Part shown: positions 1-52,149 of the stretch, one piece after another
How the letters are laid out: each line of letters opens with the position of its first letter
Position numbering within the stretch: the first letter of the stretch is position 1
Virus record (IMG/VR): IMGVR_UViG_3300018432_000017
Location: 1 to 52,149 of that record
Source of the DNA: a virus
Taxonomy: Duplodnaviria > Caudoviricetes
Strand: one strand, 5' to 3'
DNA length: 52,149 nt
Made by a program: the position numbers and the translations under genes
The notes under the pieces: model-generated
The model's database searches: none
The model's input: only the letters and a program-made list of their open reading frames with translations
What the model was told of the DNA's origin: nothing

Positions 1-151
1 CGGTCCGGTCGGTCCATCTAGCGTTGGTCTTCATCCAGCCCTCAATGTTGGAGTCGTACATCTCCATGACCCCGCCCACGCCCGCGTCGAGCCGGGTATC
101 CAGCTGCCGGACTCCTTTTAGGAGGGGAGTCATATCGAGCTCAAACCCCAT
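1..151 (-). CDS. neck/tail-completion protein, HK97 gp10-like (partial, runs off window)
   Basis: ATG at 151 overlaps the upstream stop; hand translation MGFELDMTPLLKGVRQLDTRLDAGVGGVMEMYDSNIEGWMKTNARWTDRT; NAxWTDRTG motif and position after the head connectors. Confidence 0.65.
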   Translation of the reverse strand, partial: MGFELDMTPLLKGVRQLDTRLDAGVGGVMEMYDSNIEGWMKTNARWTDRT

Positions 152-534
152 CAGGACTCCCCGAAGCGGGTAACCTGTGCGCGACGCTCATAGCCGTTGT
201 CCGGCAGGATCTCCGCGACTTCCCAGCGGATGCCGTGCGCGTCGGTCCAAGTGTCGTAGAGACCGATCGAAACGGTCGGCATCCCGAGGAGTTGGTATTC
301 AACCTTCCGCTGCGTGCCGTCGCTCGTTTTGACCGTGCCGGGCTGCGGGCCGTTGGAAGCGGACTGGTCGATGATCCGGAAGACCTGCGGGTCACGAGGG
401 GTGCCGTCGTACAGCCGCGTCCCGGTGCCGCTCTTGACACGGGTCCGGGGGATCAGGGTTAGGACCGTGGGGTTGGCAGCAATGAATGCAGAAGTGTTGA
501 GCTTCAGCGCCCGTAGCTCGTTGGCGTTCATCAC
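151..534 (-). CDS. head-to-tail stopper/closure protein
   Basis: 127 aa, beta-rich, syntenic position after the adaptor. Confidence 0.6.
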   Translation of the reverse strand: MMNANELRALKLNTSAFIAANPTVLTLIPRTRVKSGTGTRLYDGTPRDPQVFRIIDQSASNGPQPGTVKTSDGTQRKVEYQLLGMPTVSIGLYDTWTDAHGIRWEVAEILPDNGYERRAQVTRFGES

Positions 535-845
535 GGCCTCGTGAGCTTTACGACGCGGGTGCCGCGCGACGCAGCCGGCTCCTCGACTATCAGGCCGGCG
601 TGGTGCCTCGCCATTCCCAGAGCCTGCTCGTACATGTCGCCCATCTTCCGGGTCGACCCGCCCTCGGTGATGTCGACTAGCTCCGCAGCGCGGGCAGCCT
701 TCTCGGTCCAGATTTTGAAGGCGGTGGTGTTGAGGTTCCCGTCAGCGTCGAGCCGTTCCTTCAGGTGACTGTCGGTGTACGGCGCCGCGTCATCAGGCTC
801 CGCAACAATAAGCCGCAATTGAGCAACCGCTGCGTCAGTGGCCAT
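531..845 (-). CDS. head-to-tail adaptor
   Basis: 104 aa helical protein (LRLIVAEPDD..PYTD..L), strong AAAGGAGG RBS, downstream of capsid. Confidence 0.65.
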   Translation of the reverse strand: MATDAAVAQLRLIVAEPDDAAPYTDSHLKERLDADGNLNTTAFKIWTEKAARAAELVDITEGGSTRKMGDMYEQALGMARHHAGLIVEEPAASRGTRVVKLTRP

Positions 846-862
846 ACGATCCTCCTTTCAGG

Positions 863-901
863 AAAGCGCCAGGGAAACCCCTCACCGAATTTCCCTGGCG
901 C
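863..901 (-). terminator. intrinsic terminator after the capsid operon
   Basis: 12-bp inverted repeat gcgccagggaaa/tttccctggcgc followed by TTT on the minus strand. Confidence 0.65.
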
Positions 902-917
902 CGCTCTCCCGCTGGTG

Positions 918-1214
918 TTACGCCTTCAGGTCGTCCTGTTCGAGCCGAGCGACCTTCTCAGGCTTGGTGCCGGCGACCGACAGCTGGCGCCGCTTGAGCT
1001 CTGTATCAAGCTCCTGCACGGTCCAGGTGCCGTAGTCTTCGGCTTCCTCTTCATCTTCCTCCGGACCGTCGTCGACAACCTCTTCGTCGTCGTCGTCCGA
1101 CTTCTCGGGGAAGCGCTCATCCATCTGCTTCACCCGGTCGTGCTCGCCCCGCATGTGCAGGTAAGCGCGGTCCTCATCGGACAGTCGCTTGTCAGAGGGA
1201 ACTTGGCGTGTCAT
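918..1214 (-). CDS. acidic SAP-domain protein
   Basis: C-terminal WTVQELDTELKRRQLSVAGTKPEKVARL resembles a SAP motif; follows the MCP. Confidence 0.7.
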   Translation of the reverse strand: MTRQVPSDKRLSDEDRAYLHMRGEHDRVKQMDERFPEKSDDDDEEVVDDGPEEDEEEAEDYGTWTVQELDTELKRRQLSVAGTKPEKVARLEQDDLKA

Positions 1215-1225
1215 ATCAACCCTCC

Positions 1226-2380
1226 TTATGCCCAGGCGTAGGCGGCCGGAACGGCGTACGAAGCGCCGTTGAACATGATGGCCGCCGCACCGCGCGGGCC
1301 GATGCCCGACCCAAGACCCCGGATGTAGAAGGAGTCGATGAGCGGGTAATTCTGGTTGTTGCCCGGACGGAGAACGACTCCCCGCAGGCCGGGGTTGGCG
1401 TGCTCACGGATGCCGACGACATTGGTCGTGACGCCGTTCCCGCGAGTCGCAACCGCAACCATGTAGCCGGCCGGAATCTGGTTGTTGCCGATGAACATGT
1501 ACGGACCCCAGGACCCGATAACGTCCATAGAGGCCCAGGTGTTCGGCGGCAGCGAGCCCTGGAGGGTGTATCCCGGCGGCAGCTGGAACGTGAAGTTCTG
1601 GCCGGTCGTCGGGATGAAGTCGTACAACGAAACGACGGTGCTAGCGTCGTACGCCACGCCCCTCGTGTACCGGACGACGCTAGCGTCAGCGTCGTTCTTG
1701 TTCATGAGGATCATGATGTTGTAGCCGGCAGCCCGGTTGTAGCCGTGCTCCTCGACCAACCGCGCGACAGCAAGCACGTCGTTCGGGTCGAAGATCCACG
1801 CCTGCGTCGAGCCGGTGGCCGTGTAGTGCGTGTGGGTCGCTCCGTCGAAGGAGTTTCCGTTGTAGGTCGGAATGTACGACGTGTCGGCGTTGTAGAGCGC
1901 CGGAACGGTGTACTGGATCCCGTCCACGATCGTGGTGCGGTTCAAGTTGTTGAACAGCGCCCGCATCACCGACATGAACTGGAGCCGGTTGTCGGCCTCC
2001 AGCACGTTGTTCAGAACCGCGTCGAGCTGGCGCTGTGAAGCACCCTGGGTCTGCGAAGGCCCGCCCGCGAGGAACTGGAAGGTGTATGCCGCCCGAGTGT
2101 CGTACCACTCGAAGGGGTAAGCCCGCGCGGTCGGAGCCGGCATCGGCTTGATAGCCGAAGGAATGCCGTACTCGGAAGCCCGCTCGAAGTCCTCCGTGCC
2201 GGGCTGAACGATGTCCTCGATCACCGTAGGGGTGGTGAAGGAAAGGAGATCGATCAGCGGCTGGCGCTGCGCGTTGAACTCCGCGAGAGCCTGCTGGTAC
2301 TGGTTCCAGATAGCATTGAGGTCCTGTCCATCGCGGGTGCGAGTCAGGATATCCCCAGAAGCGTGATAACCCTTAGCCAT
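1226..2380 (-). CDS. major capsid protein
   Basis: 384 aa, GAGGAGG RBS, biased codon usage, position after scaffold/decoration genes; resembles actinophage MCPs (DGQDLNAIW, FERASEYG, GIREH..PGLRG). Confidence 0.85.
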   Translation of the reverse strand: MAKGYHASGDILTRTRDGQDLNAIWNQYQQALAEFNAQRQPLIDLLSFTTPTVIEDIVQPGTEDFERASEYGIPSAIKPMPAPTARAYPFEWYDTRAAYTFQFLAGGPSQTQGASQRQLDAVLNNVLEADNRLQFMSVMRALFNNLNRTTIVDGIQYTVPALYNADTSYIPTYNGNSFDGATHTHYTATGSTQAWIFDPNDVLAVARLVEEHGYNRAAGYNIMILMNKNDADASVVRYTRGVAYDASTVVSLYDFIPTTGQNFTFQLPPGYTLQGSLPPNTWASMDVIGSWGPYMFIGNNQIPAGYMVAVATRGNGVTTNVVGIREHANPGLRGVVLRPGNNQNYPLIDSFYIRGLGSGIGPRGAAAIMFNGASYAVPAAYAWA

Positions 2381-2395
2381 GCGTTACACCTCCTC

Positions 2396-2782
2396 TTAAG
2401 CGGTAGCCGGGGGCACCCGGACGACCAGTCGACGGGCATTAGCAACGGTGATGCCGACGACAACCCCGGAGCCGGACGTGCTGTCGACGTTCCCGCCCGC
2501 GTGAGCGAAGGCCGGCGCGCCGAGCGTGAAGGCCGTGCCACTCGTCATGGTCGCGTCCTCGATCTCACCGGCGGTCATGACGTCGATGATCTCGTTGAGT
2601 CCCATGGGACGCACCGGAACGACCACACCGCTGACGGTCGTGGTGCCGGTAGCAAGGATCGCCTTGCCGGCGGAGTCGATCTCCACGGCGTAAATCTTGT
2701 CGATGTCCGCGAGGGAGATCGTGAAGCCCAGCGGAGCCCGGAAGCCGCCGCTATACGGGTCGTACTTGTCGATACGCGACAT
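2396..2782 (-). CDS. capsid decoration/cement protein
   Basis: 128 aa, starts MSRIDKYDPYSGGFRAPL, small Gly-rich beta protein immediately before the MCP. Confidence 0.65.
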   Translation of the reverse strand: MSRIDKYDPYSGGFRAPLGFTISLADIDKIYAVEIDSAGKAILATGTTTVSGVVVPVRPMGLNEIIDVMTAGEIEDATMTSGTAFTLGAPAFAHAGGNVDSTSGSGVVVGITVANARRLVVRVPPATA

Positions 2783-3132
2783 CAGCCAAACCTCGCTTCG
2801 GTCGGAAGTGGGCCGTAGACCTCGACGGTCAACGTAACCACTGCCGAGTAGGTCAGAGCCACGTCGACTGTCTGCGCTCCGTGGTAGTCACGGGAGACGA
2901 CAAACACGCGCTCCGAGGTCGCCGGAATCGCATAGGTAGTCTCGATCTGCGTTCCGCCCGACGTGGGCGTGTTGATGTTGACTGTCTGCGGCGCACCGGC
3001 GCCGTTGACAAACTTGATCATGTAGGTCTTACCGTGCCGCATTGGAATGGTGTCGCCACCAGCGTTTGCAGCCGTCTTGACCGGAGCCACACCGGTGCCG
3101 GTGCGTGGATCCTGTGGAGTCAGAACTGCCAT
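2782..3132 (-). CDS. putative virion structural protein (second decoration-like protein)
   Basis: 116 aa beta-rich; AAGGAGGG RBS; between scaffold and decoration gene. Confidence 0.55.
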   Translation of the reverse strand: MAVLTPQDPRTGTGVAPVKTAANAGGDTIPMRHGKTYMIKFVNGAGAPQTVNINTPTSGGTQIETTYAIPATSERVFVVSRDYHGAQTVDVALTYSAVVTLTVEVYGPLPTEARFG

Positions 3133-3153
3133 TCTCTACCCTCCTTCGCTCGC

Positions 3154-3792
3154 TTATGTGCCCGTCATTCGAGACCGGAGAGCAGGGATGCGAGTGGCCA
3201 TCTTCTTAAGGTCCGGCCCATCGTCTCCGCCCGACTTCCCGGCGGTGCCTGGCGTCCCGGTCGATCCCTTGGGCTTTTCCTTCTCGTCGGTCTCCGGCTT
3301 CAAGAGGTACGGGTCCGACTTGGCCAGGGCTTCAATAGCCGCGTCCAGTCCGGTAACCGTGCCGTCATCTTCGACCGTGACCTTGGAGAGATCTGCGAGC
3401 TTCAGGGCGGTTGCGGGGTTTTGCCATTTGTGCTTGTTGCTCTTGAAGAAGGCGAGTTCAAGTCGGGTCTGGTCTAGCTCCTGCTTGGTCTTCTCGGCGG
3501 CCTGGGCCGCTTCGTCCGCCTCACGTTGGAGCCGTTCCACTGCAGGCAGGTCCTTGTCGCGGATCTGCTTCAGTTCCTTCTCGAATTCATCGCGCCTCTT
3601 GTCGGCCGCACGGAGTTGCTCACGCAGTCGCTCGAAGTCTTCTCGGGCAACAGTTTCGGCCTTCGATCCCGCATCGCCGCTCTGGGCTTTCGGGTCTCCG
3701 GCTGTGCCTTCTCCGGTTCCCGTTCCGCTTTCCCCGGTGCCGCCCTGTGCACCTTCGTCGCCGCTCTGGGCGTCTGGATCGGTGTCGCTCAT
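3154..3792 (-). CDS. capsid scaffolding protein
   Basis: Gly/acidic N-terminus, central coiled coil, LAKSDPYLLK motif, position before capsid genes. Confidence 0.85.
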   Translation of the reverse strand: MSDTDPDAQSGDEGAQGGTGESGTGTGEGTAGDPKAQSGDAGSKAETVAREDFERLREQLRAADKRRDEFEKELKQIRDKDLPAVERLQREADEAAQAAEKTKQELDQTRLELAFFKSNKHKWQNPATALKLADLSKVTVEDDGTVTGLDAAIEALAKSDPYLLKPETDEKEKPKGSTGTPGTAGKSGGDDGPDLKKMATRIPALRSRMTGT

Positions 3793-3854
3793 GCTTCTTG
3801 GCTCCGTATCCTACTAGATCCTTATCGCACTACCTTATCCTGGGGATGCGGGAT

Positions 3855-4757
3855 CTAGCTTGGACCTGCGGAGCCTAGCCCTTTGCTGCGAAGATAGCCG
3901 TCATACCGCCCCGCTACAAGCGCATCGAGGAAGGCGTCCTCCTCGGGCGGAATGGGTGTAACGAAACAGAAGCAATGCGGGTGCGGCTTCCGGGGTACGT
4001 CCCGAACGTCATACACGCCGTCTCCGTCCCTCCCGCCCTTCGCAAACCGGTCACATAGATCCGGCTTCGGGTGCGAGCGGGAGAGGTGCCACTTCATCTG
4101 GTTGATCCAGGGCTTCTCATGCGCATTGTGAATCGAGGTTGCGTGATAGGCGTTGTTGATCTCGGTCCGTGCTAGCCTCATTGCGGCGTACCGGATCCCG
4201 CCCGGAGTGCTAGGCGAGAACCAGTCCCGCGCTTCGGCCGCAAACTCCCGCGCTGGGAGGCCCCGGAGGAGGGCGGAGTTGATCTTGTCCTCCAACCTCC
4301 CGTTCATCCATACCTCATTGCGGTAGATGCGTTCCGCGAGCGGGATCCGGCTCGACGTGACTCGCGTCTCCGCGAGCGCTAGCGTCTCCTCGCTCGCCCG
4401 CAGCGCCACGTCCCGAAGGGCCTTCGCTTCGTCTGTACGGCCTGCCGCTTCGAGGAGGGCGGTATCGACCGCGCTCCCCAGGACTATGGCCCTCTCGGCA
4501 GCTTCGAGCCGGCGGGCCTCGATGATCTTTCCCATACGCTTGAAGATGGCGGCCTGCTCCCGCAGGAGGTTCTTGCGAAGGGCTTGCAGCTGTTCCTCGC
4601 GGACAGCCGAGCCGATCCCCTGAATCTCCATACGGGCCAACATCTTGGTTACATCCGCAAGGGCGACTTTCAGCATTCGCAACACATCTCGGTCTGCGAG
4701 TCGCTGAACCCTCGCGTATCCCGATGACCATGCGGCCGGTTCGGGTACCGCGCCCAT
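3855..4757 (-). CDS. MuF/SPP1 gp7-like minor capsid (head morphogenesis) protein
   Basis: RLARTEINNAYH, W..S..H...D.CD and HPHCFC motifs; follows portal. Confidence 0.8.
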   Translation of the reverse strand: MGAVPEPAAWSSGYARVQRLADRDVLRMLKVALADVTKMLARMEIQGIGSAVREEQLQALRKNLLREQAAIFKRMGKIIEARRLEAAERAIVLGSAVDTALLEAAGRTDEAKALRDVALRASEETLALAETRVTSSRIPLAERIYRNEVWMNGRLEDKINSALLRGLPAREFAAEARDWFSPSTPGGIRYAAMRLARTEINNAYHATSIHNAHEKPWINQMKWHLSRSHPKPDLCDRFAKGGRDGDGVYDVRDVPRKPHPHCFCFVTPIPPEEDAFLDALVAGRYDGYLRSKGLGSAGPS

Positions 4758-6307
4758 TAGAACTCAGCCGGTGCGCCTGCGGCCTCCTCTTCCAGTCTCG
4801 GCGCAACAGAATCCAGAAGGGTGGTCTGCTCAGAGGCCACCTGTGCCAGTGCGTCGGCCGGGATCTCATATCCCAGCTTCTCCTGGAGAATCTTCTGGGC
4901 AAATGAGATCGGGATAAGCTTCGCAGTCACCATGTCGATAACCTCCTTCAGAACAGCTGCCCGGTCAACCGGCAGCGGATCCCCGAATGTCCAGGTGAAT
5001 CCGAGCCCGGTCGCGGGAGTCGCTTCGAATGCCGGTAGCCACATGTTCACGATGTCGTAGAACATCTGGTCGAGCCGGCTCTTCAGCTCGCGTTCCTTCT
5101 CCTCGTTCTTGGAGAGCACCGGAGCCATCTGGATAGCGAGCGCAATCCCAGACTCCGCAACCTGAACGTCTACCCGCCCAACGGACACGTCGGACAAACC
5201 GGTCGTCTCGCGCGCCTTCCCTTCAAGGTAGGCGGAGTGGTCGAGTAGCGGCTGGATCGAGTCGACTCCCTGGACCCGGTTGAAGGTGTCCTCTGTAGAC
5301 TCTAGCTCGATCACCGAGGCCGGTGCCAGCACCCAGTTGTCCTCGGTGCCGTCGTCCCGCTTCGGCCGTCCTGAAGTTGTTACGTAGACGCCGATCCCGG
5401 TAAGGGTGATTGTGATGTCCTGATCGGAGGCAGTCTGGTGGACGCCGGCCAGTAGCGTCTCGATCCCCTGCAGCTCCGAGACTCCCCAGCGCAGCCCGCC
5501 CTCGCGGTTGTTGCGGAAGTGGTAGATGGGGATCTTCGTGATGACCGGCGGGAGCGGGAATCCAGTCGTGAGAGGAGACGCGGCGTAGGCGGACGGCACG
5601 CTCACCGGCTTCAGGTCGGTCGCGTCGAAGCCGTGCGCCGTCCGGTCGTCCCAGCCGTCCGGCTCGAAGAAGTCGAGCTTGGTGAAGATGGTGCCATTCT
5701 CCTGGATGACGTAGCTCTGCCGCATCGCGACATCTTCATCATCGTCGTTGGGCACGAGCGACACGAGGTAGGCCCCCAGGATCCGCTCAGCGTCCAGAGG
5801 GTCCTCAATCGGGAAGTACGTTGAGGGATCGATCTCGACTACCCGCAGCCGTTGCCCCGGCAGCTTCGTATCGTCCGCGAGGAGGTGGAAGCAGGCGTCG
5901 CCCCGGATCAGCATCCATCGCTTGATCGAGAGGATCTTGGTGAAGAACTCCTCCCGCGCCAGGAAGTCGTCCAGCAGCTTCTTCGTCGCACCGAGCGTTT
6001 CGAGGTCCGGAGCCGCAGTCGTCCCGTCCGGCATTGTGACCAGCGGGAGCGGGGTGATCTGGGGATCCCGCGCTAGGTAACGGTTTGTCGCCTCGATGAT
6101 CGTGCGGGCGGAGGGGATCAGCCGGCGCGACATTTCGTCGCCGGCATCGTTCCGCATTACCGCCAGGAATGCCTCTTCGACGTTCCGGAAGATGTCCCAG
6201 TACGTCCAGTAGGCAGCGACCCGTCGCTGGTCTAGCTGCGACTTGATGTGTCCGGGCAACGGTCGCGCCAGCTTGAGCGCGGTTGCATATGGGCTAACCG
6301 TAGCCAT
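4757..6307 (-). CDS. portal protein
   Basis: 516 aa directly after the terminase; IPIYHFRN, GVSEL..IE and AESGIAL motifs typical of SPP1-like portals. Confidence 0.88.
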   Translation of the reverse strand: MATVSPYATALKLARPLPGHIKSQLDQRRVAAYWTYWDIFRNVEEAFLAVMRNDAGDEMSRRLIPSARTIIEATNRYLARDPQITPLPLVTMPDGTTAAPDLETLGATKKLLDDFLAREEFFTKILSIKRWMLIRGDACFHLLADDTKLPGQRLRVVEIDPSTYFPIEDPLDAERILGAYLVSLVPNDDDEDVAMRQSYVIQENGTIFTKLDFFEPDGWDDRTAHGFDATDLKPVSVPSAYAASPLTTGFPLPPVITKIPIYHFRNNREGGLRWGVSELQGIETLLAGVHQTASDQDITITLTGIGVYVTTSGRPKRDDGTEDNWVLAPASVIELESTEDTFNRVQGVDSIQPLLDHSAYLEGKARETTGLSDVSVGRVDVQVAESGIALAIQMAPVLSKNEEKERELKSRLDQMFYDIVNMWLPAFEATPATGLGFTWTFGDPLPVDRAAVLKEVIDMVTAKLIPISFAQKILQEKLGYEIPADALAQVASEQTTLLDSVAPRLEEEAAGAPAEF

Positions 6308-6308
6308 C

Positions 6309-7841
6309 TTATCTCCTGGTCTCTGCCGTGGTCTGGGTGGCTCCTGCTTTGTCCCGGTAGGGACTCCCGAACAGGCCCGAGTAGAAGCGGCCTAGCGCTT
6401 CGGGAGCGTGATTGTCCTTGTCCAAAGGTTCCTCCGGAGCCGACCTCCCGCGCTCTCCGGCCTGCTCCGCCGTCTCCCGATATTTGTAGTCGTTCATCTC
6501 CCGGATCGTGTTGACGCACTTGGGATCTATGGTCAGGGAGGGCTTGCGCTCCGGGTGGTCGACCGGAAGCAGTAGCTTATCGCGCGGGATCCGGAGGCCC
6601 CTGCGTATCCACTCGATCCGGTCGTTGAGCGGGATAGATCCCTTGCCGTAGGCGCGTACCTTGAGGAGGCGGGAGAGGGATCGGCTCCGGTCCGGCTCCG
6701 CAGGGTCCGGGAAGAACATCCGCAGCGAGGAGGGGGCGAGGCCCCGCCCCTCGATCTCCCGCGCGGCTTCGTCGGTGTCCTTGTGCGTTTCGTAGTACTC
6801 ATCAAGGACGTGGACGTGCTTCCTATCAGGACTCACCTGGAGCAGCAGCCAGACGAAGGGGTTGGTGAAGCCGTAGTCAGCCGCCGCATAGGTCGCCCAA
6901 CCGGAGCGGAAGGGGTGCCGCTGCACATGAATCTCTTCATCGAAGTCCTTGAACACCCGCCCGACGTACTCGGTGAAGAGGGCTGCGACCTCCTGGTTGA
7001 ATAGCTCCTGGCTCTGGTCCAGGAACATCGACCAGATCTCCGGGTTGATGCCGGGAGGGTGGCCCTCCCAGTTGGGTAGCGTCCGCAGGAAGGCGAGCAT
7101 GTCGTCCAGCCTGTGCTTCCGTCGCGCCTCGATCGCCCGGTCCAGGAGGTCCGTGTCGACTCCTCCGGGGTAGACGTACGGGTTGACCCAGGCCGGCGCG
7201 CGCCACGAGGCCCAGTCCGGGCGGTGCCCGTCGAGCCCGATCATGTAGAGGTCGTAGAACCAGTTCTTGCCTTCGGGGGTCGACGTGAAGAGTGACCACC
7301 CCTCGAAGTCCGCCAGGGTGGGCCGAAGGTACTTGTGCCACACGGACATCTTGAGCTTGGCGGCTTCGGCGAGGATGACCCCTGAGAGACCTTCACCGAC
7401 CAGCGTCGCAGGGTACTTCGCGGACTTGGCGGTTATGATCAATCGCCTGCCGAACATAGAGAGCGTCATCTGACCGCCCTCCGGGTTGTTGTAGGACCCC
7501 GGTCGGTCTACGTCGAAGCCGAGTTCATGCACCCGGTTCCACAGGACACGGAACTCCTTTTCGCTGTCGGAGTACTCCGGCCCAACAATCCAGAACTCCC
7601 GCCGGATCGAGCGCGCTCGCATCTCGTCTAGCTCGCTCCACGCCCGGAAGACCTCGGGGATGAGCGTGTATCCGCCGATCTGCGACTTGCCCGCGCGTCG
7701 ACCGAGCGACACGACCTTGTTACGGACCGGGGAGAGGATGATGTCTCGCTGGATATCGTGTGGGGTCCAGTCCGACTTCTTCCAGATGGCCCGGTGGACA
7801 ACCGGCGGAGCGACCGGGGTCCGGATGAGCGCGGTGGTCAC
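6309..7841 (-). CDS. terL: terminase large subunit
   Basis: Walker A GRRAGKS, Walker B VILAEAA, STPEG coupling motif, nuclease ADYGFTNP and DKDNHAPEAL. Confidence 0.93.
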   Translation of the reverse strand: MTTALIRTPVAPPVVHRAIWKKSDWTPHDIQRDIILSPVRNKVVSLGRRAGKSQIGGYTLIPEVFRAWSELDEMRARSIRREFWIVGPEYSDSEKEFRVLWNRVHELGFDVDRPGSYNNPEGGQMTLSMFGRRLIITAKSAKYPATLVGEGLSGVILAEAAKLKMSVWHKYLRPTLADFEGWSLFTSTPEGKNWFYDLYMIGLDGHRPDWASWRAPAWVNPYVYPGGVDTDLLDRAIEARRKHRLDDMLAFLRTLPNWEGHPPGINPEIWSMFLDQSQELFNQEVAALFTEYVGRVFKDFDEEIHVQRHPFRSGWATYAAADYGFTNPFVWLLLQVSPDRKHVHVLDEYYETHKDTDEAAREIEGRGLAPSSLRMFFPDPAEPDRSRSLSRLLKVRAYGKGSIPLNDRIEWIRRGLRIPRDKLLLPVDHPERKPSLTIDPKCVNTIREMNDYKYRETAEQAGERGRSAPEEPLDKDNHAPEALGRFYSGLFGSPYRDKAGATQTTAETRR

Positions 7842-10800
7842 AACGTAACCGGGGTGATGTCGACGTTTAGAGCTCCAGCGTCGTCCAGCTCGACCAGCAG
7901 CGCTCCGGGGATCGACACGTCGATAGCGAGGGGCGGAGCTACATCAACCGTAGGCGCCTCTCCCGGCGTGAAGAGGTAGCCCACCCCTCCGGGCCACAGC
8001 GTCGTCCAGCTCCGGGTCTCCGTGAACAGCGCGGATTCGGTGGTTGCGTTGATCCGGGTCGACGGGAGCGCGAGCCCGCTTCCCCGCACGTTGTCGGCTA
8101 TCGAGGTCGCGACGACAACCAGCGAGTTGAGCGAGGTTGAGCCGAGAAGCAGCCTCCCGCCCCGCGAGTCTGTCGCTAGGGCCAGAACGGAGTCGACTCG
8201 CCCTCCGCTCAGGACGAGACCTCCGCGCGGCGTAGAGGCCAAACTAGCGGCTGAGCCGATCCGAGCCGAGCCGATCGAGGGAGCCGAGCCGCGCGGAGTC
8301 GAGCCGATCCCGAGCGTCGAGCCGGCGGAAGTCGAGCCCGGTAGCGGCCCAGCCGACCGCACGGAGTCCGCGAGATCGAAGGTGAGCGCAGAGCTGACCG
8401 AGGTAGACCCGAGCAGCGGCCCGACGCTTCGAGCGAGAGAGCCGAGATGGACGGTCCCAACGACTGCGACGCTGGAGACGCTGAGAACCGCTCCCCGGAC
8501 GCTATCCGATCGACCCGGTGCGGAGGTAACCCCCGAGGTCCCGACGATCGGCCCGGACGATCGGACGGAGTCAGAGACCGAGAAGGCGAGCGCGCTATCG
8601 ACCCGTCCCGCCCCGAGGAGAGGGCTTGCGCTTCGGGCCTGACTATCCTGGTTCGGTATGGAGGAGACCGACCCGGCACCAATCGTCGGAACGCTCCCGC
8701 GCTCGGAGTCAGCCCGACTCGATGCGGAGTTGGCGCCTGTGGAGCCGAGCAGCGGACCCGCGCTCCGGGCGAGGGATCCCGTTCCGGGCACGGCCGTGAC
8801 GGAGCCGGCTCCGGGAAACGGTCCCGTCGACCGGATCGAGTCGGCCCGCCCCGGCGAGGAGGTGACCGAGCCGGAGCCGATCGAGGGGCCTACTCCCGTC
8901 GAGCCGTCCGCGCGTCCGGCGCCGGAGTCAACCCTGGTCGTGCCGAGCAATGGTCCGACCGAGTAGGCATCATCATCGACTCCCGTAGCGGTCATCGAGA
9001 AGAAGGGGTTGCCCTCCTCGGGGGTCGTGTTGAGGATGCCAATCTGGTCAGCAGTTCCGGTGGAGGAAAGGTCGGTAACCGGTGTCGCTACATCGTCCTG
9101 ACCGAGTTCTATGAGGACGGTGGGATCAAGCGCTCCCCATGCAGAGAAAGCGGTTGACAGGGTTTCAAAGTCCCCATCCGACAGGACGGAATCCTCAACA
9201 AGACCGAGCTGGATTCGACCGTTGAGTTGCTCTCCTGTGCCGGTGCCCCAGCGACCGAGCCGGAGCTTTCCCGAGGAGGTAGGCGACCGGACATCGTTGA
9301 CTAGCTGGGTACCGTTCTGGTGCTCCCAGGTCGGCGTCCCATCCCACAGGAGTCGGTGCCAGCGCGGGATAGCGTTCCCGTTTGCCTTCGAGACGCCGAT
9401 GATCATCCACGTATTGGTGACGGGCGTGAAGGGGCAGACATCCGGGGTGCTTGTGGTCCCGAAGTCGATTGTGCTGCCGTACACCTCCAACCAGTAGCAG
9501 TTGTCGTTGGTCGCGTTGAGGGCGTGAATGATAGCGCCGTTGGCGAGGTCGTAGAAGTAGACCATGAAGGCCAGCGAGATCGGTCCGCCGTCAACGGCCG
9601 ACGCTCCGCCTGGGTTCAGGTCTATGTAGGAGTCGTTGTTGAAGCCTCTGGCAATCGGCCCAACGATATTCAGGTCGGAGTCGACCGGAGCAGAGGCGAC
9701 CGCAGGCCCCAGACCTCGGGCATTAGACCCCGTATTGGCCACTTCCGCAGCCCTGCCGGTACCGGGGCGGGGCACCACGGTCGATCGGGCGTCCGCCGTA
9801 GTCGACGCGGCAGAGGTAGCGCGAGCCGGCGAGACGATAGGGCCTATGGAGCGGAGGTCCGCCCCCGAGTTCACGACCGAGGTCACCGAGCCGGCGCCCG
9901 GTAGCGGACCGACCGGGGCCACGGAGGCTGTCCGAGAGGCGGAGGACGTTGCCGAAGTCGTTCCTAGAAGCGGAGCGCCCGATCGAACGTCCGCACCACT
10001 AGACACGACGCTAGACACCCCGGAAGTACCAGGGAGCGGTCCCGCGCTCCGGAAGGAGTCGGCTCGCGCCGCAGCAGAGGTGGCCGAGATACCGCGCCAG
10101 GCGCTGATCGCTGCCCGGACGTCAGAGGCGGAGTTGACAACGGAGGTGACCGGTATGGAGTTGATTTCCACCCGACCGTCGCGGATATCGTCCGCTACGT
10201 CGGTGCCGCCTGAGGATTCCCGGAGCCGGACAAAGGTGAACTCGCCGCAGGAGGTGGCGGCCTGGGACAAGGTGAGGCTGGGGGCAGTCGTCCCGCCCGA
10301 GCCGGCGGTGACTTCCGCATCCCACGAGGAAACACCCGTGTCGTTGCCGTCAGAGTTGAGACGACGGCTGCGCTGGGTGCGGGCGCCGAACGTGTAGCCG
10401 GTCATGGCGAGCGTTGCGGCGGTGAAGCTAGTCGTTACGTCGGTGTCGGCCGCATACCCGAAGGCGATCCAGTCTCCGGTCTCGACGGAGCTAGGCCACG
10501 TCCCGACGCTCGCCGCTACCGGGCTGGATCCGTGAGTCGTATCGGTGCCGGTAACAACGACCGGAGTATCCCAGCCGCCCGCGCTCTGCGCATAGACGGA
10601 CATGATGGCGGAGGTGGATCCGCCCCCGGTCGTGGCTACCGTGACGTTGCCGGTCTCGGATCCGTCGAGAAGCCGATACCAGACGCCCATACGGGTCGGT
10701 CCGGTGTCGACTCCCGAGGATCCGGTGCCGCCGGTGAAGTCTGCGATGTTCGTCCAGCCGGAGACAGTGGACCAGGTTGCTGTCTCCGGCTTTGTAACCG

Positions 10801-10918
10801 CGAAGATGAGGCCAATACGTCCGGCCGCTACCCCGACATAGGCAACGGTTGTCGAGGAGGTTCCCCGCGCAGCCGTTCCTACATCGACCCCGGTTGATGC
10901 GGAATGCGTGATGGCCAC
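7838..10918 (-). CDS. large fibre-like virion protein with ~22-aa repeats and a LamG/concanavalin-like domain
   Basis: 1026 aa Ser/Gly/Thr/Ala-rich; two tracts of ADSxRSxGPxxGxxxVxS repeats flank a central aromatic beta-sandwich (TNTWMIIGVSK..LRLGRW). Confidence 0.65.
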   Translation of the reverse strand: MAITHSASTGVDVGTAARGTSSTTVAYVGVAAGRIGLIFAVTKPETATWSTVSGWTNIADFTGGTGSSGVDTGPTRMGVWYRLLDGSETGNVTVATTGGGSTSAIMSVYAQSAGGWDTPVVVTGTDTTHGSSPVAASVGTWPSSVETGDWIAFGYAADTDVTTSFTAATLAMTGYTFGARTQRSRRLNSDGNDTGVSSWDAEVTAGSGGTTAPSLTLSQAATSCGEFTFVRLRESSGGTDVADDIRDGRVEINSIPVTSVVNSASDVRAAISAWRGISATSAAARADSFRSAGPLPGTSGVSSVVSSGADVRSGAPLLGTTSATSSASRTASVAPVGPLPGAGSVTSVVNSGADLRSIGPIVSPARATSAASTTADARSTVVPRPGTGRAAEVANTGSNARGLGPAVASAPVDSDLNIVGPIARGFNNDSYIDLNPGGASAVDGGPISLAFMVYFYDLANGAIIHALNATNDNCYWLEVYGSTIDFGTTSTPDVCPFTPVTNTWMIIGVSKANGNAIPRWHRLLWDGTPTWEHQNGTQLVNDVRSPTSSGKLRLGRWGTGTGEQLNGRIQLGLVEDSVLSDGDFETLSTAFSAWGALDPTVLIELGQDDVATPVTDLSSTGTADQIGILNTTPEEGNPFFSMTATGVDDDAYSVGPLLGTTRVDSGAGRADGSTGVGPSIGSGSVTSSPGRADSIRSTGPFPGAGSVTAVPGTGSLARSAGPLLGSTGANSASSRADSERGSVPTIGAGSVSSIPNQDSQARSASPLLGAGRVDSALAFSVSDSVRSSGPIVGTSGVTSAPGRSDSVRGAVLSVSSVAVVGTVHLGSLARSVGPLLGSTSVSSALTFDLADSVRSAGPLPGSTSAGSTLGIGSTPRGSAPSIGSARIGSAASLASTPRGGLVLSGGRVDSVLALATDSRGGRLLLGSTSLNSLVVVATSIADNVRGSGLALPSTRINATTESALFTETRSWTTLWPGGVGYLFTPGEAPTVDVAPPLAIDVSIPGALLVELDDAGALNVDITPVTL

Positions 10919-10950
10919 TGCACATCAACCTTCCCAAATAGGAACGAGGT

Positions 10951-11586
10951 CTAGACGGGAATGTTGAACCAGGCGCCGTTGTCCGGGGTGACGACGTAGG
11001 ACCCGCCCCCGCCGGTCAGGTCCGAGCCATAGCTGATGTAGCCGATGAGCGGGTCGGTAGAGGAGGCACCGCCGGTGTCCACCCAGATCACGAGGTGCCG
11101 GAACGGGCCAGCGTCGAAGGGGGCCGACCATGTGGCTGCGTCGCCCAGGAGCCGCACCACGTTCGTCCCGACGCACGTCCAGGTCACGCCGCCGTCCGCG
11201 ACGGTCGTCCCGATCACGGTCGGCCACGTCGGAGCCGAGCCGCCCGAGGTGCCGGCGACCGAAGCGCGGTAGACGTAACCGTTACCGGCGGACGGCTTCC
11301 GGATATCACCCACAACGTACGCCGTAGAGACCGCATGGGTTTGCGCCCAGGAGTTGGCCGCCACTATCGCAACCGACTTGGTGCCGATCGTGGTCCCGTT
11401 GGCGGTGTAGCCGTTGGCGGTGCTCAGTTCATTTGTTGCATCATTGAAGTAGTCGTGCGTAGCGGCGTTGGGGGTGTACGTCGACGTGTGGGCGGTAACC
11501 CGAACGGTATCCGTGTCCCAGTCGATCTCCTTGTTGAGCATCTTCGCTACGGCATTGGCATACATATTGAGCTGAACAACAGCCAT
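10951..11586 (-). CDS. virion structural protein with a carbohydrate-binding-like insert
   Basis: EIDWDTDT..ELSTANGYTANG scaffold plus AYVVGD..NGYVYRASVAGTSG..PTWPT..DGGVTW module. Confidence 0.65.
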   Translation of the reverse strand: MAVVQLNMYANAVAKMLNKEIDWDTDTVRVTAHTSTYTPNAATHDYFNDATNELSTANGYTANGTTIGTKSVAIVAANSWAQTHAVSTAYVVGDIRKPSAGNGYVYRASVAGTSGGSAPTWPTVIGTTVADGGVTWTCVGTNVVRLLGDAATWSAPFDAGPFRHLVIWVDTGGASSTDPLIGYISYGSDLTGGGGSYVVTPDNGAWFNIPV

Positions 11587-11619
11587 ATCATCTCACCCTT
11601 CGGTCATTTAGGTGCGATC

Positions 11620-11982
11620 TTACCGGGTGACCTCGGGGGTTACGTGGACGCGGCCCTGCATGATGCGGATGACGTCGTTGGCCGGCGAGAGGCTGGGATC
11701 GATCAGCTCCATGTCATAGAAGCCGTCGCCCCAGTTGTAGTTGACGGTCTCGGAGGCCGGGACGATGATCGTCACCCGCCCCGCAGTCGGGTTGATCGTG
11801 ATCATGCCGTTCTCGGTCGTGTAGGAGGCGAGCACAACCGCGTTGTCCCGCCAACGCCGGATCTGCATCCGGGCGGTACACCCGGTTAGGTCCTTGACGG
11901 CGCCGTTCTCCTTGACGTTCAAGGGTTGCTCGAAGCGGGAGCCCTGGTTGATCGTTAGGTCGGCTTCTAAGACGGTAATCAA
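11620..11982 (-). CDS. small Ig-like virion protein (BppU/LtfC-like)
   Basis: LTINQG..F, DLTGCTARMQIR, YDMEL, G.VHVTPEVTR motifs; TTG start overlapping the upstream stop. Confidence 0.65.
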   Translation of the reverse strand: MITVLEADLTINQGSRFEQPLNVKENGAVKDLTGCTARMQIRRWRDNAVVLASYTTENGMITINPTAGRVTIIVPASETVNYNWGDGFYDMELIDPSLSPANDVIRIMQGRVHVTPEVTR

Positions 11983-12554
11983 GTCTGCTGCCCCTTATTC
12001 TGGAAGATGTCCTTGATGACGTCGATGTAGCCGGGATCCTTGATGTCGATCTCCTGCCCGCCCTTGATGCCTACGCGGTCCATCGCGGCGAGGATCGCCT
12101 TCAGCCGGTCCTTCGGCTCAGCGGTCTCGTCCAGACCGATCTTGATCAGCGCGCCGGTAAGGGCGTCCATAGCGGAGGCCATACGCTCCACCGCTGCCTT
12201 CTTGACCCGCGCTACCCCGCCCCCGTGCTTGAGGCAGACGGTCATACCCCTCATAGGCCACATGTGGCACGGGCGCATGATCCGTTTGCCGTTCTTGTCA
12301 ATGATGTAGTCGCCTTCGGGGTCACGGACGTATGCTCGCCCGTTACAGCGGCGACCCGGAGGCGGAACCTGCCATGGCGACTCCTCGGTATCTGAGTCGC
12401 CGTTCCATTGAAGCTTGGTCGGGAACGGAATGTCATCTAGCTCAGGGTCTATAACAATTTCATACAGACCTTGCTCCGAGTCAGCCATCCAGTCAATGAA
12501 TGCATCGTCGTGCTTGTAGTTGCCCTTCCCGCCCCGAGTGGAAGAAGTGGCCAT
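11979..12554 (-). CDS. putative terminase small subunit (HGG Zn-knuckle family)
   Basis: RC..........PC........VCLKHGG motif followed by helical RLKA..A.MDRVG; heads the virion gene block. Confidence 0.6.
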   Translation of the reverse strand: MATSSTRGGKGNYKHDDAFIDWMADSEQGLYEIVIDPELDDIPFPTKLQWNGDSDTEESPWQVPPPGRRCNGRAYVRDPEGDYIIDKNGKRIMRPCHMWPMRGMTVCLKHGGGVARVKKAAVERMASAMDALTGALIKIGLDETAEPKDRLKAILAAMDRVGIKGGQEIDIKDPGYIDVIKDIFQNKGQQT

Positions 12555-12559
12555 GCCGC

Positions 12560-12928
12560 CTAGACTACTCGATCCGCACCGGAAACCTCGGGCTCCGGTG
12601 GAAGCCGCTTCCCGTTCTGCAGCAACAGGCTCTCGCTGATGCAGTAGTCCATCAGGTTCTTCACCGGGGCGGAGTCCGTGTACGGCGGAGCGCTCTCCAT
12701 GATGAGCCGAGACTTACCCCGCAGGTCCTCATACGCCGCCAGCATTCCGGCTAGGTAGTGCTTCCTCGCGTTCTCCTCCATAATTCCCTTGTTCTCCCTT
12801 GTCCGGTGGGGCGCACAGGTTACCCCGCTCCTATTGTGGCAGCGCTGGAGCGGCTTCGCTCCGCAGTCCTCGCATTCTACCGCGAGAGCGGCCCGCCCTA
12901 GCTCCGGAGTTGCCGATGCCCATCTCAT
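12560..12928 (-). CDS. zinc-finger protein
   Basis: CxxC..P..RC..........H..R motif. Confidence 0.55.
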   Translation of the reverse strand: MRWASATPELGRAALAVECEDCGAKPLQRCHNRSGVTCAPHRTRENKGIMEENARKHYLAGMLAAYEDLRGKSRLIMESAPPYTDSAPVKNLMDYCISESLLLQNGKRLPPEPEVSGADRVV

Positions 12929-13080
12929 CTCGGTGCCCGTATCCCGTCGTATTTGCCCGTGTACTTGTGCCGGAGGTAGTCGAGCGGAAGATCCTCATAC
13001 TGCCCCGTCTGGAAGTCAAGTCGCTTCACCTCGACTAGCTCGCCTTCCCGGAACACTGCTATGATGGTGGAGGTTCGCAT
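12925..13080 (-). CDS. hypothetical protein (51 aa)
   Basis: ATG at 13080 overlaps the upstream stop; MRTSTIIAVFREGELVEV; the longer listed ORF overlaps another gene. Confidence 0.55.
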   Translation of the reverse strand: MRTSTIIAVFREGELVEVKRLDFQTGQYEDLPLDYLRHKYTGKYDGIRAPR

Positions 13081-13526
13081 TAGCAGTCCTCCGGCTCCTC
13101 TTGGATCGCCTCGAAGTCGACGCGGCCGTGGGAGTTGGTCCAGTCGAGCCGATCGTTGAGGGCGTTGATCTGATCCCCATCGAGCGGCGGCACCCCGAGG
13201 ATGACCGGCTCCTTGTAGGTGTTGAGCAGTTGCCAGAGGGTGATCGTGTCCGGGGATATGTCCCGCAGCTCCGTCAAAGTGAATGAGGTAACGGGGGTCT
13301 CCGAGATCACCGGGATATCGGTGGAGGTAAACGAGACCTTCGTCTGCTCGTCCACGACGCACTCCGTCGCGGGTTGGACGGTCACGATGTCCGGGTTGGC
13401 CCGGTCGTAGGAGACGAGAGCGATAGCGGCGGCCATCGTCGTCACCCCGCCGAAGAGAGCGAGCTTGCCCATAAATCCGTCGCTCCGGCGCCGGACGATA
13501 TTGCGCCTTGCATAGTGGTTGCCCAT
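13080..13526 (-). CDS. membrane-anchored hypothetical protein
   Basis: single hydrophobic segment near the N-terminus, acidic remainder. Confidence 0.6.
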   Translation of the reverse strand: MGNHYARRNIVRRRSDGFMGKLALFGGVTTMAAAIALVSYDRANPDIVTVQPATECVVDEQTKVSFTSTDIPVISETPVTSFTLTELRDISPDTITLWQLLNTYKEPVILGVPPLDGDQINALNDRLDWTNSHGRVDFEAIQEEPEDC

Positions 13527-13546
13527 TGAATACCTTTCGCATATGA

Positions 13547-13723
13547 AGAAGCCGGCTGCGTCCTCTTAGGATCCTGGGGGACACCCTTGGAGGGGGTTTC
13601 ACGCAGCCGGCTTCTCGTCTTTCGATGATGTCAGTAAGCCCAGCCATTAGTCATTCATAGGCTGGCCCTCCTTCGGTTAGGCCCCTTACATGATCACCGG
13701 GATCGAGCCTACCCGAAGGAGGG
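13547..13723 (-). terminator. cluster of long hairpins (terminator and/or structured RNA)
   Basis: 15-bp perfect IR 13547-13615; ~16-bp imperfect IR 13666-13723; 6-bp stem between them. Confidence 0.55.
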
Positions 13724-13731
13724 TCCTGCCG

Positions 13732-14787
13732 CTAAGCGGTAAAGGTTGGACCCTGCTTGCGACGCCGAGCAATGATCATGGCGACGAAGCCGGCGCCCAC
13801 TAGCACCATGCCCAGACCGAGGAAGGTGAGGACGCCTCCCGCCCCGGTGACCGGCAGCGGGTCATCGTCGCCCGCACCAGAGCTGGTGTCGGTGTCGTTG
13901 CCGACCGGACGGACGATGATGCCGCCCGGAGTCGGGCTGGTGCTGGTCGAAGCCGAAGCCGTAGCGGTCGGAGACGAAGTTGCCGAAGCCGACACACTCG
14001 CGGTAGGAGTCACCGAAGCCGAAGCGGTAGGCGACACCGTAGCGGTGGCCGTTGGGGTAACGGTCGGAGTGACCGAAGCGCTCGCGGTCGGAGTCGCCGT
14101 GGGCGAACCGGTCGGAGTCGCTGCGGTCGTCCAGTTGTTCAGCTCGCACACCCTTGTCGACTGGAACCGAAGCTCATTGAGCCGGACCTCGACGTTGCGG
14201 TTGTAAGAGCCGAGACCGAAGCCGTAACCGGTCACCTGAGCTTCGGGGTAGAAGGCCCGAATCTCAGCGAGCGTCTTGTTGCCGGCGTAGCTCCCGCCCG
14301 CAGGCTCGTTGTCGGTCCACGGGGAGAGAGTCCGGGTTGCCCAGAACTTGCCCGCGTCCACATCCCACGTCGTTGTTGCGCCGGAAGGGTTTCCGCTCAC
14401 CTGGTAGTACGGCTCGAAGATCAGCACCGTGTCGTTCGTGCCATCGTCGTTGACGTCCAGGTACAGGTGATAGGAGGGGAGCGCGACCTCATTAGCGTTG
14501 CGAGGCAGCCGCTCAGTCTGGTAGGACAGCGTGGTCACGGCCGACAGCGCCACGTCCACATCGCTCGACCAACCGATCTGGTCGACATCCGCATTGCCGG
14601 TCGTCAGCTTCAGACCTCGGGTGACCAGAGTTGCGGTCGCCTCACCTTCGAGGTTGATGCCCGAGAGGTCGCGCCGCACAGTCGTGTCACAGCCTCCCGC
14701 TACCGCCGGATTGGTCGGAGAGAGGACGGCAAGGCCCAGAGCCGATACGGCTCCGATTCCCGCCAGAGCAATGGTACGTCTGAACAT
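13732..14787 (-). CDS. secreted, sortase-anchored (LPXTG) surface protein
   Basis: signal peptide, globular beta domain, Thr/Ser/Pro linker, LPVTG, TM helix, RRRK tail. Confidence 0.85.
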   Translation of the reverse strand: MFRRTIALAGIGAVSALGLAVLSPTNPAVAGGCDTTVRRDLSGINLEGEATATLVTRGLKLTTGNADVDQIGWSSDVDVALSAVTTLSYQTERLPRNANEVALPSYHLYLDVNDDGTNDTVLIFEPYYQVSGNPSGATTTWDVDAGKFWATRTLSPWTDNEPAGGSYAGNKTLAEIRAFYPEAQVTGYGFGLGSYNRNVEVRLNELRFQSTRVCELNNWTTAATPTGSPTATPTASASVTPTVTPTATATVSPTASASVTPTASVSASATSSPTATASASTSTSPTPGGIIVRPVGNDTDTSSGAGDDDPLPVTGAGGVLTFLGLGMVLVGAGFVAMIIARRRKQGPTFTA

Positions 14788-14815
14788 TCTCTTCCCTTCG
14801 GTAACTTACATTGAT

Positions 14816-15029
14816 GAGAGCCTAACCCGCTCATCTCTCTGTCGTGCCCGCCCTCTGCCCGTTGAACCCCAGAGGACACTCGGCAAGTGCAAGTCGCCAG
14901 CACGCTTCCCTTTGTTCGAGAGCCTAAGCCTCATCATCTCTCGTGCGCATCCCGCTTCCCGGCACCACCGAGCCGGGCAGCCCCAAGGAGTCGAATGGGC
15001 GCGACTCCCGAGGATCCGTCATTGATGCG
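14816..15029 (-). ncRNA. tandem structured RNA motif (three-way junction plus conserved hairpin, two copies)
   Basis: two GAGAG-ATGA-N-TTAGG-CTCTC hairpins, each 3 nt downstream of a closed three-way junction, in a 255-nt intergenic gap. Confidence 0.45.
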
Positions 15030-15042
15030 TTCCCAGGCCCTT

Positions 15043-15303
15043 CTAGTCGACGTACCTGACTTGCCCTCGCCCATATTCGTTCTCGGGCCAGTGCCAGGTG
15101 CCGGCATCCTTATGCTCCCCGAAAGTCACGTCCTGCTTGAAGGACAGGCCATTCGGGTAGAACACGCACAACCCAACCGCCGACGATGCCGTCCCCGAAG
15201 GGGCCTCCGTCACCCTGGCAGACGCGCAGACGCTCGGAAACTCGCCTCCCGGGGTGCCGTGGGTGACGTAGTGAACGTCAGACCCGACAGCCGGCTCAAC
15301 CAT
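15043..15303 (-). CDS. conserved phage hypothetical protein
   Basis: P.VG..VHY...A.VT...VGLCVF.P.G..F...GTWHWP pattern. Confidence 0.7.
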   Translation of the reverse strand: MVEPAVGSDVHYVTHGTPGGEFPSVCASARVTEAPSGTASSAVGLCVFYPNGLSFKQDVTFGEHKDAGTWHWPENEYGRGQVRYVD

Positions 15304-15485
15304 TACTTGCCGCCCGCAGCCGAGCCGCGTCCGCTGATGCCGTAGCCCTCGGTCGGCTGGCGAACCTCGCCGGTGCCGCTCTCTTCCCGGACGTCGTGCG
15401 CAACCCCGTCATAGTCCTTTTCGGTGCCCGGCTTGACGGCCCGACTTCCTTCGGGCTTGCCGTGTCCACTCTTGTCCTGTGCCAT
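15303..15485 (-). CDS. small hydrophilic protein
   Basis: GGGAAGGA RBS, 60 aa, translationally coupled to the next gene. Confidence 0.6.
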   Translation of the reverse strand: MAQDKSGHGKPEGSRAVKPGTEKDYDGVAHDVREESGTGEVRQPTEGYGISGRGSAAGGK

Positions 15486-15545
15486 TGAAATCCTTCCCTT
15501 GCTTTCATTGGTCGACGTACCCTACCCGATCGAAAAGACTTGCCG

Positions 15546-15878
15546 CTAGCCGGTTGATCCCATCAGCATACCAGCCACGGTCATCAGACCGAAGATGGCT
15601 ACCGGCACCAGAACGACGTACCCGAGGATCAATCCCGCTACCGCTTGCGACTTGCCGCCGATGTTCCGTTCGTGAACCTCTTTCCAGGCAACGTGGCCGG
15701 CGACAACCGCGACGACCGACGGCACCACTAGACAGAAGAGGAACACCCCCGCAATCCCCGCCATAATCGACACCGTAGCAGCTGTCGAGGAGGGGGCCAC
15801 CGCTACCACCGGAACATACTGCTGCGGAGGCGGTGGCGGGTAATAGGAGGGCGGTTGCTGCTGCGGATCGAGGCTCAC
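15546..15878 (-). CDS. DUF4190-like membrane protein
   Basis: Pro-rich N-terminus, A..S...GI..GH.A.......G...A.AGLILGY. Confidence 0.8.
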   Translation of the reverse strand: MSLDPQQQPPSYYPPPPPQQYVPVVAVAPSSTAATVSIMAGIAGVFLFCLVVPSVVAVVAGHVAWKEVHERNIGGKSQAVAGLILGYVVLVPVAIFGLMTVAGMLMGSTG

Positions 15879-16042
15879 TGCAAGGGCTCCTTCAGGAGGC
15901 CGGCTTCCCGGAGCTTCCTGGCTACATGGACGGCGTGGGACCTACCCAACTCGCCCCAGCCGCAATGGCAACGCCGGATCTCGGATCTGGTGTGCGCTAT
16001 GAGAAGATGCGCAACGGCTTCGTTGATCTCCTCCTCGGTCAT
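15875..16042 (-). CDS. hypothetical protein (55 aa)
   Basis: hand-translated MTEEEINEAVAHLLIAH...CHCGW; ATGA/GTGA overlaps on both sides. Confidence 0.55.
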   Translation of the reverse strand: MTEEEINEAVAHLLIAHTRSEIRRCHCGWGELGRSHAVHVARKLREAGLLKEPLQ

Positions 16043-16308
16043 TGCACCTTCCTTGCCGGAACGTGATTGTGGTCCGGGAGCTTCATCTTGTCCAGGTTGC
16101 GATCCTGCCAGGATGCAATCTCGGCAATCGCCTTGATCACCTCCAGAGCCTGGCTCCGAATGCCTGCGTCAAAGCACGCCTCCCGGTACGCAATCAGCGC
16201 GTGGAGCGCGAGCCGATCCTGCGCCTTGATCGTAAATACCGGCATCGGGTCCTTATCAATCTCCAGCATCCGGTCGCCGTTCTCCGGCTCGCCTTCAGTT
16301 AGCGCCAT
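16039..16308 (-). CDS. conserved phage hypothetical protein
   Basis: GGGAGGG RBS, start at 16308; PVFTIKAQDRLA motif. Confidence 0.65.
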   Translation of the reverse strand: MALTEGEPENGDRMLEIDKDPMPVFTIKAQDRLALHALIAYREACFDAGIRSQALEVIKAIAEIASWQDRNLDKMKLPDHNHVPARKVQ

Positions 16309-16870
16309 CGTGCCCTCCCGGCTTGAGTGAATCGATTGCCTGGGCCTTGAAGTCGGCCGTGTCTTCCCGCCAACGAGTCGACTCCGGACCCGTCTTGCTG
16401 TGCCGGATTCGAAGATGCGCCACGAGCGCATCGTCTCCGGGGTTGACTTCGAGGTCCAGCAGCTCCATACAGAGATCCCGGAAGCGGTCGGCCGATTCGC
16501 TGGCGATCTGGTACGCGCCACAGACTTCCGCATACTGCTTCTCGCGGTCGGTCTTCTCATTGATGAGACGCTTGAGCATTCCCTCCTTCCGCTCGACATC
16601 CTCGCGGAGGTCCCGGAATGCGTCGTCTAGCTTCTCGCGGTTCGCCTGGAGCTTGTCCATCAGCACCCGGACCTTCGTCACACCCTCATGCAGAAGCGCA
16701 TTCTCCTTCTTCAGCCGGATGTTCTCGGCGTTGAGGCGCATAATGGCTTCGGTCTTGCGGCGGGCCGCTTCGTTGTCGGCTTCGATGCGCTCCTCCGGAA
16801 TCACGGCGGGGTGCTTCGGGTGACCGGGGAACTCGGCTCCGGTGCAGGAGTCTCCAGCGGGGCAGGTCAC
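16295..16870 (-). CDS. coiled-coil hypothetical protein
   Basis: 191 aa with heptad-rich centre; coupled start. Confidence 0.65.
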   Translation of the reverse strand: MTCPAGDSCTGAEFPGHPKHPAVIPEERIEADNEAARRKTEAIMRLNAENIRLKKENALLHEGVTKVRVLMDKLQANREKLDDAFRDLREDVERKEGMLKRLINEKTDREKQYAEVCGAYQIASESADRFRDLCMELLDLEVNPGDDALVAHLRIRHSKTGPESTRWREDTADFKAQAIDSLKPGGHDGAN

Positions 16871-17460
16871 AGCTTGATCCGAACGCCGTTGGAGAAAGCC
16901 GAGTCATGGAGCTGGAGGTGCGTCAGCTTCGTGCCCTTCGGCACGTCGAAGATGAGCTTGCCCTTCGTGACGTTACCGGGGTTGACTGTGGACAGGATGA
17001 ACCAGTCCTCACCCTCCGGCGCGTAGATCGCAGCCTCATCGTCCGGAGCGAACTCCGAGGTGCCCGCCCAGGCTTTCTGGTTGAAGGACATGAAGTCCTG
17101 CGGGTCCTTTCCGATGTTTCTCACTTCGAGCGGGAAGATGCAGAAGGTGCCCTGTGCGCTCTCGCCGAAGTCCTTTGAGCCGACGCGGGTCTTTGAGCAG
17201 TCAACCTTGCCGACCTTGAACTCAAACTGCCCGTCGCGCGGCGTCTCCGGCTTCTCGGTCACCGGCGCGTTGGCGGCCTTGTTCAGGGCCTTCGCGCTCT
17301 CGGTCGTCTCGACGGTAGGCCGAAGGTCGGCCGGCTCCTTCTTCTCTCCCGAGAGCGCGAAGAATCCGCAGCAGGCCAGGAATAGCAGCAGGATGGCCGC
17401 GCCGATGAGGTAGGGAACCTTGCTCTTCTTCTTGGGGTAGATTGGTCCGGGGTATGTCAT
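16867..17460 (-). CDS. DUF4352 (Mpr-like) membrane/lipoprotein
   Basis: N-terminal TM, RDGQFEF.V, NPGN...G.LIFDVP.G, LHDS.FS.GV motifs. Confidence 0.8.
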   Translation of the reverse strand: MTYPGPIYPKKKSKVPYLIGAAILLLFLACCGFFALSGEKKEPADLRPTVETTESAKALNKAANAPVTEKPETPRDGQFEFKVGKVDCSKTRVGSKDFGESAQGTFCIFPLEVRNIGKDPQDFMSFNQKAWAGTSEFAPDDEAAIYAPEGEDWFILSTVNPGNVTKGKLIFDVPKGTKLTHLQLHDSAFSNGVRIKL

Positions 17461-17879
17461 CTTCTCTTCTCCTCAACCCATTTTCTGATGTCCAGAACGA
17501 CGTTCCTTGGTGGTACGATGATCCTCTTGCCTGTCGAGGTATGCCCGATATGCTCGCCGGTTACGTCCGCTGCGGTCCCGCCCAGACAGCCTCGACAGTT
17601 GTCCGTATAGAGCCGACCGTGGGAGCAGCGCGCGGTACCGAGCAGAAGACCGCGCCACTTGTGGTCCTCTCGGGCGTCGCGCTCCTCGCCGGAGAGCTTC
17701 TGCACGATATGAACGTGGTCGGCCTCCTTGGGCACCCGCCCCGGCTCCGGAGCGCGAGGAATGCTGTCGATCCGGACCTTCCCCGAAGTCTCGCACTCCA
17801 TCCAGACCCATCCGCAGATCTGAACCTTCCACGGCGTCATGTCGTATCCCGGCACTTCCCCTCCTCTACTAAGTCGCAT
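17457..17879 (-). CDS. hypothetical protein
   Basis: ORF in the gene run; Cys/His cluster RCSHGR...C.GC. Confidence 0.55.
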   Translation of the reverse strand: MRLSRGGEVPGYDMTPWKVQICGWVWMECETSGKVRIDSIPRAPEPGRVPKEADHVHIVQKLSGEERDAREDHKWRGLLLGTARCSHGRLYTDNCRGCLGGTAADVTGEHIGHTSTGKRIIVPPRNVVLDIRKWVEEKRR

Positions 17880-18015
17880 CGCCGGCAGGCTCTGTACTTG
17901 ACATTTCGTAGCTTACGGTCTGTTGAGAGTTGCCCGTAAGGGGGAGTCGACAGAGCAAATCTCGCATCACCACAGGAGCATAGGACCCGGAAGGCCCATA
18001 GCCACTCTCTACCCA

Positions 18016-18471
18016 TTATGCCCTCTTGGGATCCTTGTCCTTTGGGTCGACGGGTATATCATCATCCGGAACGGCCGGCGGGTCCTCAGGTTGTTCTACG
18101 GGCTCCTTCGGGCGCTCTTGCGTCGCCTTGTCCTTCAGGACCGGAGTGCCGTCCTTCCGGGTGAGGCCGGCGCCCATAGGGATCATATCCGGCACCATGT
18201 ACACGTACAGCGCCTCAGGCCCGACATCAGGTATCGAGAAGAGGTATGTTGCGTCGTCCGGAAGTTCTCCGCCGAGCCGGCGCGCGATAAGGTTGACGGG
18301 GATGCGGTCCCGTCCTTCATTCGCCTCCGCCACTATCTTGATGGCCAGGCCGTCCCGCGCTCCCGAGATGATCGGACCGGACAGCAGCAACATGCTCGTT
18401 CCAGGGGTAACCGTGTGCTCTTCAAGGGTCTTCACTTCTTGCCCTTCGTCGGTGCTACGTAAGCGGTACAC
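18016..18471 (-). CDS. hypothetical protein
   Basis: 151 aa, Pro/acidic tail, phage-like codon usage. Confidence 0.55.
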   Translation of the reverse strand: MYRLRSTDEGQEVKTLEEHTVTPGTSMLLLSGPIISGARDGLAIKIVAEANEGRDRIPVNLIARRLGGELPDDATYLFSIPDVGPEALYVYMVPDMIPMGAGLTRKDGTPVLKDKATQERPKEPVEQPEDPPAVPDDDIPVDPKDKDPKRA

Positions 18472-18489
18472 GGGCAGAAGGCGCAGCCC

Positions 18490-18744
18490 TTATCCTCGTT
18501 GTGAGAGGTCTCCCGATGCCCGCAGAGGCCCCGTCTCGTCTCCCTCTGGCACCTCTTCGGCGGACCCATTCTCGTCACGCAGCAACTCCTCGATAGTGCT
18601 TCGGTAGAAGCGTCGGTGCCCGCCCGGCGTACGGAGGCATCTCATCTTTCCCGCAAGGGCCCAACGAGTCACGGTCTTCGGGTCGACCCGGAACATTCTA
18701 GCGACCTCGCCGGGAGTCAGCAGCGGATCATCATTCGTTACCAC
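18490..18744 (-). CDS. bldC: BldC-family MerR-like DNA-binding protein
   Basis: LLTPGEVARMFRVDPKTVTRWA.AGK...RT.GGHRR is nearly the Streptomyces BldC core. Confidence 0.85.
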   Translation of the reverse strand: MVTNDDPLLTPGEVARMFRVDPKTVTRWALAGKMRCLRTPGGHRRFYRSTIEELLRDENGSAEEVPEGDETGPLRASGDLSQRG

Positions 18745-19256
18745 ACTTCCCCCAACTCTATGCTCCGATAGAAGAGGTCTCCGGGAGTCACGTCCTGCGG
18801 TAGGCGCCCGTCATCAAACAGGTGGTACCCCGCGTAGTTGCACAGTGCGAAGTCGACCAACTGTGAGCAGATCATGTGCCCGCTATCGCTGATGTACTTC
18901 CGCAGCATCGGCGTAGGCACCCCGAGATGTACCGCCGACAACGAGAGGTAGTCCAGGAAGGAGTACGGCGTGCCCTGGAGGTCTCGGGCTCCCTCGACAA
19001 GATGCGAGATCTGCCACGGGTCCAAAGGCAAGCGAGCATAGGCAAAGCCCGTACCGAGACGACCGTTGAGCGGTCGGATCCTTGCCCCTCCGGGCATCGC
19101 CTCGATAACCTCATCGTTGTCCAGCACTAGGTAGGCGTGCTCATAGCGGCAAGCGTCGTCCAGAATCGCCATACCGTACCGAGCGACCTTCCCGCCCGCG
19201 CCCTTGATCTTGCAGAAGCCGATGTCCCCAGCCTCTGGTCGGGTATGCTCGCTCAC
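18738..19256 (-). CDS. permuted papain-like (YiiX/YebB NlpC/P60) amidase
   Basis: GD..F, H.Y, IEA, G.PYS, ICSQLV, VTPGDL; His precedes Cys; start moved to GTG 19256. Confidence 0.8.
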   Translation of the reverse strand: MSEHTRPEAGDIGFCKIKGAGGKVARYGMAILDDACRYEHAYLVLDNDEVIEAMPGGARIRPLNGRLGTGFAYARLPLDPWQISHLVEGARDLQGTPYSFLDYLSLSAVHLGVPTPMLRKYISDSGHMICSQLVDFALCNYAGYHLFDDGRLPQDVTPGDLFYRSIELGEVW

Positions 19257-19510
19257 TTGCTCTCCTCGCACCAGCAGGGCTTGACTAGACAACACTTCTC
19301 GCACAGGACGTAGCGCTCTCGGCGGATCAGGTTCCCGTCTCCGTCGCGGATCTCCTCGACGGACACTCCTAGCTCATCGTCGCCTTCCTCGCAGCATTCA
19401 TATCCGCCCTGGCCATCAGCGCGGATTGCTGCGGGCGGATCAAACTGAATGTCGCACCGGGAGCACGTGCCTTCGTACCGGGCATTGAACCAATTCCCCG
19501 GCTCAGCCAT
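19253..19510 (-). CDS. Cys-rich hypothetical protein
   Basis: ARYEGTCSRC and CEKC..PCWC motifs; start ATG 19510. Confidence 0.55.
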   Translation of the reverse strand: MAEPGNWFNARYEGTCSRCDIQFDPPAAIRADGQGGYECCEEGDDELGVSVEEIRDGDGNLIRRERYVLCEKCCLVKPCWCEESK

Positions 19511-20003
19511 TGCTTGCTCGGATATAGGCTCTCGACGCGGTAGCGGAAGGTATGCCCCAAGTCGGGTAGATAGTCGTGTCGCATCGAATGCCGTCTCCAT
19601 ATACATGACAGCATTTCGCGCTGCCCTCGCTATACGGGACCCAACGATGTTCATGCGCTTCAACAATTAGCTCCGTTCCGTCTTCCCGCCCTAGGACCGA
19701 GAGGTTCGGTCGCGCGTCTCCCCAAAACCCGTACGCCGCTTCGGCCGGAGCCTTCAGGTGTCCCAGCTCCCAGCGCGCGGTCTCAATGCTCTCATCGTTT
19801 GGATCGACATAGACCCGTGCGAGCGCTTCGGCCTCCTCCTCCTTGACCCGCCCCTCGACGTACAGCAGCGCTCCCGCAAACAGCGCGAAGAGTATGACTA
19901 CAAGCCATTCCCCAGCGAGAAGCCCCAAGATAGCGACCGACGCAGCAACAATAGCTCCGACCCGGATGCCCTTGGGGCTTCGTGCCCATTCCAGTAGTTC
20001 CAT
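19503..20003 (-). CDS. membrane protein
   Basis: two N-terminal TM helices; AAGGGAGA RBS. Confidence 0.6.
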   Translation of the reverse strand: MELLEWARSPKGIRVGAIVAASVAILGLLAGEWLVVILFALFAGALLYVEGRVKEEEAEALARVYVDPNDESIETARWELGHLKAPAEAAYGFWGDARPNLSVLGREDGTELIVEAHEHRWVPYSEGSAKCCHVYGDGIRCDTTIYPTWGIPSATASRAYIRASNG

Positions 20004-20056
20004 GCTGTTTCTCCCTTCCGCCTCCTTTCAATCCTCGCGTCCGATTCGAGTTGCCG

Positions 20057-20443
20057 CTAGTCGAGCTTCAGATCCGTGACCTTCTCCTCAACAGCGTCAA
20101 GAGCCCTATTGGCGTAGTCCAGCACCCACTGCGGGATCTGGGCCTCCGGAGTCATCAGCATCCCCCGGACGTAGTACGTGTTGTGAAGTTGTTGGCTCCC
20201 AGGCTTTCCGCTTGTGAGCACCCGCATCCCCCGAAGGTCCGCGACAAGGTCCGTCACCTCCGCCGGATAACCCGGATACTTGCTGACCTTGACGGTGATC
20301 CTCAAGCTGTCCGGGAGTAGCTGAATCGGGTTGTCGGTCAGCCGGTAACGGAGCTTCGGGATGGGGGTGAAGTGTTGTGGCTCAACGGCGTACTCCAGCT
20401 CAACGGTGATCCGGTGACCCCGGAACTCGATGTGCCCGCTCAT
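20057..20443 (-). CDS. hypothetical protein
   Basis: 128 aa, coupled ATGA start. Confidence 0.6.
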   Translation of the reverse strand: MSGHIEFRGHRITVELEYAVEPQHFTPIPKLRYRLTDNPIQLLPDSLRITVKVSKYPGYPAEVTDLVADLRGMRVLTSGKPGSQQLHNTYYVRGMLMTPEAQIPQWVLDYANRALDAVEEKVTDLKLD

Positions 20444-20679
20444 AGTGGATTCCTCGTGATCGGTACGTCGGTCGGCCAGCCGTCCGGAGCGGTCTTCGCG
20501 AAGCCAGCGAGCCGCTTCAGATTCTGCTCGATCTGGTCCCGTACCTTGTTGAGCTTCAGGTGATCCTCCGCAACCCGCCAGATGAACTTGTCCGCCCAGT
20601 CGTCCGCGTCCGCCAACTCCTCGCCGTAGACGTCACGAGCGAAGTTGCGTATGAGGTCCAGGTCGTCGCACTTCCTCAT
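20440..20679 (-). CDS. hypothetical protein
   Basis: start ATG 20679 (MRKCDDLDL), overlapping the upstream stop. Confidence 0.6.
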   Translation of the reverse strand: MRKCDDLDLIRNFARDVYGEELADADDWADKFIWRVAEDHLKLNKVRDQIEQNLKRLAGFAKTAPDGWPTDVPITRNPL

Positions 20680-21293
20680 TCCGGTTGCCCCTCTGGGAGT
20701 CCGTAGAAGGCCGTGCCCGTCTGCTGCTTCTCGGAGACCTCCGCGACCTCGGTCGGCCAGCCGGCTAGCTCCTGAATGCCGATAGTCGGGCCGTGAGCGC
20801 ACCGGAAGGACATCGAATGCTGGTTCTGCACCTTGCAGATCTCGCCGCAGTCGGAGAACTCCTCTGGGTCGTACGCCGCGTCAGCGTCGGAAACGTGCCC
20901 CGTTTCGCCGGAGAGGGTGCGGACGGTATTCCCGGCAGTCCGGGACAGGCTAAGCCCTTCCGCAGCCGTAGCGGGCTTCTCGGGCAGTCCTTCCCGCAGC
21001 AGCTGATCGAAGATCCGCAGCAGATGGATCCGGCGGTTGCGCGGTAGCTCACCCCAGACGACCGGAGCGGCGAGGTTCGACCGGGCGCCGTGCTGAACGG
21101 CGAACTCCTCATAGAGGTCGTGAAAGCGCTGGGCCCACTTCTCCGCCGGATCGATGGTCCTCCCGGAAACCCTTGCCTCGGGCTCGGTCGGAACGAGGGA
21201 GGCGAGATGGATTGCTGCTTCCGCAACCGCCGTCGCTCCCCAGGCGACCCCCAGAGTCCGTAGCGCGGTCTCCAAGCGCGGGTCATTCCGCAT
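20676..21293 (-). CDS. hypothetical protein
   Basis: start ATG 21293 after GAGGAGG; WAQRFHDLYEE..A...W.ELP segment. Confidence 0.6.
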   Translation of the reverse strand: MRNDPRLETALRTLGVAWGATAVAEAAIHLASLVPTEPEARVSGRTIDPAEKWAQRFHDLYEEFAVQHGARSNLAAPVVWGELPRNRRIHLLRIFDQLLREGLPEKPATAAEGLSLSRTAGNTVRTLSGETGHVSDADAAYDPEEFSDCGEICKVQNQHSMSFRCAHGPTIGIQELAGWPTEVAEVSEKQQTGTAFYGLPEGQPE

Positions 21294-21705
21294 TCTTGGC
21301 CTCCTCATCGGTCTCGTCCCGCACGACCCAGGTGTGCTCGTCAAAGGTCTCCCCGGCCACCAGAGGATTCTCGCCGGTGTCGGTGTTGCCCATCCGGCCG
21401 TAGAAGTGAGAGAGCTGAGCAGCGAGCATCTGGTTGTCCATCTTGACGGCCTGAAGCTCCGCCTGCTGCTCGCCGTACCGGATCGACAGATCCTCCAGCT
21501 GCGCTCGGACCGAAGCGCGGGCAAGCCCCAGCTCCTCCCGAATCTTGTTCATGAGGGCTTCACCGATGGCCTTGGCGCGGGTGCTCTCGAAGACTCCCGC
21601 CCCGGAAAGGTTCTCCCAACACGTCGAAGCGGCGCCCAGGGACGTGAACACGGCCTCCTCAAGACTCTCCTCGGGAGGCAGCTGAAAAACATTGGGGTTA
21701 GTCAT
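21283..21705 (-). CDS. hypothetical protein
   Basis: LGAASTCWENLSGAGVFES motif plus coiled coil. Confidence 0.65.
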   Translation of the reverse strand: MTNPNVFQLPPEESLEEAVFTSLGAASTCWENLSGAGVFESTRAKAIGEALMNKIREELGLARASVRAQLEDLSIRYGEQQAELQAVKMDNQMLAAQLSHFYGRMGNTDTGENPLVAGETFDEHTWVVRDETDEEAKNAE

Positions 21706-21953
21706 ACGTCGGATCCTTCCGTCTCGGCTTCGTTGCCGCTAGCAGACCGCTCTCGGAGGATTGCGGCCGATACGTGGTTGGCTATCGCTGCCCGAGCGAC
21801 CCGCTCCCAGCGCTCCTGCATTTCGTCGTTGAGGTCAGACCACTGCGGGGCGAAGGCGGTAGCGAGCCCTCCGGTATTCACCCACATTGAGTACGCGGCC
21901 TGCCCCGGCGTCAATCCGCCGGTTGACCGTCCGGACTCTTGAACATCTCCCAT
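21702..21953 (-). CDS. hypothetical protein
   Basis: TPGQAAY..W.DL....Q..WE..A.A pattern. Confidence 0.6.
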   Translation of the reverse strand: MGDVQESGRSTGGLTPGQAAYSMWVNTGGLATAFAPQWSDLNDEMQERWERVARAAIANHVSAAILRERSASGNEAETEGSDV

Positions 21954-22138
21954 AGGAATTGCCTCGCCATATCCTCGTGTGTCCGCTTGTCATTCTCCGA
22001 CTCCGGCGCGATGACGCCTTGCTCATCGAGCCATTCCCCGTACATGATTAGCAATGCCTCGGTAGTCAAGAGTGCCACCCGTCCCTCAGTATCGAGCGCG
22101 ATGCTCGCATAGTCCGGGATGACGTTACGGGACTCCAT
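21911..22138 (-). CDS. hypothetical protein
   Basis: 75 aa, coupled start. Confidence 0.55.
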   Translation of the reverse strand: MESRNVIPDYASIALDTEGRVALLTTEALLIMYGEWLDEQGVIAPESENDKRTHEDMARQFLWEMFKSPDGQPAD

Positions 22139-22395
22139 CAGAAGGCGCCATAGGGACGTGCTTGTTTGAGTGCAGCGATCGAGCGTGCTACAGGGTCGGC
22201 CGGCGGAGGCGGTACATCGGCCTTGTTCAGTGCCGACCCGAAGAACAACCGAAGCTGTGTAATGACCGCCCCTTGGTATTCCTCCTCATCCTCCGGGTCC
22301 GGCTTGGTCTCCCGCATGAACTCGCGCGCCTCTTCATCGGTTACCTGGGACGTGAAGATGAAGAGGGTCTGGGTAACCGAATCATCAATCTTCAC
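22138..22395 (-). CDS. hypothetical protein
   Basis: 85 aa, GGAGG RBS. Confidence 0.6.
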   Translation of the reverse strand: MKIDDSVTQTLFIFTSQVTDEEAREFMRETKPDPEDEEEYQGAVITQLRLFFGSALNKADVPPPPADPVARSIAALKQARPYGAF

Positions 22396-22718
22396 AATGC
22401 CGCCTCCGACCGGTCGCTGATCTCGTCATAGATGAGGTTGGCCCCCACGGCCATCGCGCCGGAAGCGTCGAGCAGCTGTTGCGGCTTTGCCTTCTCCAGC
22501 ATCTCCTTTACCCGCTCCTCATCCTGGCTCGCCATAGCGAGGAACAGCATATGGATCCACTCGTCGTTCGTGGGGAGGTTGATAACCGCTCGAAGGTCGG
22601 CCGCAATCTCCGCCCCGGACCAACTCTCGGATCCGTCCTCATAGTCCTGTGCCAGCTCCAGGACCCGCGCAATCTTCTTGTCGAGGGCCTGAGGCTTCCG
22701 GCGAAAGCGAGTAAGCAT
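22392..22718 (-). CDS. hypothetical protein
   Basis: 108 aa helical, coupled start. Confidence 0.6.
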   Translation of the reverse strand: MLTRFRRKPQALDKKIARVLELAQDYEDGSESWSGAEIAADLRAVINLPTNDEWIHMLFLAMASQDEERVKEMLEKAKPQQLLDASGAMAVGANLIYDEISDRSEAAL

Positions 22719-23113
22719 CAGGCCGCCTTCAGGAAGTAGGAGATGCGGAAGCCGAGCGCGCGCTCCAGGGTCGCCGTGGACACGAGTTCATCGTCCGTCA
22801 GATCGAGCGTCTTCCGTAGCACCAGCAACTCAGCCGGCACCGGGTCCTTTGCCTCAGGCCGGCTCCTCTGGAAGCCGTACTGCCCCCGCACCGTAGATGG
22901 AATGTCCTCGTACATGATCGCCTGCCCGTTCTGCAAGCGCTCGCCTAGGGCGTGATAGAGCTTTGTCCAACCCGCCTCCGTCTCCTCGCGGTAGGTCTCC
23001 TGCTCTTGCTCCCACTTCTCCAGCTTCGCAAGATATTGGTTGTTGTACGCGACCTTGCGCGCCTCAATCTCCTCATCTACGAACTTGATTAGGTCGGCTC
23101 TTCTGAGCTTCAT
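22718..23113 (-). CDS. hypothetical protein
   Basis: start ATG 23113 after AAGGAGAGG. Confidence 0.6.
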   Translation of the reverse strand: MKLRRADLIKFVDEEIEARKVAYNNQYLAKLEKWEQEQETYREETEAGWTKLYHALGERLQNGQAIMYEDIPSTVRGQYGFQRSRPEAKDPVPAELLVLRKTLDLTDDELVSTATLERALGFRISYFLKAA

Positions 23114-23435
23114 GTCGCCTCTCCTTGTGAGGGTCCTCAAAGAGCGGATATCCGCCCCAGACCCATTGCCCATCCGGATACCGGCTCGCCGCAATGCGGT
23201 AGCGGTAGCCCCAATGCCGGTTCTCCCACTGCCAATTCATGTGAGCAACCGCTGCCTTGAAGCTACCGGCGAGCGGAGTTGCGGGTAAGTCCTCCTCCGA
23301 GCCGACTTCTCCGCTCATGCCGCCCGCCCTACGAGGCGGAGGCGCCAGGTACCCCGGAAGCACCACCCCCGACACGCTCGGAGCCGTAGTCGCCCCGTCC
23401 CTCGCCTCTCTGGCCGCCCAGTAGTGCTTAGTCAC
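23073..23435 (-). CDS. hypothetical protein (start uncertain; alternative ATG 23318)
   Basis: Trp-rich C-terminal half; fills the gap in the gene run. Confidence 0.45.
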   Translation of the reverse strand: MTKHYWAAREARDGATTAPSVSGVVLPGYLAPPPRRAGGMSGEVGSEEDLPATPLAGSFKAAVAHMNWQWENRHWGYRYRIAASRYPDGQWVWGGYPLFEDPHKERRHEAQKSRPNQVRR

Positions 23436-23701
23436 GTCGTGCCCCGAGCAGTTGAAGCGTCCCTCCAGACCCGAGGCGCACGCCGGCTCTCCGGATCGAG
23501 CCCAACCGTCAACGGGTCCGACTCCGGGTCAGCCGGGTTGGTCGCATACACCTCGGTCAACTGCAGCCCTTGCTCGCCTTGGTCGAAAATGCGCTCCTTC
23601 CGGTTCGATTCATCAATGAGTCCACCACCGCCGGAGTACTCTCCATGCCCGTCCGGAACCTTTGAATAGCCCATAACAGACAACATCCCTTCAGTGCGCA
23701 C
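23432..23701 (-). CDS. hypothetical protein
   Basis: fills gap; start uncertain. Confidence 0.4.
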   Translation of the reverse strand: MRTEGMLSVMGYSKVPDGHGEYSGGGGLIDESNRKERIFDQGEQGLQLTEVYATNPADPESDPLTVGLDPESRRAPRVWRDASTARGTT

Positions 23702-23724
23702 AAACCGTACGGTCGTACGGCTAG

Positions 23725-23973
23725 TTACTTGCTATCGCCCTTCGAGCTTATCGCCTCCGCGATGGCATTCATCGCCTCCGCTACGGACTCCAGAGAGCCG
23801 GCAATGGAAGCCGATCCCTCTCGGACAGCTGTCGCCAAATCATCGTCTCCAGCAGCGAGCTTCATCGCCAGATACTCAAGACCTCCCGGTGCATCGGCAC
23901 CGCCGTGCGCAATCGATCGGATTGCTCGAATCAGATTGTCAAACTCATCAGAAGTAAACGCCTTAGTCATCAT
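23725..23973 (-). CDS. hypothetical protein
   Basis: 82 aa Ala-rich helical; GAAAGGGA RBS. Confidence 0.65.
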   Translation of the reverse strand: MMTKAFTSDEFDNLIRAIRSIAHGGADAPGGLEYLAMKLAAGDDDLATAVREGSASIAGSLESVAEAMNAIAEAISSKGDSK

Positions 23974-23989
23974 AGATCCCTTTCTATCA

Positions 23990-24262
23990 GGAAGATCGCC
24001 TTACCTTATGTGTTCGGCCGGTGTCACGGGTGCGCGCGCTCGCCCGCGCGAGGAGCGTATAGCAAAAGCGCGCTACCAGGTAAAACATCCAGCATAGAGC
24101 CGAAAAATAATAGAAGTAATAAATATTAAGGTAATAGGGTAAGGATTCTTAATGATACTACTCTCTACCACTTCAAACACTCCTTACCCTATCGAGATCT
24201 GGAGGGTTACTTTGGGTAAGTAAGGTAAGGCGCCTCGAATCGCCTTACCTTACGAAGGTAAT
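23990..24262. other. putative replication origin
   Basis: non-coding, AT-rich core 24102-24160, many CCTTAC/GTAAGG-type iterons in both orientations, perfect 13-bp IR 24220-24253; directly after the primase-helicase gene. Confidence 0.65.
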
Positions 24263-24277
24263 GTGCAAATCAGGACA

Positions 24278-26812
24278 TTACGGGACGAAAGTTTTGGCCT
24301 CCGAGGACAGTCCTATGCCCCTCCTCCCCTTGACCGTTTTGCCGTCGACCCACTTGGCTTTCTCCTCGAAGCCGAGTCCGGAGAGGAAGCGTCCGAGCTT
24401 CCGTGAGCCGAACCGGTCATCAACCTTCACCCCCTGGAACCGACACCACCCCTCAAAGGCAGCGCGCAGATCCGCCGAAGGAGTCCACTCCCCGGCATCG
24501 ATAACGCACCAGTCGCTAACAAACTGATCGAAGTCGGAGGCCCCCGCCCGGAAGCGAGAGAGCGCGGAGAAGGCGCCGGGAGGCGGTAGAAGCTCCTTGC
24601 CTCCCCTACCCTGCGCGTACGCCTCCCAGCCCGCGAGAGCCCACGCTAGGACCCCGGAAAGCACATCCGGATCCGACCGCATGAACGTTAGGAAGTCCGG
24701 GTCAATCACTCCAATCGGTACGTCCCACGGCACAACCCGGATCCGGCGCCAGAAAGCAGAGTCGGCCTGCTCGATCGTCGGGACCGCATTGGTCACGAGC
24801 CACGGCGTGAACTGCGGGTGGTAATCCGGATAGTCGTCCGCAGCCATACGTCGCACCGTAAGCGTCCCGCCTCCGGTCAGCCGCTTAGCCTGATCGGCGT
24901 GGAGGTGCCAGGAGGAGGACGCTTCCTCCGCGTACACAAACCGCTTCGGGATCACCTTCAGCAAGTCCGGGCGGGCCTGGTCATTCTGATTGTCGCGGAA
25001 GATGGTTAGGTTGGTAGCTCCCGCGTAGTCCCCGAGCGCAGCGCCCAGGATCTCCATGAATGTCGTCTTGCCGGTAGAGGTCGGCCCGAAGCAGACCGCA
25101 AACAACCGGGCAGAGTTTCCGCCCCGGAGTGAGTACCCGATCAGCATCTGTAGCCATAGCCGTACCTCGGGATCCGGCTGTGCCGACTCGATGAACGACT
25201 CCCATTCCGGAGAAGAGGCCCCCGGTACATAGAGGCCACCAGTCGACAGCGTTAGGTACTGCTCGGGGATCGAGGGCTTGACCGCTACCCCCGAAGGCGA
25301 CAGCTCAATCACCGACCGACCGGACCGCAGCAGCTCCGAACGGGAATCAAACCATGTCGGCTCGACGGTTATCCCTGACCCGGCCTGCGCGGAGGATATG
25401 GCCGCATCCGTGTTGCCCTTCTTGAGGGTGGATTTGATGAAGGCTAGAAACTCCTTCTTCTGCTTCTCATCCTCGATGAACTCGGCTTCCCGCTTCATAT
25501 CAGCCGTAACTGCCCAGAAGCGGCGCCGGATCTCCCCGGCAGCGGAGGTGTCCCGGACCCAACCGTATTTGTTGGAGTCCCAGTACATCCACCGACCCTT
25601 TGAGCCGTAGTCTACATACTTGACGACTCCCATATTTGCCCGGAGGAGTCGCATTGCGTTGCCGTAATCATCCCGCGAGAAGTCAAAATGTCCCGAGCCA
25701 CTTGATCCATTACCATCGGTCGCAATCCACGATTCTTGTTCCCCCGCACCCTCCAGTCCCCCGCTATGTTGTCCTTTCGAATCGCCTCCCGCATCATCTC
25801 CGTTGCCTCCGGAGTGAGCGAATAGAGCACAGAGGTCTTCATCTTTCGGCTTCCCTTCCGCTACAACCTTCGCAACCCCGCGAAGGACGATCCTTTGCCA
25901 TTCGCCGGAGGCCTGCCGCTCATCCGAGCGTCGAGCTACCGCGACCATGAACGGCTTCCGTAGCTCCGCAAGAGCTTTCACGACCCCGGTATGCCCTGCC
26001 TGCGCATCTCCGATCAGCGCCCAGGCGCCATCGCGCCCAGAGTCGTGCGAACCTCCGTCATCTCCCGCGAGCCGTACCGCCTGAGACCATTTGGTCAGAG
26101 TCGACCGCATAGCCGAACACATATCCGGTCCGCCACGGGCCTTAAGCCACCGGAGCCCAGCCTTTGGAGTTATGTCCGCAGACTCGTGTCCTACCCACTC
26201 CCGCCCCGAGGTGAGCCCTTCAACCCATGCCGGCGCGAGCGCGGGAAGCTCCGCCACTCCAGGGAACTCCTCGACAGGCCCAGAAGCGTCGTCAGTCCGC
26301 CACCACTTGTACTCCTCTCCGGTGTCCGGGTGGACGGAGGGTGAGACAATTGCATACCGGTGATCCCACCGGATTAGCTCGATCCCTCCGCCGAACCGAG
26401 AGCGAAGGTCTCCGGGCCACGCTAGGCCCTCCGGTACCGTGAATAGGCGGATGCCGGAGCCGTCCGTCCGGGCGGAGCTGTACCAGGTGTCCGGCAGCTT
26501 CCCCCAGGCTTCCTCCGCAGCGCGAAGCGTCTCCCGCCCCGCCTTCGTCCCGTACATGTCGATATCGAGACCAAGGACGTTGCGCGGCATTCGAAGCGCG
26601 ATGTTGCCGCTAGCCGAAGCCCAGACCATATTGCCAGCGTTTGCCCTGCCCTTCGCGCTCAACAGCCGCTTGAGCGTCAACTCATCAACATATGCGCCAT
26701 TTGCTCCCGTGAAACCGTCCGGGGGCGGATCCTTCTCCCGAGACGGCAGAGGGATAGGACTCCAACCCTCCGCGTGGTAAGCGCGGGCAGCGGCGCTGTA
26801 TGGGCCCGTCAC
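24278..26812 (-). CDS. bifunctional primase-polymerase / SF3 (P4/D5-like) helicase
   Basis: GWSPIPL and LGLDID prim-pol motifs; D.GNA.R D5_N; Walker A GPTSTGKTT; KRLTGG; FWRRI. Confidence 0.92.
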   Translation of the reverse strand: MTGPYSAAARAYHAEGWSPIPLPSREKDPPPDGFTGANGAYVDELTLKRLLSAKGRANAGNMVWASASGNIALRMPRNVLGLDIDMYGTKAGRETLRAAEEAWGKLPDTWYSSARTDGSGIRLFTVPEGLAWPGDLRSRFGGGIELIRWDHRYAIVSPSVHPDTGEEYKWWRTDDASGPVEEFPGVAELPALAPAWVEGLTSGREWVGHESADITPKAGLRWLKARGGPDMCSAMRSTLTKWSQAVRLAGDDGGSHDSGRDGAWALIGDAQAGHTGVVKALAELRKPFMVAVARRSDERQASGEWQRIVLRGVAKVVAEGKPKDEDLCALFAHSGGNGDDAGGDSKGQHSGGLEGAGEQESWIATDGNGSSGSGHFDFSRDDYGNAMRLLRANMGVVKYVDYGSKGRWMYWDSNKYGWVRDTSAAGEIRRRFWAVTADMKREAEFIEDEKQKKEFLAFIKSTLKKGNTDAAISSAQAGSGITVEPTWFDSRSELLRSGRSVIELSPSGVAVKPSIPEQYLTLSTGGLYVPGASSPEWESFIESAQPDPEVRLWLQMLIGYSLRGGNSARLFAVCFGPTSTGKTTFMEILGAALGDYAGATNLTIFRDNQNDQARPDLLKVIPKRFVYAEEASSSWHLHADQAKRLTGGGTLTVRRMAADDYPDYHPQFTPWLVTNAVPTIEQADSAFWRRIRVVPWDVPIGVIDPDFLTFMRSDPDVLSGVLAWALAGWEAYAQGRGGKELLPPPGAFSALSRFRAGASDFDQFVSDWCVIDAGEWTPSADLRAAFEGWCRFQGVKVDDRFGSRKLGRFLSGLGFEEKAKWVDGKTVKGRRGIGLSSEAKTFVP

Positions 26813-26988
26813 TTCCGCCCACGGCGACGGAAGTAGGACTCCACGATCATTTCCCGGACTACGACGGCAATCTCAACCTCTTGGAGCTCCGCCTGCGCTT
26901 CTATGTAGTGCGCAACCTCATCGGGCACAGCACTTTGCACTTTAGGCCCAATTCTGGGCCTGCCAATGCCAACCGTATCCACACCCAT
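26809..26988 (-). CDS. ribbon-helix-helix DNA-binding protein
   Basis: GRPRIGPKVQ strand plus two helices; AAAAGGAG RBS before ATG 26988. Confidence 0.6.
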   Translation of the reverse strand: MGVDTVGIGRPRIGPKVQSAVPDEVAHYIEAQAELQEVEIAVVVREMIVESYFRRRGRK

Positions 26989-27022
26989 TGTGTCGCTCCT
27001 TTTTCCGATCGAGGCTAGAACT

Positions 27023-27322
27023 CTACTCCCTAAGATCGAAAATGTGGCGCGGATCGTCTGCCCATCCGAAGCAATTAACACACTGCGTAGCGATGTTGCG
27101 GTCAGGGTCATACCTATGCCGGAACCATGAGGCTTCCGCAGCCCGGTCGGAGTCGAGCCGGCGCTTGTTCTCCTCCTCCTCGCTAGTCGGTCTCGGACCT
27201 GGTGTTAGCGAGGTGAGCCTCTTTGTGCCGCCGTAGATATGTGATTGCATGGGATAGGGCATTGCGGGCGTGCTCCTTTCCTGACAAAGGATTCCAGAAG
27301 CCCCAACGCCGAAGCCTGTCAT
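27023..27322 (-). CDS. possible small Cys/His protein (start uncertain)
   Basis: H.Y......C..C......H at the C-terminus; heavy overlap with the resolvase gene. Confidence 0.3.
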   Translation of the reverse strand: MTGFGVGASGILCQERSTPAMPYPMQSHIYGGTKRLTSLTPGPRPTSEEEENKRRLDSDRAAEASWFRHRYDPDRNIATQCVNCFGWADDPRHIFDLRE

Positions 27323-27785
27323 CGGTTACAGACTTGAGACCGAGCGATGAGCTCTGGGGCGGGACTAGCTGACCCTTCCGCCCGGCGAGGAACATGCGAT
27401 CCTCGAAGCGGGCGGAGAGACGGACCGGAGCCAGTAGCTCCCGCCCCATCGAGAACTTGCGGAGGATGAAATCCTCATACCCTACAAGGGTGTCATCGTC
27501 CCAGGCTTCTACAAGTGACATCATCGAGCCGGCCTGCAGCTCCTCGGGGCCTTCGAATTGCCCAGCGGACCAGCCGGCGAGGTTGTCCAGGATCTTCAGG
27601 TCCGGCTCTTCCATCGCCTCCTTCCAGATGCTCATTACGGCCCAGCCAGTCTCGCCTCCGGGGTCGAACCAGATCGTGGTGACTACCGGCTCTGTCTCGG
27701 GTAGTGAGAAAGCCTCCGGGGAGATGGGAGAGAGCTTCCGGGACTTGACCTTGACAGGTTCAGCAAAGTCGAGTTCCGCGTCCAC
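27183..27785 (-). CDS. RuvC-like Holliday junction resolvase
   Basis: WFDPGGETGWAV, GYEDF and HARNALSHA motifs of actinophage RuvC-like proteins. Confidence 0.75.
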   Translation of the reverse strand: MDAELDFAEPVKVKSRKLSPISPEAFSLPETEPVVTTIWFDPGGETGWAVMSIWKEAMEEPDLKILDNLAGWSAGQFEGPEELQAGSMMSLVEAWDDDTLVGYEDFILRKFSMGRELLAPVRLSARFEDRMFLAGRKGQLVPPQSSSLGLKSVTDDRLRRWGFWNPLSGKEHARNALSHAITYLRRHKEAHLANTRSETD

Positions 27786-28163
27786 TTATGTCCCGTCCGT
27801 ACGCTCGGTGAAGTCCAGGTAACGGTGCGCATGAAGCCGGGCGAAAGCTGCTCGACCCTCCTCGGTATCAAACTCCCAGAAGGAAGACTCCGCCCCCAGC
27901 TCCTTACACACTTCGCACCGGGCGAGGTAGGAGATGTGGTACAGGCCGAAGCGATAGAGTGCGATCTGGAACCGGTGGGAGGGATCCTTCTCCATGTGCT
28001 CCAGCAACGTCTCTAGCTCGGAGAGGAAGCGCTTGACATTGTCGTCCGCCCCGGCGGTAGGGAGCGCTCCGACAACCGACAGCCCCCACCGGGTCATCGG
28101 CTCGCCTAGCTTCTCCGCCATCTCATCAACGCTGATCTGGGTATAGACCCTCTGTTCAGGCAT
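27786..28163 (-). CDS. hypothetical protein with C-terminal CxxC..H motif
   Basis: ARCEVC...F..LH; start ATG 28163. Confidence 0.6.
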   Translation of the reverse strand: MPEQRVYTQISVDEMAEKLGEPMTRWGLSVVGALPTAGADDNVKRFLSELETLLEHMEKDPSHRFQIALYRFGLYHISYLARCEVCKELGAESSFWEFDTEEGRAAFARLHAHRYLDFTERTDGT

Positions 28164-28302
28164 AGCAGACAACTCCCACTAGTAGTGCGAATATAGATAG
28201 CAAAGCGGCCCAAACGAGGAAGGCAGCGCCGATCGAGACCGCACGCTGCCAACCCTCGTTGTACGGGGAGCTAAGCTCCGTAATCCTCTTGATCTTCTTC
28301 AT
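28156..28302 (-). CDS. small membrane protein (48 aa)
   Basis: hand-translated MKKIKRITELSSPYNEGWQRAVSIGAAFLVWAALLSIFALLVGVVCYA. Confidence 0.5.
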   Translation of the reverse strand: MKKIKRITELSSPYNEGWQRAVSIGAAFLVWAALLSIFALLVGVVCYA

Positions 28303-28477
28303 GCTCGACAATCGCTCGATTCCACAAGATGCAGAAGACTAGCGCGGTAACCGCCGAGCCCAACGCCGCGATAGCAGCGAGCCACGAGGGCCATAGAGCG
28401 AATAGGATCTGTGATGCGCCGGTGAGGCCCAGGAATAGCAGCACCCACCGCATCCAGAACCGCGCGCGCGAGCTCAT
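28271..28477 (-). CDS. small membrane protein
   Basis: two TM helices. Confidence 0.6.
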   Translation of the reverse strand: MSSRARFWMRWVLLFLGLTGASQILFALWPSWLAAIAALGSAVTALVFCILWNRAIVEHEEDQEDYGA

Positions 28478-29553
28478 TGCTTGCCGATCCTGTTACGGGG
28501 CGAGGGGAGGAAGACCCGGTTGCTCTGCTTAGCCCACGGGAACGCGCACTGCTCCTCGACGTTCTCCCAGCCCTGGAACGTGCACTTCCGCTCCTTCGAG
28601 CCGAGCCCTCCGCACACCGTACAGTCGACTAGGGCGATGTCCGGCTCAACCGGAGTCGGGTCCTCCGGGCTGTACGCCACGCCGTCGTAATAGAGCTTCC
28701 CGGAGCCGGCGCAACTCCAACACAGGGCGCCCTTCTCGCAGCTGATCTTGACGTACGGCTCCAGGAAGGGGTGCGCCGCAAGCAAAGCGGACCGCATCGC
28801 GCGGGCAGCGGCCACCATCTCCCACTGGAACATCGAGCAGCCCCGGTAGGCGAACATGGCGATGAACTCGCGGATCGAGTACTCGCACAGAATGTAGTTG
28901 GTGGTGCCCTCCGGCAAGATATAGCGAGCGTCCTGATAGGAGATCCCCGCATCGCACGCCGCCTTGTATGCGGCCCATGACGCCTTCAGGGCCTCCTTCC
29001 AGAGGTGCATAACCCGGTGCTCCCATAGGTCCGGGTCGTCCTCCGTCGCGAGGATCGACATAGGCCAGCGCTGGTTCGGCCGGTCTCCGTACCACGTAGC
29101 CCGCTGGGACTGCTGGTGGAAAGCCGCGCGCCGGGACCGGACTAGCTGGTGCGTGAGGACGCGAGAGGCGCCTATGACCTCGAACACAATCACCTGCGAT
29201 TCCAGTGCCGTCTGGAGCCCTCCCTTGAACATCTCCTCCGGGTCGGTCGCCTCCTCGGGCTCGTTCGGGTTGACGCCGTTGGTAGCGCGAATCGCCCGGC
29301 GGAGAGTCTTCGAGAGCTGCGCCTCATCGACCCCCTGGACCAGGCTCACCTCCAGGTTGTCCGCTCCGAAGTCGACGCGGCCCGTGTCGTACGGAGAGAC
29401 GTGCCCGCCCCCGTTGCGATCGTGGTTGTTGAAAGCCTTGTCGGCAAACAGAAGCTGCTCGCTGACCATGCTGCGCGAGAAGATCACCGACTCCGGCATG
29501 TCCCGGTACGGCGCTGCTCCCCGGTGCGCATGGAGCCAATTCATGTTGGCCAT
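28474..29553 (-). CDS. thyX: ThyX-like flavin-dependent thymidylate synthase (divergent, with Zn-finger insert)
   Basis: SRVLTHQLVRSR..F.QQSQR, QDARYILPEG, QWE motifs; CxxCxGxG pair near the C-terminus. Confidence 0.82.
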   Translation of the reverse strand: MANMNWLHAHRGAAPYRDMPESVIFSRSMVSEQLLFADKAFNNHDRNGGGHVSPYDTGRVDFGADNLEVSLVQGVDEAQLSKTLRRAIRATNGVNPNEPEEATDPEEMFKGGLQTALESQVIVFEVIGASRVLTHQLVRSRRAAFHQQSQRATWYGDRPNQRWPMSILATEDDPDLWEHRVMHLWKEALKASWAAYKAACDAGISYQDARYILPEGTTNYILCEYSIREFIAMFAYRGCSMFQWEMVAAARAMRSALLAAHPFLEPYVKISCEKGALCWSCAGSGKLYYDGVAYSPEDPTPVEPDIALVDCTVCGGLGSKERKCTFQGWENVEEQCAFPWAKQSNRVFLPSPRNRIGKQ

Positions 29554-29729
29554 CCCTCAATACCTTCCAGTTGGTTTGCTACTATGAGACCGATGGCACT
29601 TACTGTCCAGGCAAACTCGCCTAGCTCATCCCCATCATCCGACTGAACCCCGCACATCGTAAGCGCTACGGCCCAGGACCCCGCAGAGGCGACGACGCAT
29701 CTAGCCCACACCGCCGCGAGCCCTCTCAC
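29541..29729 (-). CDS. small membrane protein
   Basis: two hydrophobic segments, GTGA-coupled. Confidence 0.45.
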   Translation of the reverse strand: MRGLAAVWARCVVASAGSWAVALTMCGVQSDDGDELGEFAWTVSAIGLIVANQLEGIEGWPT

Positions 29730-29896
29730 TTCGAGGCCGGCTCAGTCTTAGGGGCGGGAACGGGAGCCGGGACTACGGGGTTGACTAGCGAGCACTTGCA
29801 GATATGTTGGGCAAGGGCAACGGCGCCCCACTGGGTGTTGGCCGTAACAAACTCCTTGCAGCCCGAGCACTTCAGGAATGCGACCCTCTCAATCAT
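29726..29896 (-). CDS. small Cys/His protein (56 aa)
   Basis: hand-translated MIERVAFLKCSGC...HICKC; GAGGAGGG RBS. Confidence 0.55.
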   Translation of the reverse strand: MIERVAFLKCSGCKEFVTANTQWGAVALAQHICKCSLVNPVVPAPVPAPKTEPASK

Positions 29897-30197
29897 GAGT
29901 CAGGCCCTCCTCGTTGACAAAAGGGCAGTCGCCCAGACCGAGCAACCGGGGGCAGTGCGTGCTTACGTGGCGTAGCAACCGGTCCAGCGACTCGCGCTGC
30001 CGGGCAACCCTCTGGTCGGCGTCCGTCTGGAACTTCGCGCCGATGATCCGGCCGACAACCATAAACTTCTCGCCCGCCCCGCGCTGGGCTCGCTCGACGT
30101 TAAGAGCCCATCCGGTCGTCTTGTTGTCCTTCGTGCCGATGATCTCCAGAATCTCGTTCGGTTCCGGCACGTACAGGGCTTCCCGATTGACGGACAT
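29889..30197 (-). CDS. hypothetical protein
   Basis: start ATG 30197 after GAGGAG. Confidence 0.6.
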   Translation of the reverse strand: MSVNREALYVPEPNEILEIIGTKDNKTTGWALNVERAQRGAGEKFMVVGRIIGAKFQTDADQRVARQRESLDRLLRHVSTHCPRLLGLGDCPFVNEEGLTHD

Positions 30198-30327
30198 CCG
30201 GGACTCCTCTCTCACTCGCTGCGATCTGATTTACGCGCTCTCGGGCCGCTATGACCCATCCCTCTACCACGATATCTCCTTCCCGCCGCAAGCCTAGTTT
30301 ACGATCGGGAACTGCCGCTACAGGCAT
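30100..30327 (-). CDS. possible small protein
   Basis: ATG just after the dnaE stop; long overlap with the next gene lowers confidence. Confidence 0.3.
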   Translation of the reverse strand: MPVAAVPDRKLGLRREGDIVVEGWVIAARERVNQIAASERGVPDVRQSGSPVRAGTERDSGDHRHEGQQDDRMGS

Positions 30328-30332
30328 ATTTC

Positions 30333-33300
30333 CTACTCCGGGTTGATAACAAACATTTGCTGGACGTACAGGCTCGCACCGAAGCCGCCCTTGCTCTTCC
30401 TGGCCTCGACGTACAGCACGTCCGTCCCGAGCCGCAGCCTCTCGATAGCGGCCTTGAACTTCGGGTAGTTGAACCGGGTGACCCGCACGTACACATCTTC
30501 ATCCCCGTCGTCCTTGCAGTGGATGACGCAGGAGGTGGGGAGGTCCGGCCGGTCAATCGACGCGCGGATCTCCTCGACGCTCTTGCCGGACCGAGCCCGC
30601 TCATCCTCGAAGATGTCCTTGTACTCCTTCCGCCCCGGCACGCCCATCCAGCGGAGCGAGGTTCCGCCCTCGGCTTCAAGGATCCCGTCAGAGTTCATAT
30701 CCGGCATAGGCAACGGGATCTCGCCGCTACGGATCGACTTCCGGACCTCCGCGAGCGCGTTGGCAATCTTGTCGACCCCAAACGGGTCCTCCGCCTCCGC
30801 GAAGGTCCGAAAGCTCTGGATCGTCTTGGAGCCGATGCCCCGGACCTCCAACAGATCCTCGAAGCCCTTAATCGGCTTCTCCCGTGCGTGCGCCACGATC
30901 CTGTCCGCAGTTACCGCTCCGACCCCCGGCACCTGTAGCCAACCGGCTAGCACACTTCCCTCGGGTGTTACCGACCAGTCCGCCTCCGACCGCGCTGGAT
31001 CGAGCGGGATGACCGAGATCCCGTGCCGACCCGCGTCCTTCAGCAGAGCGTGCAGTGTCGCCTCCGAGTTGGCCCCTCCGCTCGCGTTCCGGAGCGCAGC
31101 GGCGTAGAACGGGGCGGGGTGATAGACCTTGAACCACATGCACCAGAAGGCGATCATTGAGTACGACACGCAGTGCGCAACGTTGAAGGCATAGGTAGCG
31201 GCGGTCACGAGCCGGCCCCAGATCTTGTGGGCGGTGTCCCGGTCGATCCCGTGGAGTCGAGCCGCCCCCGCAGCGAAGCTATCCGCGCTCTCGTTGAACT
31301 TAGCCTCACCGAGCTTCTTGGAGATGATCTTCCGGATCTCGTGGACCTCTTCGACCGGGAGCCCTCCGATGATCTCCAGGATCTTAAGGATCTGCTCCTG
31401 GTAGATGATCTCGCCGTTGGTCGCCTTCGTTAGCTCATCAATGATCGGATGGAAATGCTTCTTCTCCGCCCGGCCAAACTTGACGTTGATGTAGTCGCCG
31501 GTGGTGCCCGAGAAGAGGGGTCCGGGGCGGGACATCGCATTCACCGCCGCCAGCTCCATGAAGTCGTTCGGCTTGACGTCCCGGTTCACGAGCCGCGTTG
31601 CGCGACCCTCCCACTGGAAGACGCCGATGACGTCGTTGCGGCGGAAGGCTTCCATCACCTTCTCGTCGTCCATCTTGATCCGGTAGAGGTCTTCCAGGGT
31701 AAGGCCGGCGAGGTCCAGTGCCGCCCCGAGCATCTCCATAGTCGAGAGCCCGAGGAAGTCCACCTTCAGCAACCCAAGGTACTCCGCGTCATACTTGTCA
31801 ACGGCGACAACGGTTACCGGGTGCCCGCGCACCTCCTTCGCATACGAGGCAGTGATCTCATCCAGGTGCGCATTCGTCACCACGAGGCCGGCGGCGTGGA
31901 CATTGAGGCCCCGGTAGTCACCTTCGAGGTCCGCAGCCTTCCAGAGGGCGGGATACCGCTCGAACACGTCCTTCACTACGGGGAACATCTCGACGGTATC
32001 GGCTAGCGTGAAGTCAGCGCGGGAGTCTCCGCCCGAGCGCTCGATGAGCATGCCCTTGACGGTCTCCGCCTCAAACTTTGGGACCTCGTGGACCCGCGCT
32101 ACGTCATCAATCGAGTTCCGCCCCCGGTACCGGACGTAGTTGGCGAGGTTGCCGACCGAGCCGGCGCCGTACCGCCCTTCGAGGAAGGTCCGAATCTCAT
32201 GCCGGCGGTTGGACGCGAAGTCGAGATCGATATCAGGGATATCCGTACGGGTCGGATCGATGAACCGCTCGAAGTACATGAGCGGGTATTCCATAGGATC
32301 GATCTCGGTGATGCGCAACAGATAGCACACGAGCGAGGCCGCAGCCGAACCTCGGGCGGGACCCACCAGCACGCCCGCCTCCTTCGCGAAGCGGGTTGCG
32401 TCCGCCGTCATGACGAAGTAGTCGATGAAGTCCTTTGCCTTGATATCACCCATCTCCCGGTCGATCCGGTCCTTGTACTCCGCTGCGTGCTTGACCATTC
32501 GCTGGTTGCCCTGCCGGACCCGGTAGCTCCACCCCTCCCGCATCCACGCCCAGATCAGCTCCTCCGAGGTCGCCCCAGGCATTACCTGCTCGACTGGGAA
32601 CCGCAGCAGCTCCGCCTTCGGGAGGATCACGTTACACCGGTCGGCAATCTCTACCGTCGAGCGAGCCGCCTCCCGCGCTCCGGCTAGGGAAAGTCCGGTG
32701 GCGCGTAGTCGATCGATAACCAGGCGGTCAGAGGTCGGGTGAGTGAGCCGGATGTCATACTCCCACCCCTCCATCTGTCGGGCGACGGTATTATTGCCCC
32801 GGTGCGCCGCATGTAGGATGACCTGAATTTCGTTGTCATTGGGTTGAGGATAATGAACATCTGCCGTCGCGGCAAGCGGAATCCCCAGGCGCGCTCCCAT
32901 ATCTTCAAAGGCCGGGTTGAGCGTCCGGGTGCGCTCCAACTCGGGGAACATCTGCGTTTCGAGATAGAAGCGGTCACCGAAGATGCTCTTGAACTGCGAG
33001 GCCACGCGCTCGGCGCGACGGAGAGAGGCTTCCTCCTCTGGGATCGTCTTACCGCCCAGCAGCGAGCATGACAGCATTGAGTCGGCACACCCAGAGAGAA
33101 CCACCAACCCTTCGCTGTGATCCCGAAGCATTGCCCCGTCAACCGTTGGCCAGTAATAGAACTTCTCCGCCCAGCTACGGCTGACAATCCGGTTGAGGTT
33201 CGCATACCCCTCCTGGTTCTCCGCGAGGATGGTGAGGTGGAACTTCCTCTGGGTTTTCGGCTCCGGCTGAAAGTAGGCTTCAAGCCCGAAGAGAGGTTTG

Positions 33301-33476
33301 ATGCCGACCTTCCGGCAAGCCTTCTCGTGTTGAGGGTGCGACGAGACATTCCCGTGCTCCGTAACCGCTTGCGCCGTCATGCCAAGCTCGGCACTCCTCA
33401 GCGCGTGCTTGTAAGGAGTGCCGTGCCCGTCTCCGAATGAAAACGTGGTGTGGTGATGTATCGATACGTACTTGAT
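30333..33476 (-). CDS. dnaE: DNA polymerase III alpha subunit (DnaE), probable ATC start
   Basis: PHP motif HHHTTFSFGDG lies upstream of the listed ATG; GPARGSAAAS, PDIDLDF, KVDFLGL, YQEQI, YAFN motifs. Confidence 0.93.
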   Translation of the reverse strand: MKYVSIHHHTTFSFGDGHGTPYKHALRSAELGMTAQAVTEHGNVSSHPQHEKACRKVGIKPLFGLEAYFQPEPKTQRKFHLTILAENQEGYANLNRIVSRSWAEKFYYWPTVDGAMLRDHSEGLVVLSGCADSMLSCSLLGGKTIPEEEASLRRAERVASQFKSIFGDRFYLETQMFPELERTRTLNPAFEDMGARLGIPLAATADVHYPQPNDNEIQVILHAAHRGNNTVARQMEGWEYDIRLTHPTSDRLVIDRLRATGLSLAGAREAARSTVEIADRCNVILPKAELLRFPVEQVMPGATSEELIWAWMREGWSYRVRQGNQRMVKHAAEYKDRIDREMGDIKAKDFIDYFVMTADATRFAKEAGVLVGPARGSAAASLVCYLLRITEIDPMEYPLMYFERFIDPTRTDIPDIDLDFASNRRHEIRTFLEGRYGAGSVGNLANYVRYRGRNSIDDVARVHEVPKFEAETVKGMLIERSGGDSRADFTLADTVEMFPVVKDVFERYPALWKAADLEGDYRGLNVHAAGLVVTNAHLDEITASYAKEVRGHPVTVVAVDKYDAEYLGLLKVDFLGLSTMEMLGAALDLAGLTLEDLYRIKMDDEKVMEAFRRNDVIGVFQWEGRATRLVNRDVKPNDFMELAAVNAMSRPGPLFSGTTGDYINVKFGRAEKKHFHPIIDELTKATNGEIIYQEQILKILEIIGGLPVEEVHEIRKIISKKLGEAKFNESADSFAAGAARLHGIDRDTAHKIWGRLVTAATYAFNVAHCVSYSMIAFWCMWFKVYHPAPFYAAALRNASGGANSEATLHALLKDAGRHGISVIPLDPARSEADWSVTPEGSVLAGWLQVPGVGAVTADRIVAHAREKPIKGFEDLLEVRGIGSKTIQSFRTFAEAEDPFGVDKIANALAEVRKSIRSGEIPLPMPDMNSDGILEAEGGTSLRWMGVPGRKEYKDIFEDERARSGKSVEEIRASIDRPDLPTSCVIHCKDDGDEDVYVRVTRFNYPKFKAAIERLRLGTDVLYVEARKSKGGFGASLYVQQMFVINPE

Positions 33477-33509
33477 GGTTATCGCCTCCGGTCGGGAAGC
33501 CTACTGCCT

Positions 33510-33707
33510 TCAGAACTCGAAGTGTCGCCTAAAGATGATCCAGTGGCAGCCCTTGTCGGTATTGATCCAAATGCCATTGATCTTCCAGGGGCGAGTTTGT
33601 CCCTTCAGAACCGCGCGACCCTTCCTCTCAGCAAAGCTGAAGCCGATCCCCTTACGGAGCATGAAGTACGGCTTGCCATTCGGCATGACCTCGTGCGTGA
33701 TCTTCAC
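33510..33707 (-). CDS. small basic protein
   Basis: 65 aa, coupled GTG start. Confidence 0.55.
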   Translation of the reverse strand: MKITHEVMPNGKPYFMLRKGIGFSFAERKGRAVLKGQTRPWKINGIWINTDKGCHWIIFRRHFEF

Positions 33708-33904
33708 TCAATCCAGCCTCTCCGGAGCGCGAGCGCTACCGCAGCCGTCCGGCTCTGCAGGTGGTGCTTCATCATGAACTTCCGGAGGTGCGTCTTGACC
33801 GTGTCGGCAACAACGAACATCTTCCGGGCCGTTTGCTCGGTGGACAGTCCGTCCGCTAAATGCTGCAGGACCATCTTTTGCTGCTCGGTAATCTCAGGGT
33901 TCAC
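33704..33904 (-). CDS. LuxR/NarL-type HTH regulator
   Basis: LADGLS..Q.A..MFV..DTVKTHL....K.....R..AVA.A.R.G. Confidence 0.85.
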   Translation of the reverse strand: MNPEITEQQKMVLQHLADGLSTEQTARKMFVVADTVKTHLRKFMMKHHLQSRTAAVALALRRGWIE

Positions 33905-34368
33905 CTAACTCCCTCCGCAGTGTCTAGGGTGATGTCGCCGCAGTTCTCCTCGGTGACCTCCGGCAGCGCCGAGACCGAGCCGGGGTTGACGTCCTTAAGC
34001 TCCATCTCCACGGGAGCGGACTTCCGCGATATCTCCTGCAGTCCAGTGCTATCGGTCGGGACCACGGTAACCTCGACAACGGTTGTAAGCTCCTGGATGA
34101 CGGAGCCGTTGTCGCCGGCCTTCCAGACGGAGAAGGCGCATGTCTGCTTGTTGTTGCCGAAGGGCCAGAGCCAGAAGGCGGCGTGCACCTTGATGACGCC
34201 GACAGCCGCAAAGCCGTTGTCCTGCAACACCTTCCGGGGATCAAAGGGCGTGCTGTCGCTACCGGAGTCGGATCCGGAGTCAGACCCGAAGTTGCCGGAG
34301 TCCGGGTCGGTGCCGCAGCCCGTCAGAACGAGGGTGAGCACGAGAGCGGTGGTGAGCTTGCGGATCAT
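33901..34368 (-). CDS. lipoprotein
   Basis: signal peptide with lipobox LTGC. Confidence 0.75.
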   Translation of the reverse strand: MIRKLTTALVLTLVLTGCGTDPDSGNFGSDSGSDSGSDSTPFDPRKVLQDNGFAAVGVIKVHAAFWLWPFGNNKQTCAFSVWKAGDNGSVIQELTTVVEVTVVPTDSTGLQEISRKSAPVEMELKDVNPGSVSALPEVTEENCGDITLDTAEGVR

Positions 34369-34664
34369 TCGAATCTCCTCAGATATTCTGCAACGGCTAG
34401 TTCGGTCTTGATCATGTTGGAGCAGCGCGCTACCTCGGAGATCCAGAATCCCCGTAGCGCCACGAGGTCGGAGAGCCGGAAGTCATGCTCAACGTCCTTC
34501 CGGAGCTTCATCGGGTCCGGCTCCCGCGCTACGTGCGTCGCATGGATCCGGTTCCACTCAGCGTCCGCCTTCTCCGCCCGTTCGTTGGCGTAGCGCATCC
34601 GGCTCCGAAGCTTCTGGATTATGCCCGGTGTGATCTTTCCGGGCCGTTCATCCTCGGGTTTCAC
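34365..34664 (-). CDS. hypothetical protein
   Basis: GTG 34664 after GGAGGG; helical. Confidence 0.6.
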   Translation of the reverse strand: MKPEDERPGKITPGIIQKLRSRMRYANERAEKADAEWNRIHATHVAREPDPMKLRKDVEHDFRLSDLVALRGFWISEVARCSNMIKTELAVAEYLRRFE

Positions 34665-35350
34665 AGCAATCCCTCCTGTTGCAGCTCCTCGATCCGCTTG
34701 CCCATCTCTTCCCAGTGCCGCTCCATAGCCGGCTGGAAACTCGGGTTGCGGAGCCCGTAGGCCGGGTGGTACTGGTGGCATATGAAGGTCTTGCCCCGCA
34801 ACGGGTATACGTCACCCCGGTTAGGGAGCGTTCCCCAGCCGCCTAGCGTCCTGCCGGCGACCGAGCCCACGGCGATGATCAGCCTAGGCTTCCCGCACAA
34901 CCTCCATTCCTCTCGCAGCCACCGCGCGGCCCATAGCTCATCCGCTGACGTCGGAGTCCTATGCGGACGCGGCAGGTACTTGATCGTGTTGGTCAGGAAC
35001 ACATTCGGTAGGTGCTGAATCTCCGCCTCTCCCGCCTCCACGTCCGGGGGTACGGAGACCTCCCGCCGAGCGTACAGACCGGCGAGCGCCATCAGTTGAG
35101 ACAGGACATGACCGGACGGACCGATGAACGGCTCCCGCTTCAGCTCCTCCTGCGCGCCCGGAGCCTCCCCTACGACCATCGCGAGCGGGTCGGTAGAGTT
35201 GCCGATCCCCGGAACCAGCTTCGCTCCTAGCTCCCGGTACCGCGCCCACTCTCCGCACACGTCCATCTGGTCGTAGAAGTCGTCCAGATCCTCAGCTTTC
35301 ACCGGAGTGTCGAAGCGCGGTCGGGTGTCGTCCGCTCCCCGGAAGGCCAT
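34661..35350 (-). CDS. uracil-DNA glycosylase, family 4-like
   Basis: VGEAPG..E.....PFIGPSG, FLTN, YHPAY.LRNP; start ATG 35350. Confidence 0.88.
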   Translation of the reverse strand: MAFRGADDTRPRFDTPVKAEDLDDFYDQMDVCGEWARYRELGAKLVPGIGNSTDPLAMVVGEAPGAQEELKREPFIGPSGHVLSQLMALAGLYARREVSVPPDVEAGEAEIQHLPNVFLTNTIKYLPRPHRTPTSADELWAARWLREEWRLCGKPRLIIAVGSVAGRTLGGWGTLPNRGDVYPLRGKTFICHQYHPAYGLRNPSFQPAMERHWEEMGKRIEELQQEGLL

Positions 35351-35351
35351 C

Positions 35352-35816
35352 TCAAAACCCTCCCTCTGTTCCGTCGTCCATCGGTAGGCGGATCGGCTCG
35401 TGGATCGAGGCGCCCTTAGGCTGAGCGCACATCGGACCGGCGCCATCGCCCAGGATCCCGGTGCACAGCGCTCCATACCCGACAAACGGGTGCCTCTTCC
35501 CGACGATCTTCCGGCTTCCCACGGGAGTTCCCGAGAGATCCGGTCCATACTCAGCGTCCCAGTCGACTATCGCGAGGAGAGCATGGCCGACGATCTCTAG
35601 CAGTATTGTCCGGGGATCCTCGCGCATCGCGACATTCGTACCGTCCCACAGGATCGGCTTGAGCTTCGAGACCTTCTTGTGAAGGCCGTGGAACTCCGCC
35701 CGGATACCTAGCTCGCGCACCTCCGGATACTCCGCGTTCCAGGCGAGGAAGCGGCTCTTGAACTCCGGTAGCAGGTTGTCGAAGATGTAGGTAAGCTCTT
35801 CATCCCGCTTGCCCAT
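35352..35816 (-). CDS. nucleotide-modification-associated (Nmad1/DUF1599, MazG-like all-helical) protein
   Basis: F...NAEY....LG..AEF..L.KK..KLK...W......E.....L.EIVGHALL pattern. Confidence 0.6.
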   Translation of the reverse strand: MGKRDEELTYIFDNLLPEFKSRFLAWNAEYPEVRELGIRAEFHGLHKKVSKLKPILWDGTNVAMREDPRTILLEIVGHALLAIVDWDAEYGPDLSGTPVGSRKIVGKRHPFVGYGALCTGILGDGAGPMCAQPKGASIHEPIRLPMDDGTEGGF

Positions 35817-36447
35817 TTTCAAACCTCCAGGTCAGGATCGACTCCGCCGCAAACAGCCACATATGGCTTGCGTCCTTGACTCTCATGAATCCGGTCGTAT
35901 GTTGATTGTAGGGCTGATCCCGAATTGCGACTAGCGGGAAGTACTTGTTAGCTTCTAGACACATCTCGGGAAGGTCATCGATCACCCCGGCGACCCGCGA
36001 GCCGGCCTGCCGGTGCAGCTCCTTGTACTTGTCATCCCCGAACAGCAACCCATCCGGCTCGATTCCCGCCCGGCGCAGACACTCCCGCGTGTCCGGGTCG
36101 ATGTTGTCTAGCCGGAGGTAGGGGCGGGTGGTACACAACCACAGCTCCGCCCCTACCGTCTTCACGTTGTCGGCAAACCGTTTGATACCCGGATACATCG
36201 GCATCCACCGCTTGTTCCCGCCCTGCCGGAAGGCTAGCTTGCACTCGCGGTACGCCTCCTGCGTAACCCCCATGAACTTCCACAGAGGCTGACCGGGGTT
36301 GATCTGGTCGGCCGGCGGCATCTCCTTCCCCATGAACTTCCGCGCGAAGTCGAGAAAGTGCGAGTGGTAGTCGCCCAGGGTGCCGTCGATATCGCATGCA
36401 ATGATGGGGATCCCCTCCCCGTTGGTCTTAACCACGGGGATTCGCAA
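35800..36447 (-). CDS. HAD-family 5'(3')-nucleotidase/phosphatase
   Basis: DIDGTL motif I, TTR motif II, K, IDD motif IV, QPYNQ. Confidence 0.85.
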   Translation of the reverse strand: MRIPVVKTNGEGIPIIACDIDGTLGDYHSHFLDFARKFMGKEMPPADQINPGQPLWKFMGVTQEAYRECKLAFRQGGNKRWMPMYPGIKRFADNVKTVGAELWLCTTRPYLRLDNIDPDTRECLRRAGIEPDGLLFGDDKYKELHRQAGSRVAGVIDDLPEMCLEANKYFPLVAIRDQPYNQHTTGFMRVKDASHMWLFAAESILTWRFENGQAG

Positions 36448-37252
36448 TCAGCTCCGCCTTGTTGTAGGCGTGGTGCGATAGCTCGCCTTTCTCCCACGAG
36501 CCGTACCGCCCGGCAAAGGCGATCCACGGCATATCCCCGTAGCAGTCGCAGCTGTGGCCGGTCGGCTTGAAGACCTCCGCGACTCCGGGGATGGGAGGCT
36601 TGCTCTGGAATGGCCACTCAACGGTAGCATGCTCGAATACCCGCGACGCTCGATACCACGAGGGGTACTCCTCCCCATTGCAGATTACTCCCGCCTGCCC
36701 GACCTCGGGCGGGACCGGCGCCCACTGGTCGCGGTCGGAAGCATCTCCGATCGCCCAGACAGCCTGCGAGTGGAAGGTGTGCCGCTCCAGGCTTTTGCAG
36801 ACGATCGAGCGCGGGATAGTGCTGATGACAACGTCAAACTCATCTGCGATGCTATCGATGTCCCCCGACTTCACCTCCATGTTGTAGACCAGATTCTGAT
36901 ACCGGTTCCATGCATCGTCATATGCCTTCCGGATATCAAAGGCCTGGTGGTATCCCTGGAGAACAGAGGGGGAGACCTCCAGCCGCTCTCCGCCCCCGTA
37001 GACCTTCTCGCGGTACTGGTCGACCGTTCCCCGCAGCGAGTACTTGACGACGGTGCCGTGTGCGGCGAGACCGGGGATAGGGGCGTGGAGATACTGGGCG
37101 CCGTACATGTGGCTCTTGCGCTTCTTCGAGATGACCTCGACTACCTTGACCCCGTTGCTCGCTAAGGCGTGCGCGGCGAACATTCCGGCAGGACCACAGC
37201 CGAGTACGGCGGCACTCCTAGGAGGCTTCGCGGACCCGAAAGACAGCTTCAC
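36428..37252 (-). CDS. FAD-dependent oxidoreductase (UDP-galactopyranose mutase/Glf-like fold)
   Basis: GCGPAG Rossmann motif, GAQYLH, VISTIP, FAGRYGSW; GTG 37252. Confidence 0.75.
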   Translation of the reverse strand: MKLSFGSAKPPRSAAVLGCGPAGMFAAHALASNGVKVVEVISKKRKSHMYGAQYLHAPIPGLAAHGTVVKYSLRGTVDQYREKVYGGGERLEVSPSVLQGYHQAFDIRKAYDDAWNRYQNLVYNMEVKSGDIDSIADEFDVVISTIPRSIVCKSLERHTFHSQAVWAIGDASDRDQWAPVPPEVGQAGVICNGEEYPSWYRASRVFEHATVEWPFQSKPPIPGVAEVFKPTGHSCDCYGDMPWIAFAGRYGSWEKGELSHHAYNKAELIANPRG

Positions 37253-37443
37253 GCCGACACCTTCCCGATCGCCTGCGGGTGACCGTTCCACTCCGCCTTG
37301 AGCTTCTTGATCTGCGAGCCGAAGCCGGCGGTAACCCGAAGCCTCGCGTACAGCGGCACGTCGTTGAGGAACTCTTGAACCTCCTCGATAGTCATGCCGT
37401 CCTTCGGATCTACCGCCGAATACTCCTTCGAGACTGTGCTCAT
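37249..37443 (-). CDS. hypothetical protein
   Basis: GAGGAG RBS, 64 aa. Confidence 0.6.
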   Translation of the reverse strand: MSTVSKEYSAVDPKDGMTIEEVQEFLNDVPLYARLRVTAGFGSQIKKLKAEWNGHPQAIGKVSA

Positions 37444-37973
37444 TCTCCTCGCTCCTTCCAGCGCTCAACAGCGCGCTTCCGGACGGCGTTGATGTCCGGC
37501 TTGCCGGGGTTGTCGAATACCGCGAGCGCGAAGGCGAGGCCCTGCGCCTGATACTTGTCGTTCAGCTGCGGATTCCCGCCCATGAGTCGATCCATGATCG
37601 AGTCCATTTCGGACCACACACGATCGTAAATTGAAGCGCCGGAGTGCCGGGGCGGGTTGAGTGCGGCCTCCGTTACCCGCTCGCCTCCCTTCGCTGCGGA
37701 CCTTGCCATGTCCTCGGTCACGTATACCCCGAGCACGGTCGCGTCGTTCTCTTCCTGGACTAGCCACACCGATGCCATTGGCTCCCACCATTCCTCGCTC
37801 GATACCTCGGGCTCTCCGGCGTGCCGGTGCCCGCAATTCGTCTTGTGAAGGTGCGTGTGATAGACCTCCCACACCTCCGGACCCGCAGCGAGACGTTGCT
37901 GCTTATCGGGCCATGTCATCTCATTGTATCCGTGAACCCCCATAAGGTGGTCCATTAGCTCTCGCTGCTTCAT
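37440..37973 (-). CDS. hypothetical protein
   Basis: start ATG 37973 after GGAGGG; His-rich N-terminus. Confidence 0.6.
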   Translation of the reverse strand: MKQRELMDHLMGVHGYNEMTWPDKQQRLAAGPEVWEVYHTHLHKTNCGHRHAGEPEVSSEEWWEPMASVWLVQEENDATVLGVYVTEDMARSAAKGGERVTEAALNPPRHSGASIYDRVWSEMDSIMDRLMGGNPQLNDKYQAQGLAFALAVFDNPGKPDINAVRKRAVERWKERGE

Positions 37974-38040
37974 CACCCTCCAATAAAGGAAGGGGAAGCG
38001 CCGCAACACTTCCCCTCCCATCCCACACCCCGAGTAATGC

Positions 38041-38616
38041 CTAGAAGGGTGGCTCCTCATCGTAATCGGAGCCGGCGGTGTCCGTCACTTCTTCATCCTC
38101 ATCTTCATCCGGCTCGGGCTCCGGCTCGACGGGGGCAGCGTTCGGAGGCGGCCAGTATCCGCCGATCTCCAGTCGCGGAGCACCGTTGTAGGACCCCATC
38201 ACGAGGGAAGCCTGGACGTACTGCTTGCCGGTGTGCTTCCACTTGCCGATCGAGACGATGTTGCCCTTGTCGGTGCCGTCGTCCTTGGTGCGGTCGATAA
38301 AGTCGGATCCCTTGACCCCGATGGCGTCCAGGAACGGAGCGAGCCGGAAAGCGCTGCTCTCGCCTACCGGGATGAAGTCGGTGATGAAGTATCCCTTGTA
38401 CTTCTGGTCATCCGGCCGCGTCTTCCGGGGAATCAGCTCCAGCCCGACCATCAGCTGCGGGTTGTTGTTGCTGCTCATCCTCCGCCGGAGAATGTTGATC
38501 TTCCAGGCATACATGCCGGGCACGGGCATCGGCCCGTCGTACGGCTTGAAGTTGCCCCTCTCGGCGTTGTCGATTGCATCGGCGGAGACGTTCCCGCCCC
38601 ATGTGACCTTAGCCAC
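38041..38616 (-). CDS. single-stranded DNA-binding protein (DUF669-like)
   Basis: P.PG.Y OB-like core, acidic tail ending DEEPPF; adjacent to the ATPase. Confidence 0.7.
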   Translation of the reverse strand: MAKVTWGGNVSADAIDNAERGNFKPYDGPMPVPGMYAWKINILRRRMSSNNNPQLMVGLELIPRKTRPDDQKYKGYFITDFIPVGESSAFRLAPFLDAIGVKGSDFIDRTKDDGTDKGNIVSIGKWKHTGKQYVQASLVMGSYNGAPRLEIGGYWPPPNAAPVEPEPEPDEDEDEEVTDTAGSDYDEEPPF

Positions 38617-39517
38617 GCGCTGTCGCCTTCTTCCCTGTTGTTACGCGGCGAGGAGGTGCTGCCGCTGGTTCATCGGACTCTATGATTTTCATGACTTCCT
38701 GCATGTTGGTGTCGTCCAGCACGCGAGGAAGCCGGTTGAATTGGTCCTTCGCGAAGTAGTGTGTATCCGACTTCGGGTCTACCGCCTCCGAGAAGAGGAT
38801 GCGCCGAACCTTACGCTTCGGCTCGCCTTCCGCCCCGGCGACCATCCTGGGCCGCATGAACCCTACCACGTGCATCAGCCCGGACACGTAGTTGGACAGC
38901 TCTCCGTCCTTCTTCTGGAAGGCCGGCATCACCTGCCGGTCGCCTTCATCATTGTCCATCCGCATAGCGTGCGCGGTAACAAGAACGTTGACCGGGAGGT
39001 CCACGAGTCGAGCGATGAACGACCGCAGGAAGTTCTGCGTGTTGAAGTAGTCAGGCTTGTCCGGGAGGTTACGGTGCGTCCGCTTCTCCGGATTCTGGTC
39101 GAAGGCTTCCGCCGCATAGCCGAGCCGGACCTTTGTCTCCAGCGTTGTCGCGCCTTCGAGGATGACCCACTGGTACTTCGAGGCCCCTCCCGCCTCCAGG
39201 TACTCGGCTGCCGCTAGGGCGGTTGCGGAGTCGCGGACCTCCCGGACTAGCCTCTTGCCTACCGGCACGCCTAGCGTCGTTCTCGCAGCCGAAATATAGC
39301 CTGGCTCGCAGGCAAGGATCAGCGAGTTGGGGCAGGTACCCGCGAGCACGGTCTTGCCGCACCCGCTATCCCCGTATACCATGATGTTCGAGTGCTCAGA
39401 CTCTCCGTCTAGCTCGCGGATAGCGCTCTCGAAGTCGGAGACCGTAACCACGTCCCGTTCGGTCGCGACTCCTCGACGCCCAGCCGCCGCAGCACTTCCG
39501 GTAACAGCTGCTCTCAT
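38609..39517 (-). CDS. AAA_24/Sak4-like ATPase (ssDNA annealing/recombination)
   Basis: YGDSGCGKT Walker A, VNVLVTAH, AKD motifs. Confidence 0.85.
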   Translation of the reverse strand: MRAAVTGSAAAAGRRGVATERDVVTVSDFESAIRELDGESEHSNIMVYGDSGCGKTVLAGTCPNSLILACEPGYISAARTTLGVPVGKRLVREVRDSATALAAAEYLEAGGASKYQWVILEGATTLETKVRLGYAAEAFDQNPEKRTHRNLPDKPDYFNTQNFLRSFIARLVDLPVNVLVTAHAMRMDNDEGDRQVMPAFQKKDGELSNYVSGLMHVVGFMRPRMVAGAEGEPKRKVRRILFSEAVDPKSDTHYFAKDQFNRLPRVLDDTNMQEVMKIIESDEPAAAPPRRVTTGKKATARG

Positions 39518-39564
39518 TTGACCCCTTCCTTTCCGCCTATTCTTCCCCTGGTCGAGAGTTGCCG

Positions 39565-40590
39565 CTAGCCGATCTCAAACGTCCCCGGCTCCTCCGCCGT
39601 CTTTCGGTGATCGGCATAGGGATCCTGGACGCGGTAGGCGACCTCTTTGTACGCCTGCCAGTCTCCGCCCTGCTCGTGCAGCATGCACATCTCATAGAAG
39701 TCGCACCGGCTACACGAGGTGTGGGTGGTCTTGGTAACGGGCAGCTCCCCGGTGCGCACCATCTCCATGATAGCCGCGTCCTTCTGGATCCGGTTGAGCT
39801 GCGAGCGCTGCTCGTGCCGGATGCGAACAACCGGATGCCTGACTAGCAAAGGCTTCGGCTGGACCTTCGAGCGGGAACCGTCCTTGTTCAGACAGTACCC
39901 CTGCGCGTCGACCGGGCGGGGATCCGGCACCCCCTTGCGGATGAAGTTGTACATAATGCCGCGCAACGATTCCTTGGCCGTTATGAGGCCGGCTTTGCGC
40001 AGCGAGGTCGTCATGACCGCCCAGTAGGATCCGGCCTGCTCGTCTAGCGGAAGGTGCTTCGTCTGTACCGCCTTCGCGGTCTTGTGCTCTCCCAGCCAGA
40101 GCGTGCCCGCGTCGAGATCCCGGTACACGAGGTCCGCTGTGCCGACGTAATCGCACAGGATAGCGCGGGAAGCCTCGCCCCACCACTCCGGGAAGGGAAT
40201 CTTGAAGCTGAAGGTCTGCTCCGGGGCGATAACCGACCAGCGCGGATCGATCCCATAGTGCTGGACGTAGGTCTCTAGCAGTACCGTGCCCATGGTGCGC
40301 ATATCGACGTACTTGGCAACCTCTTCCTCGGTCGCATCATCCGTCTTCATCATGCGCAATTCGTCGGTCGCGAGTGTCGTGAAGGTCTCGGCGGGGTGCG
40401 GTCCGCGCTTCAGGCCGGGACCGCTATACCAATTGGCGAGAGCAATATGGACAAGCTCTCCGAACCACAGCGCGTCACTCGCGCGTCCTTTGGGCTTCAA
40501 CCCTTGTCGATAACCCCACCACCAGGCCTGCGGGCAACGCTGAAACAGCCGGCGCTCGGAGGTCCGGATCCGGGGAATGCGTTCCGTCAC
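39565..40590 (-). CDS. Cas4/RecB-like PD-(D/E)XK exonuclease
   Basis: F.RCP..WW, FG..VH, G..DL, EHKT, Q...Y, C..CDFY..C; GTG 40590. Confidence 0.85.
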   Translation of the reverse strand: MTERIPRIRTSERRLFQRCPQAWWWGYRQGLKPKGRASDALWFGELVHIALANWYSGPGLKRGPHPAETFTTLATDELRMMKTDDATEEEVAKYVDMRTMGTVLLETYVQHYGIDPRWSVIAPEQTFSFKIPFPEWWGEASRAILCDYVGTADLVYRDLDAGTLWLGEHKTAKAVQTKHLPLDEQAGSYWAVMTTSLRKAGLITAKESLRGIMYNFIRKGVPDPRPVDAQGYCLNKDGSRSKVQPKPLLVRHPVVRIRHEQRSQLNRIQKDAAIMEMVRTGELPVTKTTHTSCSRCDFYEMCMLHEQGGDWQAYKEVAYRVQDPYADHRKTAEEPGTFEIG

Positions 40591-40612
40591 GCGCTTCCCT
40601 TCCCAGAGGTTT

Positions 40613-40674
40613 GAAAAGAAACGAGGGGGTGCCGGTGTAAATCCACCGGGATTAGGTTTGACCCCACCCCCTCG
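40613..40674 (-). terminator. terminator with a large loop
   Basis: 10-bp IR cgagggggtg/caccccctcg followed by TTTCTTTT on the minus strand. Confidence 0.55.
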
Positions 40675-40687
40675 CCCAGCCGGCGAC

Positions 40688-41140
40688 CTAGAAAGGCGCC
40701 TCTTCCTCGGTTGCCGGAGCCGCAGCGCGCTTGCCGACGCGCTTCGCAACCTTCTTCGGCGAGACGGGAGCCGGGGCCTCCTCGACTTCCTCGCCATCCT
40801 CCTCAGCCGCTTCCTCCGCGACCTTGGCAGCCTTCTTGGTGGTCTTGGGGGCAGCCTTCTTCGCGACCTTCTTCGGAGCGGCCTCCTTGGCCTCCTCCGC
40901 AGCAGCCTCAGCCGCCGTCTTCCGCTCCGCCCGGAGCGCCCGGTTGGCCTCGCTGGCCTGGAAGTCCATGATCAGGACCTTGCTGAGACGCACGCCGAGC
41001 CGGAAGGCCTGCTTGGCCTTGGCCGTCGCAAATTCCAGCTCGCAGACCTCTTCCAGCCAGTCCGCGAACAGCTCCTGGACCGGAGTCTCTGGGCGGTTGA
41101 CGTAGCTCGTGAATTCCTTGGGCTCTGCCGACTTCGGCAC
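40688..41140 (-). CDS. Lys/Ala-rich histone-like protein with acidic tail
   Basis: AAPKKVAKKAAPKTTKKAAK repeats; ends EEEAPF; GAGGAG RBS. Confidence 0.7.
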   Translation of the reverse strand: MPKSAEPKEFTSYVNRPETPVQELFADWLEEVCELEFATAKAKQAFRLGVRLSKVLIMDFQASEANRALRAERKTAAEAAAEEAKEAAPKKVAKKAAPKTTKKAAKVAEEAAEEDGEEVEEAPAPVSPKKVAKRVGKRAAAPATEEEAPF

Positions 41141-41218
41141 GTTCTACTCCTCTTGCTAGGTGATTGGATCAACGTATGGATCGATCGTACTTGGAGGCGG
41201 ACATCTGCCGAAAGCAGG

Positions 41219-41389
41219 CTACCGACGAAGAACAACCCTCGTTAGGATGGTGCCTTTGCGGGCTCTCGCCTCTTCCCGCCCCAGGGCGTCAAATTCCTCG
41301 ATCTTCTGCTGCCGGCCACGCTCCTGCCGCACTCCCATCCAGAATGCAAATGGGACCGCCAATGCGATCGCAAACAGGACAATGACCAT
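41219..41389 (-). CDS. small membrane-anchored protein (56 aa)
   Basis: hand-translated MVIVLFAIALAVPFAFWMG..., TAATG-coupled to the helicase gene. Confidence 0.55.
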   Translation of the reverse strand: MVIVLFAIALAVPFAFWMGVRQERGRQQKIEEFDALGREEARARKGTILTRVVLRR

Positions 41390-43332
41390 TACTTCCCGCC
41401 CCGAGAAGACAGCTCCAGAACTCGACGTGAGAACTCTACTCCACGACGCTCATCCAGCAGCCGGCGTCCATCAGCCCCGCGCTCGGCGTAGACTGCTGCC
41501 CTTCCGACCTCGACGGTATCGAGCGATCGGAGGTAGTAATACCGACAGGGGCGGGGATTGCTCACGCGGTGAATCCGGTCTTCCACCTGGCTCATGGTGT
41601 CCGGGTCGGACTCATCAAGAAACACCATATCGCTAGCGGTATCGATTGTGATGGCGACGCCTCCGGCCTTGATTGACAGCAGCATCACGCCGGGTCCGCC
41701 AGGAGCGTTGAAGGCATCCAGGATGGCCGTCCGGCCGCGTCCGGGGGTCTTCCCCGTGATCGAGCATGTGCCGATATGGTTTAGGTTCAAGCCCTTCTCG
41801 AACAGCTCCAGCAGTTGCCGGGAGCGGGACGCTACAACCACCTTACCGGTCGGGTCGTCCGGATACCCCATCTCCTCCAGGAACTGCATGAGCCACTCAT
41901 ACTTGTTGCTAGGCATGGCCGGCACGAACTCTCCGCGCTCCATCCGCCCGGCGGAGGAGGCGAATTGCGAGAGTCGGGTAATCTCCGCAAGGTGCCCGAT
42001 GGCGTCGAGCGTCCCGCCCTCGATCCGGACCGCGCTGTCCAGACGCATCGCTTCATAGTTCTTGGCCTGCTGCGGAAGCATAGGCAGCCAGACTCCCACC
42101 GGAGAGTCGAGCTCTGAGTCCAGCGGAGTGCCGACGTAGCTCTTGGGCGGGAGGTCTTTCGCTACCTCCTGCTTGACTCGCCGGAGGACGAGACTGCTCA
42201 CGCTATCCCACAGCATCGGCTCCCGGTCCGCCCGCAGCTTCTCGATCGTGAACGGGGAGAACCTGTTGCCGGTCTCCCAGTAGGTGCCGGCCCACCGCCA
42301 GAAGCCTCCAAACTTCTTCGGCTCCAGCCAGTTGAGCGTTCCCCAGAGCTGGTGCGGCCGACCGCGTAGGGGAGTGCCCGAGATAGCCACCCGTAGACCA
42401 CCCTCGCGCAGCGCTAGAAGCTCTAGACCGTTCCGGGTCTGGGTAGGGGTGCCCGACTTCCGGATAAGGGCCTCGTGGCTCTCGTCCACGACGACGGCTC
42501 CCCACTTCTCCCAGAAGAGTTCATCGTGGGTCGGCTGGTCGATCTTCTTCGTGGAGGAGTCCTTCTCGTGCCCGCAGTCAAGGTAGTCGATCGGCTTCTT
42601 GGTGAACGTCGTCTTGTCCCCGCACTCGGCGCACCGGAAGAAGCTCTTGACCCGCACCATCTCGACGTTGATGATCAGGAAGGTCTTAGCGAGCGCCAAC
42701 TTCATGAACGGCTCACGTGAGGAAAGCGCTTTCTGCTGAAGGTTCCGGAAGGCGCTGAATGTCTTCTGCCGCGCGGCCTTGCCGTCCGGGAAGGTGACCG
42801 CCTTGGCGCCAGGAATCCATCGCTCGATCTCCCGGCGCCAGACGCTCTCCGTCGCGACCTTCGGGCAGATGACCAGGTATGGCCCGTCCACATCCGACTC
42901 TATGATGCCGGCTAGCACCTGTAGCGTCTTGCCTAAGCCTGGCTCATCTGCGATCAGTACCGATCGACCGTCCGCCACGAATCTGGCGCCTACGGCTTGA
43001 TAAGGACGCTTAGACATTGCCTCGAAGAGAGCCGGCGCCTCTGCCGGGAGCCGGGACAGGGTTGCCTCGGTCGCGGACGCCAGCACCGTCATTTCGTCGC
43101 GCGCCTTCCTCTCGGCGCGGTACCAGTCAGCGAGGGGGCGGGAGATCTGGAGGTCAGAGCCGAACCGCTCCCGCAGGAGCAGGCACGTGTCGATGGACAA
43201 CGGGCAGCTCCAGTGCGGCCCATTCGACTCCGAGAAGTTGGAGCCCGCAATCCATCGGTCCATCCCGGCAATGTTGTAGTCCGACCGGACCCAGATCCGG
43301 TTCCATCGCTCGTTCAACTCCGCCGAGATCAT
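41389..43332 (-). CDS. SNF2-family (SF2) DNA helicase
   Basis: ADEPGLGKT, DESH, SGTP, LRR.K, Q..DRIHR motifs; Zn-finger-like insert. Confidence 0.9.
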   Translation of the reverse strand: MISAELNERWNRIWVRSDYNIAGMDRWIAGSNFSESNGPHWSCPLSIDTCLLLRERFGSDLQISRPLADWYRAERKARDEMTVLASATEATLSRLPAEAPALFEAMSKRPYQAVGARFVADGRSVLIADEPGLGKTLQVLAGIIESDVDGPYLVICPKVATESVWRREIERWIPGAKAVTFPDGKAARQKTFSAFRNLQQKALSSREPFMKLALAKTFLIINVEMVRVKSFFRCAECGDKTTFTKKPIDYLDCGHEKDSSTKKIDQPTHDELFWEKWGAVVVDESHEALIRKSGTPTQTRNGLELLALREGGLRVAISGTPLRGRPHQLWGTLNWLEPKKFGGFWRWAGTYWETGNRFSPFTIEKLRADREPMLWDSVSSLVLRRVKQEVAKDLPPKSYVGTPLDSELDSPVGVWLPMLPQQAKNYEAMRLDSAVRIEGGTLDAIGHLAEITRLSQFASSAGRMERGEFVPAMPSNKYEWLMQFLEEMGYPDDPTGKVVVASRSRQLLELFEKGLNLNHIGTCSITGKTPGRGRTAILDAFNAPGGPGVMLLSIKAGGVAITIDTASDMVFLDESDPDTMSQVEDRIHRVSNPRPCRYYYLRSLDTVEVGRAAVYAERGADGRRLLDERRGVEFSRRVLELSSRGGK

Positions 43333-43345
43333 CCCGCCCCTCCTT

Positions 43346-43705
43346 CTACTTCGCTGTCAAGCAGGTGACGGTAACTCCGTCACCCTTGTTGGAGGTCTCG
43401 GAGACAGTCTTCCGCTTGTCCTTCCCCTCCACTAGCTCGATCTCGCAGTCAATCGGGCCGCTACCTCGCCGCGTCGCCTCGACTTCGAGCCGGCTCGCCT
43501 TCGTGAGATTGATCTTGAAGAGGTACGGGAGCGCGGTGTTGTTGACCTTCTGGTACTCCTTCCGGTCGACTTCAACAACTACGTCCGCGCGTCCGTCCTT
43601 CCCCATGCCGGTTACGATTACCGCCCAGCGGGGCGGAGCCTCGCACTCCTCCATCGTCCCCATCACGAGCGCGAGCGTCAGACCCGCAGCGATAACTCTC
43701 TTCAC
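43346..43705 (-). CDS. secreted/membrane protein
   Basis: GTG 43705, signal-like N-terminus, paired Cys. Confidence 0.6.
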   Translation of the reverse strand: MKRVIAAGLTLALVMGTMEECEAPPRWAVIVTGMGKDGRADVVVEVDRKEYQKVNNTALPYLFKINLTKASRLEVEATRRGSGPIDCEIELVEGKDKRKTVSETSNKGDGVTVTCLTAK

Positions 43706-43791
43706 AGAACCTTCTCCAATATGCCGATGATGAAGCCGGTCAGTAGTGCCGACGCCATCACTGTTCCCCAGAACCACTTCTCATTTGTCAT
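43702..43791 (-). CDS. 29-aa membrane peptide
   Basis: MTNEKWFWGTVMASALLTGFIIGILEKVL; coupled on both sides. Confidence 0.45.
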   Translation of the reverse strand: MTNEKWFWGTVMASALLTGFIIGILEKVL

Positions 43792-44267
43792 GCCAACTCC
43801 TCGGGTAGCTCGGGCATTTCCCAGCCCAGCTCCATCATAGATTTACAGACCTTCTTTCCAGGCCCTCGACCGGCCCAATACGGATCATCCAGAATGTGGT
43901 CATACTTTGATCCTTCAGAGAGGAATGCATAGACATTCCATAGCACTACGTAGCATCTAACCGCTGACAGGGTTATGCGCCCTGAATTTCTGGGCTGGTA
44001 TGCAACATGGATATGAGCTTCGGGACAATGGTCGACACAACCCCTTCGCATTCTTTCCTCTGTATGGGGAGGGGTCAACTGATCCCGCCGAACCGGCTCT
44101 GCTCCCGTCAGAGAAGATATCCGATCCATCAGGGACTTTTTATCATTCTTCATAGAAATTGCCAGTCTGTATGAAACTCTTCCGTTGCCATTTTTGTGAG
44201 TGTATGTACTGGATGACGAATCAATCACCCCCGCTAGCCATGCGAGGTCGGTCTCTTTGATTGCCAT
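43788..44267 (-). CDS. LAGLIDADG-fold protein (degenerate homing endonuclease-like)
   Basis: DLAWLAGVIDSSSS..RLAISM; AT-richer than its neighbours; ATG 44267. Confidence 0.6.
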   Translation of the reverse strand: MAIKETDLAWLAGVIDSSSSTYTHKNGNGRVSYRLAISMKNDKKSLMDRISSLTGAEPVRRDQLTPPHTEERMRRGCVDHCPEAHIHVAYQPRNSGRITLSAVRCYVVLWNVYAFLSEGSKYDHILDDPYWAGRGPGKKVCKSMMELGWEMPELPEELA

Positions 44268-44280
44268 TGCATTGCCTCTC

Positions 44281-44433
44281 CTAGCGAGGGTTGCACTCGT
44301 GCTCGACGTCTGTGTCAATCTGATTGGATCCGTGTGGTCCGAAGTAGACCGCGTCCACGAGCACTCCGTCCCGCTCGATAACCGGCAGCCCGCACCCATT
44401 GCAGGGAATCCATTCTGTGAGGATGTTGTCCAT
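44281..44433 (-). CDS. small Cys/His protein (50 aa)
   Basis: hand-translated MDNILTEWIPCNGCGLPV...HECNPR. Confidence 0.5.
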   Translation of the reverse strand: MDNILTEWIPCNGCGLPVIERDGVLVDAVYFGPHGSNQIDTDVEHECNPR

Positions 44434-44524
44434 TTCCTACCAATCCGATAGGGTGAAGGTGCCGAGTAGGATCGCAATGCCGGCGATCGTGGTGAGCGTG
44501 AAGTCGAATAAGCGAGCCGTCCAG

Positions 44525-45301
44525 TCAGGCTCCGGCCTTCTTCTTCGCCCTCTGCTTGCCGCCGCCCTTGGTGAAGAGGGTCGCGCCGGATACCGATGTG
44601 AGGTTGGATAGACGGAATGCGCGATAGCCGTTCTGCCGGCAGCATACCTTAACGAGTCGGGCAGCGGGATCGTCTGTGAAGACAATTTCGATACGGCGAG
44701 GGTCCTCTGGTAGATATGCCGTCTCGCTGCGCTCTGATAGACGGTTGTCCCATTCAACCGTCGTTCCAGCAAGGGCATCTGCGATTTCTGCATCGGTGGC
44801 CTCTACAATATCGAATGGCAATTTGACAGTCTTGGGCTTAAGGGCACGCGGCTTGAAGGCTTTGTTGGTGGCGACCTTCTCCTTACGCTTCGCACCTTCC
44901 TCGGGCGGGAGGGCGGCCTGCTGCCGAGCAGCACTCGCGTTCCGGAGCTTGATTGTCCACTCATCCACGCCGTACGTCGGCATCGGGTTGACGGTCATCG
45001 CGCCGTTGGTCCACGAGATCCAAATGGTCTCGTTCCCGCGCTTTGCGGTGACCTCGACAACCCCGCCCTCGAAAGGCTTTGCGGTGGCTTCCCAGCCGTG
45101 GCCCTCGACGTACGCGACGAAAGCTGCCGCCTTCCCCGCCGAGCGTGGCTCTCCCGTGATTTCCTGGGCTACCCTGAGGGCTTCCCTGGCTCCCTCGATC
45201 TCGCCGCTACGGGGCGGTAGAGGGGTGCGCTGCGCGTGCTTGTTCCGCTTCTCGGTCGCTGCGGCCCGGAGACCGTACTTGGACGCGGTGGTGGTTCCCA
45301 T
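44525..45301 (-). CDS. hypothetical protein
   Basis: 258 aa with RBS; C-terminal YRAFRLSNL resembles a WYL/Sm-like strand. Confidence 0.65.
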   Translation of the reverse strand: MGTTTASKYGLRAAATEKRNKHAQRTPLPPRSGEIEGAREALRVAQEITGEPRSAGKAAAFVAYVEGHGWEATAKPFEGGVVEVTAKRGNETIWISWTNGAMTVNPMPTYGVDEWTIKLRNASAARQQAALPPEEGAKRKEKVATNKAFKPRALKPKTVKLPFDIVEATDAEIADALAGTTVEWDNRLSERSETAYLPEDPRRIEIVFTDDPAARLVKVCCRQNGYRAFRLSNLTSVSGATLFTKGGGKQRAKKKAGA

Positions 45302-45324
45302 CTCGATCTTTTCCCTTCCCGAGG

Positions 45325-45355
45325 AAATGAAGTGCCCCCTCCCGAAGGAGGGGGC
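45325..45355 (-). terminator. intrinsic terminator with a UUCG tetraloop
   Basis: gccccctcc-TTCG-ggagggggc followed by ACTTCATTT on the minus strand. Confidence 0.75.
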
Positions 45356-45362
45356 GAACTCG

Positions 45363-46034
45363 CTACGCCTTGCGGGCGAGGTACGGAGCGAGGGTCCGAA
45401 GAAGCTCCGAGACGTTCCGGACCTTCCGGTTGGTCTTCCCCTCGATCTTGAGGTTGGTGTCGTTGAAGAGGTAGTGACCGTCGAGCGTCCAGGAGAGCCG
45501 GAAACTTACGTCTCCCGCGTTGGTCAGCTCCAGCACTACCCGGTCCTTCTCGCTCTTGTCGATCCGGGTGGCGTACCGGGCGGCCAGCTTCTCGCTCACC
45601 AGCATCGCCTTGGCCTCGCCTGCGGCCCGAGCCGGGACGTTCCGGACGAGACCGGAGCGGGAGGTGCCCTTGCGGACGGTGTAGGGCTTCGCGGTCGTGT
45701 CTAGCTCCGGGCGGCAGACCCAGCAGGAGTCGGTCACGGTGTTCTTCGCGAGGTCTTCCTGGTGGGACTTGATCGCGGCGGTGATCGTCGGGCGGGTCCG
45801 CTCATTGCGGCTCAGCTTGATGCGAAGCTCGTTGGCGAAGTTCTTCAGGTCCGCGATCTTGGCGGCCTCGAAGTCGAATGCCTCGATCTTGTTCAGCCGG
45901 TCGTGGTCATCATCGTTGTGAGTGTTTTCCCAGCCGGCCAATTCGTAGCAGCCGTTGCACAGCTCGATCGCCTTCGCGTCGTCCGAGCCGATGGGGCGAA
46001 CTTCGCAGATCCGGCACTTCGTGTTCTTCGACAT
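45363..46034 (-). CDS. hypothetical protein with Zn-binding motifs
   Basis: CRIC..LC..CY..AGWEN.H; preceded by a repeated cassette. Confidence 0.7.
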   Translation of the reverse strand: MSKNTKCRICEVRPIGSDDAKAIELCNGCYELAGWENTHNDDDHDRLNKIEAFDFEAAKIADLKNFANELRIKLSRNERTRPTITAAIKSHQEDLAKNTVTDSCWVCRPELDTTAKPYTVRKGTSRSGLVRNVPARAAGEAKAMLVSEKLAARYATRIDKSEKDRVVLELTNAGDVSFRLSWTLDGHYLFNDTNLKIEGKTNRKVRNVSELLRTLAPYLARKA

Positions 46035-46107
46035 TTCCGTCTCCCTCTTCGGTGGCGCTTCCTCTTCCCAAGGAGAACGTTACCGCATGACTTTACGATC
46101 CGGAAGT
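46032..46107 (-). promoter_or_regulatory. repeated promoter/operator/RBS cassette
   Basis: TTCCGG-N17-TAACGT, palindrome ACTTCCG-GATC-GTAAAGT, GGAGACGGAAATG. Confidence 0.7.
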
Positions 46108-46111
46108 ACCT

Positions 46112-46291
46112 TCAGCAGAAAATCTTGAACTCTTTGGGAATCGCACCGTGGCGACCGCAGTAGAAGTGCGGAAGCTCTCCGAGATCATCCGAGACGAAGA
46201 CGGGATTTTCGGCGGTAGCCCAGGCCCCGCACTGGTCACAAACGGCCGGGTGCTCGCACTCCTCCGGGTTGCCGGCGCAGGCGTGGATCAC
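46112..46291 (-). CDS. small Cys-rich protein (59 aa), paralogue of 46485-46685
   Basis: hand-translated MIHACAGNPEECEHPAVCDQC. Confidence 0.55.
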   Translation of the reverse strand: MIHACAGNPEECEHPAVCDQCGAWATAENPVFVSDDLGELPHFYCGRHGAIPKEFKIFC

Positions 46292-46488
46292 AGCACTCCC
46301 GCCCTCTCAACAGTAACCCGGAAGATCAGACCATCACTCATCTCGATCGCGAAGGACCCGTTCCGGACCACGCCGACCTCCTGGGCCCAGTCCTCGTGGT
46401 CCGAGCCGATCTCCAGGCCGTTCTCCTCGCCCTCGATCCCCCGGTTGATGGCTCGCTGGATCTGGAGCGCGATATCCTGCTTGGTCAC
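46288..46488 (-). CDS. small acidic protein
   Basis: GTG 46488 after GGAGG. Confidence 0.6.
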   Translation of the reverse strand: MTKQDIALQIQRAINRGIEGEENGLEIGSDHEDWAQEVGVVRNGSFAIEMSDGLIFRVTVERAGVL

Positions 46489-46685
46489 GACTGGACCTCC
46501 GTCATCCAACTCATCACAAATTCCCCAAGACCGGGAGTCTTCTCGATACAGCCCCAGCAGATGGAGTAGAGGTCTTCCCCTTCCCTCCAAGCAAAGACTG
46601 GCATCCACTCAGCAGCCACAAACTCGCAGTTCTCGCAACGGGCGGGATTTTCGCACTCCCGGACATTCCCTACGCAGCGGTGCAT
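46485..46685 (-). CDS. small Cys-rich protein
   Basis: MHRCVGNVRECENPARCENC; AAGGAG RBS. Confidence 0.6.
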   Translation of the reverse strand: MHRCVGNVRECENPARCENCEFVAAEWMPVFAWREGEDLYSICWGCIEKTPGLGEFVMSWMTEVQS

Positions 46686-46754
46686 CTCGATCTCCTTCGG
46701 TCACGCGGGGCCTTCCGAGGACAACGTTACGGCAATAGTTGCCGATCGTAAAGT
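46683..46754 (-). promoter_or_regulatory. repeated promoter/operator cassette
   Basis: TTTACG-N17-TAACGT with ACTTTAC-GATC-GGCAACT. Confidence 0.7.
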
Positions 46755-46771
46755 CTTTCAGCAAAAGGATC

Positions 46772-46984
46772 TTACCGACCCTCGTGGGTGCTGGAGATCG
46801 GGAGCCGGACCAGCGCCTGCCGCCCCCTCTTCCTCCTCGGGAGCGGGTAGAGGATGCTGCCGGAAGGCGAGTCGATCCTGACGACCGGAGGAGTCTTCCG
46901 GCACAGCGCTCCCGGTCGCGCACCGCACCGGTCGCACGCGCGCTGCTCCACGGCTTCCCGCTTCTCCACCAGCGTCTTCGGCAT
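46772..46984 (-). CDS. small zinc-finger protein
   Basis: CDRCGA.PG..C...H..R; cassette RBS. Confidence 0.65.
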   Translation of the reverse strand: MPKTLVEKREAVEQRACDRCGARPGALCRKTPPVVRIDSPSGSILYPLPRRKRGRQALVRLPISSTHEGR

Positions 46985-47028
46985 TTCCGTCTCCCTTGTT
47001 GAGGCTTCCCGCCCCGGACGTTACGGCA
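46982..47028 (-). promoter_or_regulatory. repeated -10/RBS cassette
   Basis: TGCCGTAACGT and GGAGACGGAAATG; 24/25 nt identical to 48694-48718. Confidence 0.6.
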
Positions 47029-47055
47029 GAAAAACCGGGAGCGCTAGGCTCCCGG
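47029..47055 (-). terminator. intrinsic terminator
   Basis: ccgggagc/gctcccgg stem followed by TTTTT on the minus strand. Confidence 0.75.
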
Positions 47056-47069
47056 CTCTCCAAGTTCTG

Positions 47070-47507
47070 CTAGACCGCTGCGAGCTTCCGAGCCGGCTTC
47101 GAGGCTGCGGGCTTCCGGGTGCGGGTCCGGCGCGCCGGGACGGGAGCGGGCTTCGTGAAGACGGCGGTGGCTACGTACATGAGAGCGTCCACGATGATCG
47201 GGAGGAGGTGGGCCGTAACGGTGTCCTCGCCGGCCATCGTCGCTACGTGAACCATGTGCCAGTAGCTCGCCCAGGCCGCTACTCCGGCAATCGCTACGAT
47301 CGCGATCTTGACCAGGGGGTACTTCGGGGCGTGCTGGAGGAGGTGGAGCGCGAGGAGTAGTGCGATGGCCGGCCAGGCCGCTACGACCCGCCCTAGCGCG
47401 GTGTGATCGGCACTAATGGCATTCGCTGCAATCGAGACCGCGCCGCAAAGCGCCATCGTCAGGCCGGCAATCCTCTTGGTCGACTTCGCTGCGTTCCTGG
47501 TAGCCAT
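47070..47507 (-). CDS. DUF2637 (SpdA-like) membrane protein
   Basis: four TM helices, AAWASYWH, A.LLP..VD.L motifs, basic tail. Confidence 0.75.
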   Translation of the reverse strand: MATRNAAKSTKRIAGLTMALCGAVSIAANAISADHTALGRVVAAWPAIALLLALHLLQHAPKYPLVKIAIVAIAGVAAWASYWHMVHVATMAGEDTVTAHLLPIIVDALMYVATAVFTKPAPVPARRTRTRKPAASKPARKLAAV

Positions 47508-47556
47508 TTCCGTCTCCTTTGTTGTCGTTTCCTTCCCGACTCCAAAGTTATCGCAT
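47505..47556 (-). promoter_or_regulatory. repeated -10/RBS cassette
   Basis: TGCGATAACTT and GGAGACGGAAATG. Confidence 0.55.
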
Positions 47557-47607
47557 TGCGCACTGAATGGCTACAAATGCAATGAACAAATTCTAGAAAT
47601 GGGTTGG

Positions 47608-47652
47608 CCCGGAAGCGAGGCAGGGATTTAACCAGTGCCTCGCCACCGGGCG
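47608..47652 (-). terminator. terminator-like hairpin
   Basis: gcccgg..gcgaggca / tgcctcgc..ccgggc imperfect IR in an intergenic gap. Confidence 0.5.
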
Positions 47653-47670
47653 CCCACCTTACGTTCCCGA

Positions 47671-48669
47671 CTACTCGGGAAGTCCCTTTGTTGCTTCCTC
47701 GCCGCGCTGGATGATAACGTCCTTAGCGGCCTCCCTGCCCGTGGCCCGCCCTAGGCGAGCGGCGGTGCCGTAAAGCTGTCGGTGCATCTTGTCGCGCTCC
47801 GACTTCGTCAATTCCCGAGTACGGTGCTGGCGGCACTTGTATCCGCTGTCCGGCCGGCAAAGGCGGCAATCTTCCTTCTCTTCCTCCGGCTCCGGGGTGG
47901 CTTCCTCGGGCGGGAACCTCTCTGTGAAAGCCGCGTCGACTCGCTCCTGCCGACCGTGAAGGACGAGACCTCCGCCCTGGGAGCGGGCCGCGTCGCGGGA
48001 GAGGCGGAGCCGGTGGGCTAGTTCGTTGGCAAATCCCTCCGCGTACGCTTCGCGATAGTTGCCGGCGACTAACTCCCGCCCTACGACTGTGGGCGTCTCG
48101 TTACGCCGCGCGCACTCTTTCTTGTAGAGGGCGGTAACCTTCTGCGGCCCGTTGCCGTTGTCGGTCCCCCACAGGATCTTCGCGATAGCGTGCCGGGTGA
48201 ATCCCGCGCTCCGGTAGTTGTAGACGTTCTCGGCTTCGGAGAGGCCGGGGTCAACCTTCGGCTCCAGCTTCGAGATCATCACGAGCCGACCGGCGTTGTG
48301 AAGGAACTCGGCGTATCGGATATCGGACGCATAGCCGACCGTATCGGCCAGAATGTCGTAAAGCCCGTTCCCCTTGTATTCGTACTTGATCTGGCTTCGG
48401 AGCCCGCAGTGCCGGGCAATGTAGTTCCAGATGGCGCTGTGCCAGCCGTAGAACTCCGAGGAGGTCTCTCCGACCACAACCCTCTTCCAGATCGGCAGGA
48501 TGCCGGTCGGGTCCTCCGCGATCAGCATCGACTCCTCGATGCGGTACTGCATCATCAAGGATTCCGCCTTATCGCGGAAGGTCTGAGCCTCCTCGGGGGT
48601 AGCGGCCGGATCGTCGGCCATCGCGATCAGCTTCTGGATCTTGTCCATCATCCGGTCGATCTTGTTCAT
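47671..48669 (-). CDS. DUF2786-domain protein
   Basis: KIQKLIAMA......EEA.....KA..LM..Y N-terminus. Confidence 0.8.
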   Translation of the reverse strand: MNKIDRMMDKIQKLIAMADDPAATPEEAQTFRDKAESLMMQYRIEESMLIAEDPTGILPIWKRVVVGETSSEFYGWHSAIWNYIARHCGLRSQIKYEYKGNGLYDILADTVGYASDIRYAEFLHNAGRLVMISKLEPKVDPGLSEAENVYNYRSAGFTRHAIAKILWGTDNGNGPQKVTALYKKECARRNETPTVVGRELVAGNYREAYAEGFANELAHRLRLSRDAARSQGGGLVLHGRQERVDAAFTERFPPEEATPEPEEEKEDCRLCRPDSGYKCRQHRTRELTKSERDKMHRQLYGTAARLGRATGREAAKDVIIQRGEEATKGLPE

Positions 48670-48738
48670 TTCCGTCTCCCTCTGGCGCCTGTTGCTTCCC
48701 GCCCCTGACGTTACGGCAAGTCTTCTCGATCCGGAAGT
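48667..48738 (-). promoter_or_regulatory. repeated promoter/operator/RBS cassette
   Basis: TTCCGG-N17-TAACGT, ACTTCCG-GATC-GAGAAGA, GGAGACGGAAATG. Confidence 0.7.
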
Positions 48739-48754
48739 GGCTATGGTGAAAAAG

Positions 48755-49360
48755 TCAGCGCCAGTTCTCCCGCCCGCTACAGATCGGCCCCATGGACTGC
48801 TCGATCGACTTCTCGTTGCTCAGCTCCCGCCCGCAGCGGATGCACTGGCCGTAGAGGGCTCCGAACTCCTTGGCCTCCTCGAAGGTGAGCTGCCACTCGG
48901 GCTGGAGCCGGTAGATGAGTCCGGGGCGGTAGTCCCACTCCAGCTTCTTCCCGCCGATCTCGACTCCGACCTTGGCGAAGAGGCGGGTGCGGTCCTGGTT
49001 CCATTGGACCTTGTAGAGGGTGTTCAGCTCCCGGTCGTAGTAGATCCCGTCGCGGGAGACCTTGATCTCACTGCCCCGGCGCTTCTCCGGCTGCTTCTGC
49101 GGGTATGGCTTGTAACGGTCGATGAACTTTCGGGCGACGGAGAGGTCAAACTCTTCCCCAGAGGATAGCGCTTTCCCCATGAGGTCCAACAGGTCTCGAT
49201 CTTCCGGCTTGAACACGCGCGTCTCGATGAGGATCCTGATCAGATTCTTCATCGGCTCGGTCGCGAGCATCTGCGGGTCGAAGGATCGTGGGGTGCCTCC
49301 GCTGTAGCAGTTCCGGACCTCTGCGACACTGGCGTGGATGTGACCCTTTCCGCACCTCAT
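48755..49360 (-). CDS. DUF6011-domain (Zn-ribbon) protein
   Basis: G.C.RCGREL....S....GPIC C-terminus; ATG 49360. Confidence 0.75.
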   Translation of the reverse strand: MRCGKGHIHASVAEVRNCYSGGTPRSFDPQMLATEPMKNLIRILIETRVFKPEDRDLLDLMGKALSSGEEFDLSVARKFIDRYKPYPQKQPEKRRGSEIKVSRDGIYYDRELNTLYKVQWNQDRTRLFAKVGVEIGGKKLEWDYRPGLIYRLQPEWQLTFEEAKEFGALYGQCIRCGRELSNEKSIEQSMGPICSGRENWR

Positions 49361-49551
49361 GCCAACTCCATCCCGGCATCGATTCCGCAACCGCCATGGG
49401 CATAGACGTTCTCGCTGGTGCGCGTGTCCCAGAACTCACCCATCTCGGAGTCGGCTTTGTCGCCGCAGATCTGGCACTCGTTCTCGTCGTACGGGCGGAT
49501 CGTGACCGTGATCTCTTCCGCTCGCGTCCGGCGAACTATCCGTGGAGGCAT
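49357..49551 (-). CDS. small zinc-binding protein
   Basis: CQIC...H..C; first gene after the promoter. Confidence 0.6.
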   Translation of the reverse strand: MPPRIVRRTRAEEITVTIRPYDENECQICGDKADSEMGEFWDTRTSENVYAHGGCGIDAGMELA

Positions 49552-49587
49552 CTGGACCCCTTCCCAAGGGCTCGTGGTTCACCAGTG

Positions 49588-49618
49588 ACTCTAGCCCACG
49601 CCTTCCCGATCGTAAAGG
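49588..49618 (-). promoter_or_regulatory. promoter/operator cassette heading the early region
   Basis: TTTACG-N17-TAGAGT with CCTTTAC-GATC-GGGAAGG. Confidence 0.65.
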
Positions 49619-49627
49619 CCCGAATGC

Positions 49628-49671
49628 AGAAACACTGCGACCCCCGGACTCAAGGTCGCGGGGGCCACAGC
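49628..49671 (-). terminator. terminator ending the lysis transcript
   Basis: ctgtggccccc/gggggtcgcag stem (G-U pairs on the minus strand) then TGTTTCT. Confidence 0.6.
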
Positions 49672-49674
49672 GGG

Positions 49675-49746
49675 GAAGGGATCGGCGCGTAACCGACCGA
49701 GCGAGAGGACGGAAAACCCTCAGCTCTGGACCGAGCTTACCCCTCC
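49675..49746 (-). ncRNA. tRNA-like cloverleaf RNA (non-canonical/pseudo-tRNA)
   Basis: 7-bp acceptor, GCUC/GAGC D-stem, 5-bp stem with 7-nt loop, 4-nt variable region, 5-bp T-stem; lacks a TpsiC loop and CCA. Confidence 0.5.
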
Positions 49747-49759
49747 CAGAGAAATGCCG

Positions 49760-50149
49760 CTATACGGCCGGAACGGCGTCATCTGTCGTGACCTTGTTCC
49801 CAAGGACTCCGGTCTGAAGCGCTGAGCCGACCGGGGATACCTGCTGCCGGGTCAGGTAGGCCACAATGCCGACCACCGCCAGCTGCAAGGTGCCGATCTT
49901 CTCCTGGGAGAAGTCGAGCCCGTACGTCGAGAGGAGAGCCGCACCGGTCGTGATCACCGTCGTGAATACGGCCGGCGCAACCGGTCGGACGGCCATCGCC
50001 GTGATCACGCCGAAGCCGGCGGCCAGAACCGCGACGATCGCTCCGGAGTTCTCTGCCGTGAGCTTGTCCCAGCCGAATGTCACAAGGAACGCGAGCACTC
50101 CCGAGATCCCCTGGAGAGCCAAGGTCGGCTCCCTACCGAAAATCTTCAT
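49760..50149 (-). CDS. holin
   Basis: MKIFGREP start, four TM helices, R..V.P C-terminal motif of actinophage holins. Confidence 0.8.
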   Translation of the reverse strand: MKIFGREPTLALQGISGVLAFLVTFGWDKLTAENSGAIVAVLAAGFGVITAMAVRPVAPAVFTTVITTGAALLSTYGLDFSQEKIGTLQLAVVGIVAYLTRQQVSPVGSALQTGVLGNKVTTDDAVPAV

Positions 50150-50164
50150 TGCCTTACTCCTTTG

Positions 50165-50392
50165 TTAGCAGCCTAGGTCTTTCCGGAGCTGCGCCATATC
50201 AGCCGCAATCTCCAATCCGGTAGGTGTAGTCGGAGGAGTCGAGTTGTAGGTGTCGTCGAGCGTCACAACGATGCCGCACCAGCTCTTAGCGGACTCCCGC
50301 GCGTAATGCACGGAGAGCTGGAATGATGCCAGCGATAGGAGAAGCGATGTCATAAAAGCCGCTACCAACGCATACCAGAACTTGTGCGGCAT
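50165..50392 (-). CDS. lysis-cassette membrane protein
   Basis: single TM, WC......D..Y...PP.T..G....LGC; start ATG 50392. Confidence 0.6.
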   Translation of the reverse strand: MPHKFWYALVAAFMTSLLLSLASFQLSVHYARESAKSWCGIVVTLDDTYNSTPPTTPTGLEIAADMAQLRKDLGC

Positions 50393-50408
50393 CTTCAGCT
50401 CCAGGACT

Positions 50409-50675
50409 TTACGCACTCGATGACGGTGATTGTTCCTGCGGCGAGGAAGGCTGCTGCTGAGAGCGGGATTGCGAATCGGCGCTGGTATGTCCCGCGCCAA
50501 CCGCCCCCTTCAACTGCCAGATCCCGATGACGCCTGGGACCCCCACTAGTGTTGTGTACACCAGCAGAAGGGCCTCGCTGACCTTCCCTGTGGCCTCCTG
50601 GTGCACGATGCCGCCGAGCCCCACCATGACGCACAACACGTCCCTGGCTATTACGATCCAGCGCTCCAGCCTCAC
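50409..50675 (-). CDS. holin-like two-TM membrane protein
   Basis: RD.....GL.GI..Q...LL.....L.G.PG; Ser-rich tail. Confidence 0.65.
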   Translation of the reverse strand: MRLERWIVIARDVLCVMVGLGGIVHQEATGKVSEALLLVYTTLVGVPGVIGIWQLKGAVGAGHTSADSQSRSQQQPSSPQEQSPSSSA

Positions 50676-50695
50676 TCATGCCCGTCCGATCCCGA

Positions 50696-51745
50696 TCACG
50701 AAAGCCGGGTGATTCGAGCCCAGCGCTCCGGACCGATTGCTGTCATCAATGCATCCCGCAGCTCCTCATCCGACCCAACGGTAAGCGCGTTGACCACTTC
50801 CTGCGCTACACGGGGCGGGAGGCCTGCGAGCCCAACGCTAATGGCCGAAAGGCCCGTCGTTACGGTCTCCTTCAGCCCGACCAGATCGGCACCTGTCTCG
50901 CCGGTCGTAGTGCGGACCTTCTGAATCTCGGCCAGAAGCTTGATCCGGGAGACTCCGGCCACGGTGCCGGCGACTCCGGCCGGAGTAGTCCCGTCCAGGA
51001 CCATCGCCTTGATGTCCCGCCCGAGGTTGTCGATGGCGGCCATGACCGCTGCCGGGCTCCAGTACTGGTTGGCCTGATCCACCCGGTCTCTCGGGGCGGG
51101 AACAATGCCGTCGATCTCCCAAACCCTCCGAGCAATCTTGTCGATTTCATCCGGTGTTAAAGGCACGTCCTCCTCCAAGCTCTCCCGCCACTGGGCTACA
51201 GACCAGCCGTAAAGGACTGTCAGCAACGCCCACATTGCGAGCGGGTCGCCGCACTTATTGCGCAGGAATGACAAGTGGAGGTGCCAGAGGTGAGACGAGT
51301 CGGAGGTTACTGCCTCCTCTTTGTACTCATTCCAGCCTTCAACCACATGGTCATCATCATCTTGCCCGTAGAACTCGAACAACACCAGGTCTAGCCGGGG
51401 GTCGCTCGCATTCTTCGCGGATGCCATTAGGCGAGACGTGTACTTGTCGATTGTCTTGTAGTTTCCGGCTTGAGCGTCCGGGAATGTCAGATCAATCGCG
51501 CTGCTGTACGTCTTCCACCACGGACCCGATTTGTTCGGTGCATCCCGCACCGAGTAGTTGCCGGGCCACTTATTGTTGTTCGTGTCGCCGTCGTTGTGAA
51601 AGCCCGACTTGTTTGCGTAGGTTCCGCCTAGCAATACGTTTGTTTCAAACAAGTCGAACTTCCGCCAGAACCAGTAAACGGCCTGGGTCGTCTTCGCGTA
51701 CGGGCACGGACCGAATTCATAGATATCAATTATCAATTGGTTCAC
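50696..51745 (-). CDS. endolysin (M15-like Zn peptidase)
   Basis: GGTYANKSGFH, A.DL, DSSHLWHLHLSF; upstream of the holins; GGGAGG RBS. Confidence 0.8.
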   Translation of the reverse strand: MNQLIIDIYEFGPCPYAKTTQAVYWFWRKFDLFETNVLLGGTYANKSGFHNDGDTNNNKWPGNYSVRDAPNKSGPWWKTYSSAIDLTFPDAQAGNYKTIDKYTSRLMASAKNASDPRLDLVLFEFYGQDDDDHVVEGWNEYKEEAVTSDSSHLWHLHLSFLRNKCGDPLAMWALLTVLYGWSVAQWRESLEEDVPLTPDEIDKIARRVWEIDGIVPAPRDRVDQANQYWSPAAVMAAIDNLGRDIKAMVLDGTTPAGVAGTVAGVSRIKLLAEIQKVRTTTGETGADLVGLKETVTTGLSAISVGLAGLPPRVAQEVVNALTVGSDEELRDALMTAIGPERWARITRLS

Positions 51746-51763
51746 CTCCCTTCTACCGGGAGT

Positions 51764-52149
51764 CTAAGCCAATCGAGTAGCGATCATCGTGCTCCCCTTC
51801 TTCATGGTGAAGCTGTTCACCCCCGAGGTATTCTGCGCATAGCGGAGGGTGATGTTTCCCGCCGTGCCTCCGACGAAGATACAGGCCGTCATGTGGAAGG
51901 AGTTGGTGGCCGCTGTACCCGTGCCGCCTATGGTGAAAGTGTTGTCGCTCAGCACTGTCGAGTCCGCAGAGGGCGGGACTACAAGAGCGGATGTGTTGTA
52001 GCCTATGTAGCCCCATGGAGCCTGCGTGCCGGCGGGGAAGTTGATTGCCAGCTTGCCGTCCTCCGTAGTGCCGGAGCTGATCCGGAGGTCCCACTGAACC
52101 TGCCATACCTGGCTGGCCAGGACCGGGAAGAAGAGGTTAGAGTCTGACA
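51764..52149 (-). CDS. minor tail/fibre protein, C-terminal part (partial)
   Basis: frame open to the window edge; L.FPV.A, G...LR.AQNTS, GS...A.R motifs; precedes the lysin. Confidence 0.65.
   Translation of the reverse strand, partial: SDSNLFFPVLASQVWQVQWDLRISSGTTEDGKLAINFPAGTQAPWGYIGYNTSALVVPPSADSTVLSDNTFTIGGTGTAATNSFHMTACIFVGGTAGNITLRYAQNTSGVNSFTMKKGSTMIATRLA

Follow-up and report, generated by a model that had tools for sequence, protein, structure and literature searches.

Phages that replace a base through the nucleotide pool include the SPO1/SP8-type phages with hmU, T4 with hmC and the PBS-type phages with U. In the known systems the hydroxymethylases belong to the ThyA family, and a dNMP kinase is encoded along with a dUTPase/dTTPase or dCTPase. 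Their replication genes cluster with genes for a thymidylate-synthase relative, a dNMP phosphatase, an NTP-PPase-like or Nmad-type protein and a phage-encoded polymerase. Such systems are not known to use flavin chemistry. The thymidine hypermodification clusters of M6, ViI and PaMx11 act on 5-hmdU in DNA and, according to the available sections of PMC8989533, need a 5-hmdU DNA kinase, an aGPT-Pplase and a ThyA-type dUMP hydroxymethylase. One FAD oxidoreductase, PaMx11 gp47 (MnmC1-like), acts in such a proven pathway according to the same sections. A UDG coupled to the polymerase occurs in T-modified phages, as the accessible part of PMC13697223 describes. PolB and SVIThyX2, two paralogues of ThyX, act in polyoxin biosynthesis as UMP-methylating enzymes (PMC5003785, accessible part).

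A flavoprotein block beside the phage DnaE gene

The window, by which we mean the entire 52,149-nucleotide stretch analysed here, comes from a viral record that is about 79% complete. The original prediction saw in it a pathway that makes and incorporates a non-canonical pyrimidine nucleotide, and all the genes that it named could be located on the minus strand, at the positions below.

36428..37252, minus: OxR, 274-aa FAD Rossmann protein, phage-only (phrog_8720 4.9e-77; AF2; Foldseek)
35800..36447, minus: HAD phosphatase, NT5C-like (5'-deoxynucleotidase type; relatives' Pfam matches, motif I)
35352..35822, minus: possible DUF1599/Nmad1-like helical protein (alignment of relatives; Atlas)
34661..35350, minus: family-4-like uracil-DNA glycosylase, UDG (PF03167 1.6e-21)
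33510..34664, minus: four small coupled genes outside the conserved module (junction sequences; seldom seen in related loci), the next four lines
34365-34664, minus: protein of about 99 aa, no assignment
33901-34368, minus: lipoprotein-like, 155 aa (weak LPAM_1 match)
33704-33904, minus: LuxR-type HTH, 66 aa (GerE PF00196 8.7e-12)
33510-33707, minus: protein of 65 aa, no assignment
30333..33380, minus: DnaE-type DNA polymerase III alpha (PF07733 7.8e-57, PF17657, PF02811)
29889..30215, minus: 108-aa ORF between DnaE and ThyX-like, kept in closest relatives only
28474..29553, minus: ThyX-like flavoprotein, 359 aa (PF02511 5.1e-26, 92 bits; phrog_35637 4.8e-116)

The OxR, HAD, Nmad1-like and UDG genes form an overlapping chain, followed by the four small unrelated genes, DnaE and the ThyX-like gene. 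The junction sequences bear out the predicted translational coupling of the block. OxR starts with GTG in a GTGA overlap with the gene upstream of it; HAD starts at TTG 36447 or GTG 36435 and overlaps the OxR stop (by 8-20 nt); the HAD and Nmad1-like genes overlap by 17-23 nt; a 1-nt spacer precedes UDG; and the junctions from there down to 33510 are GTGA, ATGA, GTGA and GTGA. The block was placed just upstream of DnaE and ThyX just downstream of it. Both orders hold, but the small genes keep UDG from abutting DnaE, and small ORFs fill about 0.8 kb between DnaE and the ThyX-like gene. The 108-aa ORF here has tblastn matches in five related loci (L004, L021, L034, L039 and L068) and no match in Pfam and PHROG scans. 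The PHP motif of DnaE runs in frame upstream of its first canonical start, to about 33440, through a stretch without ATG, GTG or TTG.

The HAD translation contains a visible DxDGT motif I. The window protein itself has no Pfam match; 23 of 33 aligned relatives match NT5C (PF06941, best 4e-12), and the relative PLot gp62 matches it at 1.2e-7. The sole "kinase" label in the window, phrog_415, falls on this HAD protein. The name Nmad1/DUF1599-like can be kept in part. The gene is present, with a probable ATG start at 35816, preceded by GGAGG, and a conserved core at about residues 8-94, 2 of 30 relatives match DUF1599 (best E 0.0018) and 21 of 30 Atlas feature matches are DUF1599-type clusters (score 0.92), but the window protein has no Pfam match of its own. 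The UDG scores 82.3 bits (3.3e-23) against TIGR00758, below the cutoff of 125.3, and matches the T. thermophilus family-4 UDG (1ui0) at 5.7e-15. As in the SP15-like PolA-UDG fusions described in the available text of PMC13697223, a UDG is tied to a replicative polymerase, but here it is a separate gene, the polymerase is of the DnaE type and only 18 of 50 related loci have the UDG.

The ThyX-like protein and its OxR partner

The ThyX-like protein shares its fold, its profile match and the equivalents of E58, R78, R80, S88, R90, R147 and R174 with the canonical ThyX of T. maritima, M. tuberculosis, C. glutamicum and PBCV-1. Its family profile matches PDB ThyX at 1.9e-20, and its AF2 model (pLDDT 85.8) gives a Foldseek TMt of 0.72-0.74 to T. 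maritima ThyX. The listed residues are invariant in 37/37 aligned family members and kept in 129-145 of the best 150 representatives; by these alignments, the predicted dUMP- and FAD-binding residues are conserved in the subfamily. Elsewhere the family departs from canonical ThyX. His53 is replaced in 37/37 members, and 133 of the 137 representatives aligned have Leu, Ile or Val there; His79 is lost, RHR becomes R(S/T/Q/N)R, Tyr91 becomes Ala or Phe, His178 becomes Met or Gln, and three conserved Cys are gained. In the window protein, Leu stands in place of His53, Ala in place of Tyr91 and RSR in place of RHR. Extensions of about 100 aa (N-terminal) and about 90 aa (C-terminal, Cys-rich, with two CxxCxGxG repeats in the window protein) are further differences, and the score against the TIGR02170 equivalog, 77.8 bits, is under the cutoff of 87.9.

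The predicted rewiring of ThyX is thus upheld: His53 and Tyr91, which stack on folate/NADPH, are replaced and the dUMP/FAD-binding residues are kept (PMC11940539 and PMC8316439, available portions). The accessible text of PMC11940539 calls H53 "the conserved histidine" and describes it as stacking on the folate pteridine and FADH-. In T. maritima ThyX the Y91A change lowers the rate by more than 100-fold according to the corresponding part of PMC8316439, and the equivalent Y99A change almost abolishes PolB activity in that of PMC5003785. PolB and SVIThyX2 resemble the window protein as cases of a ThyX fold recruited outside plain dTMP supply, and they show that substrate scope can shift within the family. 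PolB, as far as the available part of PMC5003785 describes it, keeps NADPH/CH2H4folate chemistry and Tyr99, whereas the window protein has Ala there. The ThyX-like profile matches 4p5a at 9.5e-12, more weakly than it matches canonical ThyX. No OxR partner is described for PolB or SVIThyX2 in the accessible text, whereas the ThyX-like protein always has one.

The OxR model (AF2, pLDDT 94.6) has a two-domain fold of the amine-oxidase/UGM/DAAO type. Its nearest PDB folds by Foldseek are UDP-galactopyranose mutases, D-amino-acid oxidases and PHBH-type monooxygenases (TMq 0.43-0.58, about 10% identity). The Pfam scan returned weak Rossmann matches only and no GLF or Amino_oxidase domain. The label Glf-like in the original prediction is consequently true at the fold level only, because the similar folds are about 10% identical and the GLF domain match is missing. 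OxR shares the two-domain FAD fold with Glf, D-amino-acid oxidase and amine oxidase (TMq 0.50-0.58, Atlas TM 0.71-0.75), but it is 100-200 residues shorter and phage-confined. The model suggests one dinucleotide-binding domain, of oxidase/mutase type, and no obvious NAD(P)H:flavin reductase. None of the 580 homologues at E<=1e-5 carries a functional name, and representative genomes of 185,579 species hold 3 loci only, all on MAG contigs.

Distribution of the module in phages

The original prediction proposed a co-occurrence analysis, and the result is strongly positive: the genes are a real, conserved and non-random module. All 50 IMG/VR records with enough sequence have a ThyX-like gene in the same record as OxR, within the flank in 45 and elsewhere in 5. 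HAD comes next after OxR in 70 of 74 IMG/VR loci, and DnaE lies downstream in 58/58 loci with at least 6 kb of downstream sequence. An Nmad1-like gene occurs in 38 of 50 loci, and relatives contain an additional SDR (32/50) and SAM methyltransferase (5/50). In 4 of 51 loci the ThyX-like gene precedes DnaE and lies 36-2647 nt after OxR, so its proximity to OxR survives rearrangement. The gene order is OxR, HAD, SDR, ThyX-like in L035 and L042. OxR directly adjoins the ThyX-like gene without HAD in L081 and in Microbacterium phages Potty and Gilda, which argues for a direct functional tie.

OxR occurs in 126 GenBank phage records (Gordonia 46, Microbacterium 36, Mycobacterium 32, Streptomyces 9, Arthrobacter 2, Nocardia 1). 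PLot-type ThyX-like genes occur in 113 (Gordonia 46, Microbacterium 36, Mycobacterium 28, Arthrobacter 2, Nocardia 1) and window-type genes in 13 (Streptomyces 9, Mycobacterium 4); combined (113 + 13), their genus counts are identical to those of OxR. GenBank contains 261 records with the Cas4-like gene that belongs to this replication module, so about 135 relatives are without OxR. An HMM search of two such relatives (about 29 kb) gave no OxR, HAD, Nmad1-like or ThyX-like match. The same DnaE-type module is also present in relatives without OxR or ThyX-like genes, and the idea of a dedicated polymerase is not sustained. In cluster R phage Send513 a divergent member of the ThyA family occupies the syntenic position behind DnaE instead.

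The same pairing turns up in Proteobacteria phages at about 20-25% protein identity. PB1-like Pseudomonas phages and Wifcevirus phages of E. coli combine a distant OxR homologue with a ThyX-like gene, and the counts of the two genes agree in each genus (Pseudomonas 292/292, Escherichia 27/27, Serratia 9/9, Xanthomonas 6/6). The match between this Wifcevirus/PB1-type and the window OxR (hhalign probability 94.8%, E 5.4e-8) covers 129 columns of the N-terminal half only. In WFC and DL52 the pair lies beside a HAD-like gene and DnaE, and WFC also has an SDR. These Wifcevirus carriers of a homologous module are reported in the accessible part of PMC11990801 to be insensitive to the tested RM systems, with no mechanism of protection known for them.

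Possible roles of the block

We tentatively favour, at less than even confidence, a reading in which the ThyX-like/OxR pair makes dTMP by a two-flavoprotein route. The block would supply nucleotide precursors within a conserved phage replication module of the DnaE type, with the phage-specific ThyX-like protein and the small phage-only OxR as its invariant core. The ThyX-like protein would bind dUMP and FAD as ThyX does and may alkylate C5 to give dTMP. Because the folate/NADPH pocket is altered (His53, Tyr91, His79, three new Cys), flavin reduction and/or one-carbon delivery would be handed to OxR, plus the SDR in many relatives. The NT5C-like phosphatase would trim dNMP pools, the family-4-like UDG would keep the DNA that the neighbouring DnaE synthesises free of uracil, the DUF1599-like protein would be an accessory and virion DNA would be canonical. 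Several observations count against this dTMP route. The His53 and Tyr91 changes strike residues that are important for dTMP synthesis in canonical enzymes (available text of PMC11940539 and PMC8316439), the TIGR02170 cutoff is missed, the modelled OxR domain looks like an oxidase or mutase, and phosphatase, SDR, methyltransferase and Nmad1-like proteins exceed what dTMP synthesis needs. The Wifcevirus RM insensitivity (PMC11990801, accessible part) counts against canonical DNA.

A possible but rather doubtful alternative is that the pair, with the phosphatase (and SDR and methyltransferase in relatives), makes or processes a C5-modified dUMP other than dTMP. DnaE would incorporate the product, virion DNA would thereby carry a non-canonical thymine analogue as protection from restriction, the phosphatase would deplete canonical dNMP and the UDG would remove unmodified dU. 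The rewired pocket, the obligate pairing with an oxidase-like flavoprotein, the Send513 gene and the WFC gene set favour it, as do PaMx11 gp47 and the polymerase-coupled UDGs (PMC8989533 and PMC13697223, available sections). Accessory enzymes differ by lineage, as in the hypermodification clusters that PMC8989533 describes, but the 5-hmdU DNA kinase, aGPT-Pplase and ThyA-type dUMP hydroxymethylase of those clusters are missing here. The locus likewise resembles the pool-level systems in its thymidylate-synthase relative, dNMP phosphatase, possible Nmad-type protein and phage polymerase near replication genes, but no ThyA-family hydroxymethylase, dNMP kinase, dUTPase/dTTPase or dCTPase was found in the window. 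Pfam scans covering 41 distinct ORFs and PHROG scans of 18 (20 query entries) bear out the prediction's remark that no kinase or glycosyltransferase is visible. The 41 Pfam-scanned ORFs contain no dNMP kinase, dTTP/dUTP pyrophosphatase, 5-hmdU DNA kinase, aGPT-Pplase, glycosyltransferase or other DNA-level modifying enzyme, and this counts against base replacement; the annotated regions inspected in relatives likewise show none of these and no dUTPase-type dTTP excluder. The module is present in hundreds of sequenced isolates, and literature searches found no modified-base report for these phage groups, although such silence is only an absence of evidence. Wifcevirus is also very sensitive to EcoP1_I, something else may underlie its RM resistance, and its OxR homology is remote. 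The original interpretation is thus supported in part: the conserved module, the rewired ThyX, the SDR and methyltransferase in relatives and the RM-insensitive carriers speak for it, but the dedicated polymerase falls away and none of the findings shows a product other than dTMP.

It seems unlikely that OxR, HAD and SDR/methyltransferase form a separate small-molecule pathway (flavin/pterin cofactor processing, or a nucleoside or nucleotide-sugar made or destroyed for host takeover or counter-defence), linked by expression timing to an ordinary thymidylate synthase. The nearest folds of OxR act on small molecules, the rearranged loci with the ThyX-like gene before DnaE and the L035/L042 order are compatible with it, and PolB serves a nucleoside-antibiotic pathway (PMC5003785 and PMC5954106, accessible parts). 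However, OxR and ThyX-like genus counts agree in each of two phage groups that are very distant from each other, the two genes adjoin in HAD-less lineages, and the altered ThyX pocket is left unexplained. Co-descent of functionally unconnected neighbours in a conserved replication region is very unlikely. Carriers do share similar DnaE, Cas4-like and AAA_24 modules and gene order, and vertical descent therefore accounts for part of the co-occurrence counts. Against this stand the many Cas4-like records without OxR, genus counts that suggest loss or gain of ThyX-like genes with OxR, a pairing that survives local rearrangement and its recurrence in Proteobacteria phages. On the dTMP or the modified-dUMP reading, this widespread, unstudied gene set, carried here by a soil phage, may respectively provide a new route to the thymidine needed in replication or produce a modified DNA base.

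Layout of the DnaE region

The window takes in an entire IMG/VR virus record (52,149 nt). The record has an estimated completeness of 79%, its G+C content ranges from 59 to 67%, and nearly all of its genes are carried on the minus strand. In the direction of transcription, the region around the replicative polymerase gene is arranged as follows.

Gene order around DnaE, in transcription order
First, before OxR: SNF2-type helicase, PD-(D/E)XK Cas4-like nuclease and AAA_24 ATPase
After the AAA_24 ATPase, before OxR: 191-aa acidic-tailed protein and two small ORFs
36428-37252, minus: OxR, a small FAD protein
35800-36447, minus: HAD phosphatase
35352-35822, minus: DUF1599-like helical protein (Nmad1-like)
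34661-35350, minus: uracil-DNA glycosylase (UDG)
Between UDG and DnaE: four small genes (99 aa, lipoprotein-like, LuxR HTH, 65 aa)
30333-33380, minus: DnaE
Between DnaE and the ThyX-like gene: three or four small ORFs
28474-29553, minus: ThyX-like protein, a divergent ThyX relative
Further on, past the ThyX-like gene: primase-polymerase/D5-type helicase

Every junction from 37443 to 33510 either is a start/stop overlap (GTGA, ATGA, or 8-23 nt) or has a spacer of 1 nt, and by these junction sequences the original prediction correctly described a translationally coupled block. The block does precede DnaE, but it does not lie just upstream of it as had been stated, because four small genes and a 130-nt gap intervene. 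Two of these small genes, encoding a LuxR-type HTH protein (GerE 8.7e-12) and a lipoprotein-like product, form an insertion (33704-34368, minus strand) for which no counterpart was found at that place in most related loci.

Several other features of the region can be recorded. The metal-binding motif of the DnaE PHP domain precedes the first ATG (33380) in the same reading frame, at 33381-33440 on the minus strand, and no ATG, GTG or TTG occurs between this motif and the preceding stop. Probably DnaE starts at a non-canonical codon, or else there is a contig error in this interval. DnaE is a single ORF here and is in two pieces in Onyinye, Wollypog and Send513, where either an HNH endonuclease or a small ORF separates the two. 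The 191-aa protein (38041-38616, minus strand) ends in a long acidic tail whose last residue is aromatic, which gives it an SSB-like look; Pfam finds nothing in it, and its sole family match is phrog_9460 (3.3e-10), which is labelled 'methyltransferase'. Elsewhere, a 1026-aa ORF (7838-10918, minus strand) without any Pfam match lies directly upstream, in transcription, of a terminase-like gene (6309-7841) that weakly matches Terminase_6N. Megablast of the 8.8-kb region found no match in GenBank phages, and a search of sequencing runs matched one DNA dataset, the probable source soil metagenome, with no RNA dataset listed.

A remodelled ThyX and its neighbours

The ThyX-like protein matches Pfam Thy1 (PF02511) at 92.1 bits against a cutoff of 24.8, yet it scores under the cutoff of the NCBIfam equivalog TIGR02170 (77.8 versus 87.9 bits). 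Its AF2 model (pLDDT 85.8) aligns with T. maritima ThyX at a Foldseek TMt of 0.72-0.74, and the protein has a true ThyX fold. The canonical ThyX signature is RHR...S, and the canonical enzyme makes dTMP from dUMP, CH2THF and NADPH. Residues were mapped by profile alignment to the T. maritima enzyme together with a 37-member family alignment, in which the His53 column is anchored by the spacing G-x-(4)-E in the type of ThyX-like protein found here and x-x-P-[FL]-E in the second actinophage type, that of mycobacteriophage PLot.

T. maritima ThyX residues and their counterparts in the ThyX-like protein
E58: E118, kept
R78: R139, kept
R80: R141, kept
S88: S149, kept
R90: R151, kept
R147: R210, kept
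R174: R237, kept
H53: L113, changed; Leu in 37/37
H79 (central His of RHR): S140, changed; S/T/Q/N across the family
Y91: A152, changed; Phe in the PLot type
H178: M241, changed; Met or Gln

The Arg, Ser and Glu counterparts are invariant in the family. Because the binding residues are conserved and the H53/Y91 side is changed, the nucleotide and flavin sites are kept while the folate/NADPH side is remodelled. This agrees with the earlier proposal of a rewired ThyX, in that H53, H79, Y91 and H178 are replaced and the residues that bind dUMP and FAD are retained. Three cysteines (Cys239, Cys272 and Cys324) are conserved in the family. A profile search of 1.84 billion representatives recovered 533 clusters (50% identity) at E <= 1e-30, and residues were tallied in the best 150 of these after alignment to the family HMM. 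Among these 150, position 53 is L in 124, I in 8, V in 1 and H in 4 (L/I/V in 133/137); position 79, the central His of RHR, is Q in 67, T in 38, S in 15, N in 7 and H in 9 (Q/T/S/N in 127/140 aligned representatives); and position 91 is F in 97, A in 19 and Y in 7. Cysteine occupies positions 239, 272 and 324 in 138, 133 and 123 of the same best 150. Two DnaJ-type CxxCxGxG repeats occur in a C-terminal extension of the type found here (28474-28800); neither the PLot type nor several of the shorter members have them.

The altered positions have been studied in characterized enzymes. H53, the conserved histidine, makes stacking contacts with the folate pteridine and with FADH- and is paired with Y91 (PMC11940539). 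A Y91A substitution slows methylene transfer more than 100-fold, and free formaldehyde can be used by ThyX (PMC8316439). In PolB, where Y99 is the equivalent of Y91, Y99A almost abolishes activity and Y99F is tolerated for dUMP (PMC5003785).

OxR had been called Glf-like, a description that can refer at most to the fold and not to family membership. Its Pfam matches are limited to Rossmann fragments (E 0.002-0.007), with none to PF03275 (GLF), and neither Pfam nor NCBIfam is informative past the dinucleotide-binding motif. A structure predicted from a 41-sequence alignment (pLDDT 94.6) has UDP-galactopyranose mutases, D-amino-acid oxidases and PHBH-type monooxygenases as Foldseek neighbours (TMq 0.43-0.58, ~10% identity); the Atlas neighbours, of the amine-oxidase, protoporphyrinogen-oxidase and UGM class, agree. 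A single-sequence PDB search gave Rossmann-level matches only (E > 0.1). The protein belongs to phrog_8720, whose PHROG label is function unknown, and none of its 580 homologues at E <= 1e-5 has a functional name. Representative genomes of 185,579 species contain only three OxR loci, all on MAG contigs; the family is large and viral. A predicted complex of the ThyX-like protein with OxR scored 0.00, which is no verdict and speaks neither for nor against binding.

HAD phosphatases are recognized by motif I (DxDxT) plus conserved Thr, Lys and Asp motifs. In the alignment, D19, D21, G22, T106, K140 and D158 are invariant in 33/33 sequences, so that the HAD motifs of this phosphatase are intact. 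The protein itself does not match NT5C (PF06941), which is matched by 23/33 of its relatives (35-57% identity, best 4e-12), and a PDB profile search with the alignment found nothing at E <= 0.001.

The assignment of the helical protein to Nmad1/DUF1599 receives weak backing from its relatives and from the Atlas, and none from the protein itself, which has no Pfam match to PF07659 (DUF1599, Nucleotide modification associated domain 1). Two of 30 relatives match DUF1599 (E down to 0.0018), and 21/30 feature hits fall in the DUF1599 cluster set of the Atlas (score 0.92), where 26-66% of the members of the two clusters shown carry the domain. A PDB profile search yielded spurious spastin/XRCC4 matches only (E >= 0.019). 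Nmad domains were reportedly described by Iyer et al. In Streptomyces-phage-like loci the Nmad1-like domain forms the N-terminal third of 315-460-aa proteins (locus L001, 5958-6971; also loci L049, L057-L059, L065, L066, L069 and L071); the C-terminal parts of these fusions, of the Rooney gp53 type, are not matched by the UDG, SDR, HAD or OxR HMMs. The glycosylase matches PF03167 at 77.3 bits (cutoff 24.3) and the family-4 model TIGR00758 at 82.3, under its cutoff of 125.3. Its best solved relative is the T. thermophilus family-4 UDG 1ui0 (5.7e-15), with both conserved blocks aligned, which suggests a family-4-like enzyme.

Distribution of the pair

The order of oxidoreductase, phosphatase, further genes, DnaE and ThyX-like protein recurs in Streptomyces phage Rooney, mycobacteriophage PLot (cluster D), Onyinye and Arthrobacter phage Wollypog, and the PLot module has an extra SAM methyltransferase and SDR. 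In a table of a genome announcement, the oxidoreductase and phosphatase phams occupy cluster sets that overlap with those of the FabG-like reductase, methyltransferase and ThyX-like phams, namely AE, BN, D, DG, DV and EF (PMC11385102). Eighty IMG/VR loci around OxR relatives were searched with proteins of the window and of PLot; this set may overlap with GenBank, and the two are not fully independent.

Neighbours of OxR in IMG/VR loci
HAD beside OxR: 70/74
DnaE downstream of OxR: 58/58
ThyX-like within 10.5 kb: 45/50
Nmad1-like: 38/50
SDR: 32/50
UDG: 18/50
Methyltransferase: 5/50

The remaining five records encode the ThyX-like protein elsewhere, so that it accompanies OxR in 50/50. OxR was found in 126 of 50,697 GenBank phage records (Gordonia 46, Microbacterium 36, Mycobacterium 32, Streptomyces 9, Arthrobacter 2, Nocardia 1). 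The ThyX-like type found here (>= 80% query coverage) is present in 13 (Streptomyces 9, Mycobacterium 4) and the PLot type in Gordonia 46, Microbacterium 36, Mycobacterium 28, Arthrobacter 2 and Nocardia 1. In these genus-level tallies the two types sum to the OxR count in every genus, and this equality, with the 50/50 IMG/VR records, bears out the co-occurrence across actinophages that the original prediction had put up as a check. The phosphatase is less constant, with 83 GenBank records and only 4/36 in Microbacterium, and in those Microbacterium-type genomes the ThyX-like gene directly follows OxR (36 nt in locus L081). OxR and the ThyX-like protein are thus the invariant core.

The pairing is found again in phages of Proteobacteria. 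The ThyX proteins of PB1-like phage DL52 and of Wifcevirus (WFC) show the same peculiarities in alignment and match the ThyX-like family HMM at ~1e-44 each. This weakened the idea that the sole role of OxR is to make up for the loss of His53 in actinophages, because the PB1-like ThyX shares that loss. By eye, however, a 333-aa protein with an OxR-like N-terminus was spotted 1.2 kb upstream of DL52 thyX, and subsequent profile-profile comparison of its family (2,143 proteins at E <= 1e-5) with OxR gave an hhalign probability of 94.8% (E 5.4e-8, 129 columns). The PB1/Wifcevirus protein is thus a remote homologue of OxR, as shown for its N-terminal half only, and its presence restores the compensation idea in a broader form.

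Tblastn counts of this relative are Pseudomonas 292, Escherichia 27, Serratia 9, Xanthomonas 6, Pbunalikevirus 4 and Rhizobium 8. PB1-type ThyX has the same count in each of these groups except Rhizobium, where it has 10. The WFC order is OxR relative, hypothetical, ThyX-like, HAD-like, SDR, hypothetical, DnaQ and DnaE, with an NTP-PPase near the module. Its SDR matches the actinophage SDR HMM at 2.9e-45, and hmmsearch of DL52 and WFC with the actinophage OxR, HAD and Nmad1-like HMMs gave no match. The HAD-like genes of both phages, which do not match the HAD profile, are so called by motif I only.

OxR and the ThyX-like protein are shown to be a conserved, phage-exclusive flavoprotein pair embedded in DnaE replication modules. 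Their usual company is a dNMP-type phosphatase and, variably, an SDR, a methyltransferase, an Nmad1/NTP-PPase-like protein and a UDG.

Possible functions of the pair

The best single reading, which we infer tentatively, is a two-flavoprotein thymidylate synthase in a phage with canonical DNA. The remodelled ThyX-like pocket would no longer take electrons and/or the one-carbon unit directly, and OxR, with or without the SDR, would provide them. The phosphatase and UDG could then serve pool and uracil hygiene, and virion DNA would be canonical.

The main rival is the original proposal that the product is a non-canonical pyrimidine, which we consider rather unlikely. The accessory enzymes are a surplus that varies from lineage to lineage, and two papers supply precedents, an FAD oxidoreductase in thymidine hypermodification (PMC8989533) and a polymerase-coupled UDG in T-modified phages (PMC13697223). 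However, a dNMP kinase, a dTTP/dUTP pyrophosphatase and a DNA-level transferase were not found in the window or in the relatives inspected. Known phage base-replacement systems have a non-canonical base in virion DNA, a dedicated dNMP kinase and a canonical-dNTP pyrophosphatase; of the two enzymes, Pfam finds neither among 41 ORFs of this 79% complete record. Literature searches gave no modified-DNA report for these heavily sequenced groups, and the link to Wifcevirus runs through remote OxR homology. A doubtful but specific form of the proposal is that the pair and the NT5C-like phosphatase, elsewhere with the SDR and methyltransferase, make, by flavin chemistry, a thymidine analogue that replaces or supplements T in the DNA of this phage and of several hundred cultured phages; these other carriers would be mycobacteriophage cluster D and Gordonia, Microbacterium, Streptomyces, Pseudomonas PB1-like and E. 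coli Wifcevirus phages.

It is improbable that the module serves a separate small-molecule pathway, and still less probable that its genes are together through mere co-descent of neighbours. In GenBank the Cas4-like nuclease that belongs to this replication module occurs in 261 records compared with 126 for OxR, and therefore ~135 related phages are without OxR; Gordonia phage NovumRegina and Mycobacterium phage Send513 (cluster R) have neither OxR nor the ThyX-like protein.

The slot after DnaE, which the ThyX-like gene occupies in the window, holds in Send513 a divergent ThyA-family gene (21012-22016 of its locus; PF00303 7.2e-15). With the nearby genes for a nucleoside deoxyribosyltransferase, a MazG-like protein and three methyltransferases, it makes up a further candidate set for nucleotide modification.

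Hundreds of phage genomes already have the genes of the module under the labels 'oxidoreductase', 'phosphatase' and 'ThyX-like thymidylate synthase', so the window adds a member to a set that is annotated but uncharacterised. Literature searches, which mostly did not extend to subscription journals, found no paper on what this set does, and none on a modified base in these groups. Nor did they find one describing the strict pairing, its recurrence across phages of Actinobacteria, Pseudomonas and E. coli, or the loss of His53 and Tyr91 and gain of three cysteines that define the ThyX-like family. The pair, found in 126 + 362 GenBank phage records (RefSeq duplicates counted), would define a branch of flavin-dependent pyrimidine chemistry that is exclusive to phages and uncharacterised. 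Carriers include model mycobacteriophages and Pbunavirus phages used in therapy, and since many are in culture collections, either reading is cheap to test. If the product is dTMP, then the pair would represent a new two-component thymidylate synthesis without the canonical folate/NADPH pocket, with a bearing on how ThyX works and on its standing as a drug target. Only a product other than dTMP would be categorically new. A modified nucleotide would reveal a new class of DNA base-replacement pathway and would readily account for restriction-resistant phages with 'no known protection mechanism'. A thymidine analogue, if true, would supply the unknown 'genome protection mechanism' to which the reported restriction resistance of Wifcevirus is due.
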